This document shows, piece after piece, positions 1 through 64,000 of a stretch of DNA of 64,000 nucleotides. This DNA comes from a phage, in the sequence record PZ386976.1, one strand, 5' to 3'. Both the position numbers and the translations under genes were made by a program. The notes beneath the pieces are model-generated. The model searched no databases and was not told the DNA's origin. It saw nothing but the letters and a program-made list of their open reading frames with translations. Positions within the stretch are counted from its first letter, which is position 1. Each line of letters opens with the position of its first letter.

Positions 1-335
1 CATTTTTGAAAACAAAGCTTGTGTAGTTGTGACCATCAACATCCAGCCAAACCGCCTGAACATCCACACCATCAAGATTGTGGTAAAGCTCTTTGATGAA
101 GTGGTCTTTCACAACCTGACTACTAGTTGTTTCCAGCTTAATGTTTGAGATTGCTGAACCTACAGCCATATAACCCATGACACGTTTCTTCTCAGTATGC
201 TTAATCTTACCATCTTTGTAAGCCATAATGAGATTGGAAAGAATCTTCACACCATAATACTTTTCAAGGTGAGTAGGTACACCATAAAAACCTAATGCAA
301 AGTTTTCAGAGTGGATAATGTTTTCACGTTTCATA
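1..335 (-). CDS. hypothetical protein, N-terminal part (ORF runs off the window start)
   Basis: ATG at 333-335 on minus strand, open frame to position 1; not in ORF track because no stop inside window; no recognisable motif. Confidence 0.35.
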
Positions 336-635
336 TTAATCTGCCAGCCTTAAATTAAAATTAACACCAAATTTTTCGCATACCTCCAACATATACTCAA
401 GGGATACATTACCAGTGAGGTGGATTATGTTGGATACACGAGCCTGAGAGATACCACAAATTTTAGCAACTTGCTCTTGAGAAAGACCTCTGGATTTAAT
501 CTCTCTCTTAAAACGATGTGCAACGAAATCTCTCATTTCGTCTACATCCATTGGACAAATATAACTCTCCATTTCAGCCTCTCTGTCAGCCTCCCAATCA
601 TCTTGTGGAGCATAAGGGTCAAAAATCTCATTCAT
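336..635 (-). CDS. putative HTH DNA-binding protein (XRE-like)
   Basis: ORF 336..665; C-terminal helix-turn-helix-like segment LSQEQVAKICGISQARVSNI; start probably internal Met (MNEIF). Confidence 0.45.
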   Translation of the reverse strand: MNEIFDPYAPQDDWEADREAEMESYICPMDVDEMRDFVAHRFKREIKSRGLSQEQVAKICGISQARVSNIIHLTGNVSLEYMLEVCEKFGVNFNLRLAD

Positions 636-840
636 CTTTCTTCTTCCGTTTGCGTGAAGTGTCAATCAATGAATCTATGTTTGTAGCCCGAACCTTTTCA
701 CGTTCATCGTTAAGGTAATCATCAAGAGCCTTTTCAATCTGTGAATCGTCTTGACAGATAACTGTAAAGACTGTAAAGCCGTCTGTATCGTCAATTATCT
801 TACCATAACCGCTTCTGGGATGTAACTTTTTAAGAGCCAT
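628..840 (-). CDS. hypothetical protein
   Basis: 70 aa ORF in leftward gene series, basic C-terminus. Confidence 0.35.
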   Translation of the reverse strand: MALKKLHPRSGYGKIIDDTDGFTVFTVICQDDSQIEKALDDYLNDEREKVRATNIDSLIDTSRKRKKKDE

Positions 841-841
841 A

Positions 842-1225
842 TCAAATACCTGTGCAGCTTCTGTTTTCTAAGAAATATTCAACACCGTACATAGCTTTTT
901 GCATCAAATCTTCTTTAAACTGGATACGATGGTTGAGCATAGCCTGTACATCAATATCATCATGGTGCTTCTCTTTAATATTTGCAGATTGCAGGAAATA
1001 CTCTGCAAGAACACGATATTGATAGTCAGTTACCTTATCAGTCATCTCTGTCAAAGACTCTTCAGAGATTGGTTTAAGTAACTCACCATTAGTTAGAGCA
1101 ACACCTTTTACAATCTGGCAAGTGTCTTCTGGAACACCTGATAAGTCCACATTTGGAAGTTCTGTTGCATTGACTGGTAAATTTATTGCCATGACCATTG
1201 CAGCAGCTAATAAAATCTTTTTCAT
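842..1225 (-). CDS. hypothetical secreted protein
   Basis: N-terminal signal-peptide-like MKKILLAAAMVMAINLPVNA. Confidence 0.5.
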   Translation of the reverse strand: MKKILLAAAMVMAINLPVNATELPNVDLSGVPEDTCQIVKGVALTNGELLKPISEESLTEMTDKVTDYQYRVLAEYFLQSANIKEKHHDDIDVQAMLNHRIQFKEDLMQKAMYGVEYFLENRSCTGI

Positions 1226-1775
1226 AATGACCTCAAAGTTATATTAAATTTTGTATTACATTGAGTATAAAAATAAGCTATAACACCTGACTTGTCAACA
1301 GATTTTATAGCTTATTTGGCAGATTTTTTATAAGGCTACTGCCATCCTTCCATACCAAACCCTACCGAACAGAACCATGCTTTGCCATACTGGACAACAC
1401 CTGACCAGACATCACTTAAAAACCCTTTTCAAAGACTCTTAAGTGATGTAATCGAATTTTAATGTAGCTCCGATTAACTACCCATACCTTGCATTACTTC
1501 ACCAAACCGTACATTACTTCACCAAACCATACATTACCAGACCATGCCACACCTGTCCAAACTCAACCTCATTAAAAGACCCTCTTTAAAGACCTTTTAA
1601 TAAGGTAAGTCTCATTTTTATGTAGTTGAGACTAACTACCCATACTTTACCTTACCATACCAGACCTCACCCCGCCTTACCGCACCAGACAGCACAATGC
1701 AGTACAGTACCTTATTAAAAGACCCTGTTTAAAGACCTTTTAAAAAGGAGCCTCCGAAGAGGCTACCTAGTCAAC

Positions 1776-2216
1776 TTAGAAAGGTTTTCTACGTTGCTTG
1801 TTAATGTTAGCTTTCATAGCAGCTAAGTGGTTTTGCTGTTCAATCAGTCGTGAGCGTTCTTGATGGCTAAGTGCCATAGTGTTCACATTCTCAATAGCTT
1901 GAGTGGCTTGCTTTAAAGCTCGACCAATCTTACCAGACATTTTACGTTTTGCAATAGTTGCTTGATGTTTAGGTTCAACCACACGATAACCAACACCCAT
2001 TGAAGCAACCAGATAAATCTTCTCTTCTTTAAGAAGCTTCTCAATAAACTTCTCAAGTCGGTTTAGACGTGTAAGCGCATAAGCCTTCATTTCATCTTCG
2101 TACTTAACAATGTCACCTTGATAAGTTGGCTTCACAATACCTAAGAAGGTATCCATCTCAGAATGTGATACAGTGTCACCGTAACTAAACTTTGCTGCTA
2201 ATGCTTTTGTATTCAT
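1776..2216 (-). CDS. hypothetical protein
   Basis: 146 aa ORF, no recognised motif. Confidence 0.45.
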   Translation of the reverse strand: MNTKALAAKFSYGDTVSHSEMDTFLGIVKPTYQGDIVKYEDEMKAYALTRLNRLEKFIEKLLKEEKIYLVASMGVGYRVVEPKHQATIAKRKMSGKIGRALKQATQAIENVNTMALSHQERSRLIEQQNHLAAMKANINKQRRKPF

Positions 2217-2218
2217 AA

Positions 2219-2824
<606 letters not shown>

Positions 2825-3225
2825 TTAGTTGATTGTTAAGTTGTTTGTAAAGAACCCTCAACAGAAGACTCTTTAGAAACTTGGTAGATTTTTAACGTGG
2901 CTACTACCATCCACCCATACCTCACATCACCATACCATACCATACCTGACCGGACCTAACCAAACTCCACAGCACCATACATCACATCACACAGCCTTAT
3001 TAAAAGACCCTGTTTAAAGACCCTTTAAAAAGGTAAGTCTCATTTTAATGTAGCTGAGACTAACTACCCATACCAAACAGCACCGCACTATGCCTTACCC
3101 CACCTCACCGAGCCTCGCCCCACATCACTTAAAAACCCTTTTCAAAGACTCTTAAGTGATGTTGGTGAGTACCCGTTGGTTTATGCTGCTCAGTATACTC
3201 ACCAAATTTTCTATGTCAACAACTT

Positions 3226-4329
3226 TTACTCATAATCCCTAATAACTAGGCCAACAGGGAACTGTAAAGACCCCTTACGAGTCATCTTCTGGAACTGAAC
3301 CGTTAAAGGCTTCCCGATAAACTCTTCAGGATGCTCAGCCAGATACTGCTTTTTCTCATGAGTGGTTTTCCATGAGACATCTACAAAGACGTTAGGAAGG
3401 GTCTCTACAACGAACTTGCCATGACCACGTTTATCAGTCTTTACACCAGTCACTTTAAACTCTTCAGTGTGCATCTTCTTATGCTTAATCAAGAAGTATG
3501 AACGGTGACCGCACTCATAGAAAGATTCTTCAGAGATTGAACGGTACATTGCACCTTCAAACTTAGCCTCAACCCACTTATCATGAGCTTCATCAAACTC
3601 TTCCCAAGAATTTACACGGCGAGACTTAATAGGAACAACTTTACAGCCGTCTCTAAAGTCATTTAATGGTGAAGTCTCAATAATATCTCTACGCTCAGGC
3701 CACGTTTTAGTACTGTCACAGATATCATACCAGTAGAACTTAAGTAAGTGTCTGTCAGGATTGTCTTCATTTTTAATCATGGAGACAATATCTTCTAAGT
3801 CCCACCCATGAGCATAAATCTCTCCATCAAATTCATCAACATCTTTGTGGAGCCTTAACATTGCCATAATGTCAGGTATTAGTTCAGTAGGGATTTTGTA
3901 AACAGTATTCTCACGAGAATATGCTGTAAATACACTGCCAATACTTAAGTGCCTTGAAATCCTACAACGTACACCATCAAGCTTCGGTTGAGCATCAGCA
4001 GGGAACTTCAGATACTTTGCATGACTAACCTTTGCAGCATCATGAGCAAGCTGTACACCTACCTTTTCAGTATTCTGTGCAGACTCTTTTGTGTAAGCAT
4101 AACCTTTACGGTCAACTTGCTTTTTATACTTAGCAGCAACTTCAAAGAGAGCTTGCTGTTCAGCGTTACGCTCATTCTTTTTACCGATGTTTTTAGGTTC
4201 TGCTGTATACTCTTCAAACATCATCTTGCCATTTTCTTTACCGTAGGTTGTAATAACTTTGTCACCTACAGCAACACATGACCAAACGTTGAAGGAACCA
4301 TCTTTATTTTGTTTGTATAGAATTGTCAT
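3226..4329 (-). CDS. ATP-dependent DNA ligase
   Basis: ORF 3226..4365; adenylation motif I KLDGVRC (KxDGxR) and downstream ligase-like motifs; start set at internal Met (MTILYK) abutting upstream gene. Confidence 0.7.
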   Translation of the reverse strand: MTILYKQNKDGSFNVWSCVAVGDKVITTYGKENGKMMFEEYTAEPKNIGKKNERNAEQQALFEVAAKYKKQVDRKGYAYTKESAQNTEKVGVQLAHDAAKVSHAKYLKFPADAQPKLDGVRCRISRHLSIGSVFTAYSRENTVYKIPTELIPDIMAMLRLHKDVDEFDGEIYAHGWDLEDIVSMIKNEDNPDRHLLKFYWYDICDSTKTWPERRDIIETSPLNDFRDGCKVVPIKSRRVNSWEEFDEAHDKWVEAKFEGAMYRSISEESFYECGHRSYFLIKHKKMHTEEFKVTGVKTDKRGHGKFVVETLPNVFVDVSWKTTHEKKQYLAEHPEEFIGKPLTVQFQKMTRKGSLQFPVGLVIRDYE

Positions 4330-4330
4330 T

Positions 4331-4522
4331 TTATTCCTCTGAGTGATACCAAGTATTGCAAGCATTACATGCGTAAAGCTCTAAGTCATTTTTATCAGGT
4401 TTATGAAAGCAGTTTGCTCCGCAGTGGCAACGAAACGGCTTTCCACCAACTGTCAGGGTGAAGGATTGAACCTTTCCATCAGGAGTTCGTACAGCATTTT
4501 TATGCTTATCTTCTTTGTTCAT
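4331..4522 (-). CDS. small zinc-ribbon protein
   Basis: 63 aa with CHCGANC...CNACN cysteine pairs. Confidence 0.4.
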   Translation of the reverse strand: MNKEDKHKNAVRTPDGKVQSFTLTVGGKPFRCHCGANCFHKPDKNDLELYACNACNTWYHSEE

Positions 4523-4725
4523 TTTCTCTTACCACCAATCTCTACGTCAATCACTTGAACATCACCAGCAACATCAAACTTATGAATGATGCTTTCCACA
4601 GTGTAAGTCCAACTATCAATGCGAACTAACTCACCTTCTCGTGGGACGATTGGATTACGTTGAGCTACAGTTGTAGTGGAGTGAACAACATCATAACAAT
4701 AGATATAGTTTACTAATACTTCCAT
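4519..4725 (-). CDS. hypothetical protein
   Basis: ORF 4519..4824 trimmed to internal Met to avoid overlap with lipoprotein gene. Confidence 0.3.
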   Translation of the reverse strand: MEVLVNYIYCYDVVHSTTTVAQRNPIVPREGELVRIDSWTYTVESIIHKFDVAGDVQVIDVEIGGKRK

Positions 4726-4735
4726 CGTGAAAACC

Positions 4736-4993
4736 TCACTCAATAACCGTGGTATGTGATTGACCATTTTTGCCATAGCTATAAGATGTTGTTGTTTGAG
4801 AGTTTGGACATCTGACAACAACAATATCCCTGCTTATAGCGTCACCATTGAGTTTGTAGATTTTGCAGTCTTGCATCTCTGGAGGTAGGCTGTAAGAAGC
4901 ATCTTTGTTTTCATAAGAAGGGTTGCAGCCAGCCAGAAAAATTACTCCAAGTGCAACCATTACTTTCACACAACTCTTAATCTTATTGTTCAC
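4736..4993 (-). CDS. putative lipoprotein
   Basis: signal peptide plus lipobox LAGC near N-terminus. Confidence 0.5.
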   Translation of the reverse strand: MNNKIKSCVKVMVALGVIFLAGCNPSYENKDASYSLPPEMQDCKIYKLNGDAISRDIVVVRCPNSQTTTSYSYGKNGQSHTTVIE

Positions 4994-5125
4994 GATAGTC
5001 TACCTCTCTGTATGTTTTTAAATAGTGGGTGATGAGTTCTGGTAATTCACTACGTTTAACGTTTGAACGAAGAAGTGTCCAGTCAAAACCTTTACCAACC
5101 CTTCCCCAGAGACTGTACATTTTCT

Positions 5126-5359
5126 TCATAGCAACTCCAGAATATCAATACGTTCACCCTTAAGAACACCTGTACGGTCTCTTGCAATCTTACCATCAAC
5201 GATAAGGATATGCGCGACCTTTAAAGCCTCACCATTAAAACCTTTTACGAACTTGCTAGGCATCACTACAATGGACATCTCCTGAATCAACTCTGGAGTA
5301 TAGCAATTGTCGTGAAGTTGCTGAATAACGTCTGCAAGTGTCATTTTTGATGTCTCCAA
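5126..5359 (-). CDS. hypothetical protein
   Basis: 77 aa ORF. Confidence 0.35.
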   Translation of the reverse strand: METSKMTLADVIQQLHDNCYTPELIQEMSIVVMPSKFVKGFNGEALKVAHILIVDGKIARDRTGVLKGERIDILELL

Positions 5360-5550
5360 TACTCAATGTCAATAAGTTCTTGTGCAATGCTTTTCAGATT
5401 ACCTTTCAAGAAAACCTTCTCAGAACCTGAAAGAGATGAATTGTCAATTAACCTGTTCATTCTCTCAAACAACTTCTGCTTACGGTTCTTGATAGTTTCC
5501 TTTGAAGCACCTTTCATCATCGCTGCATGGGTTCTTCCACGGTGGCTCAT
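5341..5550 (-). CDS. hypothetical protein
   Basis: 69 aa basic ORF. Confidence 0.35.
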   Translation of the reverse strand: MSHRGRTHAAMMKGASKETIKNRKQKLFERMNRLIDNSSLSGSEKVFLKGNLKSIAQELIDIEYWRHQK

Positions 5551-5611
5551 AAGCCCTCCTATACAAGATATAGTATAAGGTACTCTTCCATGAGCACCTT
5601 GTCAATACTAG

Positions 5612-6168
5612 TCAGTGTACTTCAAGCCAATTCTTACCAACTTTACCAGTACCAGTTACAAGCGTTTCCTCCTTAAGCCCTAAGTTTCTTGATGCCTGAC
5701 CATACATCCAGTCAATCACTGCTTTAACATCCTGTGTCATCTCTTCTGGGCACTCCCAACTATTCTCATCGTGGTATGCTAAAAGCAATCTAGCACCAAT
5801 AGCTGGTTTTCGACCATTCAGCTTTGTAAGACCCTCTTCACAAGTCCTTCTACAAGCAAGGTTGATGGCTTCATTCTGAACCTGACTTTCCGAACCCATG
5901 AGCAAGTAATTTAAAAGTTTGTGCGGAGATTTACACCACAACCATGCACCTGCTACCTTTACAAAACCACCCTTAGATATTGCAGCAGTCTTACCAAACA
6001 CCTCTTCAAGAGCCTTCTTAGTGGCTTTGAAGTCTGCTTCTAAATTATCTATCAACTTCTTAATTTTAGGGAGGCGTACAAAGTATGTTTGCTTAGTTAA
6101 AGCACCTTCCTCAGTTGTAGATGCTTTAATCGTCTTAGCAAATTTCTCATCGCCAGCCCCGAACAATA
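5612..6168 (-). CDS. DNA polymerase (family A, T7-like), 3' exon
   Basis: begins ...LFGAGDEKF (second half of motif B YGxxYG) and contains motif-C-like AYHDE; in-frame continuation of upstream exon if an 805 nt intron is removed. Confidence 0.7.
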
Positions 6169-6973
6169 CATCTGGTCAATACACTCGCAAGGTGTACCAG
6201 TTCTCTTATGAACTTCTCCGCATTTCTACGGAGTGTCGGACTATATCACGTAGTAGTAGTAATACTACCGTTGCACTTGGGAATGGTCATTAGCTTACCA
6301 CCCTACTCTACTCAGTTCATACGTTAAGTATGCTTTTCGATAGTCTCTGAACGTTTCTCTGTTAGGAATCTCTATAGTTATGTTATTTGCTTAGGTAGTC
6401 AATTGCCCTTTGCATATTATCAATGCTATCTGCAAGTAACCCCAAAGCTCTATTGCAATTGTGGCACAACATGCCTCTTACTTTTCCGGTTTTGTGGTCA
6501 TGGTCAACGACAAGTTTAGCCTTATGCCGTGAACTATTCATGATAAAACCTTCACCGCCACAAATTTGACATTTGTAATCACAGTTACGAAGTAGGGTCT
6601 CAACCTCTTCTCTTTCTAAACCATATGTTCTCAGGTAGTAATTCTTAACTCTACCTTTCTCTCCACAATGCGAAGAACAATAAACTTGCCTTGCTGTTCT
6701 AGGCATGAACACCTTCTCACAGCTAGGACATTTCTTAGTAAGAACCCTATATTCTGCTCTTCTGTCAAATTTTAATACGCAACTTCTGCACCGTTTTTGA
6801 TTGTATTGGTACGGTTTAAACTCCGTGCCACACTCAGTGCATAATCTCTCTTCGTAACCTGCCATTGTCTCTCTCCTTTGTTTTAGGAGTCCTAACAGAG
6901 ACTTCGCTGCTGATTACCATATCTTTACAGACTTAGGCTTCCAGCAATTCACAACGTTTTACATGCGCCACTG
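6169..6973 (-). mobile_element. putative group I intron interrupting the DNA polymerase gene, carrying an HNH endonuclease ORF
   Basis: polymerase frame breaks inside motif B; exon 1 ends in U and intervening segment ends in G (minus strand); joining restores ...AKNGIYALLFGAGDEKF, which resembles the T7 motif B region. Confidence 0.5.
6383..6865 (-). CDS. HNH homing endonuclease (intron-encoded)
   Basis: Cys-rich zinc-binding N-terminus and HNH motif VDHDHKTGKVRGMLCHNCNRALG. Confidence 0.65.
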   Translation of the reverse strand: MAGYEERLCTECGTEFKPYQYNQKRCRSCVLKFDRRAEYRVLTKKCPSCEKVFMPRTARQVYCSSHCGEKGRVKNYYLRTYGLEREEVETLLRNCDYKCQICGGEGFIMNSSRHKAKLVVDHDHKTGKVRGMLCHNCNRALGLLADSIDNMQRAIDYLSK

Positions 6974-9146
6974 ACGCATAAATGCCATTTTTGGCTTTCT
7001 TACGGCCTTTACTAATTTCCTGAAGAAGATTTGTATCCTGAGTGGCTCGACAGGTCAAGATATCTTCCTCTTTATTAAGGCTGAAGTAGATGCTATTTAA
7101 AGTATGCGCATCAGTTCCTGAGTACACCACGTACAAGTCATTTTCCGAATCATAATGCAAATACTTGTCAATCTCTGGGTTTAGATACTGGTCAAAATGT
7201 TTGCAATAGTATCTGCCATCCTCTTGTTTGACAAACTCAACCTCTTCTTTACCCTCTGTCACTGCTTTAGTGAACTCCTTATCACCCATAAAGTTGCACA
7301 GCAGCACAAGTTGGGCACTATTCATATCTGCTGAAACAATATTAGTTCCTTCCTCACAAGTCCACACCTCCCTCATAGGCGCTCCATAGACAGCAGCACC
7401 AGACGGTACGTTTACAATACCATATTGTGTCATACGTCCAGTTGAAGTACCAAACACCATTGCACCAGCACTAAGGCGACCATCAGGACGAATCTGGTTA
7501 AGCCAACCTTTTTCATCATCCTTTGAGTTCTCAATAGTTCTGCGTCGGTGCATCAAAGTGTAGTATTTCGCAATCTTCTGTCCAAGCTCACCTTCAATCG
7601 TATCATAAGATGATTCAGTAAGTTTTGGTGAAGTACGGATTAAGCAAGGTTCAAGCAAATCTGTGTATTTCTTCACAGACCAGTTATGCTCAATGTACTG
7701 TACACCTTCATGTTCAACATAACTCAAACCACACCGCTCAACCATTTCCTGCCACTTAGGATGTTTTGTAATCATCTTTTTATTGTCTTTGAAACGACAA
7801 ACTTTGACAGGGCGACCATCTGAGTCTTTCTTGTAGTTCCAGTCATCTGGAATCCAACCAACTGATTTCAAGTAGTCTTTAACAACTGCTACCTGAGTCA
7901 TACGAGAAACTTCAAACTCAATTGGTGTATATGGTGCATCAATCAAACCTGTGTAGCGACTTGACTCAAGTTCAAAGTGGTTAACAACGTGGCTGTTATA
8001 GTACTTCACAGTTTTGACTGTTTTTACTGGCTTCCAGTCTTTGCACTTCTTACCAATCTTTGCATTCAACTCATTGCAAATTGCACGAGCATCCTTCATT
8101 GCTACAAAACCTTCCTTGTACTCTTCACCAGTTACAGTGTTGGTTGGTGTATAGCAATTCCTTTTTTCAATGTTAAAAATCTTTGTAGTTGGCTTACCAA
8201 ATGGTTTGATTTCATATGTTTGCATCTCACCGTTACGCACCTGCTGACGATACTTTGTCTTAGGGTACTTGGTAATTCTCTTCAGTCCATCTGCATGACC
8301 AAATGTTTCAACATACTCATTCCAAGCTTTTGCAAACTCTTCTCCAGTGACTTTACCTTTGGTCTTAATAGTTGGAGGTAGATGCGGTTCAACCTCTGAA
8401 GCAAGCTCATTAGTCAATTTGTCAAGTTCCTTCACATGGAACTCCATAAGCTCTTTATCAGCTTTCCAGCCATTAATAGCTTGTTGACTCATCCAGAAAG
8501 ATGTCTCTTTAGCTCGCATGTAAGTCTCATAAGTGTCTATACCACACTTCTTAAGCTTGAGATACTCGTTATCAAGTGCCCGTTTAGTTTTGGCGTTAAT
8601 ACGGATATCTTCTACAACACGAGTGAAGATTTCTGCATTCCACACACCCCAATGTTCAATCTCTGGTTTACGGACACCAACACGAGCACCCCATGCAGCC
8701 AAACCATGAGCACCTTTATAACCCTTTGGAGTTGGTCTATCCATCCACTGAACACGAGACTGGATAAGAGAATCCTGAAAGAAATTACTCCACGGCTTAC
8801 ATTTTGGATTATCAAAGTTCCATAAATCCGGTGCAATGTGATTGAAGACCCACCAGTCATAACCGAGGCCGTTATGGATACAAAGTCGTTTTGCCTTTAA
8901 CGCAAACTCAACACCTTCACGTAAACCACCCTTGATGTACTTAGTGTACTTGTGACCGAGGATAGGCTCATCTGTAAAGACCCATACAGGTGGCTCTTCA
9001 TCGTCAGATTTATAGTCTGCAAAAGCCATTACGTGAACTTTAGTGAACTCAAGGAGTAAACCATCAGTCTCTGTATCACCAACTAAATGTAAGTTTTTAA
9101 AATCTACGTTTTCCATTTTTACTCCCTCTAAAATCATTAACCTCAT
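6974..9146 (-). CDS. DNA polymerase (family A, T7-like), 5' exon with 3'-5' exonuclease domain
   Basis: Exo motif DTETDGL, T7-like FNHIAPD/AWG region, motif A SADMNSAQLVLL, start of motif B RKKAKNGIY; ORF then diverges into intron sequence. Confidence 0.8.
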
Positions 9147-9373
9147 ACATTACTGCAAAAAATTATAAAAAGCAAGTTGACAATGCACTTGACAAGGTGT
9201 TAATCTTTGCGAAGTGGGTTTTTACTTAAAAGGTTACTTAACAGTTTAACTATACAGATACTTTAAAACTCTTAAAAGATTATTTAATAGCTTTTAAAAA
9301 GCTTTAAAGTATAACGTATAGAATACGTTAAGATAAAAGATTAAAACTTAATAGCTACTTAAAAGAGGCTTAC

Positions 9374-9796
9374 ATGCAGAAAATGTTTGTTCACCCAGAC
9401 ATAGCTGACTTTGTTAGAGCTTTGCAGAAGTTGGAAGAACTTGACATTGCTGCTCAACGGGAATATGCTCACCATCACAGGAGAATGGTTGATATACAAC
9501 ATGAAATAGAGTTGTCTGAAGACTATGAAGATGACTTAAAATGCTCTGTATTTGAGCATATGAAAGATGTTGCTACAGCGAGACGTAAAGCTAAAGACAC
9601 AGTTGCTTTACTAGATTCTCTTAAAAAGAGGTTGCAAAGTGGTACAGACCTGTGTAATCTAGCATCACTGATTAACGATGTTGAAACTTCTTGGGATAGG
9701 CACTATTATCCACGTTCTGAAAAGACACTTGACTTTTCTTCATCCGAAAACTTAAAATGTTCTAGAAAGAAACTTAACCAACTGAGAGAGAAATAA
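9374..9796 (+). CDS. hypothetical protein
   Basis: first gene of rightward operon after divergent promoter region. Confidence 0.45.
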   Translation: MQKMFVHPDIADFVRALQKLEELDIAAQREYAHHHRRMVDIQHEIELSEDYEDDLKCSVFEHMKDVATARRKAKDTVALLDSLKKRLQSGTDLCNLASLINDVETSWDRHYYPRSEKTLDFSSSENLKCSRKKLNQLREK

Positions 9797-9797
9797 T

Positions 9798-10598
9798 ATG
9801 AATATCGATGTAGAAAAGATGCTTGAAGAGAAAGGTGTTGATGAAGCATTCTTAATCAACGCCGTAGAAAGCATGGCTATGATTCTTCGTGGTAATAACT
9901 ACACAGAACAGTTTATGCCTGCAAGCTATAACTTGCCTGAAGACAAGTCTGATAACGGTGCTTTTGCAGAACAGGTTAATATGATGTTGTGTGATAAAAC
10001 ACTTGCTTTAGCATCTATCGTTGTAGGTGTTGATGCTCTTGCAGAGTTCATTTTTTATGAGATGCAGAAAAATGACTATATCTCCCTTAACTCTGAAGAA
10101 AAGGACTTGTTACCCTCATTAGGTGATAATGAGTTAGTTTCCATGTTAATTTCATCAACAAGTTCTGTTATGGCTGCTCTTGAGAAGCGAATGGAAGAGA
10201 AGCTGTCACGATATGAAAAACTTGATTGGGGTGTAGAAGAGTTAAATCCACGAATCCAAGAGATTATCCAGCAAACTAAAGACTCTTTAGAAGAAGCTGT
10301 GAAAGATGATTCCGTAGCTGATGTAGAACCACTACAGGTGAAGGTTGCTCTGATGATTCCAGCTATTTCTACAATGATGAATATCGTTGCACTAATCCAA
10401 CTTTCTCAGATGTTGGGAGCAAGCATTGAGTTCATTGAGGAGATGACTGGTGGTGTCAGTATGCAAGCAATCAATGATGTTTTGGTAAACATTGGTGCTT
10501 CAATCATTGAAGAGAAACTACGCATTAACTTCGGTGATGATTTTGTGAAGCAAATCTCAGCTATGGCTGAAAAAGAGTCTGCTGAGCAACTGCACTAA
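9798..10598 (+). CDS. hypothetical protein
   Basis: 266 aa acidic ORF. Confidence 0.45.
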   Translation: MNIDVEKMLEEKGVDEAFLINAVESMAMILRGNNYTEQFMPASYNLPEDKSDNGAFAEQVNMMLCDKTLALASIVVGVDALAEFIFYEMQKNDYISLNSEEKDLLPSLGDNELVSMLISSTSSVMAALEKRMEEKLSRYEKLDWGVEELNPRIQEIIQQTKDSLEEAVKDDSVADVEPLQVKVALMIPAISTMMNIVALIQLSQMLGASIEFIEEMTGGVSMQAINDVLVNIGASIIEEKLRINFGDDFVKQISAMAEKESAEQLH

Positions 10599-10659
10599 GC
10601 CTTTATAAATCTTACAAGCCTCCTTAGTTGGGGGCTTTTTAGTAATTAAGGGAGGAAGA

Positions 10660-11403
10660 ATGAGTAGTATTATAGCATTTACTGGAAAGGCACGTTCTGG
10701 AAAAGACACCTCATGTTCTATTGTGAAGAACATCTTAGAGGATGAGTATGGCTACAGTGTTGAAGTAATGGCCTTTGCAGACAACCTTAAACTATCTGCA
10801 TCAAAGATATTTGACTTGACTTGGAATGACCTGTACGGTGAAACTAAAGAGACTCCACAGGTTTTTGACTTATCATATCCTGAACTGATGTTTAAAGTTA
10901 CGGAAGCTATGGAGTTTACCTTCAGAGATGAACGTTACCATATGGACTTCAAGCTTATGTCAGAGCTAACCGGACGATTAATCATGGAGCTTAAGAAGGT
11001 TGCTAAACCAACTCTATTGACACGTCTGGGGTTTAGCAAAAAGTATAAATTCTCATCAAGACAAATTCAACAGATTTGGGGTACTGAAGTTGTCCGTAAA
11101 GTAATGGGCGACAAGTTCTGGTCTAAAGACCTTGAAAAAAGAATGGTTAGATTCTATGAAATGTGCTCACTTAGAAATCAATATGGTTTTGTCTTAATCA
11201 GTGATTTAAGATTTGACTCTGAAGCTGAATGGCTGAGTAGATTTGCACACCAAACTATTGAAGTAAAAAGAGACAATGTGGACAAAGTTTCATCACATGT
11301 TTCAGAAAATGGGATTTCTACAAAATATGAGCGTGACATTATTCATAATAATGGTACTCTTGCAGACCTTGAGAACAAGCTAAGAGCCATCATTAAAGTT
11401 TAA
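10660..11403 (+). CDS. deoxynucleoside monophosphate kinase-like P-loop kinase
   Basis: N-terminal P-loop AFTGKARSGKDT as in phage dNMP kinases. Confidence 0.55.
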   Translation: MSSIIAFTGKARSGKDTSCSIVKNILEDEYGYSVEVMAFADNLKLSASKIFDLTWNDLYGETKETPQVFDLSYPELMFKVTEAMEFTFRDERYHMDFKLMSELTGRLIMELKKVAKPTLLTRLGFSKKYKFSSRQIQQIWGTEVVRKVMGDKFWSKDLEKRMVRFYEMCSLRNQYGFVLISDLRFDSEAEWLSRFAHQTIEVKRDNVDKVSSHVSENGISTKYERDIIHNNGTLADLENKLRAIIKV

Positions 11404-11411
11404 AAGAGAGA

Positions 11412-11612
11412 ATGAAGATGAGAGTAAAAGACAATTTTAAAGTTATTGACCACCGTTTAGTGGAACTCTCATCTCTTTCCAATGAGGTAATGATTGAACG
11501 CCTTAAGAGAGTTGAATCACGAAGGAAAGAGATTGCAGATGAAATTCATGAACTGGACAAGATTGAAAATGGATTGAAGGCAGAACTACAACGAAGAGGT
11601 GCTAATGTCTAA
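11412..11612 (+). CDS. hypothetical coiled-coil protein
   Basis: 66 aa ORF. Confidence 0.35.
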   Translation: MKMRVKDNFKVIDHRLVELSSLSNEVMIERLKRVESRRKEIADEIHELDKIENGLKAELQRRGANV

Positions 11613-13590
11613 AGGTCGTAAATTGAAAGAGGCTGGTCAGTTTATTGGTCATTGTGCATGTCCACGTTGTGGTTCATCAGATGCTGGTTCAATCTATCAT
11701 CATGACGATGATTCTTATTCGATGACTTGCTTTAGCTGTAACAAAGGTTTCCCAGAGTGGGATTTTGATAAAGGACAAATCGTGAGCACTTATTCTACTG
11801 GTTCAGATAACAAAAACCGTACTTTCCGTGGAATGGATTTAGACGATGTAAAAGAAAACCTAGAAGCAATGGACTTGAAAGACAGGAAGATTCCTGCAAA
11901 AGTCCTTGAACGCTTAGGTATCAAGGTTGACATTGATAGTGATGGTGAAATTGATGCACATTTCTATCCAACTTACAAACGTAATGAGGATGGCAAGCTA
12001 GAACATGTTGGCTACCGTGTTCGTCACCGTTACCCAGAAGACCACCCAAAAGAACATCTACGTGGAAAGTTAAAAGACTTTTCAGGTGGTGTTGGAGACA
12101 TTAAAGGTGAACTGGCAATGTTCGGTTCATGGATTGCTCCAGAAGGTGGTAACCGTCTATTCATCTGGGAAGGTGAGATGGAATGTGCGACAGCAATCTA
12201 TATGACTTCTCTTGCGATTAAGGACAAGTCTCGTCGTAAGAATTACTGTCACGTATCTGTTCCATCAGGTGCAAACATCAAGTCTATCAAAGACAACTAT
12301 CAGTACATTACATCATTTGATGAGATTTACTTGTGCTTTGATAATGATGAAGCAGGTGCTAAAGCTACCAAAGAGGCTGCTGGTATCCTACCTATTGAGA
12401 AGGTTCGTTTATTCCAGTATCCAGAAGGTGTAAAAGACCTTAACGAGTGGTGGACAAAGTTCTATAAAGAGAAAGACACAGTTCTGGAAGGATTTAAGCA
12501 GCGTATCTACAATGCACCTCGTTACTGCCCTGCTGGTATCAAGAACTTCGCAGATGGTTTTGAGGCAATGAAGAACCGTGGTCAGATTCCATTGATTCCT
12601 TTCCCAGAATCTTTCGGAGATTTGAACAGGTTGACTTATGGTGGTTATGGTTTAGGTGAGATTACAACTATTGCAGCACCATCTTCAGTAGGTAAGTCAG
12701 CTTACACTCGTGAGATGATTTATTCAGCTTGGAAAGAAACTGATTATAATATCGGTGTAATTCCTGTAGAAGATACCTATGAAGAGTTGATGGAGATGCT
12801 CTGTGCAATCCACCTGAGCAAACAGATTTCTGAGATTCCTTATGATGAACGAGATTGGGATGAATTAAAAGGAGCACACGCAGAACTATCTAAAGGTCGT
12901 CGTATCCATATCGTTGACCATCAAGGGGCAATTGACCAAGATAACCTGCTGGAATTTGTTGACTATCTTGTTAATAGTTTAGACTGTAAGATTATCATTC
13001 TTGACCCTATTACGTTGGCTCTGTCACGTTCAGATACGGATGAAGAGGAAGTTTTGTCTGAGCTATTGCGTCGTTGCAAACGCTACCAGTATGCACAGGT
13101 GAACGTCTGTCACGTTCGTAAGAGTGCAGGTGGTCAGAAGGCTAATTCTGAAGGTGGGGATATCTCTGAAGAGGATATTAAAGGTTCTGGTGCGTATTTC
13201 CAGATTTCTATGAACAACATCCTGTTAATGCGTAACAAGGTTGACCCAGACCCTGTTAAGAAAAACTTGACAAAAATCAAGCTAACTAAGTGTCGTCGTC
13301 ATGGTAAGTCAACAGGTATTGCTGGTCATACTTGGTACAATCCAGACACAGGACGTCTTATCAAAGCTTCTGGATGTGGTGTTGACATTGATGGTGCAGC
13401 AGAAAATATCCGTCAACAGTTTGGTATTGGTGAAGCTGAAGACCATTATGACGACTCTTTACCTCATTATGAAGATGAAGTGTTTGACCGTGAGACTGGT
13501 GAAGTCTATACTGAAGAACAGCGTCAAAGCTCAACGATTCCACCTGTATTAAGTGAGGATGCAGATGACTGCCCGTTTGAAACTGAGTGA
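11599..13590 (+). CDS. DNA primase-helicase (T7 gp4-like)
   Basis: N-terminal zinc ribbon CxxC...CxxC, central primase-like region, C-terminal Walker A-like APSSVGKS. Confidence 0.75.
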   Translation: MLMSKGRKLKEAGQFIGHCACPRCGSSDAGSIYHHDDDSYSMTCFSCNKGFPEWDFDKGQIVSTYSTGSDNKNRTFRGMDLDDVKENLEAMDLKDRKIPAKVLERLGIKVDIDSDGEIDAHFYPTYKRNEDGKLEHVGYRVRHRYPEDHPKEHLRGKLKDFSGGVGDIKGELAMFGSWIAPEGGNRLFIWEGEMECATAIYMTSLAIKDKSRRKNYCHVSVPSGANIKSIKDNYQYITSFDEIYLCFDNDEAGAKATKEAAGILPIEKVRLFQYPEGVKDLNEWWTKFYKEKDTVLEGFKQRIYNAPRYCPAGIKNFADGFEAMKNRGQIPLIPFPESFGDLNRLTYGGYGLGEITTIAAPSSVGKSAYTREMIYSAWKETDYNIGVIPVEDTYEELMEMLCAIHLSKQISEIPYDERDWDELKGAHAELSKGRRIHIVDHQGAIDQDNLLEFVDYLVNSLDCKIIILDPITLALSRSDTDEEEVLSELLRRCKRYQYAQVNVCHVRKSAGGQKANSEGGDISEEDIKGSGAYFQISMNNILLMRNKVDPDPVKKNLTKIKLTKCRRHGKSTGIAGHTWYNPDTGRLIKASGCGVDIDGAAENIRQQFGIGEAEDHYDDSLPHYEDEVFDRETGEVYTEEQRQSSTIPPVLSEDADDCPFETE

Positions 13591-13846
13591 TAGCTATAAA
13601 AGAGAGGGGTTCATACCCTTCTTTGAAGAAAAAAGTTTAAATGAATTTCAGGAAGAGTGTTTGACAAAGGTTGATAGGTTCTATAGAATGCTCTACATGA
13701 AATGTGATGGAGGCGTTGAGGTAGAAGAAAAGTTCCATCACAGTATGATAACAGTCACTATTACTATACCTCGACATAATATTGGTTGGCTGTTTATAAT
13801 TAAAGAAAATGTGTTTGAATATCAAGTATATCGGAGAATATCATGA
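13553..13846 (+). CDS. hypothetical protein
   Basis: 97 aa ORF overlapping end of primase-helicase. Confidence 0.3.
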   Translation: MRMQMTARLKLSDSYKREGFIPFFEEKSLNEFQEECLTKVDRFYRMLYMKCDGGVEVEEKFHHSMITVTITIPRHNIGWLFIIKENVFEYQVYRRIS

Positions 13847-13999
13847 AACACTCTAAAGCATTTGAACAAGTTTTTGGGGATTCCTTAAAAGCCACTGCTG
13901 GTAAACCAGCAAAATACTATGAAGAGAAGCGTGTAAGAACTGGAAAAACTGCACGTAAAGCAGCTTCTAAAGATAAGCACAACTTCCAGTAATTAATGT

Positions 14000-14028
14000 T
14001 TGACAATAGAGTATCAACAAATTAGAAT
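14000..14028 (+). promoter_or_regulatory. sigma70-like promoter (TTGACA-17-TAGAAT)
   Basis: ttgaca at 14000-14005, 17 nt spacer, tagaat at 14023-14028, upstream of SSB-like gene. Confidence 0.4.
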
Positions 14029-14064
14029 TGGTACTCTTCATAAATTGAGATAGAGGTTTAAATA

Positions 14065-14922
14065 ATGTCTAAAGTTGTTAAAATGAAAGCTCCGGTAGAG
14101 AAGTACAATGGTACTGAACGTCAAACTCTGCGTTACCTTCTGAAAGATGTCTGGTTTTATTACCTGAACACTTCACCACGTCCGGGAAAAGGCAAGTCCA
14201 TTGATAAGAAATTCCCAGGCAAAGACTGTAACTACAGCGTTTCAATTCTGGCAGAAGATGGTAACAAGCTGTTTAAAGAGTTTACTAAGTCTAAGAAAAA
14301 TCCAGAAGGTTGGGATAAAGTTACTACTGAAGCAGTTGATGCAGATGACTTCGAAGAGAAGTTTGGTTGCAAACCACCATTTGAAGCAGATACTTACTAC
14401 ATCTTGAAAGTAAGTCGTGCAGCAGCTTATAAAGATGGTGCTGTGTGGACAGCTAAACAGTCATTCCCTGTTATGCTTATTGAAGAAGTAAATGGTAAGC
14501 GTGTAGCTGTTAAACAGCCGATGAAGAAAATCAAAGCTCAAGCATCTGATAAACATGAAGATGACAAGAACTATGATGTAATTCATCCAGATATTGCAGT
14601 TGGTAACGGTTCTTTTGGTAGTGTGATTCTTTCTACTCACTTCTACACTTTTGAGAACAATGTTCTGACAAAACCTATTCAGGAACAGTTTATCATTGAT
14701 ACTCTTGTACCTTACACTGGTGGTAATGGTGCTAATGGCGAACCTGAACTGGATGAAGACGAACTGGCTATGCTTGGTCTTGATGGTGTTGAAGATAACG
14801 GTGAAATCACTGAAGAAGACGCAACAGACCACAAACCTTCGAATCACTCTGATGATGGCGATGATGAAGACTTGCCAGACCCAGATGACGAAGAAGATGA
14901 AGACTTCGATACAGAAGACTAA
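14065..14922 (+). CDS. putative single-stranded DNA-binding protein (T7 gp2.5-like) with acidic C-terminal tail
   Basis: 285 aa; long Asp/Glu-rich C-terminus; position between primase-helicase and FEN. Confidence 0.45.
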   Translation: MSKVVKMKAPVEKYNGTERQTLRYLLKDVWFYYLNTSPRPGKGKSIDKKFPGKDCNYSVSILAEDGNKLFKEFTKSKKNPEGWDKVTTEAVDADDFEEKFGCKPPFEADTYYILKVSRAAAYKDGAVWTAKQSFPVMLIEEVNGKRVAVKQPMKKIKAQASDKHEDDKNYDVIHPDIAVGNGSFGSVILSTHFYTFENNVLTKPIQEQFIIDTLVPYTGGNGANGEPELDEDELAMLGLDGVEDNGEITEEDATDHKPSNHSDDGDDEDLPDPDDEEDEDFDTED

Positions 14923-14984
14923 TCTCTAAAAGTTACTTTAAAGCCCTGTACTTAGTATGGGGCTTTTTCATATGGAGAGTCACA

Positions 14985-16031
14985 ATGGAGAAGTATACGC
15001 TAACAAAACTTCCCGATTCAGTTACACATGTCTTTATTGACTCTGACAGTATTGCCTATAAAGGTGCTTGTGTAGTTGAGAAAGCAAAATATAAATACGT
15101 CAATAAACTCACAGCAGAAGAATCTGAATCATTTGATAATGCAAAAGATGCTGCAAGATGGTTAACAGACCAGAGAATCTTTGTGGAAGAGCTTGGCCTA
15201 ACATTTGATGAAGATGAATGGGAAAGACAGACTTGGAAAGAAGCTAAGAGTGAAAAAGAAGCTATCATGGCTACTCAGCAGGTTCTTCAGGAATGGCTTA
15301 AGGTTGTTGGTAAAGAAAGAACTTGGGTAGGTTACTTAACAGAGAAGGGTGTACATAAACATAAAGACATTAAAGGTCTTGAGCACCAATATCAAGGTAA
15401 CCGTAAAGAGGCTATCACACCAACACACTTAGTCGCTTGTCGTGAATACCTTCTGTCAAGACCAGAGTTCAAATTGATTCTTGATGGATTTGAAGCTGAC
15501 TCTATCGTGATTGCTAAAGCTGAAAAGATGGGTAAAAAGGCTGCCTTAATGAGCATTGATAAAGACCTTCGCCAAGCTGAAGGCACTTACTGCATTGATA
15601 TGACCTATGAAAAATCACCTTTAATCTTCATTGCTGATAACAACGTTGGTGAAATTTGGGATTGTCCAATAAAATCGACACCAAAAGCTAAGAAGACAGT
15701 TGGGGTAGGTTTTAAATTTCTTTGCTATCAAGCTGTGGCTGGCGACAATGCGGATAATTATTTTGGTTTAAAGGGTGTTGGTAAAGCTACTGTGATGAAG
15801 GCTCTTGAAGGGAAAACAACTTACAAAGAGTGTCTTGATGCTATCTATGAACTTTATGCTAAGAAAGAGTCCTACACTTATGTCTCGTGGGATGGTCAAA
15901 CAGTTACCAGAACACCTTTAGAACTAATGCAGCAACACTTCTTCTTAGCTTATCAGGAAAGAAATAAGAAAGATGATTTTACTTTTGATAAGTATGGGTG
16001 GACACCAAATGTTAACTCAACAAACTCTTAA
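14985..16031 (+). CDS. 5'-3' exonuclease / flap endonuclease
   Basis: acidic metal-binding clusters FIDSDSIAY, GFEADSIV, AVAGDNADNY and helical-arch GLKGVGKAT. Confidence 0.7.
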   Translation: MEKYTLTKLPDSVTHVFIDSDSIAYKGACVVEKAKYKYVNKLTAEESESFDNAKDAARWLTDQRIFVEELGLTFDEDEWERQTWKEAKSEKEAIMATQQVLQEWLKVVGKERTWVGYLTEKGVHKHKDIKGLEHQYQGNRKEAITPTHLVACREYLLSRPEFKLILDGFEADSIVIAKAEKMGKKAALMSIDKDLRQAEGTYCIDMTYEKSPLIFIADNNVGEIWDCPIKSTPKAKKTVGVGFKFLCYQAVAGDNADNYFGLKGVGKATVMKALEGKTTYKECLDAIYELYAKKESYTYVSWDGQTVTRTPLELMQQHFFLAYQERNKKDDFTFDKYGWTPNVNSTNS

Positions 16032-16500
16032 AGAGTACCTACATTATGACCCCGAAACAGGGGTCTTTACTTGGATTAAGAAATCTGCTAGACACACAAA
16101 AATTGGCTCTGTTGCAGGTACAAACTTAAGAGGGTACACCAGAATTTATTTGTTTGGTAAGGGTTATTATGCACATACCCTAGCCGTTCTGTATATGGAT
16201 GGATACCTACCTGAGTGTGTTGACCATAAAAATCATGTAACACTAGACAATCGCTGGGTAAATCTTAGGGCATGTACGTTATCAGAGAACCAATGTAATA
16301 GGTTGCTCAATAAGAACAATAAATCAGGTGTTAAAGGTGTGTACTACAAAAAACAGTATGGTAAGTGGTCTACACAGATAACTTTTAAGAAGAGGGTCTA
16401 CTTCTTCGGCAACTATGACACTATTGATGAAGCAGCAGAGGTTGTAAATAGGGAACGTCAACGTTTACACAAAGAGTTTGCTAATAAAGGTGATGAATGA
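16009..16500 (+). CDS. free-standing HNH homing endonuclease with AP2-like DNA-binding domain
   Basis: HNH_3-like VDHKNHVTLDNRWVNLRACTLSEN and AP2-like SGVKGVYYKK...YFFGNYDTIDEA; ORF 15973.. trimmed to internal Met. Confidence 0.6.
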   Translation: MLTQQTLKEYLHYDPETGVFTWIKKSARHTKIGSVAGTNLRGYTRIYLFGKGYYAHTLAVLYMDGYLPECVDHKNHVTLDNRWVNLRACTLSENQCNRLLNKNNKSGVKGVYYKKQYGKWSTQITFKKRVYFFGNYDTIDEAAEVVNRERQRLHKEFANKGDE

Positions 16501-16997
16501 GAAAAATAAAAGGTTTTGGCAATTGCCCTGAATATGGACATTGGGTTTCACTATGTGGTGAAGTTGACCCAGCAAAGCACTTTGGCTTTGTCTACCTAGT
16601 GTACTGCAAAAAGACTGGACAGTACTATTTGGGTAAGAAACAGCTTAATAGTGTGACCAAAAGGAAAGTTGCTGGGAAGACTCGGAAGAAGGTAGTCACT
16701 AAGGAAAGTGATTGGATGACTTATGAAACTTCTTCTGAGTATATTAAAAAAGATATCGAGAGCTTTGGAAAAGAATTTTTTGACTTTTACATTATCCAAA
16801 CCTACTACACAAAAGGTGGCCTAGTCTATGGTGAAGCAAACCTTCAACATAAATTCGATGTAATGACAAAAAGGATTGACTCGAAGCTCAGACTCTTCTA
16901 CAATGCCAATATTGCAGCAATTAAGTTTATTACTAAAGAAACTTATGAAGATGTTGAAAAAAGAATCCATAAGGTAATGAAAGCAAATTGTGCTTGA
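16497..16997 (+). CDS. putative GIY-YIG-like endonuclease
   Basis: GIY/YIG-like elements FVYLVY...GQYYLGKK; weak. Confidence 0.35.
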   Translation: MRKIKGFGNCPEYGHWVSLCGEVDPAKHFGFVYLVYCKKTGQYYLGKKQLNSVTKRKVAGKTRKKVVTKESDWMTYETSSEYIKKDIESFGKEFFDFYIIQTYYTKGGLVYGEANLQHKFDVMTKRIDSKLRLFYNANIAAIKFITKETYEDVEKRIHKVMKANCA

Positions 16998-17020
16998 TAA
17001 CTATTGAGAGAGAGAATAAA

Positions 17021-17269
17021 ATGTTTAACAAAAGCAAAGCTGTGAGCCATGTAGCAAAAGTTGATAGCAAGATTGAAGAACTTGAGCGCATTCTTGCAAA
17101 TGCCAGAGAGTCAATAATCAAAGAAGTTGAAGCTGTTGAATCTCAAATGCAGCACCTAATGCTTAAACGTCAAGAGCTACGTGAGCATCTAGAATATATT
17201 GAAACACGAGAGCTAAAGGTTAACAAATATTTTAAGGAGTCCGAATGTTTAACTCAAGAGAATCAGTAA
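17021..17269 (+). CDS. hypothetical coiled-coil protein
   Basis: ORF 16988.. trimmed to Met with RBS gagag. Confidence 0.4.
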   Translation: MFNKSKAVSHVAKVDSKIEELERILANARESIIKEVEAVESQMQHLMLKRQELREHLEYIETRELKVNKYFKESECLTQENQ

Positions 17270-18000
17270 AAAACTGGAACCTTCGTTGTGGAAACACTCA
17301 AAAGCAACCTTACAGTAATGAGTATTGGGAATCTTTAAAATCTCAATCTCTGTGTATGCTTGAAGAAGCAAAAGAGCTTGTAAAAGCAATTGAAGAGAAA
17401 GACCCCATTGAGACACTGGATGCTCAGGCAGATTTGCAATATGTTCTTGACGGATTGATTTATCTGTCACAACATGACCATAACGGTGCTATGAAAGCTG
17501 TTTGCCATAATAATGACCTGAAGTACACAGATGACTATGAAGAAGCTTTAAAGCGTCTTGCAGATATTGAGAAGCGTACTGGTCAAGAGTGTATTATCAG
17601 AATGTCAGTAGTTGATGGTAAAGAGTGGTATGCGATTGTTCGTGCAGCCGATGGGAAGATTATGAAGCAATCAAATCTCCCTAAAGTACAGCTTGGTGAA
17701 TACATTGTAGAACTTGAAAGCCAAGAACTTTTTGTGGTAGTATCTGAGACATGCGTTATCTGCAAAGGTATTGTAGGTAGCTTAAAGGATTTGGGTGTAG
17801 ATGGTTTTGTAGAAGTTAATCCAATTACCTCTAAAGCAGATAAAGACTTCTGTAAAGAGAATGGGCTATGGATTGCAGATATTGTCTACTATGATGGTGA
17901 GCAGTTCCATGTAACCTCATACCCGAAACTGAATTATGATGCTAATAACCTGAAGTGCTGGTTAAAAGGGGTTGGTTATAATGGATTCACAGAACATTAA
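17245..18000 (+). CDS. hypothetical protein
   Basis: 251 aa ORF with RBS aaggag. Confidence 0.45.
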   Translation: MFNSRESVKNWNLRCGNTQKQPYSNEYWESLKSQSLCMLEEAKELVKAIEEKDPIETLDAQADLQYVLDGLIYLSQHDHNGAMKAVCHNNDLKYTDDYEEALKRLADIEKRTGQECIIRMSVVDGKEWYAIVRAADGKIMKQSNLPKVQLGEYIVELESQELFVVVSETCVICKGIVGSLKDLGVDGFVEVNPITSKADKDFCKENGLWIADIVYYDGEQFHVTSYPKLNYDANNLKCWLKGVGYNGFTEH

Positions 18001-18304
18001 TAAAGAGGGTGTGGCTCAGAAGAGCCACTTCTCAAACTACAATATTTCTATGACGGTGTTTATGAATGACCCGTTACTTGAAAAGTATGGTGAGACTCCA
18101 GATACACTTCTGGATAATGAACAAGTTTTAAAAGCAGTCCTGTACAAATATGGGATTGATATTGAGAAAGAGTATTCCTTTGAAATCTGCCAACACAGGA
18201 ACACTTTCGGTAAAGTTGTGATGGCTCCACTCTTTATGGGTGTAGAAAGGACTGACTATGGTTGGTTGTATCTAAAAAGAAACTTGGAGAAATACCGTGT
18301 CTAA
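17972..18304 (+). CDS. hypothetical protein
   Basis: 110 aa ORF, start uncertain. Confidence 0.3.
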   Translation: MVIMDSQNINKEGVAQKSHFSNYNISMTVFMNDPLLEKYGETPDTLLDNEQVLKAVLYKYGIDIEKEYSFEICQHRNTFGKVVMAPLFMGVERTDYGWLYLKRNLEKYRV

Positions 18305-18632
18305 AGCAAAAAAGCTATCTTATGATGACATTATATCAGGTGCTAAGTTAGGTGTTGACAGTATCGGACAAGACGTTAAGCACGGAGACACAGTTATGTA
18401 CTGTGATGACCGAAGAGGTAGAAGTGCAATCTTGTTTGGGAGAATTGTTTGCAAGATGCGAGGTAATTACGTTGTTGCAGACATGTATGTGAACGTTACA
18501 CAAAAGCTTGAAACAATTATGGATGCTAATACACCATCATGGTTCCTGAATTGTATGCACACTTCTTCAGTCACAAAGGTAAGTGATAAGTTTTACGATA
18601 TGTGGCAGAATGAGCAAATTTTCAAGATTTAA
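18297..18632 (+). CDS. hypothetical protein
   Basis: GTG start with RBS ggaga. Confidence 0.4.
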   Translation: MSKAKKLSYDDIISGAKLGVDSIGQDVKHGDTVMYCDDRRGRSAILFGRIVCKMRGNYVVADMYVNVTQKLETIMDANTPSWFLNCMHTSSVTKVSDKFYDMWQNEQIFKI

Positions 18633-18636
18633 ACTA

Positions 18637-18660
18637 GGGAGCCTCTTCGGAGGCTCTTTT
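18637..18660 (+). terminator. rho-independent terminator
   Basis: gagcctc-ttcg-gaggctc followed by TTTT. Confidence 0.5.
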
Positions 18661-18678
18661 CATCTGTAGGATTCAAAA

Positions 18679-20913
18679 ATGATTAAGACAATTAAAAAAT
18701 CAAACGGTACAGTAGTAAGCTTTGACCCAGAAAGACCGAATAAGTGGGCATCATGGGCAGATAAGCATGGTATTATCTGGTCAGAAGTCACTATGGAAGC
18801 CTTGAAACGTGTCTATGAGGGTTGCACTACAAAAGAGATGCACCAAGCCATGATTGATGTTTGTGTTGATAAACAAACTCAAGAGCACTCAGATATGGCT
18901 GGACGGCTACTTCTAGGGATTATCTACAAAGAAGCCTTTGGAGGCTTTACTAAGGTTCCTACGCTGGTTACCTTCGTTAAAAATATGGAGAGAGCAGGAC
19001 TTTGGGAGAAGATGGACTATTCTCAGGAAGAGCTTGAATACCTGCAAGGGTACATTGTGCACTCAAAAGATATCTCTTATGGTTATGCAGTCCTGAAACA
19101 GTTCAGAGACAAGTATGGTATCCGTGATATTAAAACGGGAAGACTTTTTGAGTCACCACAATTTATGTTTATGGGTATGGCTATGAAAGCCTTTGAGAAG
19201 CAACCAAAGCACCGTAGACTGCAAGATGTTATCAAGCTGTACACTTACCTATCTGACCTGAAGATTAACGCTCCTACACCTTATTTAAACGGTTTAAGAG
19301 CAACTAAATCAGGCTATGCGTCATGCTGTTTGATTAAGGCAAATGACACTGCCGAATCTCTCGGTATTGCTGCAAAGGTTGCTTATGACATGACTACAAA
19401 GCAAGCTGGTATCGGGATGCTGATGGAGACTCGCACTATTGGTGATGGTATCCGTCAAAACACGATTGAGCACATGGGTAAGCTGCCTTATTATAAGCTT
19501 GTACGTTCATCTGTAGAGGCAAACAAACAGAAGAGTCGTGGTGGTTCAGCTAATAACTTCTACACTGCTCTAGACCCGCAGATTGAAGATTTACTGCGTT
19601 TGAAGCACCCTACAACGGTTCCTTCTAAACGTATTAATGAGATGGACTACTCATTCGGCACAAACGATTATTTCTGGCAGTGTGTTCAGTATGATACGGA
19701 TTGGTTGCTATTCTCTTACAAAGATGCACCAAAACTCTATGACATGTTCTACACAGCATCTGCTGATGAGTTTGCTATGGCAGTTGGTCACGCAGTACAT
19801 TCAGGAGTTAAGCACAGACGAGTAAAGGCTCGTGAAATTGCCAAGCTGTTTATTCAACAGCGTTATGCTACAGGTCGTGTGTATCCATTCTTCACTAACA
19901 ATGCGAACACACATACACCATTTAAAGAACCATTGAAGATGTCAAATCTTTGTATGGAAATTGTGTTGCCAGTGTATGGTTTTGAGAAAGAGACAGACCT
20001 TTACAGAGACGATGCTGTGAAAGAGGATGGTGAGGTGGCTCTTTGCTTCCTAGCTAGTTTGGTTGCAGGGAGAATTTCAGAAGATGAATACGCTGACGTT
20101 GCTTATTATGCTCTTGCAATGGTTGACTCCGTTATTGACCTTATGGATTATCCGTATCCGTCGATGCGTAACCATGTTCAGAAGCGTCGTTCTGTTGGGA
20201 TTGGCCTTACAAATGTGGCTCATTACCTTGCGAAGAACTACGTGAACTACTCTTCACGAGCAGGTAAAACGAAACTTCATGAACTGGCAGAGATGCACTC
20301 TTACTATCTGCATGAAGCCTCTCTGAGACTTGCTAAAGAGCGTGGCGTTCCAGAATACATGAAGTTCACTAAGTATCCTGAAGGCTGGGTTCCTCCAAAG
20401 ACAGCTAACAAGAAGATTGATGAAAAGCATGATGCAAAACTACGATATGATTGGGATGACTTAGCACAACGTATCAAAGAAAATGGTGGAATCCGAAACT
20501 CTGTATTAGAAGCTTACATGCCTAATGAGAGTTCTTCACTGGCAACCAATACGACAAATGGCTTGTATCCAATTCGTGACTTTATTTTAACTAAAAAGTC
20601 TGCAACTGGTAACGTACTGTTTATTGTTCCAGATTATGAAGAGCTAAAGTATGTCTATGAAATTGCTTGGGATATTGACACCTTTGATATGATTGATTGT
20701 TATGCAATTGTTCAAAAGTTCACTGGTCAAGCTATCTCTTCAGACTTCTATGTTGACTATGCAAAGTCTAAGAAGGTATCATTGTCTCAAGCTCTGAAGT
20801 ACATGATTTATGCCAACTCAGTAGGTATGAAAACCATGTACTACCTTAACAGTCGCATTGGTGTAGGTAAATCTGCACTGCAAGATGCTTATTGCGAGGG
20901 TTGTGGTGTTTAG
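18679..20913 (+). CDS. nrdA: ribonucleotide reductase class I large subunit
   Basis: 744 aa; ATP-cone-like N-terminus and catalytic NLCMEIVLP region. Confidence 0.85.
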   Translation: MIKTIKKSNGTVVSFDPERPNKWASWADKHGIIWSEVTMEALKRVYEGCTTKEMHQAMIDVCVDKQTQEHSDMAGRLLLGIIYKEAFGGFTKVPTLVTFVKNMERAGLWEKMDYSQEELEYLQGYIVHSKDISYGYAVLKQFRDKYGIRDIKTGRLFESPQFMFMGMAMKAFEKQPKHRRLQDVIKLYTYLSDLKINAPTPYLNGLRATKSGYASCCLIKANDTAESLGIAAKVAYDMTTKQAGIGMLMETRTIGDGIRQNTIEHMGKLPYYKLVRSSVEANKQKSRGGSANNFYTALDPQIEDLLRLKHPTTVPSKRINEMDYSFGTNDYFWQCVQYDTDWLLFSYKDAPKLYDMFYTASADEFAMAVGHAVHSGVKHRRVKAREIAKLFIQQRYATGRVYPFFTNNANTHTPFKEPLKMSNLCMEIVLPVYGFEKETDLYRDDAVKEDGEVALCFLASLVAGRISEDEYADVAYYALAMVDSVIDLMDYPYPSMRNHVQKRRSVGIGLTNVAHYLAKNYVNYSSRAGKTKLHELAEMHSYYLHEASLRLAKERGVPEYMKFTKYPEGWVPPKTANKKIDEKHDAKLRYDWDDLAQRIKENGGIRNSVLEAYMPNESSSLATNTTNGLYPIRDFILTKKSATGNVLFIVPDYEELKYVYEIAWDIDTFDMIDCYAIVQKFTGQAISSDFYVDYAKSKKVSLSQALKYMIYANSVGMKTMYYLNSRIGVGKSALQDAYCEGCGV

Positions 20914-20968
20914 TTTTAACAACTATGAGGGTCGTAAAAGACCCTCTAAAAATAACTTTGGAGAGACC

Positions 20969-21226
20969 ATGAAAGATTTAATAGAAAAACATGAGCGGCC
21001 TATATACTTGCTCCACAAGCCTCGGAAAACGATGTACTATGTGAGTAGCACAGATATGATGATAAAACAAAATGATGACTCATGGGTTGCTGGTATCTCT
21101 TACATCTCTACAGCAGATGGTAAAATCTACGCAAGACCTTATGAGATGTTTAACAAAGAAAATTGGGAAGTTTTAGACAGAAAACAAGCCTTAGAAATGA
21201 TAAAGAAAGGAGAAATCACGCTATGA
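20969..21226 (+). CDS. hypothetical protein
   Basis: ORF 20885.. trimmed to Met with RBS ggagag. Confidence 0.4.
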   Translation: MKDLIEKHERPIYLLHKPRKTMYYVSSTDMMIKQNDDSWVAGISYISTADGKIYARPYEMFNKENWEVLDRKQALEMIKKGEITL

Positions 21227-22296
21227 TTAACCAGCACCCAATCTTTTTAGGTGGTGAGAGAAAAACTTTTGACTCACTTAATAAGCACTACCCAAAAATC
21301 TTTGAACTTTATAAACAACAAAAAGCACAAGACTGGTCAGAAGATGAGTTCCCTTTTGAACAATCACGTCTTGATTTTGAGAGTGTCCCAGCATCAATGT
21401 CAGGTGTAATGCTTGAGATTCTTAAGTGGCAATGGGAAGCAGATACTCAAGTTGCTAAGAGCTTGGCATTTGCCTTTGCACCATTTATCTCTGATGACAT
21501 TTATGCAACTGCAATTATGAAGCAGTCTGAGATTGAAAACCTACATGCTCTCACTTACTCAGAGATTGTAAGACAATGTATTAAAAACCCTGAAACAATC
21601 TTAGATGAGATTAACCAGAATGTTGCTGTGCAAGACCGATTAAAAACTGTGAATCGTGTTCTTGAAGAATTACTGGATGAAGGGATAAACTACCGACTGA
21701 GTTATGTCCGTGATTCACTTCTGGACAAAGACCCTTTACACTTCCATAAAGTGATTCTGAAAGGTCTATTTGCAGTGACTGCACTGGAAGGTATATCTTT
21801 TATGGCATCCTTTGCATGTACTTTTGCACTTGATGCTCAAGATAAATTTCAGGGTATTGCTCAAGCTGTGCAGAAGATTATGCTTGATGAAATCCTTCAC
21901 ACTAAAATTGATATTGAAGTTTTAAAAGAAACTTTAAGGGATGATGAGTGGCAGAAAGCTTTTCAACAAATTCTTCCAGAGATTAAAGTAATCTTAGATG
22001 AAGTAGTTGAAAGTGAAGAGAAATGGTCGTATTATATCTTCTCCGAAGGACGTGCTGTAGTTGGCTTAAATACAAAGCTTCTTCATGAGTGGGTTTATTA
22101 TAATGCTGCCCCACTGTATGATATGTTTGGCATTCCCAGAGATTTTGTAGCTCCTAAAGAACCACCTTTAAAGTACATGATTAAGAAGATGGAAATTGAT
22201 AAAGAGCAGAATGCTAATCAGGAGCAACAGAACGGTGCGTACCTATTGAATACTGTTGTAGATGATTTGAATAGTGGATTTTTAGAGGTTCCTTAA
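21223..22296 (+). CDS. nrdB: ribonucleotide reductase class I small subunit
   Basis: diiron-ligand-like E/H spacing; start at MINQHP with RBS aaaggag. Confidence 0.8.
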   Translation: MINQHPIFLGGERKTFDSLNKHYPKIFELYKQQKAQDWSEDEFPFEQSRLDFESVPASMSGVMLEILKWQWEADTQVAKSLAFAFAPFISDDIYATAIMKQSEIENLHALTYSEIVRQCIKNPETILDEINQNVAVQDRLKTVNRVLEELLDEGINYRLSYVRDSLLDKDPLHFHKVILKGLFAVTALEGISFMASFACTFALDAQDKFQGIAQAVQKIMLDEILHTKIDIEVLKETLRDDEWQKAFQQILPEIKVILDEVVESEEKWSYYIFSEGRAVVGLNTKLLHEWVYYNAAPLYDMFGIPRDFVAPKEPPLKYMIKKMEIDKEQNANQEQQNGAYLLNTVVDDLNSGFLEVP

Positions 22297-22538
22297 TGAC
22301 TTATGTAATTTACTCCAAAACTGGATGCCCTCAGTGTGAGACTGCAAAGAATTTTGCAAAAGCTCGTGGTATTGACCATGTTGTGAGAATGTTAGGGCAG
22401 GACTATGAGCTATCAGACTTGATGGATATTGCACAGATGCCAGTTCGTCAGATGCCATTCATCATGAAAACCGATGGACAAAACCTAAAACCTGTTGGGA
22501 CGCTACAGAATTTTATGGCAGAGGTGAATAATGCTTAA
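22296..22538 (+). CDS. glutaredoxin-like protein (NrdH-like)
   Basis: 80 aa with CPQC redox motif next to nrdAB. Confidence 0.6.
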   Translation: MTYVIYSKTGCPQCETAKNFAKARGIDHVVRMLGQDYELSDLMDIAQMPVRQMPFIMKTDGQNLKPVGTLQNFMAEVNNA

Positions 22539-22737
22539 ACGCATTTGGGAAGGTTTGGTTGTTGATGCACCAGCTATTGTGATTGGTATGCTTATTGTTA
22601 ACCTATTTACTGACTTTGAACAAGGTTCATTGTTTGGAGCCATGTTACTATGGGTTATCTTCGAAATATTAGAGATACAGTTAGGTATCACTGAAAAACT
22701 AAGAGAACTCTTTGCGAAGTTTTCTAAAAAGATTTAA
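22531..22737 (+). CDS. small membrane protein
   Basis: 68 aa, hydrophobic stretches, RBS gaggtg. Confidence 0.4.
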   Translation: MLKRIWEGLVVDAPAIVIGMLIVNLFTDFEQGSLFGAMLLWVIFEILEIQLGITEKLRELFAKFSKKI

Positions 22738-22745
22738 AATGAAAG

Positions 22746-22766
22746 GGTCTCTTCGGAGACCTTTTT
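22746..22766 (+). terminator. rho-independent terminator
   Basis: ggtctc-ttcg-gagacc followed by TTTTT. Confidence 0.5.
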
Positions 22767-22785
22767 AGCATGTAAAGGGGAAATA

Positions 22786-23982
22786 ATGAACAAAGTACAG
22801 ATTATTAAAAAGAATGGCTCACTCGAAGAACCTGATATCAAAAAAGTTTTAGCAGCAGTCACAAAGTCAGCTAATAGGGTTGGGTATAAAGAACTCCCAC
22901 CAGATGTTACTCAAGCTCTTGAGTCAGCATTTATGAGGATTCTGGTAAAGTCCACTAAGCAGAATAATTTGCTAATTTCTGTAAACGATATTCACAGTAT
23001 TGTTGAGGGTGCTTTGGCAGAAGTCAATCACGAAATTTATGAGTCTTACTCAACATACAGAAATTACCGTAAAGAAGTTGCTCAAAATTGGGATGAACTC
23101 TACCAGAAGACCAAAGATACACTCTTCTTAGGTGACAGAGAGAATGCTAACTTTGACAGCAGTTTAATTTCTACAAAAGGCTCAATTATTCGTGGTTACC
23201 TGACTAAAGAAATCTTTAAACAGTACCATTTAACACCAGAGGAACTTGAAGCCATTGAAAAAGGGTTTATCTATATCCATGATTTAAGAGACCTAATTTT
23301 TGGTGGTATCAACTGTTGCCTGTTTGACATTGGTAAAGTCCTGAAAGGTGGCTTTGAAATGTCTGGCATCGAATATTGTGAACCAAAGTCTGTGCTGTCG
23401 GCCTTACAGGTTATTGGTGACGTAGTTCTTTCAGCAACTGCACAGCAATTTGGTGGCTTTACTTTAGCAGAGATTGATAAGGTACTCGTACCGTATGCTA
23501 AGAAGTCTCTACGCTATCATGCTGAGAAAGCAGCATCTTATGGTATTCCTAAAGAACATTACCACAATTATATCATGGAGCAGCTACAGATTGAACTGAC
23601 TCAAGGTTTCCAGTCACTTGAAATGAAACTCAATACTGTGCCTTGTAGCCGTGGGGATTTTGCATTTACAACTTTGACATTCGGGTTACTTGATTCAGAT
23701 ATGTCTAATGAAGATAACCGACTGCAATACATGATTGCAAGTACTCTCCTAGATGTTCGTATGAATGGACAAGGTAAGAGCAAGAAGCCTGTTGTATTCC
23801 CTAAACTGGTTTATATTTATGACCAGAAGAGACACGATGAGAATATCTGTCAAGGACACCTGTACAGTAAAGCCATTGAGTGTTGCTCTAAAGCAATGTA
23901 TCCAGATTTCTTAAGTGTATCTGGTCATGGTGCTGTAGCAGAGGCTTTTGAGCGTTCTGGTAAGGTTATTTCACCGATGGGT
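22786..23982 (+). CDS. nrdD: anaerobic ribonucleotide reductase, 5' exon
   Basis: ORF ends ...VISPMG then stop; continues in frame at 24725 as CRAFLSPYL... (reconstitutes a PMGCR motif). Confidence 0.75.
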
Positions 23983-24724
23983 TAACAAGCTCTATAGCTC
24001 ATCTAAAACGTGCCTAAACAGGGAAACTCTACAGATGTAGACAATCCTGTGCTAAATGATGTACGATGTAAGAAACTATACAACATAGGAGTCTTACATG
24101 CCAAACTATCACGTCACTGAAGATGGAAAAGTCTTTAGGGAAAATGGTGTAGAGCTTACGCAGTGGAAATCCAACACTGGGTATATGAAAGTGAGGTTTT
24201 ACGGTAAGAAGAATCGTGACATGTATGTCCACAGGTTAGTTGCTGAGAAATATGTACCTAACCCGAATAATCTTCCAATTGTAAAACATAAGGACGATAA
24301 CAAACTAAATAACCACGCATCTAACTTAGAATGGGGTACTCATTCTGAGAATGCTAAAGAAGGTTATGAGAACGGTTGCTACAAGTTCCACAAGCGTTCA
24401 TATGCCGTGAAAGCCACACACAAAGTGACAAGGGAAGTTATTGTTACTAAGTCAATACGAGAGTTATCCAATATACTTGGACACAATCGCAAGACCATCT
24501 CTTCAATATTGAAGGGTGTAAAAGAGCATAATAACTTCGAATATGAGTTTGAATACATCTAAATGCCGAACGACTAACCGTGATGAATGTAGCGGTGTAG
24601 GGTCAAGCGACTCGAAATGGTACGCTACTTAGAAATAAGTAGAAGATATAGTCTGGACTTACTGGCGACAGTAAGCAGCTTGAATAAAGCGGGGTAAGCT
24701 TAGCGAACTTACCTGAACAACAAG
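23983..24724 (+). mobile_element. putative group I intron in nrdD carrying an HNH endonuclease ORF
   Basis: 5' exon ends with T, stop codon immediately after splice site, intron ends with G; G/C-rich structured 3' region 24565-24724. Confidence 0.55.
24098..24562 (+). CDS. HNH homing endonuclease (intron-encoded)
   Basis: 154 aa ORF with His/Asn-rich HNH-like core (HKDDNKLNNHASNLEWGTHSEN). Confidence 0.6.
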   Translation: MPNYHVTEDGKVFRENGVELTQWKSNTGYMKVRFYGKKNRDMYVHRLVAEKYVPNPNNLPIVKHKDDNKLNNHASNLEWGTHSENAKEGYENGCYKFHKRSYAVKATHKVTREVIVTKSIRELSNILGHNRKTISSILKGVKEHNNFEYEFEYI

Positions 24725-25672
24725 TGTAGAGCATTTTTATCACCATATCTTAACGAGAATGGGGAAGAGTTCTATGTAGGTCGTGCTAACATTGGTGCTG
24801 TGTCTTTGAACTTACCAATGATTTACCAGTATTCTAAAGAGAATGAATTAGATTTCTGGAAAGAGCTTGATAAGTACCTAGAAATGATTCGCAGCTTCCA
24901 CAAGAAACGTTACGAAATGATTGCTAATATGCCAGCAAGTTCTAACCCTCTTGCGTTCACACAAGGTGGTCTGTACAAAGGGAATAAGAAACCTACTGAC
25001 AGGGTTGGCTGGGATATCGTGAAGTCCTTCACAGCTTCTTTTGGGGTTACTGCGCTTGATGAGCTATCTGTTCTTGCTGAAGGTAAACGACTTCATGAAG
25101 TTGGAAGCTGTAGTTTTGCATACGATGTTCTGGAATACATCAACATGAAAACTGAAGAGTTTAAAAATGAAGATGGCTTCTTATATGCCGTCTATGGTAC
25201 TCCAGCAGAATCACTTTGTGGAACTCAGCTAAAACAGTTCAGAGATATGTTTGGCGTTATCAAAGGTGTTTCTGATAAGGAATACTTTACAAACAGCTTC
25301 CATATGAATGTTGCAGCAGACATTACACCATTTGAGAAGCAGGACTTAGAAGAACCCTTCTTCCATATCTGTAGAGGCGGTAGAATCCAGTATGTAAGAG
25401 TGGCTAATCCAGAAAACTTATCAGCACTTAAGAGTTGTATTACGAGAGGTATGTTGAAAGGTTTCTATCAGGGACTGAACTTTGACTTAGCAATCTGTGA
25501 ACATTGCGGTAACAGACCAAAGGCTGATGTTGAAGAATGTGAGGTTTGTCATTCACATGATATCTCTGTGATTAACAGGGTGTGCGGGTATCTCGGGTGG
25601 ACTAAGATTAAAGGCGAATCCCGAATGAATGATGCAAAAATCGCTGAGATTCGTGACAGAGTTTCTATGTAA
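24725..25672 (+). CDS. nrdD: anaerobic ribonucleotide reductase, 3' exon
   Basis: C-terminal Cys cluster and glycyl-radical motif RVCGYLG. Confidence 0.75.
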   Translation, partial: CRAFLSPYLNENGEEFYVGRANIGAVSLNLPMIYQYSKENELDFWKELDKYLEMIRSFHKKRYEMIANMPASSNPLAFTQGGLYKGNKKPTDRVGWDIVKSFTASFGVTALDELSVLAEGKRLHEVGSCSFAYDVLEYINMKTEEFKNEDGFLYAVYGTPAESLCGTQLKQFRDMFGVIKGVSDKEYFTNSFHMNVAADITPFEKQDLEEPFFHICRGGRIQYVRVANPENLSALKSCITRGMLKGFYQGLNFDLAICEHCGNRPKADVEECEVCHSHDISVINRVCGYLGWTKIKGESRMNDAKIAEIRDRVSM

Positions 25673-25826
25673 AACTTGACAAGGTGATGTGAGTCTTGAT
25701 AGGCTTACATCACCTTTTTTATTGGATGTTAGATATGGCAGAGAACATCATTGGCCTATTCATAGGTTCTGTCTTACTAGGGTTCTTTTTAGGACTCTCT
25801 TATTGTGAATTAAGAGGCAAGTTAAA

Positions 25827-26027
25827 ATGTTTAAAATATCAAAAACGTTGATATACATACTACACATAGCAATCTTCTTCTTTGGTGTTAGTGTTATGGT
25901 GTGGGGTTTCTCAGACCCACAATGGAGCCTCTCATATCATGGTCAGATGGATTTATGGTCATGCTTCAAACCATTTTTAGGGTTAGCTATAGCATTCAGT
26001 GCATTGCCAACTAAGGTGAAATTATGA
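25827..26027 (+). CDS. small membrane protein
   Basis: 66 aa with two hydrophobic segments. Confidence 0.4.
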   Translation: MFKISKTLIYILHIAIFFFGVSVMVWGFSDPQWSLSYHGQMDLWSCFKPFLGLAIAFSALPTKVKL

Positions 26028-26419
26028 TTAAGTTGAACAAAAAACAGTTAGAGTGGATTAAAGATTATGCCTCAGAGTGTGGCTCTTGCGAAAAGAATCA
26101 CGTAAGATACTCAACATTCCATACGACCTTCACACTGTATATTGGTGACAATGTTCTAAGTGATTCTGTGGAAGATGGTGTAGCATTACCTAATGAATTA
26201 CTTGATAAACTAGCTGTAGTTTCTGGAACTTGGTCTGAAGAAGATGGTCACGAACTCTCTGATGATGTTGTATTCTACACCCTTGAAAACATCATGAATC
26301 CAGAGTACATTATGCTAATGACTTGCGCACAAGATTGTGTACCATTACAAAACTTCATTAAAGAGCACTGTGAAGAATTTATTACTAAACAGGTTCCTTG
26401 TCAGGTGGTGTTTGAATGA
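26024..26419 (+). CDS. hypothetical protein
   Basis: 131 aa ORF. Confidence 0.45.
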   Translation: MIKLNKKQLEWIKDYASECGSCEKNHVRYSTFHTTFTLYIGDNVLSDSVEDGVALPNELLDKLAVVSGTWSEEDGHELSDDVVFYTLENIMNPEYIMLMTCAQDCVPLQNFIKEHCEEFITKQVPCQVVFE

Positions 26420-26715
26420 GTAAAACAATTCGAAGAAAAGGTTTAAAGAACGTTCATGGGCTTTATGAGTGGAGAAATGAGGTACGTAACAGAGAAAACG
26501 CTTCAGATGTCTACTTCCATTCTGATATGATGTCCAGAAAAGGTGGCTCTTATGACTTCACAAGTCAGCCTTGTAGAGAGATTAAGAAGGCTACTAAACG
26601 TCTTACAAGAACACAAATAAGGCAGCTTTCTAAGACATCTTTCTTAGATGAAGACTTTGACATTGACAGCAAGTCTCCAAAGAAAGCTGCTCAGAGCACT
26701 TATATGTATTGGTGA
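26416..26715 (+). CDS. hypothetical protein
   Basis: 99 aa ORF. Confidence 0.4.
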   Translation: MSKTIRRKGLKNVHGLYEWRNEVRNRENASDVYFHSDMMSRKGGSYDFTSQPCREIKKATKRLTRTQIRQLSKTSFLDEDFDIDSKSPKKAAQSTYMYW

Positions 26716-26724
26716 GGTAACTAG

Positions 26725-27210
26725 ATGAATTACATGGAGATTAGACCATTTGACACAGCTAATGGTGAAGGGGTTCGTGTAAGCCTCTTCGTAGCTGGTT
26801 GTAAGCATCACTGTGAAGGCTGCTTTAACAGGGAGTCTTGGAAGTTTAATGCTGGTAAAGAGTTTACCTATGCAAACCTCTACGGCATCATTAAGTTAAT
26901 GGATGATAATGCTATCAGTGGGTTGTCAATACTTGGTGGGGAGCCTCTGGATGACAGAAACATTCAAGAGGTCACCAACATATGCAAGCGTATTAAAACT
27001 GTTTATCCAGAAAAGTCTATATGGCTTTGGACAGGTTTTCAACTGCACGAAAAAATTCACCTAGATGTGATGAAATATGTTGACGTGGTGATTGATGGTA
27101 AGTATGATTCATCTAAACCAACAGTTAAACCATATCGTGGTTCTGATAACCAAAACCTCTGGAGAAAAGAGTATGGGTGGCAAGGTGATTGTCAATGGCG
27201 AGCAGAATGA
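26725..27210 (+). CDS. nrdG: anaerobic ribonucleotide reductase activating protein
   Basis: radical-SAM-like Cys cluster CKHHCEGC near N-terminus; adjacent to nrdD. Confidence 0.7.
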   Translation: MNYMEIRPFDTANGEGVRVSLFVAGCKHHCEGCFNRESWKFNAGKEFTYANLYGIIKLMDDNAISGLSILGGEPLDDRNIQEVTNICKRIKTVYPEKSIWLWTGFQLHEKIHLDVMKYVDVVIDGKYDSSKPTVKPYRGSDNQNLWRKEYGWQGDCQWRAE

Positions 27211-27463
27211 TTATTCTGGCAAGTGGACTTATGACATCAACAAGTTAGATGCCTGGATTATTTATACAAGAGAAAAATTTGGTGTACATTCATTATGTGC
27301 TCTTGCAACGATTGTAAAGAATGTCACCTTTGTCATAAACAAGTCAGATAAATTTGGAGATTTCTACAGGATTCAAAACATCAGAGAAGGTGTAACTCCA
27401 ATAGGAATCACTGAAGAAGAACTTCATAAGTTCTGTATTAAACTTTAATGAGAGAGTCTAAAA

Positions 27464-27730
27464 ATGGGAATTTTAGGTAATATGAAGGCTGGCTTCTTGA
27501 AGGCACTGGCAAAAGCAGCAGCAATCATTTCTATGACTGGAAAGCAGGTTGGTGTAGATGCTTCAGCAGTTGCACAAGTTCTTGCAAGCCAAATTGAACA
27601 GCAGCCTTACATCCACGTAGGACGTGGAAAAGGTGGTAAGAAACAAGCACATCGACCAACTGGTGCAGCAGCTATTAAACGAGCAGCTAAGAAAGCTCGT
27701 AACCGTAAACGCAATAAGAAGGCTAAATAA
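27464..27730 (+). CDS. small basic protein
   Basis: 88 aa with Lys/Arg-rich C-terminus. Confidence 0.4.
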   Translation: MGILGNMKAGFLKALAKAAAIISMTGKQVGVDASAVAQVLASQIEQQPYIHVGRGKGGKKQAHRPTGAAAIKRAAKKARNRKRNKKAK

Positions 27731-27732
27731 TC

Positions 27733-28053
27733 ATGAGCAAAGTTTATAACACTCGCAAATTACAGATTTTCGTACTGTGCCAGTTTATGGCTAAAGAATA
27801 CAACTTCTACTATTGTGGCACAGGTTTTATTAGCGACGATGATGGTTCATACCTACCATTTAAAGAAGCTGTGAAGCTCTTTAATGAAGAGAAAAACTCT
27901 AAGAAAGATATCGAAAAGGTCAAGCTAACCTATAGCAAGAAAGATAAGAAGATTATCTGCCTAGATAACTTTGTAAAAGTTACTGGAGAAGCAAAAGAGT
28001 TTATGGATGAGAGTGAGATTTCATTCACAAGCATCTTGAAAGTAGCTCAGTAA
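27733..28053 (+). CDS. hypothetical protein
   Basis: 106 aa ORF. Confidence 0.4.
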   Translation: MSKVYNTRKLQIFVLCQFMAKEYNFYYCGTGFISDDDGSYLPFKEAVKLFNEEKNSKKDIEKVKLTYSKKDKKIICLDNFVKVTGEAKEFMDESEISFTSILKVAQ

Positions 28054-28104
28054 ACAGATACTATAAGGGAACCTTTACAGTTCCCTTTTTATTTTGGAGA
28101 TAAA

Positions 28105-28620
28105 ATGTATCTGTCAAACCTGAAACGTTCGGCTGCAATGTCAGTTCTAAGACTCAGCTTTGAGGAACGTCAAGAGTTCATTGACTCCCACCAATACGAC
28201 CCTTCTAACTCGAATCACATGGTTCTTTGGAATCGTGATAACTTCCGTGAAAGAGCACTTGTCCGTTATTACCCACACTACACAATAGATAACCTGTATG
28301 AATGGTGTGTTGTGAAGAACACTATTGCAACACTGAACAATCTTTGCAGGTATACAGGTAAGCAAGCATTTACATTAGGTCACCACAAACCTGTTACAAA
28401 GGGTGGTGAGCATCACTGTGCAAACTGGTTTATCCAGACTAAACTTGATAACCAGAAGCAAGGAGATAGCCTTCTAAGCATCCCTAAGATGACCTATGAA
28501 GAGCAAGAGAAATATATCAAAAATAATATGCCAGATGTGCTTGACAACAACTATACAGATTTGGCAATATCTCTCCTGTTGAAGTTCGAGACAGTTTATA
28601 GGGCAACTTACAATGGCTAA
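28105..28620 (+). CDS. putative HNH-family nuclease
   Basis: LGHHKPVTKGGEHHCANWFIQTKLDNQKQ resembles an HNH core. Confidence 0.35.
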   Translation: MYLSNLKRSAAMSVLRLSFEERQEFIDSHQYDPSNSNHMVLWNRDNFRERALVRYYPHYTIDNLYEWCVVKNTIATLNNLCRYTGKQAFTLGHHKPVTKGGEHHCANWFIQTKLDNQKQGDSLLSIPKMTYEEQEKYIKNNMPDVLDNNYTDLAISLLLKFETVYRATYNG

Positions 28621-28891
28621 AGAGAAGTGGGAGCTTTTACCATTAATCAGTGAAGGCGGTAATGGTTGTGAAATGTACATGATACGTGGTCATGTTCCAG
28701 AACCAATTGCACTTGAGATGGTAAACAACTTTACAGATGGCTCTTACAAAGACTTAGAGGAGCCAACTATAAAGCAGCAATGGGTAAAGCCTGTACCAGA
28801 TAGCACAGGTAACTGTAGTGTACTTTATCACGTTGTAGACCCTGCAAAATGCAAATCTGCAATGGCAGTAACAAACGTAACTTTTGATTGA
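28613..28891 (+). CDS. hypothetical protein
   Basis: 92 aa ORF. Confidence 0.4.
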   Translation: MAKEKWELLPLISEGGNGCEMYMIRGHVPEPIALEMVNNFTDGSYKDLEEPTIKQQWVKPVPDSTGNCSVLYHVVDPAKCKSAMAVTNVTFD

Positions 28892-29784
28892 GAGGGAAAA
28901 CTATGAAAACTGTTATTGAAGCCGTCGTCACCGCACAAGAGAAATTCTTCCACACAGAAAAATTTAATATCATTCAATTCCCATCTGGAGAAATTGGTGG
29001 AAACTTCTCTGAAGATTTTGTTAAGTTTACTGAGCGTAATGCTGGTAAGATTGATAATGTTATACTTACTGTACAGGGATATGACAAAGACACACTGTTT
29101 GCATTAGCTTTGGCTAAAGATGCCGTTGACAGTCTTGTTCCCCAGAAATCAGCGATGAAAACCGTTGTTTTCGGGTTCTTACCAAATGCTCGATATGACC
29201 GCCACATGTTCAAAGGTGATGCAGCAGCACTGAAAGTCTTTGCCAACCTCGTTAATGCAATGGGTTTTGATGCAGTATGTGCTCTTGACCCTCACAGTAA
29301 TGTTGCAGAAAACTTATTTAAGTGCTTTCAGAGCATGAAGCAAAAAGATGTTGCAGCACACTTTGCAAGTGACCCACGCATTGATTTCTTGGTAGCCCCA
29401 GATGCAGGTGCAGCTAAGAAGACTGAAAATACCGCTAAAGAAGTGGATAAACCGTATATCACAATGTCTAAGGTACGTAACCTTAAGACTGGTGAAATTA
29501 CTGGTATGCGAATCCTTGATGATGTTGATTTGACAGATAAAACTGTCATGATTCTGGATGATATTTGTGATGGAGGCCGAACCTTCGTAGAGGCAGCGAA
29601 ACACCTACGCGAAGCAGGTGCAAAACGTGTGGAACTATATGTAACACATGGAATTTTCTCTAAAGGTGTTGAAAACTTGCTTGACAACGGAATCGACCAT
29701 ATCTACACTACAAACACTTTAGGTGAAGCTAAAGACCGTGGATTAACACATTATGGTCAAGTTACTGTAGCAAACATTGATTGA
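28888..29784 (+). CDS. ribose-phosphate pyrophosphokinase (Prs)-family protein; candidate ADP-ribose pyrophosphokinase of a phage NAD-reconstitution pathway
   Basis: Prs-like motifs VAPDAGAAKK and MILDDICDGGRTF; immediately upstream of Nampt-like gene. Confidence 0.7.
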   Translation: MRGKTMKTVIEAVVTAQEKFFHTEKFNIIQFPSGEIGGNFSEDFVKFTERNAGKIDNVILTVQGYDKDTLFALALAKDAVDSLVPQKSAMKTVVFGFLPNARYDRHMFKGDAAALKVFANLVNAMGFDAVCALDPHSNVAENLFKCFQSMKQKDVAAHFASDPRIDFLVAPDAGAAKKTENTAKEVDKPYITMSKVRNLKTGEITGMRILDDVDLTDKTVMILDDICDGGRTFVEAAKHLREAGAKRVELYVTHGIFSKGVENLLDNGIDHIYTTNTLGEAKDRGLTHYGQVTVANID

Positions 29785-29794
29785 AACTTTATAG

Positions 29795-29815
29795 GGGGCT
29801 TCAAAGCCCCATTTT
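29795..29815 (+). terminator. stem-loop, terminator-like
   Basis: ggggct-tcaa-agcccc then ATTTT. Confidence 0.4.
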
Positions 29816-29830
29816 GAGAGAGATTAAAAG

Positions 29831-31612
29831 ATGACTAAATCACTTTATGCAGTACCAGCAGGTTTAAATGCGGACGCTTACAAGTCTGGCCATATATACC
29901 AGTACCCCAGTGCAACAGAGTACTTGATGTTCAACCTGACACCACGTAGCGACAAATGGTTTAACAGCCCTTTGGCAATTGACGGTGTAGTGGCTTTTGG
30001 TATTCAACGTTTTGTTAAAGATTACTTGATAGACCACTGGAATGCCACTTTCTTTGAACGTGATAAAAAAGAAGCAATTGACGAAATCTTAGAAGTCATG
30101 AATGGTGTTCTGGGTAAAGATGCTATCGGTCGGGAGCATTGGGAAGCACTTCACGACTTAGGTTATCTACCAGTTGGAGTATACGCTGTAGAAGAAGGCA
30201 CAGTTGTCCCTATGCGTGTTCCGATGATTGTTTTCCAGAACACTGTTTCAGGTTTCCATTGGGTAGCAGGTTATCTAGAAGATGCTTTCTCTGCTGAGAT
30301 TTGGAAGGCTTGTACCATTGCAACTATTGCATTGCACTACAAACGTATCTGTAAGAAGTGGGCTGACCTTACTTGTGATAACGACTTACATTTACCTTAT
30401 CAGTGCCATGACTTTGCTATGCGTGGTATGTCCGGCTTTACTGATGACGCATTTAACGCTGTAGGCCACTTAACCAGCTTTAAAGGGACTGATAGCTTCC
30501 CTGCTGTATATACAGCTAAACGCATCTACGGACAGTCTTACCCAGTCTCTGATATTGGTGGTTCTGTACCAGCCACTGAACACTCTGTAATGTGTGCAAA
30601 CATTGCTTGGGAAGGTGGTAATGAATTGATTGAAGAAGAAAGACGCTTTAAAGGTGAATTACAAACCTTCCGTCGCTTCTTAACAGAAACTTATCCAACT
30701 GGTATTGCAAGTGTTGTTTCAGATACTTATAACTTCTGGAGAACTGTGTCAGAAATCTTACCAGCACTCCGTAAAGAAATTATGGAACGTGATGGTAAAC
30801 TGGTGATTCGTCCTGACTCTGGAGACCCTGTACATATTGTCACAGGCTATAAAGCAATCCACTTAGAGTGTGCTAAGAAGGCTTATTACGAGCACCTGAG
30901 CAAGCTGGAAGCTAGTGACACAATGCTGAATGCTGTTCTGAACATGAAGCTTGAAAACATCAACTATGGTATTGCTGGATGGCTACTGTCAGAAGGCTAC
31001 GAAATGGTTGTTGACAGAGAAGACTTTGAAGTTGCGGATACAGTATTGCTAAAGAACGCTTATATGGTTGGTTCTGCAAACGTTGTAACACGCCCTGTAG
31101 CAGAGATTGATGGAGCTATTAAGACACTGTACAACATCTTTGGAGGGACTATCAACTCTAAAGGGTTTAAGGTACTGGATGAGCACATCGGCCTTATCTA
31201 TGGTGACTCTATCACACTGGAACGTGCAAACGAAATCCTGAAGCGCCTGTATGAAATGGGTTTTGCAAGCTCTAACGTAGTGTTTGGCGTAGGCTCTTAC
31301 ACTTACCAGTACATGACTCGTGACACCTTTGCATTTGCTGTCAAAGCAACTCTTGCAAGCATTGGTGGTAAAGAGGTTATGCTTGCAAAAGACCCTAAAA
31401 CAGATAGTGGTGTTAAGAAGTCTGCTTTTGGTGGTGTAGCACCTATGTGGGATGGTGATAAGTTGAAAGCTGTAGATGGCTATGGATTCCAGAGCTTTGC
31501 AGATGCACTTGAACATCCAGCTTGTGCTTTACGTTTAGTCTTTAGTGACTCTGAGCAGTACGGTTACACATCTCTTGGTGATATTCGAAATAATATTGAC
31601 AAGCAGCTTTAA
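29831..31612 (+). CDS. nadV: nicotinamide phosphoribosyltransferase-like protein
   Basis: 593 aa; NadV/Nampt-like length and N-terminal MTKSLYAVPAGLNADAYKSGH. Confidence 0.75.
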   Translation: MTKSLYAVPAGLNADAYKSGHIYQYPSATEYLMFNLTPRSDKWFNSPLAIDGVVAFGIQRFVKDYLIDHWNATFFERDKKEAIDEILEVMNGVLGKDAIGREHWEALHDLGYLPVGVYAVEEGTVVPMRVPMIVFQNTVSGFHWVAGYLEDAFSAEIWKACTIATIALHYKRICKKWADLTCDNDLHLPYQCHDFAMRGMSGFTDDAFNAVGHLTSFKGTDSFPAVYTAKRIYGQSYPVSDIGGSVPATEHSVMCANIAWEGGNELIEEERRFKGELQTFRRFLTETYPTGIASVVSDTYNFWRTVSEILPALRKEIMERDGKLVIRPDSGDPVHIVTGYKAIHLECAKKAYYEHLSKLEASDTMLNAVLNMKLENINYGIAGWLLSEGYEMVVDREDFEVADTVLLKNAYMVGSANVVTRPVAEIDGAIKTLYNIFGGTINSKGFKVLDEHIGLIYGDSITLERANEILKRLYEMGFASSNVVFGVGSYTYQYMTRDTFAFAVKATLASIGGKEVMLAKDPKTDSGVKKSAFGGVAPMWDGDKLKAVDGYGFQSFADALEHPACALRLVFSDSEQYGYTSLGDIRNNIDKQL

Positions 31613-31627
31613 AAGTATATGATAAGA

Positions 31628-31648
31628 GGCTCCTACGGGAGCCTTTTT
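31628..31648 (+). terminator. rho-independent terminator
   Basis: ggctcc-tacg-ggagcc followed by TTTTT. Confidence 0.5.
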
Positions 31649-31665
31649 AATTTCTGGAGAAAACT

Positions 31666-32001
31666 ATGAAAATCAAAGAGATGAACATCAACGTTGTCTT
31701 AGAAGAACGTTGGGAGAACATTAAGAAGCCTGAAGATGGTAAAAAGTTCCTTAACAAAATTTTAGTAGCAGCTAAAGAAGAACTGACTGGGAAGATTGCA
31801 GCAGCAATCACAATAAAGGTTTGTGTAAAAGGTCTTCCACAACATCACCAGTTTGCTCTTGACGAGTTTAAAGAAAGCTTCTACAATCCAAATAAACAGA
31901 TGCTTGAAAGTAACTTTGCAGTATCTACAAGTATCGTTCATGACAGAAGCTTTATCCTTTACAAAAACATGAGAGGTGAGTCATGCAAGCATATTGGATA
32001 G
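31666..32001 (+). CDS. hypothetical protein
   Basis: 111 aa ORF. Confidence 0.4.
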   Translation: MKIKEMNINVVLEERWENIKKPEDGKKFLNKILVAAKEELTGKIAAAITIKVCVKGLPQHHQFALDEFKESFYNPNKQMLESNFAVSTSIVHDRSFILYKNMRGESCKHIG

Positions 32002-32159
32002 AAATTTTACTGTCACTTGGTAGTGTAGCAGTATTTGTTTACCTTCTTTGCAAGTACTATGCAGAGCACAAGAAGTGTGATTACTGCAACGGGGAAGGGT
32101 ATACAAGAGCAGGCTGTTGCCCTATTTGTGGCGGTTCTGGTAAAATGTTTAATAAGTAA
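31983..32159 (+). CDS. small membrane-anchored zinc-ribbon protein (below ORF-track size cutoff)
   Basis: about 58 codons: N-terminal hydrophobic helix then CDYCNGEGY...CPICGGSGK (CxxCxGxG pairs). Confidence 0.3.
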   Translation: MQAYWIEILLSLGSVAVFVYLLCKYYAEHKKCDYCNGEGYTRAGCCPICGGSGKMFNK

Positions 32160-32187
32160 TTTAACAGTAAACTAAGAGGAAAGTATT

Positions 32188-34554
32188 ATGCGCATGGTAA
32201 ACGACCACGCAGAAGTGATTAAGAGTTCAACTTCTTTGGAGACATCTCAAGCACAGATTACAATGACACCTGAAATGTTCAGCCTTTTAAGTTCAGGTGT
32301 ATACACATTTAAAGAAAGGGCAGTGATTCGTGAACTGTCATGTAACGCAGTAGATGCTCAAAAAGAAGCTGGAAAAGAGAACATCCCATTCCATGTGCAT
32401 TTACCTACTCGATTTGAGCCTTACTTTGAAGTCCGTGACTTTGGAACTGGTTTAACCCATGACAAAGTAATGAGTTTGTATCTGAACTATGGGGCTTCTA
32501 CGAAGAATGACTCCAATGATTACATTGGTGCAATGGGTATCGGCTCAAAATCCCCATTTGCAATTGCTCAGTCATTCACAGTATCTAGCTATGTTGATGG
32601 TGTTGTTAATAAGTACTCTGTTTACCTTGAGAATGGTATCCCTCAAGTAACTAAGCTTACTACCAACCCAACAAATGAACCCAATGGTTTAGCTGTACGT
32701 GTAGCAGTTGCTGACCATCGTATTTCAAAGTTCTTTGAAGAGGCTGGTCACGTATACTCATACTTTGCTGTAAAACCAGAAAGTAACGTTGTATATGATG
32801 ATGTATTAGCAGATATGAATGTCATTGCCCGTGAAGAGGGTGTTTATGATGCTATGATTCATAAGCAAAGCTGGCGTTCTAGTGGCAACAGGACAGAGTT
32901 TAATGTGGTGATGGGTAATATTGCCTACCCAGTGAACATGGAAGCATTACTTGGTGATGATTTCTTCAAAGTCTTGCCAGAGTTTTTCCGTAGGAGCGTA
33001 GACCTTGTAAACATCTACATGCCTATTGGTTCAGTGGCTATTGCAGCTTCTCGTGAAGCATTGCAGATGAATGACACGACAAAAAATGTTATCATTGAGG
33101 CTACTAAAAAGATAACTGAAGCCATTACAAAGGATGTTATCAAGAAAGTTAACAGCCAACCTACACTCATGGATGCTGCACAGGCTTATGCTGAGTTACG
33201 TTTGAACTCACGAGAGATGTTTAATGCTGTGTGTCCAAAGCTAGAGTGGGGAGGCGTTAAGCTTGATTCTCTGGAAGAAGAATTACTAAACATTCGTCGT
33301 GGGATTATCTACGCAGAAGACGGCTCAGTCATTTATGAACGTGACGGTAAAGGTAATATCAAGGTTGATAGGAACGGGAACAATATCCCTAAAGTGGATT
33401 ATCTTTATAATCCAGTTGCTTATGTCAAGTTCAACTCTTTAGAGAGTAAGATTCGTGCAACAGCACTTTCCTACACTCAAGAGGCAAGTATGTTCAATAT
33501 CTTTGGTGCAATGCGTAAAAGCCAAATTGAACAGTTTTTGTTCGTGATTAATGACCGTCGTAATAAAAATGGCACTGAGAAGACTGTAGGCCGCAATCAG
33601 ATTCTGCGTGGTGCATGTCGAGACTACGCTAACGAGTCAAGCCTGTTCCACAGATACAATGGTATTGTGTTTGTATTCTCGACTGAAAAAGAGTTAGATG
33701 ATTTAATCAATCTGCATAAACTTGATAAAAGTTTGTTAAAGATTGTGAAGATGTCTGATAAGGAACACCATTATCAGCGTAAAGAAGCTGTGAGGGGTGT
33801 TGTAAAACTCTGGAAAGCTGTTCCATCAGAAACTAAAGCTTCATACACAGAGGTGTCAGAAGACCTAGATACAATTGAAGAACCCCAGCTTTATATCAAG
33901 GCAGTAGGCGACACAGTTGATGGTGAATGTTTTTGCTCATCCCCAGAAGATGTAGCTAAAACAATTGCTAATGTTATAGGAAAAACAGTCTATGTTTTCC
34001 GAAAAGCAAATTGGAAAAAGATACCAGAAGACTGGATTGAAGTAGATGAGAAGCTATTGAATGACAGCTTAACTGATGTTCACTGGATTAATCATAACAG
34101 GTATATGACACGTATCTATATGAATGGTGTCCTTGACCTTACAAGTAGTTGGATTATTGCCAGAAACTTTACGTTTAATAACAAGAAGATTTCTCGCGGG
34201 TATTGCTATTCACGAGATACAAACAAAACCATCTTCTTAGAAGGTAATGAGAATGCTGTTGAGGCAATGTTTGGTAAGATTCAGTATGTGGCTGCACCGT
34301 TTGCATACACTTACACTATCAGTGTTCTTCAGGATTTGAAGTCATGCCTTGACAATGATACAAAACTGTACAAAAAGATTAAGAAAGCGGGTGACCGCAT
34401 GGTTATCAAACTGACAAACTACCTTTCAAAAAGAAAACAAGAAAACTTCTTGCTTTCCCATTTAGATTGGAATAAAGTGTCACCCATCGAAGTGAGTAAG
34501 TTCTTAGGCTTTGATGTGAAGTGTGTTCCAGAAGGGACTACAATTTACGATTAA
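32188..34554 (+). CDS. rIIA: rIIA protein
   Basis: N-terminal region closely matches T4 rIIA (RAVIRELSCNAVDA, VRDFGTGL, NDYIGAMGIGSKSPFA). Confidence 0.75.
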   Translation: MRMVNDHAEVIKSSTSLETSQAQITMTPEMFSLLSSGVYTFKERAVIRELSCNAVDAQKEAGKENIPFHVHLPTRFEPYFEVRDFGTGLTHDKVMSLYLNYGASTKNDSNDYIGAMGIGSKSPFAIAQSFTVSSYVDGVVNKYSVYLENGIPQVTKLTTNPTNEPNGLAVRVAVADHRISKFFEEAGHVYSYFAVKPESNVVYDDVLADMNVIAREEGVYDAMIHKQSWRSSGNRTEFNVVMGNIAYPVNMEALLGDDFFKVLPEFFRRSVDLVNIYMPIGSVAIAASREALQMNDTTKNVIIEATKKITEAITKDVIKKVNSQPTLMDAAQAYAELRLNSREMFNAVCPKLEWGGVKLDSLEEELLNIRRGIIYAEDGSVIYERDGKGNIKVDRNGNNIPKVDYLYNPVAYVKFNSLESKIRATALSYTQEASMFNIFGAMRKSQIEQFLFVINDRRNKNGTEKTVGRNQILRGACRDYANESSLFHRYNGIVFVFSTEKELDDLINLHKLDKSLLKIVKMSDKEHHYQRKEAVRGVVKLWKAVPSETKASYTEVSEDLDTIEEPQLYIKAVGDTVDGECFCSSPEDVAKTIANVIGKTVYVFRKANWKKIPEDWIEVDEKLLNDSLTDVHWINHNRYMTRIYMNGVLDLTSSWIIARNFTFNNKKISRGYCYSRDTNKTIFLEGNENAVEAMFGKIQYVAAPFAYTYTISVLQDLKSCLDNDTKLYKKIKKAGDRMVIKLTNYLSKRKQENFLLSHLDWNKVSPIEVSKFLGFDVKCVPEGTTIYD

Positions 34555-34569
34555 AGTGTTTGACAAGGG

Positions 34570-34599
34570 GCTTTGAAGCCCCTTAGAATAGCCTTACAA
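34570..34599 (+). promoter_or_regulatory. promoter-like element with stem-loop in spacer
   Basis: ttgaca, then 17 nt containing aggggctttgaagcccc hairpin, then ttagaa/tagaat. Confidence 0.35.
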
Positions 34600-34633
34600 A
34601 ATGATTTATTAACTAACAAGAGAGAGTAATAAG

Positions 34634-35743
34634 ATGACTATTAAAACTAAAGCACAGATTGACGCAGAAATTTACAAACTGGTTAAAGAGGGTAAGCTGA
34701 CTAAAACAGCTATTGCACAGAAATTTAACACCTCAACCCGTTCAGTCGGTCGTGCTGTAGAGCGTCATGAAGCAACCTTAAAAGGTAAGAAAAAGGTAGC
34801 TTCTAAACCAGCTACGAAGACTTTGAAGCAAGTTGCTAAATCAGTTAAAAAGAAAGCTGGAAAACCAGTTGAAAATGTTGTTAAAGAGACTGTACAAAAG
34901 GCTCCGGTAAATAAACTACACGAAGCTATGCAGAATGGTAACCAGATTGAGTATATGATTACTGGCGATTCTGTTATCATGACTTTCGGTGCAGATTCTG
35001 AAATCGTTGAATCTACCCATCCGAACTACAAAGAAATCGTAATGGCTGTTGTATCCGGTGAGTATAAGAAAGCTTTCGAACTGATGAACATTCGTAAATC
35101 TATCGAAAACTTCACTCAGGGTGCTATCACCATCAAAGGTGACAAGTTATTCTACGGTGCTGTTGAGATGCGTTCTACTCTGGTTGACCGTATTCTTCAC
35201 ATGATGAAGACTGGAGATAAAGGTTTTGAACGCCTTGTGATGTTCTTCGAAAAACTGATGGAAAACCCATCTAAAGACTCTGTAGAACAACTTTGGGGCT
35301 TTGTATCTCACCTTGATGTTGAAATTGATGAAGAAGGCTACATCATTGGTTGGAAGAAAGTCTCTACTCGTGAAGGCAAGCTGGTTGACTCCCACACCTA
35401 CAAAGTACCTAATGATTTGGGTAACATTGTAGAAATGCCACGTTGGATGGTTGATAACAACCGTAACGTGACTTGCTCTCAAGGTCTTCATGTTGGTGCT
35501 TGGGACTATGTTCGTTGCTTCTCAGGTGATACAATCCTGAAGGTTCGTGTCCATCCACGAGATGTTGTATCTGTTCCAACTGATTACAACGATATGAAGA
35601 TGCGTTCGTCTCGTTATGAAGTTGCAGCAATCGTTGATAATCAACGTAAAGTGCTGAAAGCATGGGATGGCAAGACTGAAGCTTTGCATGTCATCGTTGG
35701 CACTGCTGGAGAACTTATCTCCCAACGTAAACGTGAAATCTAA
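34634..35743 (+). CDS. rIIB: rIIB protein
   Basis: C-terminal half closely matches T4 rIIB (RSTLVDRIL, CSQGLHV, KVRVHPRDVVSVPTDYNDMKMR). Confidence 0.75.
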   Translation: MTIKTKAQIDAEIYKLVKEGKLTKTAIAQKFNTSTRSVGRAVERHEATLKGKKKVASKPATKTLKQVAKSVKKKAGKPVENVVKETVQKAPVNKLHEAMQNGNQIEYMITGDSVIMTFGADSEIVESTHPNYKEIVMAVVSGEYKKAFELMNIRKSIENFTQGAITIKGDKLFYGAVEMRSTLVDRILHMMKTGDKGFERLVMFFEKLMENPSKDSVEQLWGFVSHLDVEIDEEGYIIGWKKVSTREGKLVDSHTYKVPNDLGNIVEMPRWMVDNNRNVTCSQGLHVGAWDYVRCFSGDTILKVRVHPRDVVSVPTDYNDMKMRSSRYEVAAIVDNQRKVLKAWDGKTEALHVIVGTAGELISQRKREI

Positions 35744-35760
35744 TAAGTAATTTCTTAAAA

Positions 35761-35783
35761 GGCTGCTTCGGCGGCCTTTTTTT
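35761..35783 (+). terminator. rho-independent terminator
   Basis: ggctgc-ttcg-gcggcc followed by T7 run. Confidence 0.5.
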
Positions 35784-35844
35784 ATTTGTATTTTGTGCAG
35801 AGTGCTGTATAATTGTTGTCACGATAAACTAAACAGGAGAACCA

Positions 35845-36393
35845 ATGAAGAAATTGATTCTAGGTTTGTGCTTAATGTTTACAGCACACTTATCTTATGC
35901 AGTTGACTGCCCAGAGCTATCAATTAGCCAAAAAGTAAACATGTTAAAAGCTTACCAGTATGGTGAGAATAACATGGGTAAAGGTTGGGGTATCACTCTA
36001 GCTGCTATAGCCTTACAAGAGTCAGAGTTAGGCCTGAATGTAGAGAATAAAAAGACACATGATTATGGTATCTTCCAGAATCACTTGAAGACTGTTGTAA
36101 AGCGTAACAAAATCAGTCCTAATGTGGCTAAAAAGAAACTCTTAAAAGACTTTGACTATGCTGCGAAGGAAACGCACAAAGAGCTTGAGTTTTGGACAAA
36201 GGTGCATGGTCAGCCAAAGTCAAAGAAGACTTTACAAAAAGTTTTAGCATCTTATAATGCTGGGTATTCGTACAAAATCCCTAAAGCTAAGAAATATTCT
36301 CAAGATGTCTATAACAACATGAAAGCGATTGCTCAATGTGAATTTGCAACAAACATTTCTAAGGTAAATCATGAAAAAATTAAGAAAGTCTGA
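35845..36393 (+). CDS. putative secreted lytic transglycosylase-like protein
   Basis: signal peptide; SLT-like ALQESELG...YGIFQ. Confidence 0.4.
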   Translation: MKKLILGLCLMFTAHLSYAVDCPELSISQKVNMLKAYQYGENNMGKGWGITLAAIALQESELGLNVENKKTHDYGIFQNHLKTVVKRNKISPNVAKKKLLKDFDYAAKETHKELEFWTKVHGQPKSKKTLQKVLASYNAGYSYKIPKAKKYSQDVYNNMKAIAQCEFATNISKVNHEKIKKV

Positions 36394-37066
36394 TGAAGTA
36401 TTGTGCCATGCTTATGACTTACATCCTCATGAGTTAGGTCTTGATTCCTGTGTATGGACTCCAGAACAGTGCAGGGATTTTGAAGACACAGCAAGAGAAG
36501 TTGTATGTTCACTTGAAGAGTTCCACACAACAGAGCCAATTGTGAATGTTGTAGATAAAGAGACTGGACAAGCTATAGGTGTAAGTCGTGACAGCTTATT
36601 CATAGTCAATAAAGACCTTGTAGAAAAAGGTAACCTCATCTTAGCAGATATTGATGGTGTTCTTACAAATTTTAATCACGAAGATTGTTCAACGGAATTG
36701 ACTGATGGTTCATTTTCACAGTACACTAATCTTCTTGACTCTGTAAGAGCAAAACCAACGTATGTTTTCAATATCATTGATGCAATTGCTAATCATGCTG
36801 CCGTTGGACTCTTGACAGCGAGAGGCGAATCTCAGAGAATACCTACTGAGATGTTTTTAAGGCATAACACAGAGCATGATTATATGCTTTTTATGCGTGG
36901 TTTTGGAACTAACTCTATAAGTGCAGAAAGTTTGAAAGTGAGGATGATTCAGTCTTGCATTCTGCCTTACTTTAATATAGTATGTTTTATAGAAGATACA
37001 GAGAAGAATGTGCAGAAGGTGAACAGAATCCTTCCACACATCAAAACCATGTTAGTTAAACATTGA
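36371..37066 (+). CDS. hypothetical protein
   Basis: 231 aa ORF. Confidence 0.45.
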   Translation: MKKLRKSDEVLCHAYDLHPHELGLDSCVWTPEQCRDFEDTAREVVCSLEEFHTTEPIVNVVDKETGQAIGVSRDSLFIVNKDLVEKGNLILADIDGVLTNFNHEDCSTELTDGSFSQYTNLLDSVRAKPTYVFNIIDAIANHAAVGLLTARGESQRIPTEMFLRHNTEHDYMLFMRGFGTNSISAESLKVRMIQSCILPYFNIVCFIEDTEKNVQKVNRILPHIKTMLVKH

Positions 37067-37076
37067 GAGAAAACTT

Positions 37077-37541
37077 ATGAACAATATCATTACGGTAGCA
37101 CTGGACGTTACGGCAAACAAATCTGAAGTAGTTCGTAACATTATCAAGAGCAACTTTGAGGGTAAAATCTTCCGTGCTGTCAATGTAAAAGCAGACGGCA
37201 ACATCCGAGAGTATCGTGCTCTTTTGAATGTTAAGAAACACGTCAAAGGTTCTGGTTCAACGACTGCACACAAAGAAAACCTGATGACTATCTATGATAT
37301 GGGGATGGCCTCAGAATTAGGTGCTGAAGGTATCGTTAAAGAAGGTGCTCCGTACCGCTCTTTCAATCTGGAAACTGCTCTTATGCTTTCCTTTACAAGT
37401 GGTTCTAAAACAACTACTTATCTCTTTACTGATGCTGCAACGGTATCTGCTATCAAGGATGGCACTGTCAAAGCTGGCGTAGTTGCTGCTGCAAAAGCTT
37501 CTTCGATGGCTGCGAATATCCTTGCTAAAGTCCTCAGTTAA
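37077..37541 (+). CDS. hypothetical protein
   Basis: 154 aa ORF. Confidence 0.45.
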   Translation: MNNIITVALDVTANKSEVVRNIIKSNFEGKIFRAVNVKADGNIREYRALLNVKKHVKGSGSTTAHKENLMTIYDMGMASELGAEGIVKEGAPYRSFNLETALMLSFTSGSKTTTYLFTDAATVSAIKDGTVKAGVVAAAKASSMAANILAKVLS

Positions 37542-37553
37542 GGTTAAGATACA

Positions 37554-37574
37554 GGCTCCTTCGGGAGCCTTTTT
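37554..37574 (+). terminator. rho-independent terminator
   Basis: ggctcc-ttcg-ggagcc followed by TTTTT. Confidence 0.5.
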
Positions 37575-37593
37575 CATTTCAGGAGGTTGTTAA

Positions 37594-37941
37594 ATGACAT
37601 TTAAAGAGTTCTGTCAAGCTACTTTCATAATTGTTTTCTTAGTTGGGGCAGGTGTCTGGGGAGGATACTCTTACAGAGACTACCAAGTTGCTGAAACTGA
37701 GCTAAACAATCAAAAGCTCATAAGTGTTGCTAAAGATGCTTATCAGGAAGGATTAGTTACACTGAGCACCAATTACAAAAATGATTTGAAAGATGTGCTT
37801 GCTAAGAATAAGCACACAAAAGAGGTACTAACATATGAAAAAACTAAGCCAGAGTTTTATAATGTTTGTGTTACTGATAATTATGTCAGGGTGTTCAACG
37901 AACAAAGTGAACAGTACATTCAAAAACTCCCAAGTAAGTGA
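37594..37941 (+). CDS. putative i-spanin (Rz-like)
   Basis: N-terminal transmembrane helix then coiled-coil-like domain; overlaps lipoprotein gene in another frame. Confidence 0.5.
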   Translation: MTFKEFCQATFIIVFLVGAGVWGGYSYRDYQVAETELNNQKLISVAKDAYQEGLVTLSTNYKNDLKDVLAKNKHTKEVLTYEKTKPEFYNVCVTDNYVRVFNEQSEQYIQKLPSK

Positions 37942-38104
37942 GAGTGATAAGTACACTCAAGAAGAATCACGGTATATCATCAAAGGCAACACAGGCAGTG
38001 ATGTAGCAGCAGCACTTGAGTTCTACCGTGACGGCTTTTACCAGTGTACAATTAAAGCTAATAACCTTATTGACATGATTTTATTAGGGAATAAGCAGCA
38101 ATGA
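37835..38104 (+). CDS. putative o-spanin (Rz1-like lipoprotein)
   Basis: signal peptide with lipobox IMSGC; starts inside 3' end of Rz-like gene. Confidence 0.5.
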   Translation: MKKLSQSFIMFVLLIIMSGCSTNKVNSTFKNSQVSESDKYTQEESRYIIKGNTGSDVAAALEFYRDGFYQCTIKANNLIDMILLGNKQQ

Positions 38105-38370
38105 CAGAGAATCAAGACACTTTCTATGTAGAAGGTTACTTACTGTTGCCACGACCAAAAGAAACTTATATGCGAATTGATTTCTTACCAACCATTATGG
38201 ATAATGTGATGTACCATATCTTTATGCAAGGTGTCACAGCACAACTTAAACATGTTGGTAAAGAGTGCAAAATAAAGATTGACACTCATCCAGAAATCAA
38301 AGAGAATCACTACACATGGTTCTTACCAGACTCTAAAGAAATCTTAGCAGTTCTTAAAACGAGGAAGTAA
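38101..38370 (+). CDS. hypothetical protein
   Basis: 89 aa ORF. Confidence 0.4.
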   Translation: MTENQDTFYVEGYLLLPRPKETYMRIDFLPTIMDNVMYHIFMQGVTAQLKHVGKECKIKIDTHPEIKENHYTWFLPDSKEILAVLKTRK

Positions 38371-38372
38371 CT

Positions 38373-38699
38373 ATGCAGATTAATGGAAGAGACTTTGTAG
38401 CCGTTTACTACGAGAAAGGTAAAGAAGTTGGCGTAGCACAAGTATCTTATGGCAATGGTAAGTGGCTATATGGAACAATCGCAGTAGTAGGAACAAGAAG
38501 TGATACAAAAACTTTTAAAGATTGTGTTGAACTTCTTGAAGAATCCATCCATAATCATTGGTGTCTGATATGGATGACTGATAACGAAGTGATGGAGCGT
38601 TTCAAAAAGATTGATATCCACATTGACAGTATTGAGCATGTTGATTTATATGAGCTAACTGAGAAGGTAAACTATGAAAGTAATACTAGCCAGAGATAA
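38373..38699 (+). CDS. hypothetical protein
   Basis: 108 aa ORF. Confidence 0.4.
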   Translation: MQINGRDFVAVYYEKGKEVGVAQVSYGNGKWLYGTIAVVGTRSDTKTFKDCVELLEESIHNHWCLIWMTDNEVMERFKKIDIHIDSIEHVDLYELTEKVNYESNTSQR

Positions 38700-38907
38700 A
38701 AAGACCCGCAAGATTGTACGTTCAGCAGTATTCATAGGGAGAGATGAAGTCGTCCCGTTTGCAGGGGAAGATGTGCTAACTTATAAGAAGGGTTTAAAAC
38801 GTAAATTCAGTGACCGTTTACGCGGCTTCATCTCTGAACCATTAGAAGATTTCAAAAGTCGCTGTGGCGAAGGCATCATCATTCAAGAGGCAATTATTCA
38901 TGGCTGA
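38674..38907 (+). CDS. hypothetical protein
   Basis: 77 aa ORF. Confidence 0.35.
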   Translation: MKVILARDKKTRKIVRSAVFIGRDEVVPFAGEDVLTYKKGLKRKFSDRLRGFISEPLEDFKSRCGEGIIIQEAIIHG

Positions 38908-39100
38908 TTTCTGCAAAGATTGTGCTATCGAAATGTTTGGACGTGATACAGGTGACTTAAAAGGTCTCATCACTGAAGATGACTTTAAAGCTGGCTATGC
39001 AATGCCAGTAATCTGTGAAGGTTGTGGGTGCATCTGGGTAGACCACGAAGGGCAACGTGTAAAACCTTCAGAAGATAAAGAATCTTGGGAGAGATGTTAA
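38864..39100 (+). CDS. hypothetical Cys-rich protein
   Basis: 78 aa with CKDC...CEGCGC. Confidence 0.35.
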   Translation: MAKASSFKRQLFMADFCKDCAIEMFGRDTGDLKGLITEDDFKAGYAMPVICEGCGCIWVDHEGQRVKPSEDKESWERC

Positions 39101-39886
39101 ATGGGTATTGTAAAAATCATCAATGGTGATATCTTTGCAGCATTTGATAAAGGTAAGTTTGACGTCATTGGTCACGGTTGCAACTGTATGAATTTAATGG
39201 GTGCAGGTATCGCTGACAAGATTTCTAAACTTTACCCAAAAGCATATGAGACTGATACAGAAGTTTATCTATATGCAGGCGGTATAGGCCACAAACCCTG
39301 TGAAAATTTACTGGGTAATTTCTCCGTAGCACGTTTAAAACAAGGTCGTATAGCTAACCTTTACACTCAGCTTAAGACTGGTAAAGATGCCAGATACAGT
39401 GCTTTAGAGTCATCTTTGAAACAGCTTAACAGATACTGTGAAGTCAACCAGTTGAAGAAGGTTGGTCTACCTATGATTGGTGCAGGTATCGGTGGGCTAG
39501 ACCCTCAAGCCGTCACAGTTATCATTAATCAGGTGATGAAGAGTGTAGATGTGTATCTTTATGTCTACGAAGGAGAGATGTACCACAAGTTACGCTCAGG
39601 TTGGAAGAACTACTGTGAACCAGAATACTTTGCAGGTGTAGTAGTGTTCACTAATGATGCAGTTACCCTCTTCAGACGAAGAAAAGGTAAGATACATCAA
39701 AGTAACCCTCCGGTTGAAAAGATGTCTCTAAGTAACGCTCTAGTTACCCACCTGTCGAAGAGCAGTCACAGGATTGCAGTAACATTTGGCAGTGATGCAG
39801 ATGCTTACATCTATGCAAGAACTGATGAGGATATCGAGACGGTTTTCTCTTCACCAGAGCTTACCTTCTTAGACGCAAAGAACTAA
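39101..39886 (+). CDS. macrodomain protein (putative ADP-ribose binding/hydrolase)
   Basis: macrodomain-like glycine motifs VIGHGCNCMNLMGAGIA and PMIGAGIGGL; extra C-terminal ~100 aa. Confidence 0.55.
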   Translation: MGIVKIINGDIFAAFDKGKFDVIGHGCNCMNLMGAGIADKISKLYPKAYETDTEVYLYAGGIGHKPCENLLGNFSVARLKQGRIANLYTQLKTGKDARYSALESSLKQLNRYCEVNQLKKVGLPMIGAGIGGLDPQAVTVIINQVMKSVDVYLYVYEGEMYHKLRSGWKNYCEPEYFAGVVVFTNDAVTLFRRRKGKIHQSNPPVEKMSLSNALVTHLSKSSHRIAVTFGSDADAYIYARTDEDIETVFSSPELTFLDAKN

Positions 39887-39954
39887 GAAACTTCGTAGTA
39901 TATTCACAATAGACTAAGCCTTTCTTATCTGGTAAATTTTTCAGGTAAGGAGGG

Positions 39955-40140
39955 CTTTTTCATTTCAGAATTGTGCAGGTAGAGTTCTGTAGAGAAATCT
40001 ATAGAGAAAATTTTGAACTCCAAAGAGAAAATTCATTTTCAAACTGTGCAGGTAATCTCCAAAGAGCTTTTCCATTTTCAAAACGTGCAGACCCCACTCA
40101 GGTCGGGCAAGAAAAATCATTTTAGAATTGTGCAGGTAGG
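39955..40140 (+). repeat. four direct repeats of (cattttca)NNNtgtgcaggta, iteron/operator-like
   Basis: tgtgcaggta at 39972, 40045, 40129 and variant cgtgcagacc at 40084, spaced 40-75 bp, in ORF-free region before small-gene array. Confidence 0.4.
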
Positions 40141-40393
40141 TGGGTGTAGGTGGGGCTGTCGCCATTTCTCACAAGGCTACCACATATGAAAATAAAAGTC
40201 AACAGAAAAATTTGTAGCGGATTGAAAAATAATTCTTGATTGTAGTTCTGTTTTGTGGTAGTCATGCGCGCCCGTTTCATTCCATTTTTGCAAAAATATT
40301 TTTAAAATTTTTTATTGACTCTTTGAACGGGTTTTTATAGTATTTGCATCAGACGGGCAATCAAGCCCACTTCCTAAACTGGAGAATCTAAAA

Positions 40394-40600
40394 ATGCTTT
40401 ACAGTCGTGAATTGATGGTTACAACTAACGTTAACACAAAGGTAAAACGTTTTTACATGCAAATTTGTGGCGTATGGTCTAGAATATCAGAGGCTGACTA
40501 TTGCAACTATGTAGGAACAGCTATAGAATCTAATTGCTACCTTACAAGAAACACTAAGAACTTTATAAGACAGACAGCAATTTACTACTACGATAAATAA
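40394..40600 (+). CDS. small hypothetical protein (array ORF 1)
   Basis: 68 aa, RBS ggaga. Confidence 0.4.
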   Translation: MLYSRELMVTTNVNTKVKRFYMQICGVWSRISEADYCNYVGTAIESNCYLTRNTKNFIRQTAIYYYDK

Positions 40601-40690
40601 AAAGTACTTTACAGGGGGCTTATAAGGCTGTACAGTAAGCCCCAGATAAAGAGCTTTACCACATTAACCCTTAAACTAGGAGATTCTAAA

Positions 40691-41074
40691 ATGGCATATC
40701 GCGCACCTAAATTCATCAATAAAGACAACTTTCGCAACGCACTGGAGAAGTCACTTGATGAGAATTTTAAAGGCAACGTTATTGTTGTTCACTCGTTTAA
40801 TTTCAAGTATGATATCAACGGGAATAAAATCAACCATTACACGGCAACCATGATAGATGGTACACTATCAAGTGAAAAAGCCATTTTGCATGCACTTGCT
40901 GGACGTGGTAAAAACCTGATAAAATGTGATAAGAGACGTTATCAGGGTGGCGCATATGGTTATGATGATGCTGTTTATCATCTTGAAAATATGGGCTATC
41001 AAGTAGAAAAAGCTGGAGCGTCTCAAATAATCGGTAGTGATGGTTACGTAACTATCTTCAAAATTAACAAATAA
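40691..41074 (+). CDS. small hypothetical protein (array ORF 2)
   Basis: 127 aa; C-terminal KINK encoded within repeat cassette. Confidence 0.45.
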   Translation: MAYRAPKFINKDNFRNALEKSLDENFKGNVIVVHSFNFKYDINGNKINHYTATMIDGTLSSEKAILHALAGRGKNLIKCDKRRYQGGAYGYDDAVYHLENMGYQVEKAGASQIIGSDGYVTIFKINK

Positions 41075-41159
41075 AGTACTTTACAAGGGGCTTATAGTTC
41101 GATAAAGTAAGCCCCAGATAAAGAGCTTTACCACTCAATCCTAAATTGGAGAACTAAAA

Positions 41160-41453
41160 ATGGCTATTATCAAAAACGTTGTAATTGCTGCAAAAACTCG
41201 TGATGACGCTCGCGTTATGGCTAAAAAGTTATGCGGGAAAGTGGTTGACAACGGAAAACAATCTGCTGTAAGGTGGGGCGTGAAGGCTGATAAACAGTTG
41301 AAGTTAAAAAATTCACCGATAAACCTTTTTACATGTGTAAACACTATCGGGAAGACAACTGTATACACGAAAAAGGCATACATTAGACGCGTAGCATTAA
41401 CATCCCCCATTCGTACAATGAGAAGTTATGCAAAGCTGAAAATTAACAAATAA
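41160..41453 (+). CDS. small hypothetical protein (array ORF 3)
   Basis: 97 aa basic. Confidence 0.4.
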   Translation: MAIIKNVVIAAKTRDDARVMAKKLCGKVVDNGKQSAVRWGVKADKQLKLKNSPINLFTCVNTIGKTTVYTKKAYIRRVALTSPIRTMRSYAKLKINK

Positions 41454-41537
41454 AGTACTTTACAGGGGGCTTAAAAGTTGATATCTTAAGCCCCAGATAA
41501 AGAGCTTTACCACTCAATCCTAAACTGGAGATTCAAA

Positions 41538-42050
41538 ATGAAGACTGTAGACGCTACTTTTGAAGTTGTAAAAGAAAAATTCACTATTATTTATGAAGCG
41601 GTAAATTGCTACGAAGCAAGCCATAATCTTGATAATTGGAAGTTTACAGATGACCATCAAGGCGGCGTGACTGTTAAAAATCCTAACTGTCAGCATAATG
41701 AATTTAAATATGCAATCCCTTTACATTACAGCCTTAAACAGCTTTCTAGTGACTATGCAAAACAAGGCCGGGAAAATCCATCAAAAGAGGCTTACGCAAG
41801 CTTACAGAAAGAACTAGAAAGAGATTTAGAGGCTTCAGAGTACAACCTTGCCGCGAAAGTTGTCGATGCAAACGGTAACACGGTTTTAGAAAGTTTTTAT
41901 CTTGGTTATGCTTTCGATTGGTGCTATCGTGACGGCGATGATTTAGAGGATAGACTAAAAGAAGAGGTGAACAATTCAGACGCAGAAACTGAAGTATTAG
42001 AACGTTTGGAATCGTTGAAAGACTCAGTGATGAATATCTTTAAGAACTAA
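41538..42050 (+). CDS. hypothetical protein (array ORF 4)
   Basis: 170 aa. Confidence 0.45.
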   Translation: MKTVDATFEVVKEKFTIIYEAVNCYEASHNLDNWKFTDDHQGGVTVKNPNCQHNEFKYAIPLHYSLKQLSSDYAKQGRENPSKEAYASLQKELERDLEASEYNLAAKVVDANGNTVLESFYLGYAFDWCYRDGDDLEDRLKEEVNNSDAETEVLERLESLKDSVMNIFKN

Positions 42051-42141
42051 ATAGATTTCTTTACACGGGGTTATCAAGCTGGTAGGATAGCCCCAGATAA
42101 AGAGATTTATCAAATAAAGCCCTTAAACTAGGAGATTCAAA

Positions 42142-42438
42142 ATGAAATTATCAAATAAAGTTCGTGAAAATCTAAGCAAGTTACTAAACAAAATTGATTT
42201 CATTGAAACATCAAGAAATAATCATGATGTTATGGAATGGTTGCACGGCAAAATAAAAGGCCGTCGTGTAGTGATTTGCTTATGGAATAGCTGCAGGGAG
42301 TATAAAAAACCTGTATTGCAAGTCAATATTTATGATGACACCTTTAAAAGTCCTGTAAAGTCTAAAAGCGATTTATTAGAATCCTATGAGATAACTGTAA
42401 ATGGTAAAGTGTCACGTAAAGAGGAAACACCATGCTGA
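42142..42438 (+). CDS. small hypothetical protein (array ORF 5)
   Basis: 98 aa. Confidence 0.4.
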   Translation: MKLSNKVRENLSKLLNKIDFIETSRNNHDVMEWLHGKIKGRRVVICLWNSCREYKKPVLQVNIYDDTFKSPVKSKSDLLESYEITVNGKVSRKEETPC

Positions 42439-42764
42439 TGACTGGTATCACTGCAATCATTGCCATTTTCGCGCTCTATAAGGCATATAAAGCCTATAAT
42501 CTAGCAAATAAGGCAATCACGCAGCAGGTTAGCAATAGCCTTGTAGAGAGCTTTCTAGAGCGCCTCAGTGATGAGCAAATAAAGCGGCTAGAGATGAGCT
42601 TCAGATATAAAGCGAAAACCTATCAGATAAGTGACATCTTCAAAGATGATTTTCAGTTAGTCGATGATTATAATTCACTGATAAATGCTTTAAATATCAG
42701 TGACTTAAAAGACTACTACGCTGTAATTGTTCAAGAATTGAGCAAACGAAAACAAAGTGTTTGA
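42432..42764 (+). CDS. small membrane protein (array ORF 6)
   Basis: 110 aa with N-terminal hydrophobic helix. Confidence 0.4.
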   Translation: MLMTGITAIIAIFALYKAYKAYNLANKAITQQVSNSLVESFLERLSDEQIKRLEMSFRYKAKTYQISDIFKDDFQLVDDYNSLINALNISDLKDYYAVIVQELSKRKQSV

Positions 42765-42854
42765 CACTGGTTTTTAGATAGATTAAATTACACATCAACG
42801 GGGAGGTAATAACCTTCCCCACTAAATAAAGTCCTTAAACTAGGAGAGTCTAAA

Positions 42855-43127
42855 ATGTATACTACTAACAATGGTCGTACTTTAAATGTAACTTTACGTC
42901 ACTATGTAGACGGTGTAATGCACTTTGAGGATTTACGGGCTGAACAACATATCTTAGATTGGCAAGTAGCAGGACTCCAAAAAACTGCTACGGGATATGG
43001 TAAAAAGATTCCAACCAGTTGGAAAGTACACTACGAAGGACGTTTGCGCAGAATTTATCAAGATGTATGTAGTAATAGCGCATCAAGTTACATCATAGTA
43101 AAAGGTAAAAAACTGCACTTAGTATAA
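42855..43127 (+). CDS. small hypothetical protein (array ORF 7)
   Basis: 90 aa. Confidence 0.4.
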   Translation: MYTTNNGRTLNVTLRHYVDGVMHFEDLRAEQHILDWQVAGLQKTATGYGKKIPTSWKVHYEGRLRRIYQDVCSNSASSYIIVKGKKLHLV

Positions 43128-43212
43128 AGTGCTTTACATGGGGCTTAAAAGTCTGTAAAGTAAGCCCCAGATAAAGAGCTTTACCACTAAATCCTAAATT
43201 GGAGATTCTAAA

Positions 43213-43617
43213 ATGGCTATTAACAACCGTGAATTATCAATCTTAAAAGCACGTTTGACCGTTAACCGGATTAATGTTATTACGTCATCAGCACCGGACG
43301 AAACATTACACAACATTATCGGGAAGATTCAAAGCGTTATCTTAGACGTTGAAAATGTAAAAAGCTCATTGGCTGACGTTGCAGCAGGTATCACGCTAGA
43401 CGGCGCACAATATGAAATGGCTGACATGTTAGGCAAATCAAAGATAATGAATAAAGAGCTTGATTTAAAAATGTTTCGATTTGCCGTGAAAGTGTGGCTA
43501 TCCGTCGAGTATGACGCCAATTTTGCAATCGCTGATTTCTTTGCCACTTGGTTACAACGTAATTTGACAAATCACGATTTTCGTGATGTCTGTGATGCAA
43601 TTTATGCAGAACTCTAA
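43213..43617 (+). CDS. hypothetical protein (array ORF 8)
   Basis: 134 aa. Confidence 0.45.
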   Translation: MAINNRELSILKARLTVNRINVITSSAPDETLHNIIGKIQSVILDVENVKSSLADVAAGITLDGAQYEMADMLGKSKIMNKELDLKMFRFAVKVWLSVEYDANFAIADFFATWLQRNLTNHDFRDVCDAIYAEL

Positions 43618-43719
43618 AAATTTTATTGACACTGGTTTTTAGATAGATTAAATTACACATCAACGGGGAGGGAATGACCTTCCCACTAAATAAAGTCCTT
43701 AAACTAGGAGATTCTAAAA

Positions 43720-43923
43720 ATGGCTATTATTAATGGCTTAACCATTGAAACTACACACATCAAAGATATTAAAGTTGGTGATATAGTCCTTTCCCACGGC
43801 GTAGAAAAAACTGTCACTGCAAAGGATATCAAAGAGGATTCTTTCATGGGTAGGACTCTCTTCGGTGATTCTTATTGCTTAGGTTATCTTGCAGTTTTAA
43901 AAGTTGTCAAAAATAACAAATAA
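43720..43923 (+). CDS. small hypothetical protein (array ORF 9)
   Basis: 67 aa; C-terminal NNK in repeat cassette. Confidence 0.4.
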   Translation: MAIINGLTIETTHIKDIKVGDIVLSHGVEKTVTAKDIKEDSFMGRTLFGDSYCLGYLAVLKVVKNNK

Positions 43924-44009
43924 AGTACTTTACAAGGGGCTTATAGTTCGATAAAGTAAGCCCCAGATAAAGAGCTTTACCACTAAATCCTTAAACTAGG
44001 AGATTCAAA

Positions 44010-44576
44010 ATGAAATGCTATCACGGCACTACTCTGAAAAACTTTGTAAACCTGCTTAAAGGTGGCGACAAGCCGGAAGGTATCTGGAACTGCTCTTACA
44101 TGGATGATTGTTTTTACGTTTACCCGATGGATAAGATTATCAAGACGGAATGCCTGGAAGATGAAGAAGCCTCTTACATCCGTGAACGCTGCATTCAAAA
44201 CGCTTTAGAGTCGGGGCTTATTACGGCAGCTTTCCAAATGGAAACGCAGGAAGTGATTGTAATTGAGATGGATATCCCAGAGGAAGAACTTGAGGACGAT
44301 TATTCTTGTGACAACATGAGCGAAATCGCCAGCTTTACCGGTTACTTTGATAAAGATTGGATTATTGGTATTCACTCAACGAAATTTAGTGCAATGTATG
44401 CGCCATTCTTTGTACCTGATACAACTAACCGAAATTTGGGATATATTGACGATGATTTGTTGAGTATTGCAAAAATTGTACAGAATAGCGGGGATACTTC
44501 TTCTTTGTTTTGTGACCTGCTGGATAAAATTACCGAGAATCTCACAGAGCGCAATCTAAGCGACTTTTTAGACTAA
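44010..44576 (+). CDS. hypothetical acidic protein (array ORF 10)
   Basis: 188 aa. Confidence 0.45.
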   Translation: MKCYHGTTLKNFVNLLKGGDKPEGIWNCSYMDDCFYVYPMDKIIKTECLEDEEASYIRERCIQNALESGLITAAFQMETQEVIVIEMDIPEEELEDDYSCDNMSEIASFTGYFDKDWIIGIHSTKFSAMYAPFFVPDTTNRNLGYIDDDLLSIAKIVQNSGDTSSLFCDLLDKITENLTERNLSDFLD

Positions 44577-44639
44577 GCAGTACAAAGACACTAATTTCCA
44601 ACTTAAGGCCCATACAGGGCCATTTAAAGGGCTTAAATC

Positions 44640-44873
44640 ATGCTTACAACCGTTTACCTTATCCTTTCTGTTTGTAATGGCCATTCATGTGACTTTAAAG
44701 GGCTTGAGGAGTTCACAGGAAGTAAAGAAAATACTATTCAAGTTTGCCAGATAGCAAGACAAGACTACCCCGCCAGTGACGACATTCAATGCTACTTTAA
44801 GACAGAAGATGAAGACGGAATCTATTTTGACAGCGTTGACGGTCAATATGAAATTATCATAGAAAAAGATTAG
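44640..44873 (+). CDS. small hypothetical protein (array ORF 11)
   Basis: 77 aa. Confidence 0.4.
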   Translation: MLTTVYLILSVCNGHSCDFKGLEEFTGSKENTIQVCQIARQDYPASDDIQCYFKTEDEDGIYFDSVDGQYEIIIEKD

Positions 44874-44909
44874 ACAAGCCTGATAAAAGTCTGTAAATTG
44901 TCAATCAAC

Positions 44910-44923
44910 GGGGGGGGGGGGGG
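44910..44923 (+). repeat. G14 homopolymer tract inside a cassette hairpin
   Basis: 14 consecutive G where other cassette copies have ggggagg(g). Confidence 0.6.
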
Positions 44924-44970
44924 TAACAACCTCCCACTACATAAAACCCTTAAACTAGGAGATTCAAAAA

Positions 44971-45312
44971 ATGGCTTATGTAACTGTAATTACCAATAAA
45001 CCGGATTCATCTTGGTCAACTCAAGTAAGCGACAAGATGTCACCTATGCAGTGCCTAAAATACTTTGAGCAATGGAATAAAGGCGAGGATGTAAGCCCCT
45101 TTCAAATAATGCAGATTATTCATGTAGACAATGAAGGGAAGAAAACGACTTTGAACAGTGAGTACTATGCAAGCCGCTTCGAAACGAGAAGTAAAGCAAT
45201 GAAGCTTCTACGTGAATCCGGTTATGCTCATATTGCCGCACTAATCTGGGATGACCTGCTAAAAAGTCAACGTATCAGCTATGTAAAGCCTGAAAAAATA
45301 TTCATCAGTTAA
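44971..45312 (+). CDS. small hypothetical protein (array ORF 12)
   Basis: 113 aa. Confidence 0.4.
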   Translation: MAYVTVITNKPDSSWSTQVSDKMSPMQCLKYFEQWNKGEDVSPFQIMQIIHVDNEGKKTTLNSEYYASRFETRSKAMKLLRESGYAHIAALIWDDLLKSQRISYVKPEKIFIS

Positions 45313-45531
45313 TCAATAACTTACAAAAAACTTTTAAAAAAGTGTTGACAATACCCCTTGACATTGGTAACTTTGTTCGAGGGGGTTTATCTAAAAGGGA
45401 TTCACTTAAAAGATTCTTTATAGATAAGCTTAAAAAATTGCTTGCAATCAGCTATCAAAACAAGTAAATTACTAATCAACGGGAGGGATGACCTCCCCAC
45501 TAAATAAAATCCTTAAACTAGGAGAGCCAAA

Positions 45532-46062
45532 ATGAACAAGTTTAAAGCTATCAACTTCATTCGTTCAAATGCTGTAATGTCAAAACCTGTAAAAGACACA
45601 TACGAATTTCGCTGCAATGGGGTACACTTTGCAACCATCACTAAGTCAGAAAACGGGGTTTATTACATTCATCGCCGTAATGTTTCTACTGTTGTAGTCT
45701 CTCACTTTATGCAAGCTGTAGCGGAATTATTACCATTATTCTTAGAGATTTATCTAGATGAGTGTAAAAACATTCGTAACCACGTTAAAAACCTTTTAAA
45801 CGGTTATAAAATGGCTTATGAACGTTCTATCAAGTCCTTAAACAAGTTCTATAAAGCCCCTATGAATACCGTTTCAATGGCTTACAGTGTAAGCGGTGAG
45901 TTGGTTAGCCTCTTCGAAGTGGAAGAAATCGAACTGCATGACTTGCGCCCTAGTGGTTACTCTAAGACACTGGGAGAAGGCTTATCTTTCAATATCAAGA
46001 ACTTAGAAAAAACTTTAAAAGATATTGAAAAAGATATTGACGAAACAATCAAAAATCTGTAA
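45532..46062 (+). CDS. hypothetical protein (array ORF 13)
   Basis: 176 aa. Confidence 0.45.
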   Translation: MNKFKAINFIRSNAVMSKPVKDTYEFRCNGVHFATITKSENGVYYIHRRNVSTVVVSHFMQAVAELLPLFLEIYLDECKNIRNHVKNLLNGYKMAYERSIKSLNKFYKAPMNTVSMAYSVSGELVSLFEVEEIELHDLRPSGYSKTLGEGLSFNIKNLEKTLKDIEKDIDETIKNL

Positions 46063-46141
46063 ATTGTCAATCAACGGGGAGGGAATGACCTTCCCCACTA
46101 AATAAAACCCTTAATCAACTTCCTAAACTGGAGATTCTAAA

Positions 46142-46390
46142 ATGGCTACTATCCGCGCAACCGTTAACGAATTTGGCTTCTACTCTCTGGACGTTAAATT
46201 TGACCTTGTAGGTACTGATAACGCCTTTGAAATGGTGAAAGGCCTTATCAGTCAGACCATCAGTGACTACAACCCCTCTGATGAATTCTGGAAAGAAACA
46301 AAACAGGAAGCTCTCAAAGAGGGTTATTCATACCACTACTGGGGTGAAAAAATTGTCTCCCTATACTACGACAAAGATGGCGCTAACTAA
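46142..46390 (+). CDS. small hypothetical protein (array ORF 14)
   Basis: 82 aa. Confidence 0.4.
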   Translation: MATIRATVNEFGFYSLDVKFDLVGTDNAFEMVKGLISQTISDYNPSDEFWKETKQEALKEGYSYHYWGEKIVSLYYDKDGAN

Positions 46391-48153
46391 TCGACGCAAC
46401 GGGGCTATTTAGCCCCAGATACCTTTACAGCCCCTTAAATGGGGCTTTTTTACGTCTATCAAATTCCTTTCCAGAATCTTAAAACCCACCTAACAAGTCA
46501 GAACTTTACCAATGATTCGATAGAATCTATCTCATACCTTAAAAAGCAATAACTCTATAGTCTACTCTATAGCCTTTTATCAAATCAACTTAAATATAAG
46601 CCCATAACCCGAAAGGGAAGGGCAACCACTAAAACGCTCTATAAAGCTCTATAACAGCCTTATCAACCTAACTTAATGGATTGCATTAACCCACCTTAAA
46701 AAGCTCTTTACAGGGCTTTATAGAGACTTAAAAGAATCTTATAAGGTTATAAGCTTTATTATCTCGTTAGCTATCTTGTGAACTACTAAAAAGGGCTATG
46801 AGATAGGACTCTATGAGGGGTAATTCATTACCTGAATCACTATCAAATCCTATTGTTATTGTCTTAAAAGTATGTTATATGGGTTTGAAAGTAGCTTAAA
46901 AGTTACGTAAATGCTAGCCCCCTTAACATTTTCTTAACAATTTCTTAACAAACCCTACATAGCTATGCTTGTTAGCCCCTTGTTAAATTTCTGTTAAGAC
47001 CACGTAAAAGCCTTGTAAGAGTCTTTGGCATAGCCTTAAAAGCCCCTGTAAAGCCCTATAAAGAGCTATCCATACAGTTGAGGGGTAAATACTAGGAAGA
47101 GGCTTAAAAGAGCCTATAAAGAGTTATAGAGAGCTTTTAAAAGGTATGTTTAAGGAATCACTAAGAAAGGAAAGGGAACGATAAGAGAAGAGAGTTGTGT
47201 TTGTAAACAACCACTGTGACCATGTTAATAGCTTGTTAAAAAGATTAAACACTTGTTAGAAACTTGTTAATTGTCTAACTGGTATTGTTACCAATCCCTA
47301 CAAAATAACTCTTAAAAATTAACTTGTTAGCTCTTGTTAGTCATCTGTTAAGATTCTGTAAAGACTATTCAGCAACTGTTAAGAAACTGTTACAACCTTG
47401 TTAGTTCTGTTAAGAAACTGTTAAGACCTTTGAAGAGTTGTTAAGAAGATGTGAGAATTGTTAAGAGATTGTTAAGGATATTTTAAAATTCTGCAAAGGG
47501 GATGTTACAGGGATGTTAAGGGCTACCAAGCAGATATACATCTTCTACAGATATTTTTGAGTTCCTTCAAAGACCCTAAAAAAAATGACTTGACAGTCCT
47601 ATTTTATAAAAATTTTAAGATTCTGAATAATTACCTATACAGCCTTTTAAAAATACAGGTAATAACAGGCTTATAAGATACCTTGTTAGTACCGTGTTAG
47701 ACCTTGTGAGATAAGGTCTGTAAAGATATTCCTGTTAAGTTTGTTAAAACAGTTTATATAGAGGCTTAGTAATACCTAGTGAACACCTATAGAGAGTGTC
47801 ATAGCTGACATGATGGGTTACTGTTAAGTAACACAGATAACCTAGAGATTAAGAGGTGTATAGGGGCTTCTAAGAGTGTGTAGAGAGATGGTTAAGGTGA
47901 TTGTATAGGTTGTTAAGAAGGCTTGTTAGAAGAGTGTTTAGAAGGGCTATACAGGGGGGCTATTAAGACCACTAGATAGTTACTAAGATACTATATAGTA
48001 CTATATAACTATATATATAGAGAGTAAGCTTAAGAAGGTTATTAAGAAGGATAGATATTTTATTCACATATGATGGTGACCCAGAGGTTGGGACAACCGA
48101 TGAAATTTTATAAAAATTAAAAAGCCCCCAATTAAGGAGGCTCTTAAGATATT
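46391..48153. repeat. ~1.7 kb ORF-free repeat region with dense (C/T)TGTTA(A/G) and CTATAAAGAG motifs
   Basis: no ORF of 60 aa or more on either strand; more than 25 copies of tgttaag/tgttaga/tgttagc, densest 47200-47530, plus ctataaagag-type repeats 46600-47150. Confidence 0.6.
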
Positions 48154-48747
48154 TTAAATCAGTGTTTCCAGAACTGTCTTCAGTGATGAATTGGTTGTCT
48201 GATAAAAATGAGTAAATCCATTGTTGTTATCAAATACCTGCATCATGATATCATCTCCCTTGATTGGGTACACTCGGATATCATAGTGAAACCCATTAAA
48301 GACAGCAGAACCATTACAGAATGCACTAAAGTCATCCACTGAGATATACTCTTCATGTCCTGTGATTTTTATACAAACACCTTTACTCGGTCTCTTAGGG
48401 TTGATATCTTCCATCACAGACATGTTCTGACCACCAAGAGACACCATAGTGACCACTTTACGGTTCTTCTGTCTAAAGTACATTTTAACTTTCTGCAAAG
48501 TATCTTCATAGAACGGATAAGACTTCTCTACAAAGATTCCTTCTAATGGCTCTTTACCGTTTACAATACCTCTGGTATGACGTACTGAGAAGATAAGTTG
48601 CTCTAGTATGTCAAGGCTTTCTTCGGAGAGTGCTTCCCGAATATCATTCCAGTCAAGGACTAGGTAGTTGCCTTCAACTTCTTTTAAGTTATCTTTTTTC
48701 ATATCTATCACACCATTATCGTAAAACTTGGTAATCTGGGACTGCAA
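48154..48747 (-). CDS. hypothetical protein
   Basis: 197 aa ORF, last gene of leftward block. Confidence 0.45.
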   Translation of the reverse strand: MQSQITKFYDNGVIDMKKDNLKEVEGNYLVLDWNDIREALSEESLDILEQLIFSVRHTRGIVNGKEPLEGIFVEKSYPFYEDTLQKVKMYFRQKNRKVVTMVSLGGQNMSVMEDINPKRPSKGVCIKITGHEEYISVDDFSAFCNGSAVFNGFHYDIRVYPIKGDDIMMQVFDNNNGFTHFYQTTNSSLKTVLETLI

Positions 48748-49180
48748 ACTTGTTGTCTTTGTTTTTAATGAGGTCTTCTTTTGTTACAAAGAATGTAAGC
48801 CCACATAAGTGTGTATAGTGGCTATCATACTCAAATACTTTAAGTAAGTATTCTCCATCATCATAAACATGCTCTACTACACCTTTTGCAACAACCTTTC
48901 CAGTCTTGAAATCTTTAAGAGGGTATACATTACCAACTTTAGGGACTGTTTTCATCTCAGGTTCTTTTAGCTTCTCACCAGCATCTACATCACCTAGTAA
49001 GTGAGAACTTTCAAAAGCTACATATTGCATATAAGCCTCTGAGCATTCCCAGATAAAACAATGTACAAGAACCTTAGCTGCATGTCTTGAACAATTCAAC
49101 TTATCACAAATCTCTTTGTACATTTCATCTTTAGTTGAGTTATCAAGCATTGCTTTTTGAACGACCTCTTTAATTTTCAT
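48716..49180 (-). CDS. hypothetical protein
   Basis: 154 aa ORF. Confidence 0.45.
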   Translation of the reverse strand: MKIKEVVQKAMLDNSTKDEMYKEICDKLNCSRHAAKVLVHCFIWECSEAYMQYVAFESSHLLGDVDAGEKLKEPEMKTVPKVGNVYPLKDFKTGKVVAKGVVEHVYDDGEYLLKVFEYDSHYTHLCGLTFFVTKEDLIKNKDNKFAVPDYQVLR

Positions 49181-49212
49181 AAACTCTCCCTACCTATATG
49201 CTCTTTCGTTTC

Positions 49213-49485
49213 TTAAACCCTATCAATTTGAAATTCTTCAGGTAACTCAGCAACCACTTTTAAATAGTAAGCATCAGAGATTGTATGCTCTGTCTCATAG
49301 CTACCATTCTTAATCCAGTTATAATTTTCTGGTACTCCATCATCATTACAGAAACCTGAGTACATAATTGCTCTGTGGATTATATTTTTATTAGAATATG
49401 CCACATCTACAATATAGTATGTTTTTTCTTTCCAACCACCTTCGGGTTTACAAATACCTGAGATACCTTCTAATTCTGGTGTCAT
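49213..49485 (-). CDS. hypothetical protein
   Basis: 90 aa ORF. Confidence 0.4.
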   Translation of the reverse strand: MTPELEGISGICKPEGGWKEKTYYIVDVAYSNKNIIHRAIMYSGFCNDDGVPENYNWIKNGSYETEHTISDAYYLKVVAELPEEFQIDRV

Positions 49486-49538
49486 TTCGCTACCTTCTAA
49501 GTTCCTATAAAGGGGCTATCAAGTAACCCCTCAAGTTA

Positions 49539-49763
49539 TTACTCAGACTTTTCAGTCTTCTTGTCGGACTTCTTACTAGTCTTCTTCTCAGCTTTCTGCT
49601 CAGGTTCCTTCTCAGAAGTTTCCTTGATAATCATATCAAGAAGCTCTGATAAGTCACTCTTCAGCAAAGTAACAGGCTGCTCATTGTAGAAGTTTTTGTC
49701 AAGATAAACTTTGAACTCTTCAATAGAAGGAAATCCAAAAATTGGTACAGGTGTCTTAATCAT
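49539..49763 (-). CDS. hypothetical protein
   Basis: 74 aa, Lys/Glu-rich C-terminus. Confidence 0.35.
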   Translation of the reverse strand: MIKTPVPIFGFPSIEEFKVYLDKNFYNEQPVTLLKSDLSELLDMIIKETSEKEPEQKAEKKTSKKSDKKTEKSE

Positions 49764-49839
49764 TACTTAGTTTCTCCATAAGCATCTTTTAAGATTGCCT
49801 TGTTAATCATTTCAGCGATTGCAAAACGAACACATACAG

Positions 49840-50373
49840 CTATAATTGTAGGTTGCATTCTTTACTTACCTCTTCAAGTTTAACCTCAGAGTCCTTGAGT
49901 CGTTTCTTATGAACTCTGAATCTCATTAGTGAGATGATGATACCAGCTAAAGGAACAGCATACAAGTACCAAACATCATACACCTTTGCAGTAATCTGTG
50001 TAATGGTCAAATCTTGAGCTATGTAACTAATTGCTGATACAGCTAGTAATGTTGCTAAGAAGAAAACCAGTATCATAGCAATACTCAGACAACCTCTGGC
50101 ATGGTATTCATGCTTAATGCACTTATTCTTTTCGTCAACAACCCTGTTGTAGTCATTTGTAAAGTCTCTGTAGAAAGCTTTCAAGTATTCTTGACTGTAG
50201 CCTTCAAAGCAACCTGTACCGTACCAATAATCACCACCAAAATGAGCTATAATACCGGTATCTCCATTTGGTTTGGTTACTCTCAAAGAAGTGTGATGAC
50301 GAGTATCCTGATAATCTATCTTGTATCTTTCTTCGTAAATCATTTTCCAACCTCTCTCAATCGTTTGTTCCAC
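49840..50373 (-). CDS. membrane protein
   Basis: 177 aa with two predicted transmembrane helices in C-terminal half. Confidence 0.45.
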   Translation of the reverse strand: MEQTIERGWKMIYEERYKIDYQDTRHHTSLRVTKPNGDTGIIAHFGGDYWYGTGCFEGYSQEYLKAFYRDFTNDYNRVVDEKNKCIKHEYHARGCLSIAMILVFFLATLLAVSAISYIAQDLTITQITAKVYDVWYLYAVPLAGIIISLMRFRVHKKRLKDSEVKLEEVSKECNLQL

Positions 50374-50558
50374 TCAAGGTCAACAAGTCTTTGCAGGACT
50401 TTCCCTCTAGGTGTTACACCTTTTAAATCTGCATCGTAGCAACGGTAAAAGTCACCTTCAGCATGTTTACCGTGGCATTTTCTGATATTCTGACTTCTAC
50501 GATATTGTTCTAATAGAGATAGCTTGTAGTAATCTTCAACTGTAGTTAGTTTTTTCAT
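50340..50558 (-). CDS. hypothetical protein
   Basis: 72 aa ORF. Confidence 0.35.
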   Translation of the reverse strand: MKKLTTVEDYYKLSLLEQYRRSQNIRKCHGKHAEGDFYRCYDADLKGVTPRGKVLQRLVDLEWNKRLREVGK

Positions 50559-51100
50559 TCTTTCACCATAGCATTTCTGAACTGACGTTGAGTTTCTCTT
50601 GTAATTTCGTTTGGAGTAAATCCTGCTTTCAGCATATCTCTGAAAAGAACTTCTAAGTGGTTCCTTTCAATGATGTAAACAGCATTCTGAACAGATGTTT
50701 TAAGTTCCTTCAGGTCACTACTAATCTCTTCGCACTTACTTGTAAGTTCTGTGTCAGCCTTCTTAAATACTGGCATGAGATGTGTATGTCCACCTTTAGC
50801 AGCATCCATGAAAAATTTAAAAGATTCTTCAGAGTCCTTTAAAGCAATCCCGATAAAGTTCTTGTAAGCACCTGTGAAAGCTAAAGACTCAATCTCAGCA
50901 GTTGAGTATACAGTCCCTGCGCACAGTCTTGCAGAGGTACTAAATGTGTGGTTTGGTGTTATGTCAAAGTCTAAGTTCTTCAGTGGTCGAAAATAAACTG
51001 TGCCAGTATGTGAGACATGTGTTACAACAGCCTCCACACTCTTTGAAGGGTTCTGTTTCACATACAAAATAATTTTATCGTGTTCTTTTACTTTAGGCAT
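50555..51100 (-). CDS. hypothetical protein
   Basis: 181 aa ORF. Confidence 0.45.
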   Translation of the reverse strand: MPKVKEHDKIILYVKQNPSKSVEAVVTHVSHTGTVYFRPLKNLDFDITPNHTFSTSARLCAGTVYSTAEIESLAFTGAYKNFIGIALKDSEESFKFFMDAAKGGHTHLMPVFKKADTELTSKCEEISSDLKELKTSVQNAVYIIERNHLEVLFRDMLKAGFTPNEITRETQRQFRNAMVKE

Positions 51101-51172
51101 ATCTATTCTCCAGAAACTAAAAAGGGAACTACCTGTCGATAGCTCCCATCATAGTTAACATTGTATATTTGG

Positions 51173-51754
51173 TCAAGAGTATTTTTTAGGCAGTAATGCG
51201 CTACGTTTGTTACTCTCTTCACTCAACAGTGCGATGAAGTCGTCACCTTTGCCTTTCCACGGGCTGAATGAAGGTATATGTTCACGAATAGCTTCAATCA
51301 CTGTCTTCAGTGCTGTATTCTTCATCCACCAGTCAGAATCTGCTGATGCCACCACATAGTACCCACCATCATCGGTCAGAATTGGCTCTGGGATACATGG
51401 TGAAATCATAGTGGTTATAATTGAACCATTGTTCATGTAGTATGTGCGCTTAATAACCTTTTCAAGAAGCTTGTGTAGGTCACCAAATAGTGTTACAAGT
51501 TCTTTATGGTCAATATCTTTTTCGAGACTAGCCCGATACTTCAAAAGTGCAGCATCAACTTCTCTGTCATTAAACTTGAAGTACTGGACTTCATCAACAA
51601 GGCAGACACTGATGTTGTTGACATTCATAGTCAACTTGCAAACTTTTGCAGGGGAGTTGATGCTTGGTTGAAAAAGTGCAACACACCCTTCAATGTTCCC
51701 AAAATGTTGGACTAGTGTTACTTGTGGGATAATATCCTGTTGCTCTTCGGACAT
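51173..51754 (-). CDS. hypothetical protein
   Basis: 193 aa ORF. Confidence 0.45.
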   Translation of the reverse strand: MSEEQQDIIPQVTLVQHFGNIEGCVALFQPSINSPAKVCKLTMNVNNISVCLVDEVQYFKFNDREVDAALLKYRASLEKDIDHKELVTLFGDLHKLLEKVIKRTYYMNNGSIITTMISPCIPEPILTDDGGYYVVASADSDWWMKNTALKTVIEAIREHIPSFSPWKGKGDDFIALLSEESNKRSALLPKKYS

Positions 51755-52191
51755 TACAGTTTCCTCATTAAATACTTTTTAAGTTGTGTGTTAGGTTTCT
51801 CAAAAACTTCTATAGAAGATATCTTGACAGATTCACCACGCATACCTGTATGTTTGAATATATAGTACTCTAACATCCCTATATACTTTGCTGGTAAGTC
51901 ATGTTTGACATACACCGTTACAGAGTCTTCAAATTCAACAACCTTTGTACCATCTTTGTAGTTAAACTCTTTAGGATGGTTATAGTTGTCAATATCGTAC
52001 ATTAAAAAGAGTCTTTTCCGTTGCATATCAAGCTTATTGGTTAAAGACTCTTTGATGTCTGAGAAGTTTTTGTACACTGTGACATGGAGCTTACTCATCG
52101 TTAAACTCTCTGACGAAGAAATAGTTGACTTTATTATTACATACCATAAGGTCAAAGCAGGTATTCTCAAAAGGCTTGTTGTAGGCATCAT
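51754..52191 (-). CDS. hypothetical protein
   Basis: 145 aa ORF. Confidence 0.45.
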   Translation of the reverse strand: MMPTTSLLRIPALTLWYVIIKSTISSSESLTMSKLHVTVYKNFSDIKESLTNKLDMQRKRLFLMYDIDNYNHPKEFNYKDGTKVVEFEDSVTVYVKHDLPAKYIGMLEYYIFKHTGMRGESVKISSIEVFEKPNTQLKKYLMRKL

Positions 52192-52384
52192 ATGAAGTGT
52201 ACGTATCAGCTACTTGTTTAGTATTGAGCTTTTTACTTGATGGATTTAAAAGGCCACCATACAACTTCTTGATAGCCTCTTCTACAACAGACCAGATGAT
52301 TTCGTCAGTAATTTCTTCGTACAGGTCAAGTTCACGCTCTAGTGAGAAGTCACAAATTGGGAAAATAACCTGTACTTTACTCAT
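52091..52384 (-). CDS. hypothetical protein
   Basis: 97 aa ORF, start uncertain. Confidence 0.35.
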   Translation of the reverse strand: MSKVQVIFPICDFSLERELDLYEEITDEIIWSVVEEAIKKLYGGLLNPSSKKLNTKQVADTYTSYDAYNKPFENTCFDLMVCNNKVNYFFVREFNDE

Positions 52385-52773
52385 TAACGAATAACCTGTG
52401 TGACTTGAATTGCTTCAGTTACTGATAAGTCACCAACCTTCTCTTCTTTGATAAAAGTGAAGGTGAGTTCAACAGGCTCTTGCTCTTCTTGCTCAACCGG
52501 AACACCGTTAAGCTCATCAAAGATTGATTGAGTTGTCCAGTCTTCTCCACCATCTGGGTAGTGGATGGCATAAAGAGGAAACTCCATGTCATACCAGCCA
52601 AATACAGGACAACCATCTTCATCGTCACGTACACGGCGAAGAGTGTTCTCAGACTCTGTAAAACGAAGGCTAAGATTACCATTACACTCAAAAATTACTG
52701 CATCAGCAAGACCAATATCTTCACGACCATCATGACCAAAGGTGTCAACTTTTACTTGAATCTCTTTATTCAT
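52384..52773 (-). CDS. hypothetical protein
   Basis: 129 aa acidic ORF. Confidence 0.45.
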   Translation of the reverse strand: MNKEIQVKVDTFGHDGREDIGLADAVIFECNGNLSLRFTESENTLRRVRDDEDGCPVFGWYDMEFPLYAIHYPDGGEDWTTQSIFDELNGVPVEQEEQEPVELTFTFIKEEKVGDLSVTEAIQVTQVIR

Positions 52774-53164
52774 AAAAACCTCTCTCTGCTTGTTCTATTT
52801 TTGCTCTTAAAGTTTCGCAATGCTGCAAATGGTAGTTAGCTTCTTGTTCATGTGTTGCTAACTGCCTTTCCAGAACAGTTTTATAGTAACCTGTAAGTTG
52901 CTCTTTTGTCAATGGGTGCTCTGAAATAATATCAAGTCCACTTTCACCAAGAGGGTTGAATTGTCCATGTTCATTGACATTATAAGTCTCAAACTTGAAC
53001 AGACCATTGTTCACAGACTCAATAGGTGACAGTTCAACAAGCTCTACAGTAAACCGTGTATACACCTTGTCGCCTCTTGAAACCACATTGTTTCCGACAA
53101 TGCGCACAAGCGAACCATTACGAGTGTACTTAAAAGTCCCAAAGTCACTAGCCCAAAGTTTCAT
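52766..53164 (-). CDS. hypothetical protein
   Basis: 132 aa ORF. Confidence 0.45.
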   Translation of the reverse strand: MKLWASDFGTFKYTRNGSLVRIVGNNVVSRGDKVYTRFTVELVELSPIESVNNGLFKFETYNVNEHGQFNPLGESGLDIISEHPLTKEQLTGYYKTVLERQLATHEQEANYHLQHCETLRAKIEQAERGFYE

Positions 53165-53214
53165 AATTTTCTCCTTAGAAAATAAAAAGGCTCCCGAAGG
53201 AGCCTATGAAGATA

Positions 53215-53679
53215 CTACTTTGGATATACACTGTCAAGATAAATGTCAGCTTCCATTCTACGTCTGTTTTTCAGACCGTTTGAAGTGACCTTCTTACCTT
53301 TGACTGTAACCTTGTTCCACCACTGCATAGCTTCTGCACAACCTACCTTGTTACCAGCATTGTGGCGCTTGATAAATGTAGAATCCTGCATAGCTGTGAT
53401 ACCGATGTTGTATGTTTCACTTACAAGTGCATCGAACTCATTCTGAGAGGTTGGAACCTTGATAGCTTTATTCACTGCTGCAACGAACTTCTCAACATCT
53501 GCAAGAAGATACTGTTCAGCCTGTTCAGCAGTAATTTTCATACCCATCTTAACAGGTTTTCCGTCAATACGGATTGTACCATATCCAATTGTTGGTATTC
53601 CGGCAGAGTCTTCGTAAGCCTCTAACTTCAGACCTTCAAAGAACTTAATAGCTTCTAAACCTTTTCTTGAGAGTTGCAT
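53215..53679 (-). CDS. endolysin, T4-lysozyme-like (GH24)
   Basis: catalytic-region motif GLKLEAYEDSAGIPTIGYGT. Confidence 0.75.
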   Translation of the reverse strand: MQLSRKGLEAIKFFEGLKLEAYEDSAGIPTIGYGTIRIDGKPVKMGMKITAEQAEQYLLADVEKFVAAVNKAIKVPTSQNEFDALVSETYNIGITAMQDSTFIKRHNAGNKVGCAEAMQWWNKVTVKGKKVTSNGLKNRRRMEADIYLDSVYPK

Positions 53680-54563
53680 TATGCCTCCCCTGTTGGGTTA
53701 ACTGTAACTGTTGCCGCATTAGATGTTACAGAGCCACCTGCACCAGTAACTACACAGGTGTAGCTTCCTGCGTCAGCAGTGGTTGCACCTTCTTTGGTGT
53801 AAGTTGCAGTAGTTGCATTGAGGATATCTTCCTCACCATTCTTCCACTGGTAACCTGTTGCACCTGTTGCAGTAACTGATAAGTTGATGTTTCCACCTTC
53901 ATTAATGGTCTGGCTAGAAGGTTGCTGAGTAATCACTGGCAAGGCGTTCACAGTCACTGTTGCTGCATCTGAGGTGACATTTGTTCCACCATCTCCAGAT
54001 ACAACACAAGTGTATAAACCAGCGTCAGCAGGTACTACAGATTGTTTTGTATAAGTTGCAGAAGTGGCACTAGAGATATTCTCACCATCCTTCTTCCATT
54101 GATAACCAGTGGCATTAGTTGCGAGAATGCTTAGGTTAAGTGTGCCACCCTCATTAACTGTTTGGTTTGTTGGTTGCTGAGTAATTGCTGGTGGCTTAAT
54201 AGCATCCTTCAGCTTAGCATTCAACATTGAGAACGGCTTAACTCTTGCCAACCATTCACAATACACTGTTTCAACGTCTTTACCATTGATGATTGCATAC
54301 TGTAAATCCATGAAGAAATCAGCAGTTCTCATCTGTGCGCCAACACTGTAAAGAAGTTCATCACTAAAAGGAACTTTGTAGTCTGGTTTGTAGTCAAACT
54401 TCTTAACCTCTGCAATATCAGCTTCAGGCCAATATGAGCTATAGGTAAGCGGTAAAATTGCTTCTTGATATGTTCTAAAATCATATCTCTTACCAGCCTT
54501 TACATTTGCAATGAAACCTTTTACAAATTCTTTGAAGTCTGGGTAAGTCTTTGCTTTAATCAT
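53679..54563 (-). CDS. protein with N-terminal conserved domain and two Ig-like repeats
   Basis: two tandem ~90 aa repeats (ITQQP...NEGG...YQWKK/NG...YTCVV); N-terminal domain paralogous to upstream 123 aa ORF. Confidence 0.5.
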   Translation of the reverse strand: MIKAKTYPDFKEFVKGFIANVKAGKRYDFRTYQEAILPLTYSSYWPEADIAEVKKFDYKPDYKVPFSDELLYSVGAQMRTADFFMDLQYAIINGKDVETVYCEWLARVKPFSMLNAKLKDAIKPPAITQQPTNQTVNEGGTLNLSILATNATGYQWKKDGENISSATSATYTKQSVVPADAGLYTCVVSGDGGTNVTSDAATVTVNALPVITQQPSSQTINEGGNINLSVTATGATGYQWKNGEEDILNATTATYTKEGATTADAGSYTCVVTGAGGSVTSNAATVTVNPTGEA

Positions 54564-54931
54564 TTCTTTTTAGCCTCTAAACGTGCGTTTAATCTAAAAT
54601 AGCCTTTATGTTGTGGAGACACATCACTAACGACAATACCTTCAACCTTATAACCCTTACCAATTACATACTGGATATCCATAAGAAATGTACCAAGCCC
54701 AACAATGTGGAACATTGGGTACAATAACTTATCTGAATCTGGGAGATTAATATCTGGGATGTAGGTAGGTTGTTTACTAGTGGGTGTGATATCTTCTTCA
54801 GGCCATTTGCTAAGTCTCCATGTTAAAGGTGATGCAATAACATCTTTAAGATTATATCTATCACCTTTCTCCACGGAATTGATATAGGATTGTAGGAAGC
54901 AATAAAAGTCTTTTGCACTCTTAGCCTTCAT
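54560..54931 (-). CDS. hypothetical protein, paralog of N-terminal domain of downstream Ig-like protein
   Basis: shares KxxDFxxF...GxRY...F(F/L)MD(L/I)QY with 53679..54563. Confidence 0.45.
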   Translation of the reverse strand: MKAKSAKDFYCFLQSYINSVEKGDRYNLKDVIASPLTWRLSKWPEEDITPTSKQPTYIPDINLPDSDKLLYPMFHIVGLGTFLMDIQYVIGKGYKVEGIVVSDVSPQHKGYFRLNARLEAKKK

Positions 54932-54978
54932 TAAATATCCTTATAAATAGATAAAGGGGCATTAGCCCCTGTTTATAC

Positions 54979-55569
54979 TTAAGCTTTGGTCTTAAGTAGG
55001 TTCTTAAGTTTTTTGAGATTCATGTTCTCGTCAAACTTAAAACCAAATCCATTGACATAATCAATGAACTCGGATTTCTTACTAAGTGATAGCGCGTAAC
55101 TCATATCAAAGTTATTACTTGTTTCTGCGTCTGGACTAGAGTTCACATCAAATGAAATTTCTGTTGGTTCTTGTTTGCTACTTCTCATATTATCAATCAA
55201 TAGACAGGTGTAGTTCGCTGGATAGAAGTTAACACTCCCATCAACATACCCATACTTATTATTATGGATAAGGTTTGAAAATACCTTAAGAAATGTTTCT
55301 GAGTCGTGGCATACAAGTTTGAATTGACTACATTCTCCAAGAGCCACTAAAGAATAAGGACTTTCACTATCAATGTCATAGTTTGGATTTGATGTTGTAA
55401 CCGTCACACGCATCAAGTTATTAGCAATAGTCTTCTGCTTGAAAGAATTTGGGACATAGTGAAGACCTCTATCACACTGATTAACTAACTCTTTAAGTAG
55501 GTCGTTTGCATATGGTGAATTAATTGATACAGAACCATCACTATTATAATTAAAACTTACTGTTAACAT
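54979..55569 (-). CDS. hypothetical protein
   Basis: 196 aa ORF. Confidence 0.45.
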   Translation of the reverse strand: MLTVSFNYNSDGSVSINSPYANDLLKELVNQCDRGLHYVPNSFKQKTIANNLMRVTVTTSNPNYDIDSESPYSLVALGECSQFKLVCHDSETFLKVFSNLIHNNKYGYVDGSVNFYPANYTCLLIDNMRSSKQEPTEISFDVNSSPDAETSNNFDMSYALSLSKKSEFIDYVNGFGFKFDENMNLKKLKNLLKTKA

Positions 55570-55796
55570 TTTTCAGTTCTCCTGCGATTTATGATTTTGC
55601 TGCAATAGAGAAACGAAGTAAACTCACTGGAAGAAACCATTAAGTGTTGTTCACTAGATTGAGCCATTGCCCTGAAATACATTCCAGTCAAAGCATCATA
55701 GTGACTATTCTTTCCAATTGAGGTTATATAGCCATGACTCTTTGCAGTTTTATATAAATCTATAATATCTGCGATTTCTAATTGGGAACTACACAT
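55563..55796 (-). CDS. hypothetical protein
   Basis: 77 aa ORF. Confidence 0.3.
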   Translation of the reverse strand: MCSSQLEIADIIDLYKTAKSHGYITSIGKNSHYDALTGMYFRAMAQSSEQHLMVSSSEFTSFLYCSKIINRRRTEKC

Positions 55797-55939
55797 AGAT
55801 AATCCTCTTGTCTTCTGTAATTTTGAAAGAACAGGTACAGACCAATTTCAGAGGATGAATAGTAGATTAATTCTACCCTTTTTGATTCCTTACAGTGATT
55901 GGTATTCTTACCTTTCTTCGGTTTATTTGATTTTCTCAT
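55778..55939 (-). CDS. small basic hypothetical protein
   Basis: Met with RBS aaggag 5 nt upstream. Confidence 0.3.
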   Translation of the reverse strand: MRKSNKPKKGKNTNHCKESKRVELIYYSSSEIGLYLFFQNYRRQEDYLCVVPN

Positions 55940-56050
55940 TAAGTCTCCTTTGTAGAACAAGGCAGACCTACAGCTTTAAGTAAGATGGTACAGTAATCCA
56001 TACAACAAGTCAAGAACTATTGCAAGTTAAAAAAGTCGTTGACAAAGTAC

Positions 56051-56079
56051 TTGACAAGGTGTAGGCTTATAAATACTTA
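56051..56079 (+). promoter_or_regulatory. sigma70-like promoter within conserved divergent-promoter module
   Basis: ttgacaaagtacTTGACAaggtg...; second TTGACA, 17 nt, TACTTA; same module at 9177-9215. Confidence 0.35.
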
Positions 56080-56188
56080 GAAGATAACTTAAAAGGTTCC
56101 TCTAAAAAGGCTATTTAAACAGATATCTTTCTGGATATCTATCTTTTATCTTAAAAGCCTTTTAAGAGGTCTTATAAGAGGCATACCA

Positions 56189-56560
56189 ATGAAAAACAGA
56201 ACAAACAAAGGCCAGTTTAAAAAAGGCCAGTCTGGAAACCCATCTGGAAGACCAAAAGGCTCTCGTAACAAAAGCTCACTCGTAAAAGCTCAACTGACCA
56301 TTGATAATTCTGCTGAGTTTGCTGCAAAGCTGTTTGAGGCGATTGTTACAAGGGATGCTGCTAAGCTTGCAGAGTTCGGGTTAAACACAGACGATGTAAC
56401 CATCAAGAGTATGATTGAGGTCGGTAAAACTATCATGACTCACTCAGCAGGTGAGATGAAAGCAATTGCAGCAGACACTAAGAAGACTCCTGATAATGGT
56501 GGTCAAACCCAGACAGATAACAAACCAACGTTCTCTGCTGTAGCGACTCTCAAAAAATAA
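56189..56560 (+). CDS. hypothetical protein with N-terminal Gly/Pro-rich basic motif
   Basis: FKKGQSGNPSGRPKG motif. Confidence 0.45.
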   Translation: MKNRTNKGQFKKGQSGNPSGRPKGSRNKSSLVKAQLTIDNSAEFAAKLFEAIVTRDAAKLAEFGLNTDDVTIKSMIEVGKTIMTHSAGEMKAIAADTKKTPDNGGQTQTDNKPTFSAVATLKK

Positions 56561-56641
56561 TTTTAAAAGGTGTTGACAGACTCTACAAAGTTGCTCTAAA
56601 GTCTGTCACATCAAACAACAAATGAGAGAAGAGAGTAAAAT

Positions 56642-58057
56642 ATGAGCGAGTTATTTAAACATGCGCACCTTCATGCAGGTCGAACTGAAAATGGTGCTGT
56701 AAACCATACTTCATCAATGTCTGCTCTGGTAGACTTCTACAAAGCCGCTGGCTCAAGCCGTAGCAATGTAGAAATCTTACCAGACCTGTTCTACAAAGCT
56801 TTGCGTGAGGATGTTGATGTTGCAGTTCGTATTTTACTGCATATGCGAGATGTGCGAGAAGGTATGGGTGAGCGTAAAGCTTTCCGAACTGTTTTACTTC
56901 AAGCAATTGAAGACAAAGTTTTAGAGCCTACACAGGTTCTTCGCATTATGGATAAGATTGCAGAACTTGGTCGTTTTGATGACTTCAAAATCTTCGTAGG
57001 TACTCGTTTTGAGACAGATGCCTTCAAACATTTAGAAGCAGCATTACTAGACCCTGCAACAGCAGGTTTAGCAGCTAAGTGGTTACCACGAGTAAAACCA
57101 CGCCACAAACAGTTTGTAAAACGTTTCTGCAAGTTTGCAAACTTAAGTGAGAAGGAGTATCGCACACTGTTGTCTGCACTATCTGATACGGTTGAGCAAA
57201 AAATCTCTGCTAATGAGTTTGGTAAGATTGACTACAGCAAGATTCCTTCACTCGCTGCTGCACGTTACCAAAAACTCTTTAACCGTAAAGATGGAGAACG
57301 TTACAAAGCTTACATCGAATCACTCTCAAAGGGTGAGGCTAAGATTAACGCTGGTGCTGTTTACCCATACGATGTGATTAAGTCTATCAAGCATGGTAAT
57401 GCAGATGTTGCCAATGAGCAGTGGAAAGCACTACCAAACTGGATGGCAGAAGGTGAGAACATTCTGTGTATGACCGATGTTTCAAGCTCAATGTCTTGGG
57501 TGAATCTTGGTTCAATCACTGCCCTTGATATTGGTGTATCACTTGCCTTGTATGTAGCAGAACGCAATACTGGTTGTTTTAAGAATGAGTTAATGGTTTA
57601 CTCAACAAACCCTCACTTCATCGAACTGAGTGGTGATTTACGAAACCGTCATCGTCAGGTGATGCGTCATGTTGAATATGGCTCAACTAACTTACAAGCA
57701 GCTTTTGACCGTATTCTTGAGATAGGTAAAAGAAACAACTTGACTCAGAAAGATATGCCAAGTAAGCTTATCATCTTCTCCGATATGGAGTTCAATCAGG
57801 TTGATGGTGCTAACGGTCGTACAAACTTTGAAGCAATTCAGAGTAAGTACAAAAAAGCTGGATATGAGATGCCACAACTGGTATTCTGGTACTTAGCAAA
57901 CCGTAATGGCACTTGCGAAGTATCTGTTAAGGATAACGGTGTAGCAATGGTATCTGGTTTCTCTCCAGCCACTTTAAAAGCTCTGCTTGGTGGTGAGAAG
58001 TTTGACCCAATCAGCGTAATGCTCAAAGCAGTAATGATTGACCGTTATATCTGGTAA
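56642..58057 (+). CDS. vWA-domain protein with Ro60-like features (N-terminal helical domain + C-terminal vWA with MIDAS)
   Basis: MIDAS-like DVSSSM followed by LGSI..., G-S-T-N and FSDMEF elements in order expected of Ro60 vWA domain; N-terminal ~300 aa helical; a DUF2828-type assignment cannot be excluded. Confidence 0.5.
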   Translation: MSELFKHAHLHAGRTENGAVNHTSSMSALVDFYKAAGSSRSNVEILPDLFYKALREDVDVAVRILLHMRDVREGMGERKAFRTVLLQAIEDKVLEPTQVLRIMDKIAELGRFDDFKIFVGTRFETDAFKHLEAALLDPATAGLAAKWLPRVKPRHKQFVKRFCKFANLSEKEYRTLLSALSDTVEQKISANEFGKIDYSKIPSLAAARYQKLFNRKDGERYKAYIESLSKGEAKINAGAVYPYDVIKSIKHGNADVANEQWKALPNWMAEGENILCMTDVSSSMSWVNLGSITALDIGVSLALYVAERNTGCFKNELMVYSTNPHFIELSGDLRNRHRQVMRHVEYGSTNLQAAFDRILEIGKRNNLTQKDMPSKLIIFSDMEFNQVDGANGRTNFEAIQSKYKKAGYEMPQLVFWYLANRNGTCEVSVKDNGVAMVSGFSPATLKALLGGEKFDPISVMLKAVMIDRYIW

Positions 58058-58075
58058 AAAGTTTTAAAAAGGGTA

Positions 58076-58104
58076 TTGACAATGTGTTTGATACCCTTTA
58101 ATAT
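58076..58104 (+). promoter_or_regulatory. sigma70-like promoter upstream of tRNA cluster
   Basis: TTGACA, 17 nt, TAATAT. Confidence 0.5.
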
Positions 58105-58166
58105 GTTCTACATAGAAACGAAATGAGAGCTTTTCTAAGATACTGAAAAATATTTTAAAAAAGTTC

Positions 58167-58196
58167 TTGACAACCACTAAAAAATAATGTTAAAGT
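58167..58196 (+). promoter_or_regulatory. second sigma70-like promoter upstream of tRNA cluster
   Basis: TTGACA, 17-18 nt, TAAAGT. Confidence 0.4.
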
Positions 58197-58222
58197 GGTT
58201 ACATAGAGTTTGAAAAGTTTAT

Positions 58223-58299
58223 CTCTGTTTAGCTCAGCTTGGTAGAGCGTTCCGTTTGGGGCGGTAAGGCCGGAGGTTCAAGTCCTCCAACAGAGACCA
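58223..58299 (+). tRNA. tRNA-Pro: tRNA-Pro (anticodon TGG)
   Basis: manual cloverleaf: acceptor ctctgtt/aacagag, anticodon loop ttTGGgg, T-arm ggagg-ttcaagt-cctcc, CCA encoded. Confidence 0.6.
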
Positions 58300-58316
58300 A
58301 ATTTAAAGGGGTTACT

Positions 58317-58673
58317 ATGAGATTTTTAAAAGAATGTCCAGTTCATGGTTTAACTGAACATAGCATTCATAAGAATGGTAACGCCGGTAATAGAGTAAAT
58401 TGTCTAAAATGTTGTGCATTAAGGACAAAACTTAGAGAGGATGCCAATAGGGAGAAAGCATACAAGTTTTATGGCGATAGTTGCAAAATTTGTGGCTATA
58501 ATAAATGTAAAAATGCTTTAGAATGGCATCACCTTAACCCAAACGAAAAAGAGAATACACCATCAAAAATTATGGGTGCATCTTGGGAAAAGGTTAAAAA
58601 AGAACTTGATAAATGTGTTTTGCTCTGTGCTAATTGCCACAGAGAGGTTCATAGTGGAATTACAACGGTTTAA
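58317..58673 (+). CDS. HNH homing endonuclease within tRNA cluster
   Basis: Cys-rich zinc-binding elements and HNH motif EWHHLNP...LLCANCHREVH; ORF 58239.. trimmed to MRFLKE because upstream part overlaps tRNA-Pro. Confidence 0.6.
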   Translation: MRFLKECPVHGLTEHSIHKNGNAGNRVNCLKCCALRTKLREDANREKAYKFYGDSCKICGYNKCKNALEWHHLNPNEKENTPSKIMGASWEKVKKELDKCVLLCANCHREVHSGITTV

Positions 58674-58674
58674 T

Positions 58675-58749
58675 GTCGTAGAAGGCAAATGGTTAGCCAC
58701 CTGACCTTCAATCAGTTGCTCGCAGGTTCGAATCCTGTCTACGACACCA
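58675..58749 (+). tRNA. tRNA, anticodon tentative (TTC, Glu?)
   Basis: acceptor gtcgtag/ctacgac, T-arm gcagg-ttcgaat-cctgt, CCA encoded; anticodon loop ccTTCaa has atypical C33. Confidence 0.45.
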
Positions 58750-58753
58750 GTTT

Positions 58754-58832
58754 TGACAGAAGACCAATTACAGCAAACTTAATCTTATTCATCTGAAGGT
58801 AAATCGGACAAAGAAGAGATTTGGTCTGGTCA
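58754..58832 (+). ncRNA. conserved bulged-helix module 1 (outer stem tgac/gtca, 5' AGA bulge, inner stem agaccaa/ttggtct, 3' G bulge)
   Basis: one of four copies with covarying outer stems; encloses AT-rich loop. Confidence 0.35.
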
Positions 58833-58840
58833 TTAAGAAT

Positions 58841-58917
58841 TGCGGGTATAGAGAAAGGGCGTCTCACATGTCTCATTAGCATGGTATCGGCAGGTTCGAC
58901 TCCTGCACCCGCCTCCA
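58841..58917 (+). tRNA. tRNA-Met/Ile2 (anticodon CAT), initiator-like unpaired 1:72
   Basis: acceptor (t)gcgggt/acccgc(c), anticodon loop ctCATta, T-arm gcagg-ttcgact-cctgc, CCA encoded. Confidence 0.5.
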
Positions 58918-58920
58918 ATT

Positions 58921-58986
58921 TTGCAGAAGACCGTATTCAGCAACAAACTACTTTTTGCGGATAAAAGAAAAAACACGGTCTGGCAA
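58921..58986 (+). ncRNA. conserved bulged-helix module 2 (outer ttgc/gcaa, inner agaccgt/acggtct)
   Basis: same architecture as module 1 with compensatory base changes. Confidence 0.35.
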
Positions 58987-58994
58987 TGTATTAA

Positions 58995-59071
58995 GGTTAG
59001 GAAGCACATAAGGTATGTGCGGTCGCCTGTTAAGCGAATGGCACAGGGTTCGAATCCCTGACTAACCGCCA
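58995..59071 (+). tRNA. tRNA-Asn: tRNA-Asn (anticodon GTT)
   Basis: acceptor ggttagg/actaacc, D-arm gcac-ataaggtat-gtgc, anticodon arm gtcgc-ctGTTaa-gcgaa, T-arm caggg-ttcgaat-ccctg, CCA. Confidence 0.7.
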
Positions 59072-59140
59072 AATTTAGGAGAGAAGCGATTGCTCACCGA
59101 TTTGTAAGGTGCAAGTCCTTAGCCTGAATAGAAATTAAAT

Positions 59141-59228
59141 GTGTCGTTATCCCGTAGATGGTAGCGGTGGGGACTGTAAATCCCTTGTCATTGAGACTCG
59201 GTAGGTTCGACTCCTACACGGCACACCA
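59141..59228 (+). tRNA. tRNA-Tyr: tRNA-Tyr (anticodon GTA), long variable arm
   Basis: acceptor gtgtcgt/acggcac, anticodon arm gggga-ctGTAaa-tccct, long variable arm, T-arm gtagg-ttcgact-cctac, CCA. Confidence 0.65.
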
Positions 59229-59233
59229 ATAAA

Positions 59234-59311
59234 GGTTATGTAGTTTAATTTGGTTAAAATACTCCCCTGTCACGGGAGATGATGAGGGTTCAAATCCCTT
59301 CGTAACCGCCA
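59234..59311 (+). tRNA. tRNA-Asp: tRNA-Asp (anticodon GTC)
   Basis: acceptor ggttatg/cgtaacc, anticodon arm ctccc-ctGTCac-gggag, T-arm gaggg-ttcaaat-ccctt, CCA. Confidence 0.7.
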
Positions 59312-59369
59312 ATTTTGAGAGGGCTATTTAGCCCCTCCCTTAAAGGGTTCTTACGAGTATCCTTTAAAG

Positions 59370-59451
59370 GAGCAGAAGACCAAATACAGCAAGAACGTAT
59401 GAAAATTTCAAGCCAATTTAATTTTGAAAAATTTAAAACTTGGTCTGGCTC
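59370..59451 (+). ncRNA. conserved bulged-helix module 3 (outer gagc/gctc, inner agaccaa/ttggtct)
   Basis: same architecture, compensatory outer-stem change. Confidence 0.35.
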
Positions 59452-59458
59452 AACAAAT

Positions 59459-59595
59459 TTACAGAAGACCGTTTACAGCAAAACTTAAACAATCTATTTC
59501 TCGGTAAAGAAAAGGCGAAGGTTCGATTCCTTCACTCGGCAGATGTCGAGTTGGTGTAATGGTAGCACTTAAGATGATAAACAACGGTCTGGTAA
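59459..59595 (+). ncRNA. conserved bulged-helix module 4 enclosing a circularly permuted tRNA-like domain; candidate Y-RNA-like RNA
   Basis: outer ttac/gtaa, inner agaccgt/acggtct; enclosed 59517-59568 has T-arm gaagg-ttcgatt-ccttc, 7-bp hairpin actcggc-agat-gtcgagt (acceptor-like) and D-arm-like gtg-taatggtag-cac in permuted order. Confidence 0.35.
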
Positions 59596-59736
59596 TTATC
59601 TTTGTAGATAAGTTATTAAGCTTACCTGTGAGTATGCGACCACAAAGGGTGAAAGGGTAAATTCTAGATTTAAACCCAAAAAGGCACATCGCTACAGACC
59701 TTAAGCAAGTCTGGGTAGCTTATCTACAAAGATAAT
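59595..59736 (+). ncRNA. long hairpin with perfect 18-bp stem enclosing ~106 nt
   Basis: attatctttgtagataag (59595-59612) is the exact reverse complement of cttatctacaaagataat (59719-59736); no ORF. Confidence 0.3.
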
Positions 59737-59741
59737 TTAAT

Positions 59742-59817
59742 GGAAGTGTAGCAGAATGGTGATGCGGCAGACTTTTAATCTGACAGGCGATGGGTTCGAA
59801 TCCCTCCACTTCTACCA
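59742..59817 (+). tRNA. tRNA-Lys: tRNA-Lys (anticodon TTT)
   Basis: acceptor ggaagtg/cacttct, D-arm gca-gaatggtga-tgc, anticodon loop ctTTTaa, T-loop ttcgaat, CCA. Confidence 0.6.
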
Positions 59818-59821
59818 AAAT

Positions 59822-59898
59822 GGTTCAGTCGCAGATAAGGTAATTCAAGGGTCTCATAAGACCTATGAATGTGGGTTCGATTCCCATCTGAACCTCCA
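59822..59898 (+). tRNA. tRNA-Met/Ile2 (anticodon CAT), tentative
   Basis: acceptor ggttcag/ctgaacc perfect, anticodon loop ctCATaa, T-arm gtggg-ttcgatt-cccat, CCA; D-arm irregular. Confidence 0.45.
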
Positions 59899-59900
59899 AT

Positions 59901-59975
59901 TGTGGGTTAGCATAAATGGTAATGCAAACGGCTGATAACCGTTAGAAGAGGGTTCGATACCCTCACCTACAACCA
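59901..59975 (+). tRNA. tRNA-Ile: tRNA-Ile (anticodon GAT)
   Basis: acceptor tgtgggt/acctaca, D-arm gcat-aaatggta-atgc, anticodon arm aacgg-ctGATaa-ccgtt, T-arm gaggg-ttcgata-ccctc, CCA. Confidence 0.7.
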
Positions 59976-59990
59976 ATTTCAATAAAGTTG

Positions 59991-60019
59991 TTGACATTGA
60001 GATGTGACTACTTTATAGT
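59991..60019 (+). promoter_or_regulatory. sigma70-like promoter inside tRNA cluster
   Basis: TTGACA, 17 nt, TATAGT; followed by ~200 nt ORF-free region before next tRNA. Confidence 0.5.
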
Positions 60020-60222
60020 AACCTTAGTTTTCGTTGCGTAGCGTCTATTTTGCAAATTTAAAATAAATGCAAACGACAATGTTTTTCTGGCAGTAGCTTG
60101 ATAGGCTAAACACCAGTGAGGTCTTCCAATCCCTCATCAAAGAATTTGGCGTACTAGCCCACGGTATGATTAATAAGGTGGGCATCTTTAAGTGCTTTCT
60201 GAGAGAGTCTTTAAAGATTAAT

Positions 60223-60299
60223 GCACCCTTAGTTCAATTGGATAGAGCAACGGTCTTCTAAATCGTTAGTTACAGGTTCGAATCCTGTAGGGTGTACCA
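60223..60299 (+). tRNA. tRNA-Arg: tRNA-Arg (anticodon TCT)
   Basis: acceptor gcaccct/agggtgt, D-arm gttc-aattggata-gagc, anticodon arm acggt-ctTCTaa-atcgt, T-arm acagg-ttcgaat-cctgt, CCA. Confidence 0.7.
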
Positions 60300-60441
60300 A
60301 ATAGTTAGCAGATTGCTTAGACGACCTTATCGGGTCTCCGTGTAAGGAGGTGGTCTGTATCTCATGTTTTCCAGAACATGTAAATAATCTGAGAAGGGGC
60401 TTTACAGTGTTGCGAAAATACGGTAAGCTTCGAATTATAGT

Positions 60442-60524
60442 ATGGGACGATGTTAAGACTCTAAGGCATGAGCAACGGCCTCCAAAACCGTTTCAAAGGG
60501 GTTCAACTCCTCCGTCCCATGCCA
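60442..60524 (+). tRNA. tRNA-like gene with oversized D region (possible anticodon CCA, Trp?)
   Basis: acceptor atgggac/gtcccat perfect, T-arm agggg-ttcaact-cctcc, CCA; candidate anticodon loop ctCCAaa; D region ~7 nt too long. Confidence 0.35.
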
Positions 60525-60537
60525 AAGTCTTATTAGG

Positions 60538-60625
60538 GGTAGGTAGCGGCTAATGGCAGCCAAACAGTCTTGAAAACTGTTGCCACTGTAGAGATACGGT
60601 GAGGGTTCGACTCCTTTACTTACCG
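60538..60625 (+). tRNA. tRNA-Ser: tRNA-Ser (anticodon TGA), long variable arm
   Basis: acceptor ggtaggt/acttacc, anticodon arm acagt-ctTGAaa-actgt perfect, long variable arm, T-loop ttcgact. Confidence 0.6.
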
Positions 60626-60882
60626 CCTAATAAGATTTAAAGCCAAGCTTCATTCGGATGTTGCTTTGGTATCCCTCGTGTATTGTCGTACACACTGATA
60701 AAGCACCTAGTAGGTGTCACGGAGAAGAGATAATATCAAGCTCTCCAAAGGTTCTAGTCACCGGATTAAACAAGGCTATGCAAAGACCTGTTTAGGTCTT
60801 TTTAGAGGGCTTCTAAGGTTATTACAGCTTGTTGTGGAACCTTGTTGCTTAGGTTCTTAGAAGTTCTCTAAAAAGATTTAAT

Positions 60883-60960
60883 GGGAGATTGACGGTAATT
60901 GGTAAACCTACCATCCTTAGAAGTTGGTGTTTGAGGGTTCGAATCCCTTGTCTCCTACCA
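60883..60960 (+). tRNA. tRNA, anticodon tentative (TAG, Leu?) with short variable arm
   Basis: acceptor gggagat/gtctcct, anticodon arm ccatc-ctTAGaa-gttgg, T-arm gaggg-ttcgaat-ccctt, discriminator A, CCA. Confidence 0.45.
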
Positions 60961-60967
60961 AATTAAT

Positions 60968-61043
60968 GCAGGTGTAGCAAAATGGTTATGCGGCTGACTC
61001 TTAATCAGTAAGACGATGGGTTCAATTCCCTCCACCTGTACCA
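60968..61043 (+). tRNA. tRNA-Lys: tRNA-Lys (anticodon CTT)
   Basis: paralog of Lys-TTT gene; anticodon arm gctga-ctCTTaa-tcagt, T-loop ttcaatt, CCA. Confidence 0.55.
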
Positions 61044-61049
61044 AATATT

Positions 61050-61125
61050 GGGGTCATAGTTTATATGGTTAAAATTCGAGTTTTGCAAACTTGGGAACTG
61101 AGTTCAATTCTCAGTGACTCCACCA
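61050..61125 (+). tRNA. tRNA-Ala: tRNA-Ala (anticodon TGC)
   Basis: acceptor ggggtca/tgactcc, anticodon arm cgagt-ttTGCaa-acttg, T-arm ctgag-ttcaatt-ctcag, CCA. Confidence 0.6.
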
Positions 61126-61131
61126 ATTAGT

Positions 61132-61206
61132 GCATCCATAGTTTAAACGGGAAAATTACAGTCTTCCAAACTGAGGTTGAGGGTTCGATTCCCTCTGGAT
61201 GCTCCA
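61132..61206 (+). tRNA. tRNA-Gly: tRNA-Gly (anticodon TCC)
   Basis: acceptor gcatcca/tggatgc perfect, anticodon loop ctTCCaa, T-arm gaggg-ttcgatt-ccctc, CCA. Confidence 0.6.
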
Positions 61207-61212
61207 AACAAT

Positions 61213-61289
61213 GCTGCTTTCGTATAATTGGCTATTACACATCCCTTGTAAGGATGGAAATGCAGGTTCGAGTCCTGTGAGCAGCACCA
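61213..61289 (+). tRNA. tRNA-Thr: tRNA-Thr (anticodon TGT)
   Basis: acceptor gctgctt/gagcagc, anticodon arm catcc-ctTGTaa-ggatg perfect, T-arm gcagg-ttcgagt-cctgt, CCA. Confidence 0.7.
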
Positions 61290-61380
61290 ATTCAGAGGTC
61301 AAGTGAAAGACCGCTGGTGTCAACTGAAGACCGTAACAAATTCCACGGAGTTGAGTTAGCGGCACAACTTCAGACCTCTT
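61290..61380 (+). ncRNA. structured element with terminal inverted repeat and a variant of the conserved gaagaccgt box
   Basis: cagaggtc pairs with gacctct ~70 nt downstream; contains ctgaagaccgtaacaaa. Confidence 0.25.
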
Positions 61381-61384
61381 TCAT

Positions 61385-61459
61385 ACTCGCTTAGTTTATA
61401 TGGTAAAACATCACCCTTACAAGATGAAGAAGAAGGTTCAAGTCCTTTAGTGAGTACCA
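61385..61459 (+). tRNA. tRNA-Val: tRNA-Val (anticodon TAC), tentative
   Basis: acceptor actcgct/agtgagt, anticodon arm tcacc-ctTACaa-gatga (one mismatch), T-arm gaagg-ttcaagt-ccttt, CCA. Confidence 0.5.
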
Positions 61460-61460
61460 T

Positions 61461-61538
61461 GTTCCAGTATCCCAATTGGCAGAGGATGCAAGCTCAAACC
61501 TTGTACTAGTGACGGTTCGAATCCGTCTTGGAACACCA
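61461..61538 (+). tRNA. tRNA-Leu: tRNA-Leu (anticodon CAA) with short variable arm
   Basis: acceptor gttccag/ttggaac, D-arm tcc-caattggcaga-gga, anticodon arm gcaag-ctCAAac-cttgt, T-arm gacgg-ttcgaat-ccgtc, discriminator A, CCA. Confidence 0.5.
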
Positions 61539-61543
61539 ATTTT

Positions 61544-61619
61544 GCAGGATTAGTTCAAATGGATAGAGCAACAGTCTACGAAGCTGTTAATAGGGGTTCG
61601 AATCCCTTATCCTGCACCA
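61544..61619 (+). tRNA. tRNA-Arg: tRNA-Arg (anticodon ACG)
   Basis: acceptor gcaggat/atcctgc perfect, D-arm gttc-aaatggata-gagc, anticodon arm acagt-ctACGaa-gctgt, T-loop ttcgaat, CCA. Confidence 0.65.
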
Positions 61620-61638
61620 ATTTAAAGAGGCTATTTAA

Positions 61639-62196
61639 ATGAGATATTTGAAGTATGCTTCATGGATTTTCCTAGCTTTGTTAGACCCATTGGCAGCAAC
61701 CTTAGCAGTTATCTTAGCACCTTTTGTAGTTCCATTCTATAGTGAGAAGAAAGGACATCTACCTTTTGGATTCAGATGGATGGAGACATATGACAACCCT
61801 ATTGATGGTGATGAAGGTCACATTAAACGATGGGCTAAGATTAGAAAGATTGGTAAGCTTGGTGTCTATTTGCAGAGAGTTGGATGGCTCTGGAGAAACA
61901 AAGCTTATAACTTCTCTTACCATGTGTTAGGAAGAGATATAAAAGATGTTACTAAGTGGAAAGGTAATATCAACGTAAGCTCTGACCCTGAAGATAATCA
62001 GACAGGTTATCTCCTAATGTGGAACAGTAATGCTTGGGGATTATTCGCTTTTATCCCATCAATTAAAATCTTTGGTAAACAATTCTACTGGAGAATTTAT
62101 GTTGGGTGGAAACTAAAAAGTGTTGTCCCAGAAGAAAGAGCATTCTCAAGGGAAAGAGTTATGTTGGCATTCTTTATTCATCCACTGAGAAAGTAA
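61639..62196 (+). CDS. membrane protein embedded in tRNA cluster
   Basis: 185 aa with N-terminal hydrophobic helix. Confidence 0.45.
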   Translation: MRYLKYASWIFLALLDPLAATLAVILAPFVVPFYSEKKGHLPFGFRWMETYDNPIDGDEGHIKRWAKIRKIGKLGVYLQRVGWLWRNKAYNFSYHVLGRDIKDVTKWKGNINVSSDPEDNQTGYLLMWNSNAWGLFAFIPSIKIFGKQFYWRIYVGWKLKSVVPEERAFSRERVMLAFFIHPLRK

Positions 62197-62204
62197 AGAT
62201 TTAA

Positions 62205-62280
62205 AGGGGATTAGTTTACAAGGTTGAAACCTCGGTCTTTGAAATCGAAGAAGTTGGTTCAATTCCAACATCCCCCGCCA
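62205..62280 (+). tRNA. tRNA-Gln: tRNA-Gln (anticodon TTG)
   Basis: acceptor (a)ggggat/atccccc with unpaired 1:72, D-arm gttt-acaaggttg-aaac, anticodon arm tcggt-ctTTGaa-atcga, T-arm gttgg-ttcaatt-ccaac, CCA. Confidence 0.55.
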
Positions 62281-62282
62281 AT

Positions 62283-62361
62283 GCTCCATTACTCCAATTG
62301 GCAGAGAGGCCAGACTTAAAATCTGTGTTATGTATCGGTTCGAATCCGATATGGAGTACCA
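62283..62361 (+). tRNA. tRNA-Leu: tRNA-Leu (anticodon TAA) with short variable arm
   Basis: acceptor gctccat/atggagt, D-arm ctc-caattggcaga-gag, anticodon arm ccaga-ctTAAaa-tctgt, T-arm atcgg-ttcgaat-ccgat, discriminator A, CCA. Confidence 0.5.
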
Positions 62362-62366
62362 AATTT

Positions 62367-62442
62367 AGCGGTATAGCATAACTGGCAATGCAGCAGTCTC
62401 TGAAGCTGTCCTATTAAGGTTCAAATCCTTATGCCGCTGCCA
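62367..62442 (+). tRNA. tRNA-Gln (anticodon CTG), tentative
   Basis: acceptor agcggta/tgccgct, anticodon arm gcagt-ctCTGaa-gctgt, T-arm taagg-ttcaaat-cctta, CCA. Confidence 0.5.
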
Positions 62443-62473
62443 CTTCTAAGGATTCTTACGAGAGTCCTTAAAT

Positions 62474-62549
62474 GTGGCCTTATCATAAATGGTAATGACC
62501 CATGCTGTGAACATGGTCTATACGGGTTCAAATCCCGTAGGTCACCCCA
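62474..62549 (+). tRNA. tRNA-His: tRNA-His (anticodon GTG)
   Basis: acceptor gtggcct/aggtcac, anticodon arm ccatg-ctGTGaa-catgg perfect, T-arm acggg-ttcaaat-cccgt, CCA. Confidence 0.65.
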
Positions 62550-62554
62550 ATTTA

Positions 62555-62631
62555 TAGTCCAAGTAGCTTATATGGTTAAAGCGCGTGTCTGAAAAACATG
62601 AGAAGAGGGTTCAAATCCCACTGGACTACCA
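62555..62631 (+). tRNA. tRNA-Phe: tRNA-Phe (anticodon GAA), 3' end ambiguous
   Basis: acceptor tagtcca/tggacta, anticodon arm cgtgt-ctGAAaa-acatg, T-arm gaggg-ttcaaat-cccac. Confidence 0.5.
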
Positions 62632-62648
62632 ATTTCAAAGGTGCTTAA

Positions 62649-63382
62649 TGAAAGAGATGACAGAACAAGGTAAGGAGATTTTTAATCTCTTAAAAACCGG
62701 TAGAGGGTTTTCTAATCCCCTTATTACTGGTGCAGCAGTTCTAGGTGGAACCGTAGCTGCCTCTACATCACTTGTAAGCTCTATTAGTTCTGTAACAGAC
62801 CCTACAATGAAGGATAAACTCATTGCTGCTGGACTTACAACAGTTCTGCTTAATAGCTTTACAACGAGTCTGACAAGCACTACAGCAACTACTAAGACAT
62901 TGACAGATTATGGTCAAAAATCTATTGATGAGTTTTCCTCACGTATGCAGGTAGCAAAAGGCTACTCCAATGTTATGGGTGCAGCAGGAGAGCAAGTTGG
63001 TTGTACACCATTTAGTGGTATTATGGGTGTTGCTACAGAGTATGGTCAAAAAGCTATGGATACAATTAACAGCACACTAGATGATGTTAATGCCGTGTTA
63101 AGTGACTTACAGGATGCTATTGATAAAGGTCTTGATACTATTTCTGATTTAGCTAACCAAGCCGTTAGCAAGATTAATGAAGGTATCTCGAAGATTACAG
63201 CTTATGCAGATGAAGTTGTGCAGATGATTGAAGAAGAAGCTGCCCTTGTTGCAGATTACCTTAAAACGAATATTAATGGGTTCTTAGCAGGTGTCTTACC
63301 AGACTGGTTTGATGATGCTTGTAAAACTGGTGTGATTGACACTATTGCAACACCAGAAATGAAGAACGCATTACAGAAATAA
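62649..63382 (+). CDS. hypothetical protein, Ser/Thr-rich N-terminal half and helical C-terminal half
   Basis: ORF 62585.. trimmed to MKEMTEQ because upstream part overlaps tRNA-Phe. Confidence 0.45.
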
Positions 63383-63383
63383 T

Positions 63384-63476
63384 GGAAGATTAACCCTAAA
63401 AGGTAAGGGAGCAGTTTGCTAAACTGCCAGTAGCTGAGAAATCGGTGTACCAGTTCAAGTCTGGTATCTTCCTCCA
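63384..63476 (+). tRNA. tRNA-Ser: tRNA-Ser (anticodon GCT), long variable arm
   Basis: acceptor ggaagat/atcttcc perfect, anticodon arm gcagt-ttGCTaa-actgc perfect, long variable arm, T-arm accag-ttcaagt-ctggt, CCA. Confidence 0.7.
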
Positions 63477-63480
63477 ATTT

Positions 63481-63556
63481 GAATCCGTGACAGAAATGGA
63501 TATGTGCCTGTCTGCAAAACAGGTTTATAAGGGTTCGAGTCCCTTCGGATTCTCCA
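63481..63556 (+). tRNA. tRNA-Cys: tRNA-Cys (anticodon GCA)
   Basis: acceptor gaatccg/cggattc perfect, anticodon arm cctgt-ctGCAaa-acagg perfect, T-arm aaggg-ttcgagt-ccctt, CCA. Confidence 0.7.
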
Positions 63557-63593
63557 AGTTATTTTACTCTCTCTCAATTAAAATAATAATAAT

Positions 63594-63653
63594 GCCCTGC
63601 TATAAGTATTCTTCCTTTCGCTACCGAAGAGTATTTTTAGACAGGGCTTTTTT
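63594..63653 (+). terminator. terminator-like long hairpin plus T-run at end of tRNA cluster
   Basis: gccctg...cagggc then TTTTTT. Confidence 0.45.
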
Positions 63654-63778
63654 ACAGAGTTATACTTTATAAGAAGGCTTATACAGTATGTCTCTGACGT
63701 ACATTGTGGTTTCTCCTTGACGGTCTCTGTGCCGTCTTTTTTAAGGGGAAACATGGTTAATTATTTGGAGAAAACATA

Positions 63779-63979
63779 ATGAGTGAGACCGTTTATAAAG
63801 AACTTTATGAAGCTAATAAAAAGCTAGAATTTATGCAGAACACTATCATGGCAATTGCAGATAGATTATCTGTAGCAACAGGTATTGGTATTAAAGAAGC
63901 ATCTATGGATGCACTTCTGGATGCTGTTGATGCAAAGTTCGAAGTTAAGAAAGAAGATACTGCTACAGACTCTGAATAA
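63779..63979 (+). CDS. hypothetical protein
   Basis: 66 aa ORF with RBS ggaga. Confidence 0.35.
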   Translation: MSETVYKELYEANKKLEFMQNTIMAIADRLSVATGIGIKEASMDALLDAVDAKFEVKKEDTATDSE

Positions 63980-64000
63980 TTCTATTTGCGGAGGCGCTTA

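Follow-up and report, generated by a model that had tools for sequence, protein, structure and literature searches.

Periodic GGYNN tracts flanking vipr and vap in a Felix O1-like phage are very probably the guide RNA arrays of a type II VIPR system

The DNA analysed here is a 64,000-nt stretch of phage sequence (record PZ386976.1; hereafter, the window) in which two intergenic regions, region A (1226-1775) and region B (2822-3225), flank the ORFs at 2219-2821 and 1776-2216. We interpret these regions, with a probability of about 95%, as the vrRNA arrays of a type II VIPR system that flank its genes vipr and vap in a Felix O1-like phage. The system itself is already known: it is VIPR type II of the SUSP1 clade, described in 2026 preprints. 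Two bioRxiv preprints that are not yet peer reviewed (10.64898/2026.04.26.720920 and 10.64898/2026.04.26.720927) introduce VIPR (Viral Interference Programmable Repeat) as a new way in which RNA guides the recognition of DNA. The preprints give the parts of the system as Vipr, a minimal RAMP protein of ~20 kDa with a single RRM, a G-loop and a thumb; an accessory gene, vap; and vrRNAs, which consist of 9-16 YNNGG repeats and an invariant 3' tail with a pseudoknot resolved by cryo-EM. For SUSP1 they report expression of vrRNAs of ~100 nt, their recovery together with Vipr on purification, and transcriptional silencing of DNA that matches them. They further state that most guides of the SUSP1 clade are directed at a satellite phage residing in E. 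coli genomes, and the authors propose that VIPR is older than CRISPR. To this description we add, for the Felix O1 group, five new guides and their predicted targets in a satellite, an observation of orphan guides, evidence that conservation between phage genera is far higher for the vipr-vap cassette than for the genes beside it, and evidence for guide-only relatives left by repeat-mediated deletion.

Over its first 8 kb the window shares 90-95% identity with many Felix O1-like myoviruses (Felixounavirus) that infect E. coli and Salmonella. Phages of this type are applied in typing and biocontrol. Annotated protein-coding genes from position 1 to ~9150 lie on the minus strand, and the locus has a DNA ligase gene as its upstream neighbour and a 127-aa ORF (842-1225) as its downstream neighbour; the ORFs in the neighbourhood encode the ligase, Vap, the secreted 127-aa protein and an HTH regulator. 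Public annotation of the two regions so far consists of 'hypothetical protein', 'repeat_region' or 'DR_4' only. We found no discussion of these repeats in the Felix O1 and wV8 literature, and nothing relevant to them in the PhageMaP/Bas63 paper. Searching Rfam with the whole window at gathering thresholds returned tRNAs only, relaxing the threshold (E up to 10) for positions 1150-3300 added only chance-level snoRNA and sRNA matches, and a Pfam scan of the five ORFs spanning 336-2821 found the HTH regulator as its sole match. A reading of the regions as pac or terminal repeats was dropped, as the locus lies mid-record, at ~58 kb, in UAB_Phi87, the ends of which have been mapped experimentally.

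A first-pass annotation of this DNA had described the plus strand of both regions as nearly G-free, which overstates their composition. G makes up 11.8-12.9% of the plus strand across regions A and B and 5-12% within the tracts described below, compared with 20% in the whole window. Stretches with two or fewer G per 60 nt occur in the two regions at 1473-1539, inside a tract, and at 3189-3248, the promoter end of region B, from which the stretch continues beyond into the ligase gene. GC skew in the regions reaches -0.55 to -0.59. The key property, missing from the earlier description, is a strict 5-nt periodicity: the minus strand carries phase-perfect runs of 12-17 GGYNN pentamers, in which GGY is conserved and NN is hypervariable. 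The composition appears strand-biased and 'CA-rich' because the plus strand is the reverse complement of these GGYNN repeats.

Scanning the whole 64 kb for phase-coherent GGT-N-N over 8 pentamers, with a threshold score of at least 19/24, identified five places, all on the minus strand and all within regions A and B (scoring windows 1342-1391, 1484-1573, 1627-1701, 2907-2991 and 3060-3129). Tract maxima were 19-23/24, whereas the best scores from 20 shuffles, and from the plus strand, were 16-17. The 17-nt direct repeat reported previously (CATTACTTCACCAAACC) was recovered at 1492-1508 and 1512-1528, where none is expected by chance; its spacing of 20 nt equals four pentamers, corresponding to a 20-nt, 4-pentamer duplication in the tract of vrRNA-A2 (see the list below).

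The homologous loci of 23 related phages supplied 65 unique tracts, comprising 926 pentamers. Across these pentamers the first position is G in 79%, the second is G in 92% and the third is a pyrimidine in 93% (T in 84% plus C in 9%), with the fourth and fifth positions near random. Tract length in the relatives ranges from 8 to 22 pentamers with a mode of 13-14, and no indel breaks the phase. The tracts are almost wholly different between phages whose flanking genes are >90% identical, and the element that follows each tract is conserved. Since GGY is kept while NN is free, the position-specific decay of these tracts indicates selection and not neutral drift. One could otherwise take the tracts for a neutral, degenerate pentanucleotide microsatellite, or for recombination scars of a mobile cassette resembling the promoter-early stem-loop (PeSL) cassettes discussed below. 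Short stretches have been duplicated locally in steps of 5 nt (GGTAT three times, as well as the 20-nt duplication), which agrees with such an origin, as does the state of Felix O1, which lacks vipr-vap and is joined across two identical copies of a hairpin. Both the position-specific decay and guide-target matches far above shuffled controls argue against it, and we consider it extremely improbable.

Read 5' to 3' along the minus strand, the predicted cassette is laid out as follows:

3219-3192, minus strand: promoter P1, sigma-70-type, TTGACA-16-TATACT, 11/12 matches, directly after the ligase stop codon
3126-3158, minus strand: hairpin HpA (CACUUAAGAGUCUUUGAAAAGGGUUUUUAAGUG), 5' of vrRNA-B1, one of two exact copies
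3032-3129, minus strand: vrRNA-B1, with tract 3129-3070 (~12 pentamers) and tail 3069-3032
2999-3026, minus strand: inter-unit hairpin HpB (AAAGGGUCUUUAAACAGGGUCUUUUAAU), from repeat copies and folding
2883-2996, minus strand: vrRNA-B2, with tract 2996-2917 (16 pentamers) and type-2 tail 2916-2883
2849-2874, minus strand: third hairpin of the same family (AAAGAGUCUUCUGUUGAGGGUUCUUU), -6.5 kcal/mol, just upstream of the vipr ribosome-binding site
2219-2806, minus strand: vipr, 195-aa RAMP-family protein, from phrog_4652 and identity to SUSP1 Vipr
1776-2216, minus strand: vap (vipr-accessory protein), 146 aa, from phrog_5926 and identity to SUSP1
1742-1766, minus strand: intrinsic terminator (GGUAGCCUC-UUCG-GAGGCUCC followed by UUUUU), after vap, -13.6 kcal/mol, z -3.6
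1714-1741, minus strand: inter-unit hairpin HpB, from repeat copies and folding
1604-1711, minus strand: vrRNA-A1, with tract 1711-1642 (14 pentamers) and type-1 tail 1641-1604
1571-1598, minus strand: inter-unit hairpin HpB, from repeat copies and folding
1446-1568, minus strand: vrRNA-A2, with tract 1568-1484 (17 pentamers) and type-1 tail 1483-1446
1413-1445, minus strand: hairpin HpA, second and identical copy, from exact repeat and folding
1318-1412, minus strand: vrRNA-A3, with tract ~1412-1352 (12-13 pentamers) and type-2 tail 1351-1318
1298-1270, minus strand: promoter P2, sigma-70-type, for the 127-aa ORF (842-1225), 10/12 matches

The interval originally flagged, 1300-1770, takes in the downstream array of this cassette and leaves out the upstream one (2883-3158). 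The NN series of vrRNA-B1 reads GA GG GA TC GA GG AA AT GC GC TT AT, and its type-1 tail is GGGUAGUUA-GUCUCA-GCUACAUUAAAA-UGAGAC-UUACC. The type-2 tail of vrRNA-B2 (GGGUGGAUGGUAGUAGCCACGUUAAAAAUCUACC) is identical to the tail of SUSP1 vrRNA1. Five pentamers at the 5' end of vrRNA-A1 are degenerate, the tail stem of vrRNA-A2 is altered to AAUCGGA/UUCGAUU, and vrRNA-A3 combines the most degenerate tract of the five with the tail GGAAGGAUGGCAGUAGCCUUAUAAAAAAUCUGCC. At 16-17 pentamers, the two longest tracts lie at or above the upper limit of the published 9-16, and their 5' pentamers are degenerate. A mechanical ORF call places the vipr start at GTG 2821, and its homologues place it at ATG 2806.

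Promoter P1 would drive the upstream vrRNAs together with vipr-vap, and a site homologous to it is annotated as a promoter in phage AYO145A. P2 is likewise annotated as a promoter in AYO145A, and its -35 element lies within the loop of a 13-bp inverted repeat (1317-1305 / 1283-1271). These two ordinary sigma-70-type sites, at the edges of the cassette, were the only promoter-like elements found. In region A we found no sigma-70-type promoter for the three downstream vrRNAs, and the array there sits between a strong intrinsic terminator and the downstream promoter.

The repeats, hairpins and shared box of the first-pass annotation are all present where it had placed them, far beyond chance expectation. 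The box (minus strand GTATGGGTAGTTA) occurs in exactly three copies, at 1475-1487, 1633-1645 and 3061-3073; the AAAAGGTCTTTAAANAGGGTCTTTTAAT hairpin occurs in three copies and the CACTTAAG...CTTAAGTG hairpin in two, with 0 copies of either expected by chance. Long, imperfect direct repeats (families D5, D6, D9 and D11) further connect regions A and B. The shared box and the hairpin with its 12-nt loop (N12) are the conserved 3' tail of the vrRNA and are no promoter elements. In our alignment the helix of this tail hairpin is 100% paired, and three of its seven pairs have changed on both sides. The 12-nt tail loop is nearly constant across stem variants and is able to pair with the GUAG just upstream, a pairing that would form a pseudoknot. 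This pseudoknot helix (GUAG/CUAC) is invariant among type-1 tails, so that covariation there speaks neither for nor against it. Among type-2 tails, which comprise two sequences only, both helices carry compensatory changes (AAGG/CCUU to GUGG/CCAC, and GGCAG/CUGCC to GGUAG/CUACC).

Folding of the hairpins distinguishes the two strands. Energies range from -3.8 to -9.9 kcal/mol on the minus strand, with its added G-U pairs, versus -0.1 to -3.4 kcal/mol on the plus strand; HpA alone gives -9.9 kcal/mol (z -3.4) on the minus strand versus -3.4 kcal/mol on the plus strand. The greater stability on the minus strand therefore points to minus-strand RNA. The suggestion of small RNAs on this strand was correct in kind, in that the tracts are, judged from their sequence, the predicted vrRNA guide genes of a VIPR system. 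For the six AU/GU-rich inter-unit hairpins the available portions of the published VIPR model gave no account; they may be processing or termination signals.

The same annotation had also offered a distinct promoter class or leader, a reading under which the boxes and hairpins would be sites for a phage-specific transcription or sigma factor. Regions A and B do both precede minus-strand genes, with region B lying between a promoter and the next start codon. However, the boxes and hairpins have no copies elsewhere in the 64-kb window, which carries dozens of operons; the check proposed earlier, a search for the boxes upstream of late or structural genes, would thus have come up empty. Inside the cassette, moreover, the boxes recur two or three times within one region and always follow a hypervariable tract; covariation in the stem of the N12 hairpin is what an RNA would show; and identical elements are, in the preprints, the resolved 3' tails of SUSP1 vrRNAs. 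We give a promoter or leader function of these elements next to no probability. Their absence elsewhere is no refutation of function, because they belong to one self-contained cassette, that of the VIPR system.

The protein encoded between the two arrays provides the link to the published system. Scanning IMG/VR for six consecutive GGTNN units identified at least 120 loci, many of which are not microsatellites but arrays of degenerate GGYNN tracts with short conserved motifs between them, and whose tract lengths differ by multiples of 5 nt. Directly upstream of the array and on the same strand, 18 of 30 unrelated array loci carry a ~200-aa ORF of one family. This family is phrog_4652, to which the window ORF at 2219-2821 also belongs (E 4.6e-97). 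It has >500 homologues without Pfam annotation and shows a C-terminal motif typical of RAMP glycine-rich loops, and its profile matches one solved structure, PDB 36pp, 'SUSP1 Vipr protein' (E 4e-80). The GGYNN periodicity alone lets a sequence-based scan rediscover VIPR.

Window Vipr and SUSP1 Vipr (PDB 36pp) are identical at 191 of 195 residues (97.9%; E 6e-128). The substitutions relative to SUSP1 (N18A, P119Q, V190I and I191M) fall away from the listed contact residues. The cryo-EM preprint names residues in contact with G1, G2 and Y3, with the backbone of the target strand next to the base that is skipped, and with the non-target strand; the twelve of these that we checked (H17, K33, R39, E71, M72, K82, K88, R138, C173, D177, W178 and R179) are all present in the window protein under the same numbering. 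An AF2 model of Vipr (pLDDT 94.8), compared with the PDB by Foldseek, had Csm3 and type VII Cas7 as its top matches (E 1.6e-5, TM ~0.5). Vap, for which a DNA-binding role is predicted, is identical at 145 of 146 residues (99.3%) to the SUSP1 ORF that adjoins vipr in the same position, and gave no Pfam or PDB sequence match. Several other candidates for the tracts were dropped once the protein was identified: an R-loop replication origin, two-quartet G-quadruplexes, ToxI-like antitoxin repeats, a sponge for tRNA CCA ends or the anti-Shine-Dalgarno sequence, and Chi-like or RecA-preferred GT-rich DNA.

By analogy with SUSP1, the minus strand would be transcribed into ~100-nt RNAs, each a run of GGYNN capped by the invariant 3' pseudoknot tail. 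One protomer of Vipr, as a minimal Cas7-like RAMP, would occupy each pentamer, with GGY flipped out or sequestered and NN left exposed, and Vipr would thereby polymerise on the vrRNA into a filament. Each NN would pair with two bases of the target dsDNA and the third base would be skipped; the resulting R-loop triplex would block transcription.

This arrangement has much in common with the effector backbone of class 1 CRISPR systems (Cas7/Csm3 on crRNA), including the RAMP fold with its glycine-rich loop and thumb, the binding of one protomer per fixed RNA step, and the combination of a programmable guide with a conserved handle. The step is 5 nt in VIPR and 6 nt in CRISPR, however, and VIPR pairs only two of five guide bases and reads its target with a 1-nt skip; it is also virus-encoded and comes without cas1/cas2, a repeat-spacer array or a nuclease. 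At the locus itself, a CRISPR-Cas array (identical 24-48-nt repeats with unique spacers) and neighbouring cas1/cas2 genes are absent. The conserved elements are instead tails and hairpins of ~35-40 nt, and the 'spacers' are themselves periodic.

A second known system that resembles the tracts is TRAP on the trp leader of Bacillus, in which a protein oligomer likewise binds single-stranded RNA through many short conserved triplets with 2-3 variable nucleotides between them. In a TRAP-like attenuation leader, a ring protein bound to GGU triplets at 2-nt spacing would switch the hairpins and so control the downstream genes, which would fit the 11-17 triplets with 2-nt spacers and the overlapping alternative pairings at the end of the tract (GUAG/CUAC versus GUCUCA/UGAGAC). 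The triplet here is GGY, though, and not the (G/U)AG of which a TRAP-regulated leader has 9-11, and Pfam found no TRAP (PF02081) among the five ORFs at 336-2821. TRAP forms an 11-mer ring that attenuates its own operon without DNA targeting, and its spacers carry no information; the partner protein here is a RAMP which, according to the preprints, forms a helical filament, and the NN positions carry target information that an attenuator would not need. The supposedly alternative pairings form, again in the preprints, the pseudoknot resolved by cryo-EM. An attenuation leader is thus exceedingly unlikely.

Comparison with the SUSP1 locus shows the same order of elements (ligase, vrRNA(s), vipr, vap, vrRNA array, next gene), both tail types in identical or near-identical form, the same pentamer code and the same class of target, an E. 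coli satellite. The window phage belongs to Felixounavirus, whereas SUSP1 belongs to Suspvirus; two vrRNAs lie upstream and three downstream in the window, as against one and three in SUSP1; and none of the five variable regions of the window is the same as any of the four guides in SUSP1. Identity between Suspvirus and the window is 98-99% for Vipr and Vap, 88% for the ligase and 32% for the downstream 127-aa ORF. This disparity in sequence conservation therefore suggests that the vipr-vap cassette may move horizontally.

Searching with the vrRNA tail sequence gave matches in 114 E. coli chromosomes and led to an ~11-kb E. coli island that encodes a large serine recombinase, baseplate, tape measure, HNH, Dam methylase and small recombinase proteins. 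Of 5426 complete genomes, 545 carry this satellite island, which is highly mosaic, and the satellites have a vrRNA-like unit without vipr. We scanned 12 satellite variants (238 kb) with the five guides at skip lengths of 0-3, using 300 shuffled guides for each. The predicted target of vrRNA-B1 lies in the satellite large serine recombinase gene (21/22 NN; 0/300 shuffles as good), and that of vrRNA-B2 at a second site in the same gene (24/30; 0/300 shuffles). vrRNA-A3 is predicted to target, on the antisense strand, a satellite gene encoding a hypothetical protein of 185 aa (20/24; 0/300 shuffles), and vrRNA-A1 the gene of a satellite Dam-type DNA adenine methyltransferase (21/26; 1/300 shuffles). 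No significant target was found for vrRNA-A2 in the 12 satellites (23/32; 15/300 shuffles as good). Under the 1-nt-skip rule, then, four of the five guides match these 12 satellites at 80-95% of NN, the matches of B2, A1 and A3 being imperfect at ~80-83%.

The signal appeared with the 1-nt skip only, skip lengths of 0, 2 and 3 remaining at background level. In several satellite variants a given guide matches one and the same gene at an unchanged codon position, and for B1 and A3, the two sites that were frame-checked, the skip falls on the wobble base of the codon. The first two satellite loci alone had given no above-null matches; the matches came with the 10 further variants. Guides from 13 vipr+ relatives behave similarly, with 29 of 38 unique guides matching the satellite at 80% or more of NN. 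The guides of the window have no self-target within its 64 kb. An exact 9-NN seed search of IMG/VR found four loci for B1 and three for A1, which we treat as chance matches because these counts are close to the number expected by chance; one seed cluster lay in a provirus without a match in any E. coli genome. We infer that four of the five guides are aimed at E. coli satellite genes; if so, the most likely role of the locus is repression of a satellite that would exploit the phage.

These matches also bear on a reading that invokes Rho. A plus-strand transcript of the form (NNRCC)n could act as a rut site at which antisense transcription terminates, or the sense RNA, being poor in C, could escape Rho; the plus strand indeed presents a YC dinucleotide every 5 nt across ~60-85 nt, and the sense strand is C-poor. 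Neither version accounts for hypervariable NN positions that match satellite genes, for the fact that such tracts are strictly linked to vipr even in phages that are unrelated, or for the conserved structured tails. We regard a role in Rho-dependent termination as very unlikely, and as a side effect at most of tracts that serve as VIPR guides.

We searched for vipr and vap in 23 related loci and in Felix O1, covering ~4 kb on each side, with less for one locus that ends just upstream of the anchor gene. Within this range vipr and vap were not found in nine of the 23 loci, a count that includes the shortened locus, whose gene and unit content is not judgeable, nor were they found in Felix O1. 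One or two well-formed vrRNA units have been kept by eight of the nine vipr-less loci and by Felix O1. The complete 87.6-kb genome of BPS15S6, searched by tblastn and HMM, contained neither Vipr nor Vap and has two well-formed vrRNA units.

Of ten such orphan guides, five still agree with the E. coli satellite at 80-95% of their NN positions. We found no discussion of orphan guides in the preprint, where the word 'orphan' occurs 0 times. From these sequences one might tentatively propose, at rather low odds, that guide-only elements exploit Vipr supplied in trans. Orphan vrRNAs would then be loaded by the Vipr of a co-infecting vipr+ phage, and its interference would be redirected or shared; alternatively, they would act as decoys that titrate the Vipr of the co-infecting phage. 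The ordinary alternative is that orphan vrRNAs are relics of recent deletions.

Felix O1 has a single vrRNA unit and no vipr-vap. In this phage the start of region B runs straight into the end of region A at HpA: what precedes HpA copy 1 in the window is followed by what lies after copy 2, with none of the intervening sequence. Cassettes of the PeSL type are reportedly found in T4-type phages. As in those cassettes, short repeated promoter/stem-loop modules flank optional genes in the window, and the genes between them are apparently gained and lost by recombination, as in the indel at HpA that separates Felix O1 from the window. PeSLs, however, are regulatory or recombination modules without guide function, whereas the repeat-mediated indels in the window are incidental. 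Repeat-mediated deletion and slippage probably shape the array as a mechanism of turnover, and not as its function.

A 41-nt identical direct repeat in the surroundings of HpA, a hairpin lying near the vrRNA guide genes, brackets the vipr-vap cassette together with the inner vrRNAs.

Window 1413-1445: HpA, with one copy of the 41-nt direct repeat around it
Window 3126-3158: HpA, with the other copy of the 41-nt direct repeat around it
Felix O1 (L004) 2500-2530: counterpart

When Felix O1 was compared with the window, its sequence was found to be joined across this repeat, which suggests that the cassette was lost or gained by way of the repeat. Between the window phage (a Felixounavirus) and SUSP1 (a Suspvirus), Vipr is 97.9% and Vap 99.3% identical (window 1776-2806 versus L167 4032-5062), with the flanking genes far below these values (88% for the ligase and 32% for the 127-aa ORF). 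This disparity suggests that the cassette has recently moved horizontally within the Ounavirinae.

One or two well-formed vrRNA units are still present in relatives devoid of vipr and vap; in BPS15S6, a check of the complete genome found neither gene.

Felix O1 (L004) 2436-2717: orphan vrRNA units
BPS15S6 (L168) 32430-32849: orphan vrRNA units
L005, L007, L012, L014, L017, L020, L024 and L025 (related phages), around 3680-3884: orphan vrRNA units

Five of ten orphan guides match an E. coli satellite at 80-95% of their NN (target-reading) positions. These guides may be deletion relics, or may be used with Vipr supplied in trans. The satellite itself is a mosaic island of ~11 kb, found in 545 of 5426 complete E. 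coli genomes.

L149 4839-16000, and also L148 and L157-L166: satellite island, E. coli chromosomes

It is integrated at wrbA/ymdF, at tonB/yciI or at a DUF72 gene near yecD/yecN, and encodes a large serine recombinase, baseplate and tape measure proteins, an HNH protein, a Dam methylase and a small recombinase. The island carries a vrRNA-like unit in 114 genomes; neither vipr nor vap was found on it in the 12 loci checked.

Between the vrRNA units and before vipr lie the six members of a single hairpin family (AGUCUU...AGGGUU). A-U and G-U pairs are abundant in them, and they fold on the minus strand only; a processing site, a weak terminator and an insulator are all possibilities.

Window 1413-1445, minus strand: hairpin
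Window 1571-1598, minus strand: hairpin
Window 1714-1741, minus strand: hairpin
Window 2849-2874, minus strand: hairpin
Window 2999-3026, minus strand: hairpin
Window 3126-3158, minus strand: hairpin

At P2, the sigma-70-type promoter 5' of the 127-aa ORF, a 13-bp inverted repeat (AAATAAGCTATAA / TTATAGCTTATTT; window 1271-1317) surrounds the -35 hexamer, with a T-run following the repeat. An operator is one possible role; another is a terminator of the last vrRNA that overlaps the promoter.

Very diverse VIPR arrays of up to 17 units also occur in unrelated IMG/VR viral contigs (L041, L049, L051, L063, L072, L078, L115, L147 and others). Their unit length changes in 5-nt steps, and in some the conserved separators are merely 3-5 nt (GGCAG, GGCTA). 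At six IMG/VR loci phrog_15946 (~160-176 aa), probably another vap type, is a second conserved neighbour of the arrays.

Elsewhere in the window (40599-46151), the spaces between plus-strand genes repeatedly contain direct repeats of 48-103 nt, which fall into families. Each has a promoter-like box together with a GC-rich hairpin and a ribosome-binding site, and their counterparts in the Felix O1 genome paper are the repeats of 57 bp and 39 bp (PMC3185647). On the plus strand, window 58223-63556 holds 25 clustered tRNA genes (25 by ARAGORN, 24 by Rfam at the gathering score).

Follow-up and report, generated by a model that had tools for sequence, protein, structure and literature searches.

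A predicted group I intron with a putative homing nuclease gene in motif B of a Felixounavirus family A DNA polymerase gene

The window analyzed in this study, a 64,000-nt stretch of DNA (PZ386976.1), belongs to a Felixounavirus (Felix O1-like) phage and contains on its minus strand a gene for a family A DNA polymerase that is split by an insert of 805 nt. All features described below are given on the minus strand. The first part of the gene, exon 1 (6974..9146), encodes the 3'-5' exonuclease domain, the thumb, and the first half of the fingers. This exon ends with ...GRKKAKNGIYA and T6974, the first base of a Leu codon, while the corresponding ORF (9146..6933, 737 aa) runs for 13 codons inside the insert (SVAHVKRCELLEA) before the stop codon at 6935..6933. 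The second part, exon 2 (5612..6168), starts with UA, completing the Leu codon, and then encodes LFGAGDEKF..., followed by the remainder of the fingers and by the palm, which includes motif C. Its ORF (6166..5612, 184 aa), opening with LFGAGDEKF, ends at the polymerase stop codon (5614..5612). As proposed in the initial annotation, removal of 6169..6973 joins the two exons in frame: the result is an ORF of 2730 nt, encoding 909 aa with an intact motif B, and the junction translates as ...AKNGIYALLFGAGDEKF.... With the alternative start at 9137, the polymerase has 906 aa, and gp96 of Felix O1 also has 906 aa (PMC3185647).

The insertion point is fixed by the intron-less phages wV8, Sf16, and dune, which are collinear over the junction and read GCN CTN YTG TTC (A L L F) there. 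These collinear intron-less polymerase alleles are from Felixounavirus and Mooglevirus, and intron-less sister phages encode one continuous protein. The last base of exon 1 (6974) is T/U and the last base of the insert (6169) is G, in agreement with the first description of the locus. If the boundary is moved by one base, the conserved Leu becomes Val and the U(-1)/terminal-G rule no longer holds. The spliced-junction peptide is aligned without gaps with TRDNAKTFIYGFLYGAGDEKIG of T7 DNA polymerase, and the fit of the exons at the junction is far beyond chance expectation. The insertion is located 3' of the first base of the Leu codon of motif B (O-helix), a codon aligned to F528 of T7 gp5. The break is thus found inside one α-helix, between a Tyr (T7 Y526) and a Phe (T7 Y530), and the polymerase is indeed split inside motif B, as had been claimed.

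The insert (6169..6973), previously called "intron-like," appears from its sequence, structure, and comparison with relatives to be a genuine group I intron, with P1 (including the U·G pair), P10, P3-P9, P7.1/P7.2, and the terminal G. It starts with CAGUGGCGCAU... and ends with ...CCAGAUG, the terminal G being at 6169. In P1 (6963..6979), the exon sequence AUGCGU (6979..6974) is paired with GCGCAU (6968..6963) as the internal guide, and the wobble pair U6974·G6968 is located at the 5' splice site. This guide varies together with the exon, the paired sequences being AUGGGU/GCCCAU in the relative L009, AGACGUU/GGCGUCU in L008, and CUUCGCU/GGCGAAG in L017. A P10 of 5 bp, including two G·U pairs, is possible between CAGUG in the P1 loop (6973..6969) and UAUUG in exon 2 (6168..6164). 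The strands of P3 are CGUUGUG (6950..6956) and UGCAACG (6269..6275); in the alignment of 15 relatives, compensatory changes were found for six of the seven pairs and 97% of cells are paired. P4 (6908..6946) consists of UGCUGG (6946..6941) and UCAGCA (6913..6908) around P5 (6937..6917), a hairpin with the tetraloop GUAA. The P5 loops of the window, SPJ41, and REP9 are GUAA, GGAA, or GAGA, all belonging to the GNRA type; P5 of REP9 also has one A-U to A·C change without compensation.

The 5' strand of P6/P6a (6890..6907), GC GAA GUCUCUGUUAGGA, has its partner in the P6a/P6 3' strand (6351..6367), UCCUAACAGAGAAACGU. A perfect 12-bp stem of UCUCUGUUAGGA and UCCUAACAGAGA closes the ORF-bearing loop, and a U-A pair of the P6a stem is replaced by C-G in the compact alleles. 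The 5' strand of P7 (6341..6347) is GAGACUA with a bulged A; its partner UAGUCC (6243..6238) follows J8/7 (GUGAUA), both being located at 6238..6249. The outer pair of P7 is G-C in the window and A-U in 113 relatives; among 123 family matches, 118 have G-C, A-U, or U-A at this position. P7.1, a GUA linker, and P7.2 (6279..6340 in total) were drawn by inspection and conservation in the relatives and are probably a peripheral extension of the kind typical of subgroup IA. P7.1 is located at 6340..6307 (UCGAAA...hairpin...GAGUAGA), GUA at 6306..6304, and P7.2 at 6303..6279 (GGGUGGU...ACCAUUCCC). Subgroup IA2 (the phage td/nrdB/SPO1 type) is characterized by P7.1 and P7.2 between P7 and P3', with G-U-A as the link, and by an ORF in P6a (PMC3428280). 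The P8 hairpin (6250..6268), GUAGUA...UACUAC, has one UAC triplet more than the sister alleles, and a compensatory change, GUAGCA/UGCUAC, was found in P8 of SPJ41. In the P9 hairpin (6216..6233), CUCCGUA-GAAA-UGCGGAG, five of the seven pairs are compensatory, and a GNRA loop is present in all 15 aligned sequences. P9 is followed by a conserved 15-mer, AGUUCAUAAGAGAAC (6214..6200), and by the adjoining P9.1 hairpin (6199..6177), which was found by local folding. The same folding recovers P1 (with the U·G pair), P4/P5, and P9.

A covariance search for group I introns had been suggested in the initial annotation. Against the Rfam model RF00028 (gathering score 50), searched at the gathering threshold as well as by E-value, the window gives partial matches only, to P4-P6 (24.6 bits) and to J6/7-P9 (17.9 bits), because the model is split by the 522-nt ORF-bearing loop in P6a. 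These partial matches include GUUCAGAGACUA and GAUAUAGUCC. Natural ORF-less alleles exceed the gathering score: 62.3 bits for the ORF-deleted allele of Mushroom, and 62.1 and 61.7 bits for the compact alleles of SPJ41 and REP9, respectively. The Mushroom allele differs from the ORF-stripped window by one base and one UAC triplet. Membership in RF00028 by score thus rests on near-identical ORF-less alleles, since the window itself is under the threshold.

For the analysis of covariation, 15 relatives, either naturally ORF-less or stripped of the ORF, were aligned with MAFFT, and a structure including the P3/P7 pseudoknot was written by hand. In these 15 sequences, P3, P4, the base of P6, P7, and P9 are 99.3% paired, and changes on both sides were found in 15 of the 28 core pairs. 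The observed score was reached by none of 500 shuffles, and slid controls were 23-47% paired. P5, P6a, P7.1/P7.2, P8, and P9.1 were assessed by eye and kept outside this count because MAFFT mis-registers them between the Felixounavirus and IMG/VR sets.

The P6a loop contains an ORF of 160 aa plus a stop codon (6383..6865). An AAGGAG sequence (6878..6873) is located 7 nt 5' of its ATG, and its stop codon is 15 nt short of the P6a 3' strand. The N-terminus has two Cys4 zinc-ribbon-like motifs, and the C-terminus has an endonuclease VII (DHHRN, ββα-Me) nuclease domain, matching Pfam Endonuclease_7 (PF02945) over residues 79-159 with 71.8 bits and an E-value of 4.5e-20 (cut-off 23.6). Matches to Hpy99I and T4 endonuclease VII were found in the PDB. 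The roles of the residues in the pattern CX2-4C ... D-H-(D)-H ... R ... CX2C-N are described for the DHHRN family (PMC6083498), and C99, C102, D121, H122, D123, H124, R130, C134, C137, and N138 are all present in the ORF. The D-H-(D)-H, R, and N residues are aligned with D40, H41, H43, R54, and N62 of T4 Endo VII, as well as with Hpy99I. The DHHRN motif is C-terminal, as in the "endonuclease clade." No match to canonical HNH Pfam families (such as PF01844 and PF13392) was found for this ORF at E-values up to 0.01. Thus, the ORF is a predicted endonuclease VII-motif (DHHRN) nuclease, and its first description as an HNH endonuclease holds for the HNH/ββα-Me superfamily but not for canonical HNH enzymes. 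In the minimum-free-energy fold, the Shine-Dalgarno sequence of the ORF is covered by a CUCCU/AGGAG hairpin (extended GUCUCU/AGAGAC), but this folding is not significant (z-score -1.3). Elsewhere in the same window, the ORF of the nrdD intron does match HNH_3.

The intron was found at the identical site in about 100 Felixounavirus records. It is present in three forms: with the ORF (801-805 nt), with the ORF deleted (311 nt), and compact (268 nt). The intron is absent from Felix O1, wV8, and dune. Felix O1 lacks the polymerase intron (PMC3185647), which explains why no introns are reported in the original paper on this phage. At least 24 records have a full-length ORF with an identity of 80% or higher. 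Among the relatives, the 3' part of the ribozyme is 95-98% identical, versus 62-85% for the exons. The 30 nt of exon 1 adjoining the intron are 100% identical to the window in both SPJ41 and REP9, and the identity further off is 62-77%. The identity of this flank looks like the result of co-conversion, although it could instead be caused by selection for P1 pairing.

With the boundaries, the restored frame, the covarying RNA structure, the presence/absence polymorphism at a single site, and the intact catalytic residues in hand, the insert is very probably (probability about 0.93) a self-splicing group I intron with a homing nuclease gene in P6a, located in motif B of the polymerase gene. A single pre-mRNA would be transcribed from the polymerase gene and would fold into the P1-P10 core. 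In the first step of splicing, guanosine would attack 3' of U6974, held in the U·G pair by the guide GCGCAU; in the second step, the freed exon 1 would attack 3' of G6169, the last intron base, exon 2 being positioned by P10. The junction of the ligated-exon RNA would read ...UAUGCGU|UAUUGUUC..., and its translation would give one polymerase of 906-909 aa with the junction-spanning peptide NGIYALLFGAGDEK. The unspliced RNA could give only a truncated protein because of the stop codon 13 codons into the intron. As to mobility, the DHHRN nuclease would most likely cut an intron-less polymerase allele near the insertion site during mixed infection, and recombinational repair would copy the intron, together with a short piece of the adjoining exon, into the genome that was cut. 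Such homing is compatible with the presence/absence polymorphism at a single site, the higher conservation of the intron than of the exons, and the 30-nt identical exon flank.

The two halves of the polymerase could alternatively be subunits, the 737-aa and 184-aa ORFs being translated apart and assembled non-covalently, with a spacer bearing a free-standing nuclease gene between them and with no splicing. Public records are annotated in this way, with two "DNA polymerase" CDS around an "endonuclease VII" (in Mushroom, "DNA polymerase subunit"), and a TTG codon is present at the very beginning of exon 2. This TTG at the junction is the sole candidate start of the second half, which has neither ATG or GTG nor a Shine-Dalgarno sequence, and the subunit boundary would fall within the O-helix, between the positions of T7 Y526 and Y530 in one α-helix. 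Moreover, the supposed spacer is a conserved and covarying group I ribozyme that persists at the identical site as an ORF-less element of 268 nt in other isolates, and the intron-less sisters encode one uninterrupted protein. The two-polypeptide alternative, left standing in the initial annotation, is therefore very improbable. Even less credible, to the point of being negligible, is another type of intervening element (for example, intein, group II intron, or translational bypass element). It is favored only by the overall appearance of the locus, a conserved gene broken by a nuclease-bearing insert, and against it stands the positive identification of the group I core. An intein is ruled out by the length of the insert (805 nt = 3 x 268 + 1) and by the stop in the exon-1 frame after 13 codons; as for a group II intron, no intron family except RF00028 was matched at E-values up to 1, and no reverse transcriptase is encoded.

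It is also conceivable, though unlikely, that the intron is spliced but its ORF is not, or never was, a homing endonuclease, being instead a decaying passenger, a maturase-like helper, or a general nuclease, with the intron spread by ordinary recombination. Alleles without the ORF, either naturally deleted for it or compact, are frequent, as they should be late in a homing cycle. The ORFs of Tribble and SP-010 are just 79% identical to that of the window, while the 3' half of the ribozyme is about 97% identical in FSL SP-012/SP-107, and the hairpin over the Shine-Dalgarno sequence might limit expression, for all its non-significant z-score. The ORF is nevertheless maintained at full length in the records counted above, retains all its catalytic residues and zinc ligands, and has a good ribosome-binding site (AAGGAG). 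In addition, related pairs of ORF and intron are found in Pakpunavirus and in T7-like Yersinia phages, at a polymerase site identical or close to that of the window, and the identical 30-nt exon flank is co-conversion-like. A homing role of the encoded nuclease is thus preferred here.

In the genomes with the ORF-less intron, a free-standing gene for an HNH endonuclease of 177 aa begins 3-4 nt past the polymerase stop codon. The variant of this gene with 95% identity or higher accompanies the ORF-less intron, and a variant at 84-86% identity is found at the same place in the intron-less dune, SapYZU01, and DR094. No free-standing HNH gene was found downstream of the polymerase gene in wV8 or in the window. 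Such a pattern fits linkage to the lineage of the polymerase allele at least as well as a functional partnership. According to a speculative and rather doubtful joint reading, the ORF-less introns (SPJ41, REP9, Mushroom, and about 40 others) would be mobilized in trans by the 177-aa HNH enzyme, a case of "collaborative homing" like that of F-CphI and the psbA intron; the ORF of the window would be a second and independent invader of P6a, and the intron lineage would also have passed to Pseudomonas Pakpunaviruses, into the same codon and phase. If true, two unrelated nuclease families would compete for the spread of a single ribozyme into a single polymerase codon.

The group I intron reading has consequences for annotation. 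In about 100 public Felixounavirus records, the pair of polymerase CDS and the "endonuclease VII" should be one joined CDS with an intron and a homing-endonuclease gene, and the exact splice coordinates (6973..6169) make this correction possible. The locus is a further example of a phage replication gene with a group I intron in one of its catalytic motifs. Since the genus keeps intron-less, ORF-bearing, ORF-deleted, and compact alleles in easily grown phages of E. coli and Salmonella, it would offer a convenient system for measurement of the homing cycle and for characterization of an intron-encoded DHHRN nuclease. Nothing in the polymerase intron challenges current understanding.

The element itself is already known. 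Its orthologues in JH2 (gp58, AGR48454) and FSL SP-010 (AGF88709) are listed as intron-encoded homing endonucleases with the Endo VII motif (Fang et al., 2018; PMC6083498), and both genes are situated between the polymerase halves of those phages. Orthologues in EC6 and FSL SP-010 (gp255) are likewise called "intron-encoded" DHHRN homing endonucleases (PMC6083498), and an ORF-less polymerase intron was noted in Meda (PMC6486253) and SPJ41 (PMC9951933). These papers on sister phages just name the element, without structure, boundaries, or experiments (PMC6083498; PMC6486253; PMC9951933), and no paper demonstrating splicing or nuclease activity was found in the literature on Felix O1-like phages. 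The sister Felixounaviruses JH2, EC6, and FSL SP-010 share with the window the insertion site, the ribozyme (95-98% identity in the 3' half), and an orthologous ORF. The region of JH2 is 94.7% identical to the window at the nucleotide level, and the ORF of the SP-010/Tribble type is 79% identical at the amino acid level. The window differs from the sister alleles by the additional UAC triplet of P8 and by a few single-base changes, none of them substantial.

Group IA2 introns in polymerase genes have been described for the T7-like phages ΦI and W31, with I-TslI (Bonocora and Shub, 2004, as cited in PMC3428280), as well as for cyanophage Pf-WMP3 (I-PfoP3I; PMC3428280) and the Bacillus phages SPO1 and SP82 (I-HmuI/II). 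The predicted intron of the window resembles all of these in being a group I intron in the family A polymerase gene of a lytic phage, in having apparent P7.1 and P7.2 elements joined by GUA and no P2, in carrying in P6a a nuclease ORF with its own ribosome-binding site, and in being inserted in a conserved catalytic motif (PMC3428280). The sites are different: the known introns are inserted at positions corresponding to 674, 676, and 881 of E. coli Pol I, whereas the insertion in the window is located in motif B, at about 764 by alignment. The nucleases of the known introns are canonical HNH nickases, in contrast to the Endo VII/DHHRN motif found here, and their splicing has been demonstrated, whereas that of the window intron is predicted.

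The closest counterparts outside the genus are the introns of Pakpunavirus and of a T7-like Yersinia phage, whose nucleases are homologous to that of the window (41-50% amino acid identity), as are their ribozymes. The P7/J8-7 core GAUAUAGUC is common to the window, L009, and L008, and L008 also has AGUUCAUAAGAGAAC. The Pakpunavirus intron is located at the same codon and in the same phase as that of the window, and the splicing predicted for it is confirmed by the 100% identity of intron-less relatives across 69 aa. The intron of the T7-like Yersinia phage is inserted 11 nt upstream of the site in the window, after the second nucleotide of the codon for T7 F524. The ORFs of L008 and L009 extend into the P7/P7.1 region, whereas the ORF of the window ends before the 3' strand of P6a. 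The founding and sole biochemically characterized DHHRN homing endonuclease is F-CphI of cyanophage S-PM2 (PMC6083498). The gene for F-CphI is free-standing and adjoins an ORF-less psbA intron, and the enzyme acts by "collaborative homing," whereas the putative nuclease gene of the window is located within the intron itself.

The family A DNA polymerase gene of the window is divided between two ORFs on the minus strand, of 737 aa (9146..6933, N-terminal part) and 184 aa (6166..5612, C-terminal part), which cover positions 93-184 and 218-380, respectively, of the Pfam DNA_pol_A profile. The frame of exon 1 reaches ...GRKKAKNGIYA, continues for 13 intron codons and stops; the second ORF begins with LFGAGDEKF. 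The split described in the initial annotation, with a stop after AKNGIYA and a restart 805 nt downstream on the same strand, is thereby confirmed as written. Excision of exactly 6169..6973 (805 nt) results in a polymerase ORF of 2730 nt, encoding 909 aa, or 906 aa with the second ATG as start. The uninterrupted Felix O1 polymerase gp96 has 906 aa (PMC3185647). The synthetic spliced junction has one collinear match in each of the intron-less phages wV8, dune, and Mooglevirus Sf16, and the junction codons are GCN CTN YTG TTC (A-L-L-F) in intron-less relatives versus GCG U|UA UUG UUC in the spliced window. The proposed in-frame joining through motif B also holds: the spliced peptide GRKKAKNGIYALLFGAGDEKFAKTI aligns without gaps to TRDNAKTFIYGFLYGAGDEKIGQIV of T7 DNA polymerase, the stretch forming the O-helix (motif B). 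The intron is therefore located after base 1 of the codon matching T7 F528, between a conserved Tyr (T7 Y526) and a conserved Phe (T7 Y530). As noted earlier, exon 1 ends in U (U6974) and the intron in G (G6169).

More than 250 phage records match 3.9 kb around the polymerase at 89-97% identity, almost all from Felixounavirus or elsewhere in the Ounavirinae, the Felix O1-like myophages infecting Salmonella and E. coli. The adjoining genes of the window, for an ATP-dependent DNA ligase, primase/helicase, nrdA, nrdB, nrdD, and 24 tRNAs, are consistent with this identification.

All group I intron elements are present in the insert, listed here 5' to 3' on the minus strand. P1 pairs exon AUGCGU with the guide GCGCAU and places a U·G wobble at the splice site; CAGUG of its loop and UAUUG of exon 2 could form P10. 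P3 connects CGUUGUG (6956..6950) to UGCAACG (6275..6269), and P4 (UGCUGG with UCAGCA) encloses a P5 hairpin with a GUAA loop. The long P6/P6a includes a perfect 12-bp stem of UCUCUGUUAGGA and UCCUAACAGAGA, which closes a 522-nt loop. J6/7 and P7 (GUUCA-GAGACUA) lie 3' of it and are followed by P7.1, a GUA linker, P7.2, and P8, in this order. The 3' part includes J8/7 and P7' (GUGAUA-UAGUCC), a P9 hairpin capped by GAAA, the motif AGUUCAUAAGAGAAC, and P9.1, and the intron closes with the terminal G. The Rfam group I intron model RF00028 matches the window in two separate halves (24.6 and 17.9 bits, below the gathering score of 50) because the ORF occupies P6a. The ORF-less sister introns of the Felixounaviruses Mushroom, SPJ41, and REP9 match the whole model at 62.3, 62.1, and 61.7 bits, and the assignment by score goes through these alleles.

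In P7.1 (6307..6340, minus strand), a variable inserted hairpin is bordered 5' by UCGAAA and 3' by GAGUAGA; this motif pair recurs in a subset of relatives, at loci L009, L014, L018, L065, L104, L115, and L133, and its AGUA opposite GAA presumably resembles a loop E/sarcin-ricin-type motif. In P8 (6250..6268, minus strand), the UAC triplet run GUAGUAUUACUACUACUAC exceeds that of Mushroom and REP9 by one unit, a minor length polymorphism located within the P8 loop or beside it.

An exact-match scan of IMG/VR with the 15-mer AGTTCATAAGAGAAC retrieved at least 120 contigs (loci L014-L133), and the downstream layout P7'-P9-15mer-P9.1 is common to 123 of the 130 matches listed. This 15-mer (6200..6214, minus strand), located between P9 and P9.1, is a marker of group I introns that form a very large family in phages. 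Several IMG/VR contigs carry two copies of it, and in at least two contigs (L107 and L017) the intron is followed by motif-B-like polymerase exon sequence (…FVYGGGDEKA and …QYGATAKG).

Covariation was counted in an alignment of 15 natural members, the window among them, that lack the ORF or were stripped of it, for P3, P4, the P6 base, P7, and P9; P5, P6a, P7.1/7.2, P8, and P9.1 were left out, being mis-registered by MAFFT. Standard pairs occupy 99.3% of cells, and 15 of the 28 pairs have changes on both sides. The covariation score was reached by none of 500 shuffles, and sliding the partner by 1-3 columns decreased pairing to 23-47%. The long-range helix P3 covaries at six of its seven pairs. 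Among the 123 family matches listed, the outer P7 pair is A-U in 113, G-C, the state of the window, in 3, and U-A in 1. Within the genus, compensatory changes from U-A to C-G were found in both P6 and P8, and the P5 loop is GNRA throughout (GUAA, GGAA, GAGA); one P5 change in REP9 is uncompensated.

Structure, scores of the ORF-less alleles, and covariation agree with the initial reading of a group I intron-like element, which was right in what it observed and how it interpreted this, apart from the nuclease family and the novelty of the element. The insert is best explained as an ordinary mobile group I intron, with a probability of about 0.93 for the intron: the polymerase pre-mRNA would self-splice to give one restored polymerase, and the nuclease encoded in P6a, likely an active homing enzyme, would drive homing of the intron. 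The alternative offered by the initial annotation, a polymerase composed of two separate subunits, fails, because the break falls within a single helix of the dNTP-binding site, no ATG, GTG, or ribosome-binding site is available to start the second half, and the "spacer" remains a conserved ribozyme in alleles that code for nothing. An intein and a group II intron were ruled out by the frame, the stop codons, and the absence of any intein or group II signal. No splicing experiments in Felix O1-like phages were found in the literature search; splicing and homing are therefore inferred for the group I intron.

The intron ORF (160 aa; 6865..6383, minus strand) has AAGGAG 7 nt upstream of its ATG. 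Its product was initially described as an HNH endonuclease. In Pfam it scores 71.8 bits against Endonuclease_7 and matches no canonical HNH family; its PDB matches are the restriction enzyme Hpy99I and T4 endonuclease VII. All motif residues described as catalytic or zinc-binding are retained (C99/C102, D121-H122-D123-H124, R130, C134/C137, and N138). The N-terminal half has two additional Cys4 patterns, which are zinc-ribbon-like and may bind DNA. For this nuclease group, Fang et al. coined the name DHHRN family of homing endonucleases and listed JH2 gp58 (AGR48454), EC6, and FSL SP-010 AGF88709 as "intron-encoded" (PMC6083498). A locus check placed AGR48454 and AGF88709 between the polymerase halves of JH2 and FSL SP-010; the JH2 region and the window share 94.7% identity. 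Thus, the element is already in the literature, by name only.

Alleles of the intron vary among Felixounaviruses. The Mushroom intron (311 nt, same site) has lost the ORF in a clean deletion; beyond that, one base and one UAC triplet separate it from the window. The SPJ41 and REP9 introns (268 nt, same site) have a compact P6 hairpin without ORF. Many other Felixounaviruses, e.g., Felix O1, wV8, and dune, have no intron. Together, the ORF-bearing, ORF-deleted, compact, and empty alleles represent a classical homing cycle. The 3' half of the ribozyme was found at ≥90% identity in about 103 phage records, and the ORF at ≥80% amino acid identity in at least 24 records, with 18 more at 60-80%. The ribozyme is conserved at 95-98% versus 62-85% for the surrounding exons; in SPJ41 and REP9, exon 1 matches the window at 100% over the 30 nt adjoining the intron and at 62-77% over the next 200 nt. 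Judged from these identities, the pattern is the one that homing accompanied by a short co-conversion tract would leave; selection for pairing in P1 may add to the identity of the exon 1 flank.

Genomes with ORF-less or ORF-deleted introns also have a free-standing gene for an HNH (AP2-domain) endonuclease of 177-178 aa directly 3' of the polymerase stop (L011 1450..1589, equivalent to L135 183..716; L012 1958..2494; L013 1450..1589). It starts 3-4 nt past the stop in SPJ41 and REP9 and overlaps the end of the polymerase CDS in Mushroom. A variant with ≥95% identity was found in 41 records, many of them listed carriers of ORF-less introns, and a variant with 84-86% identity occupies the same position in intron-less dune, SapYZU01, and DR094. 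No such gene was found 3' of the polymerase in wV8 or the window (downstream of 5612). The co-occurrence could reflect linkage or trans-mobilisation. Some intron-bearing relatives have an additional HNH gene 3' of exon 2, about 500 bp more than the window (Salmonella phage Si3, L002 1703..2056; also VSe11, PMBT20, and FG1m), so that the region around the polymerase is a hot spot for nuclease genes of several kinds.

A second group I intron (23983..24724, plus strand) splits nrdD, the gene for anaerobic ribonucleotide reductase, and contains an ORF of 154 aa (24098..24562, plus strand; Pfam HNH_3). Exon 1 ends with ...SPMG at 23982, exon 2 begins with CRAFLSPYLNENG at 24725, and the joined exons are in frame, with GCRAFL across the junction. 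RF00028 matches at 24495..24675 (33.1 bits, E 1.2e-4), and in a possible P1, exon GAUGGGU pairs with the guide GCUCAUC and places a U·G pair at the splice site. An nrdD split by a homing endonuclease was described in UAB_Phi87 and Meda (PMC4837284, PMC6486253). The 24 tRNA genes form an array (58223..63553, plus strand) interspersed with function-unassigned ORFs; DUF7338 (61639..62196) and DUF7217 (62585..63382) ORFs lie within it. Weak, sub-threshold matches to tmRNA and tRNA-Sec models in the array are probably tRNA cross-matches.

The polymerase intron belongs to a known kind of element and is itself already known. Its practical value is an annotation correction for about 100 public genomes, and it would be a convenient system for studies of the homing cycle and of an intron-encoded DHHRN nuclease. 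Outside the genus, Pakpunavirus ZCPS13 of Pseudomonas (L009 2325..3033) has a 709-nt polymerase intron that interrupts the same codon in the same phase and carries a homologous ORF (41% identity); its predicted splice product, …AKNVKYG-C-TYGAQ…, has a 100% match over 69 aa in intron-less Pakpunaviruses. A T7-like Yersinia phage (L008 2317..2996) has a related 680-nt polymerase intron with an ORF 50% identical to that of the window, located 11 nt upstream of the window's site, after nt 2 of the T7 F524 codon. The presence of such introns with Endo VII ORFs in unrelated phage groups suggests transfer across families and a target site that has drifted within motif B. Phage polymerase introns characterised previously occupy different sites, corresponding to residues 674, 676, and 881 of E. 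coli Pol I (PMC3428280).

Follow-up and report, generated by a model that had tools for sequence, protein, structure and literature searches.

How does a phage make NrdD from a gene whose reading frame stops immediately before the codon of the catalytic cysteine and resumes 742 nt downstream? The question is raised by a Felix O1-like phage (Felixounavirus) of which a 64,000-nt stretch of DNA, here called the window, was analyzed (sequence record PZ386976.1; all coordinates are window positions). The nrdD region of this phage is 95 to 97% identical to those of Salmonella phages FSL SP-010/SP-012, VSe11, Mushroom, and Meda and of many E. coli phages, and the local gene order is nrdB, glutaredoxin, a small membrane protein, the interrupted nrdD, three small ORFs, and nrdG. 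From its sequence and its relatives, we consider the insert very likely to be a td-type group I intron that is mobile and splices itself out, placed in the active-site motif PMG|CR of nrdD after the Gly codon and before the codon for Cys.

Position of the insert within nrdD

The gene and the elements next to it are laid out as follows:

22786..23982, + strand: nrdD exon 1, encoding the ATP-cone and the N-terminal half of the NrdD catalytic domain and ending ...KVISPMG
24098..24562, + strand: ORF within the insert, 154 amino acids, of the I-HmuI type of HNH endonucleases, with an N-terminal HNH_3 catalytic domain and a C-terminal DNA-binding part
24725..25672, + strand: nrdD exon 2, with the catalytic Cys codon first (CRAFLSPYL...) and the glycyl-radical domain included
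25681..25716, + strand: terminator-like hairpin followed by a T-run, 3' of nrdD

An in-frame TAA at 23983 to 23985 closes the exon 1 ORF (22786..23985), and exon 2 opens with TGT AGA GCA TTT TTA TCA CCA TAT CTT (CRAFLSPYL), its frame staying open to the stop codon at 25670 to 25672. In Pfam searches, exon 1 falls on positions 1 to 250 of the NRDD profile, plus the ATP-cone, and exon 2 on positions 264 to 560, plus Gly_radical. The two exons add up to 2145 nt, the length of the uninterrupted nrdD in phage dune (L002), which reads ...CCGATGGGT|TGTAGAGC... across the junction, and when the terminal 300 nt of exon 1 were joined to the initial 300 nt of exon 2 to give a 600-nt query, many Felixounaviruses proved to have it in one piece. 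Reading frames and dune junction thus agree with the initial annotation, in which the nrdD frame stops after SPMG and resumes at 24725 with CRAFLSPYL to rebuild PMGCR, and the comparison with intron-less homologs that it had proposed finds a contiguous gene with exactly the predicted junction. The only ambiguity at the junction is a 1-nt slide (T/T), and the insert is placed at exactly 23983..24724 because only that choice ends the intron in G. A spliced mRNA is predicted to read ...CCGAUGGGU|UGUAGAGC... at this point.

The conceptually spliced NrdD of 714 amino acids aligns without gaps through the ...PMGCRSFL... segment of the solved NrdD 9d3x, and T4 NrdD has an uninterrupted SPMGCRSFL motif. 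We take the Cys that opens exon 2 to correspond to T4 NrdD C290 (an estimated position), presumably the thiyl-radical cysteine. Between the dune gene and the spliced window gene there are 86 nucleotide differences but only 10 amino acid differences over ~714 residues, indicating that both nrdD exons are under purifying selection.

Might the gene be interrupted at the protein level instead? Ribonucleotide reductases often contain inteins, which are likewise directed at active-site motifs (PMC3653736). Here, the junction is immediately followed by a stop codon, nrdD and the ORF are read in different frames [(24098 − 22786) mod 3 = 1], and Pfam finds HNH_3 but no intein domain, so that an intein or other protein-level intervening sequence can be dismissed.

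Another reading takes the database records at face value: an HNH gene split nrdD, nothing is spliced, and two NrdD fragments assemble into an active enzyme. Most GenBank records do show two nrdD coding sequences on either side of an HNH gene. Citing a 2013 description by Moreno Switt et al. of homing endonuclease genes inside conserved genes of these phages (PMC3728262), the UAB_Phi87 paper speaks of a "split nrdD" that a homing endonuclease interrupts and does not use the term intron (PMC4837284). The split of nrdA by mobE in Aeromonas phage Aeh1 provides a precedent (PMC3653736). However, the first in-frame start codon of exon 2 is its codon 26 (GTG at 24800), and therefore a separately translated exon 2 fragment would be without the catalytic Cys. 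Together with the RNA structure, guide sequence, and ORF-less alleles described below, this makes an unspliced gene in two pieces extremely unlikely.

Group I intron structure of the insert

Covariance-model scores and comparison with other introns support the view that the nrdD insert belongs to the group I introns of the T4 td type and carries an HNH homing-endonuclease ORF. The intron and its helices are as follows:

23983..24724, + strand: td-like group I intron of the IA type with P7.1/P7.2 and no P2, 742 nt, opening with UAA and ending with G24724 (omega-G)
24009..24014, + strand: 5' strand of P3, CGUGCC, with partner GGUACG at 24619-24624, 100% paired
24018..24050, + strand: P4 (24018-24023/24045-24050) around P5 (24028-24030/24039-24041), with covariation and a partial Rfam match
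24051..24064, + strand: P6 (GC at 24051-52, partner at 24565-66) and the 5' strand of P6a (24058-24064, partner at 24553-24559), the ORF being looped out of P6a
24572..24653, + strand: 3' half of the core, with P7 (24572-76/24649-53), P7.1 (24577-81/24592-96), P7.2 (24600-04/24609-13), the 3' strand of P3 (24619-24), P8 (24625-30/24637-42), and the conserved GAAGAUAUAGUCU motif
24658..24714, + strand: peripheral 3' helices P9 (24658-64/24669-75), P9.1 (24678-81/24687-90), and P9.2 (24692-98/24708-14)

At the gathering threshold, an Rfam scan of the whole window returned 24 tRNAs only and missed the ORF-containing intron. A permissive scan placed Intron_gpI (RF00028) at 24495-24675 with 33.1 bits (E = 1.7e-6), below the gathering score of 50, in a match that takes in the conserved GAAGAUAUAGUCU/P9 segment, and gave a weak match to P3-P6 at 24018-24101. 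A natural ORF-less allele (L001) of 316 nt, which in its retained parts shows 100% identity to the window, reaches 55.1 bits (E = 2.1e-13), with the extra sequence falling in the P6 loop of that model. The window copy scores below the threshold because a 465-nt ORF sits in P6a; hence, the covariance-model search proposed in the initial annotation reaches the RF00028 threshold with the ORF-less allele (55.1 versus 50) and stays under it with the ORF-containing copy (33.1).

Homologous introns with HNH ORFs interrupt nrdD at the identical codon boundary in Vequintavirus navn (...TSMG|CRSFLS...) and in Vibrio phage F98 (...SYMG|CRSLLS...), the HNH proteins being 48% and 40% identical to that of the window, respectively. 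These two introns were aligned with the window copy, the td intron of RB10/T4, and introns from a pair of Aeromonas phage genes that includes terL, giving a covariation set of six from which the ORF loops were trimmed beforehand. A hit in a Pseudomonas phiKZ-like phage (L011) was left out since its 5' half is too different, as was one labeled "Campylobacter phage" (L010), which duplicates the Vequintavirus intron. Without any input structure, RNAalifold recovered P1, P3, P4, P5, P6, P6a, P7.1, P7.2, P8, P9, P9.1, and P9.2 from the six introns, with compensatory double changes in 40 of 71 pairs. When the P7 pseudoknot is added, standard pairs occupy 95.9% of the cells, versus 37 to 41% in controls whose 3' partners were slid by 1 to 3 columns, and changes on both sides are found in 38 of 70 pairs, versus 5 to 11 in the slid controls; no shuffle out of 500 matched any of the observed pairing measures. 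By compensatory pairs, the most informative helices are P3 (5/6), P6a (7/7), and P8 (5/6). P7 is invariant across the set, which fits the structure and carries no covariation signal. An ORF flanked by a complete, covariation-supported group I core is not what an unspliced HNH insertion would predict.

In its 3' 160 nt, the intron shares ~71% identity with the 3' core of the td intron of T4. This segment had been described as G/C-rich and structured: the G+C content is indeed raised, if modestly (45.1% versus 38.9% for the window, within the top ~5% of 162-nt windows), and the structure is borne out by covariation and weakly by thermodynamics, a single-sequence fold of the 3' 162 nt giving the same helices with an unremarkable z of −1.83. 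Two features of subgroup IA are present, namely, P7.1 and P7.2 between P7 and P3' and the homology to td. The exact subgroup would be IA2, an assignment that rests on the td homology, the T4 td intron being a member of IA2.

A further reading is that of a decayed or splicing-defective intron. On that account, splicing has been lost and nrdD is a pseudogene, tolerated thanks to the aerobic enzyme NrdAB. NrdD is dispensable in aerobic growth, contrary to the initial annotation, which had called nrdD essential; nrdB lies just upstream in the window, and the ORF-containing copy falls under the Rfam threshold. Yet the window copy has all of its core helices intact, the exons are open and evolve under the purifying selection seen against the intron-less dune gene, the intron sequence is 92 to 100% conserved across ~94 records, and the low score is due to the ORF in P6a, the ORF-less allele passing. 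We therefore regard loss of splicing as very unlikely.

Elsewhere in the window, a minus-strand DNA polymerase gene is split around an Endonuclease_7 ORF (His-Me/HNH superfamily), and partial Intron_gpI matches occur at this split gene. The existence of a second HNH-bearing intron in the phage, stated as a fact in the initial annotation, is plausible on these grounds. The minus strand also has 9-mers resembling the core near 10083 and 13009; they lie within ordinary ORFs, give no Rfam signal, and are chance occurrences.

Splice-site pairing by the guide sequence

Two short segments are involved in the recognition of the splice sites:

23976..23982, + strand: 5' strand of P1, GAUGGGU, the last 7 nt of exon 1, found by explicit pairing and also by RNAalifold
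23989..24003, + strand: internal guide sequence, of which GCUCUAUA (23989-23996) pairs with exon 2 (P10) and GCUCAUC (23997-24003) with exon 1 (P1)

P1 consists of 7 bp and is closed by a U23982.G23997 wobble at the 5' splice site, and P10 of 8 bp formed with the first 8 nt of exon 2, UGUAGAGC (24725-24732), contiguous with P1. The splice-site nucleotides follow the rules for group I introns, as had been claimed, with the last U of exon 1 in the U.G wobble of P1 and a terminal intron G (G24724). Since the MAFFT alignment left P10 out of register, this helix was checked by explicit pairing. Where the window has TGT AGA G at the Cys-Arg codons, Vibrio phage F98 has TGC CGA T, and the F98 guide AUUGGCA|GCUCAUGU, facing UGCCGAU in its own exon 2, again pairs perfectly, compensatory changes preserving both P1 and P10; guide and exon combinations swapped between the window and F98 are mispaired. 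This compensatory change in P10 provides independent support for both splice sites, and a guide that fits both exon ends again argues against an nrdD split without splicing.

The intron-encoded HNH endonuclease

HNH_3 is found at residues 43 to 86 of the intron ORF (Pfam, E = 1.3e-10), and the ORF is assigned to PHROG 59 (phrog_59), annotated as HNH endonuclease. Compared with I-HmuI (PDB 1u3e), it aligns over its full length, residues 3 to 152 matching 12 to 169 (E = 4.7e-9), and as we read this alignment, the HNH motif is conserved at its H, N, and N residues (vkHkddNklNNhasNLeWgThseN versus vdHkdgNkdNNlstNLrWvTqkiN). All 10 ORF-bearing alleles checked (the window, Meda, and eight IMG/VR loci) encode the intact protein of 154 amino acids. 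The ORF product is predicted to be an active nicking endonuclease.

The coding sequence extends into the ribozyme, as the 3' strand of P6a consists of the last ORF codons and the ORF stop lies within the P6/P6a internal loop. Upstream of the ORF is a Shine-Dalgarno sequence, AGGAG, at 24087-24091, near which one further feature was noted:

24066..24099, + strand: possible, weak hairpin (24066-24073/24092-24099) holding AGGAG and the first two bases of the start codon

With −9.8 kcal/mol and a z of −1.71, this hairpin is not significant, 17 of 200 shuffles folding equally well; by a weak analogy with td/I-TevI, it might sequester the ribosome-binding site of the ORF. Sigma-70 promoters are not enriched in and around the intron (6 sites versus 8.0 expected), and therefore no promoter of its own can be claimed for the HNH gene.

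Allele classes and linkage to exon 2 markers

A Felixounavirus-type junction region is present in ~244 phage records, of which 94 have the intron and 61 the ORF. Three allele classes can be defined: intron-less (~150), intron without ORF (~33), and intron with ORF (~61), all counts including RefSeq/GenBank duplicates. In the ORF-less form, 426 nt (about 24106-24531) have been deleted in frame; the deletion shows 2 nt of microhomology and leaves a mini-ORF of 12 codons, MPNNFEYEFEYI. The same deletion was seen in all three ORF-less alleles examined in sequence (L001, L038, and L041), and the 316-nt span recurs in the remaining ORF-less records. What these alleles keep is a ribozyme of 316 nt, more than the scar that a lost HNH gene would leave in an unspliced nrdD.

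Does the presence of the intron leave a trace in the exons? Marker linkage was analyzed in GenBank loci together with 46 loci from IMG/VR. Exon 2 opens with TGT AGA GC(A/G) TTT TTA TCA in all 13 intron-bearing alleles, and the 13 close intron-less alleles have TGC/TGT ... TTC ... TC(C/T) there, so that positions +3, +12, and +18 are fixed in 13/13 intron-bearing versus 0 to 3 of 13 close intron-less alleles. These and several more exon 2 positions up to +54 are associated with the intron (P = 1.9e-7 to 1.6e-3), whereas none of 150 exon 1 positions is. The linked markers are synonymous, and position +3 is also required for P10 pairing. Exon 2 of the window itself is patchy, being of the intron type at +1..+18 and +51/+54 and of the intron-less type at +24..+48.

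Linkage confined to exon 2 is what would be expected from co-conversion after a break on the exon 2 side, and the pattern is in this respect consistent with homing; shared ancestry of the intron-bearing alleles may be part of the cause. I-HmuI-type enzymes place their nick on the template strand of exon 2, and the bias of the linked markers fits such a nick (PMC3428280). Judged from these alleles, the polymorphic nrdD intron is apparently mobile.

A model for splicing and homing

Based on the conserved core and the pairing of both splice sites, we infer that the nrdD intron is spliced. GAUGGGU at the 5' exon end would pair with the guide sequence to form P1 with its U.G wobble, and an exogenous guanosine held in P7 would attack the 5' splice site. 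The adjoining part of the guide would position exon 2 through P10, the exons would be ligated after G24724, and ligation would restore an mRNA for the 714-amino-acid NrdD. An in-frame stop at the start of an intron is held by reviews to aid ribozyme folding by halting ribosomes (PMC3984707), and we propose that the core can fold here because the UAA that opens the intron halts ribosomes at the splice site. The prediction for the 154-amino-acid HNH enzyme is that, close to the insertion site and probably on its exon 2 side, it nicks the intron-less nrdD of co-infecting phages; repair would then transfer the intron to the recipient along with a short piece of exon 2 (homing).

A broader scenario can be drawn, which we offer tentatively and think more apt to be wrong than right. 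One intron/HNH lineage might follow the codons of the NrdD thiyl-radical Cys in unrelated groups of phages (Felixounavirus, Vequintavirus, and ~138-kb Vibrio phages), its guide being readapted to each exon. The Felixounavirus nickase would act on exon 2, giving short, asymmetric co-conversion, and the synonymous TGC/TTC/TCY variants found in intron-less alleles would serve as markers of cleavage resistance or of incompatibility. The element might then be a weapon between co-infecting phages (marker exclusion), not a neutral parasite. The intron endonuclease of PhiPA3 is reported to have recently been shown to act as a weapon in the competition of co-infecting phages.

What do these findings mean for other genomes? 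The two "nrdD" fragments and the "HNH endonuclease" in dozens of Felixounavirus records should be annotated as one spliced gene, and ORF-containing introns escape a default Rfam scan. The locus is a further case in which homing elements target the DNA that encodes active sites, the most conserved part of phage genes for nucleotide metabolism. Its three-state polymorphism (empty, ORF-less, and full) with linked exon 2 markers would make it handy for work on the homing cycle and on co-conversion driven by a nickase, the phages concerned being E. coli and Salmonella phages that are easy to grow.

Comparison with known systems

The nrdD intron is already recognized at the annotation level and is of a textbook kind, not a new kind of system. 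For Felix O1 itself, the paper describing the genome had listed no introns (PMC3185647). In the record of Salmonella phage Meda, the nrdD coding sequence is a two-piece join with an internal HNH gene, and the Meda announcement mentions the nrdD interruption and "another intron" in DNA polymerase, without structural, comparative, or experimental analysis of the nrdD intron (PMC6486253). In the literature searched, no structural or experimental study of the Felixounavirus nrdD intron was found. The Meda intron (MH586731) is essentially the same element as that of the window, with 95.6% identity over the gene.

Like the window gene, nrdA-a/nrdA-b of Aeromonas phage Aeh1 is a ribonucleotide reductase gene split by an HNH gene (PMC3653736). 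The Aeh1 gene has no intron, and its fragments assemble posttranslationally, whereas the window has a complete ribozyme and an exon 2 without its own start.

The T4 nrdD (sunY) intron with I-TevII shares the host gene and is likewise a phage group I intron encoding a homing endonuclease, but its enzyme belongs to the GIY-YIG family, not to HNH. An identical insertion site was considered and rejected, as the T4 intron follows ...DAFQAYE, ~110 codons upstream of SPMGCR. As to the enzyme, the closest parallels are the DNA polymerase introns of SPO1, SP82, and Bastille (I-HmuI, I-HmuII, plus I-BasI, all nicking HNH enzymes), the window ORF being a full-length homolog of I-HmuI; these introns differ in host gene (DNA polymerase) and reside in other phages, while the window element is found in Gram-negative myoviruses.

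As to the RNA, the T4 td intron with I-TevI is homologous, with shared helices including P7.1/P7.2 and an ORF looped out of P6a, and both introns have UAA right after the 5' splice site in a GGGU|UAA context. The td intron differs in its host gene (thymidylate synthase versus nrdD), in its endonuclease (GIY-YIG I-TevI versus HNH), and in having a P2 hairpin, where the nrdD intron of the window has only 5 nt between P1 and P3.

The split DNA polymerase gene

Like nrdD, the family-A DNA polymerase gene lies in pieces, on the minus strand of the window (5612-9146):

9146..6933, minus strand, DNA polymerase exon-1 ORF
6865..6383, minus strand, 160-aa Endonuclease_7 ORF (PF02945, E=4.5e-20)
6166..5612, minus strand, exon-2-like ORF, matching the C-terminal part of DNA_pol_A

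Rfam places two partial Intron_gpI matches in this region, one at 6946-6856 (24.6 bits, E=0.0014), covering P4-P6, and a second at 6549-6216 (17.9 bits). The initial annotation counted the nrdD intron as the second intron-like element of this phage, and the split polymerase region is probably its first. An ORF-less intron has been reported in the polymerase gene of Salmonella phage Meda (PMC6486253).

Variant alleles and records of the nrdD intron

An ORF-less nrdD intron in Salmonella phage vB_SAg-RPN213 (OL800606, 61376-61667) is shorter (~292 nt) and more divergent (89.6% identity), possibly representing an allele that has degraded further or arisen independently. Intron position 6, which lies just upstream of the guide-sequence segment that forms P10, is variable, reading TAACAAGCTCTA in the window (23983-23996) versus TAACAGGCTCTA at loci L032, L033, L039, and L040. 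Exon-2 position +9 is A or G among alleles with the intron, and no pairing between these two positions is evident.

Several GenBank records labeled "Campylobacter phage A126/A13b/A142..." (MG065668, MG065677, MG065662, etc.) and flagged UNVERIFIED carry nrdD intron sequences of Felixounavirus or Vequintavirus at 98-99% identity, MG065677 being classified under Vequintavirus. These records are likely mislabeled or contaminant assemblies.

In two unrelated phages, nrdD is broken up and annotated as 4 to 5 pieces:

L004 (Vibrio phage F98, OZ195766), 50-4184, nrdD region; 827-1756, 309-aa HNH ORF within it
L007 (Escherichia phage navn, MN850642), 951-5319, nrdD region; 4218-5150, 310-aa ORF without annotation within it

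The two ORFs listed are examples: nrdD in these phages has taken up multiple endonuclease-type ORFs, which suggests several introns or homing elements within a single gene.

td-like introns in further phages

Two Aeromonas phages carry closely related, ORF-less introns of the td-like kind in genes other than nrdD:

L009 (phage 2L372X), 394-693, in the terminase large subunit gene
L008 (phage phiA047), 2413-2686, between two "hypothetical protein" CDSs

The terminase frame is restored across the intron at GGGT/...AAAAG/TACAA (slashes mark intron ends), and the two phiA047 CDSs probably represent one gene. In the phiKZ-like Pseudomonas phage PaZh_1 (L011, ~1050-1350), a coding region is broken directly after ...KGMG (ATGGGT/) by a td-like 3' intron core, which reads GAAGATATAGTCTG...; its P9, CTGCATGGTGACATGCAG, is identical to td P9. 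The 5' half of this intron appears to differ considerably from the td type.

tRNA array

The window also holds an array of 24 tRNA genes (58223-63553, plus strand), all above the Rfam tRNA threshold; such arrays are typical of Felix O1-like phages.
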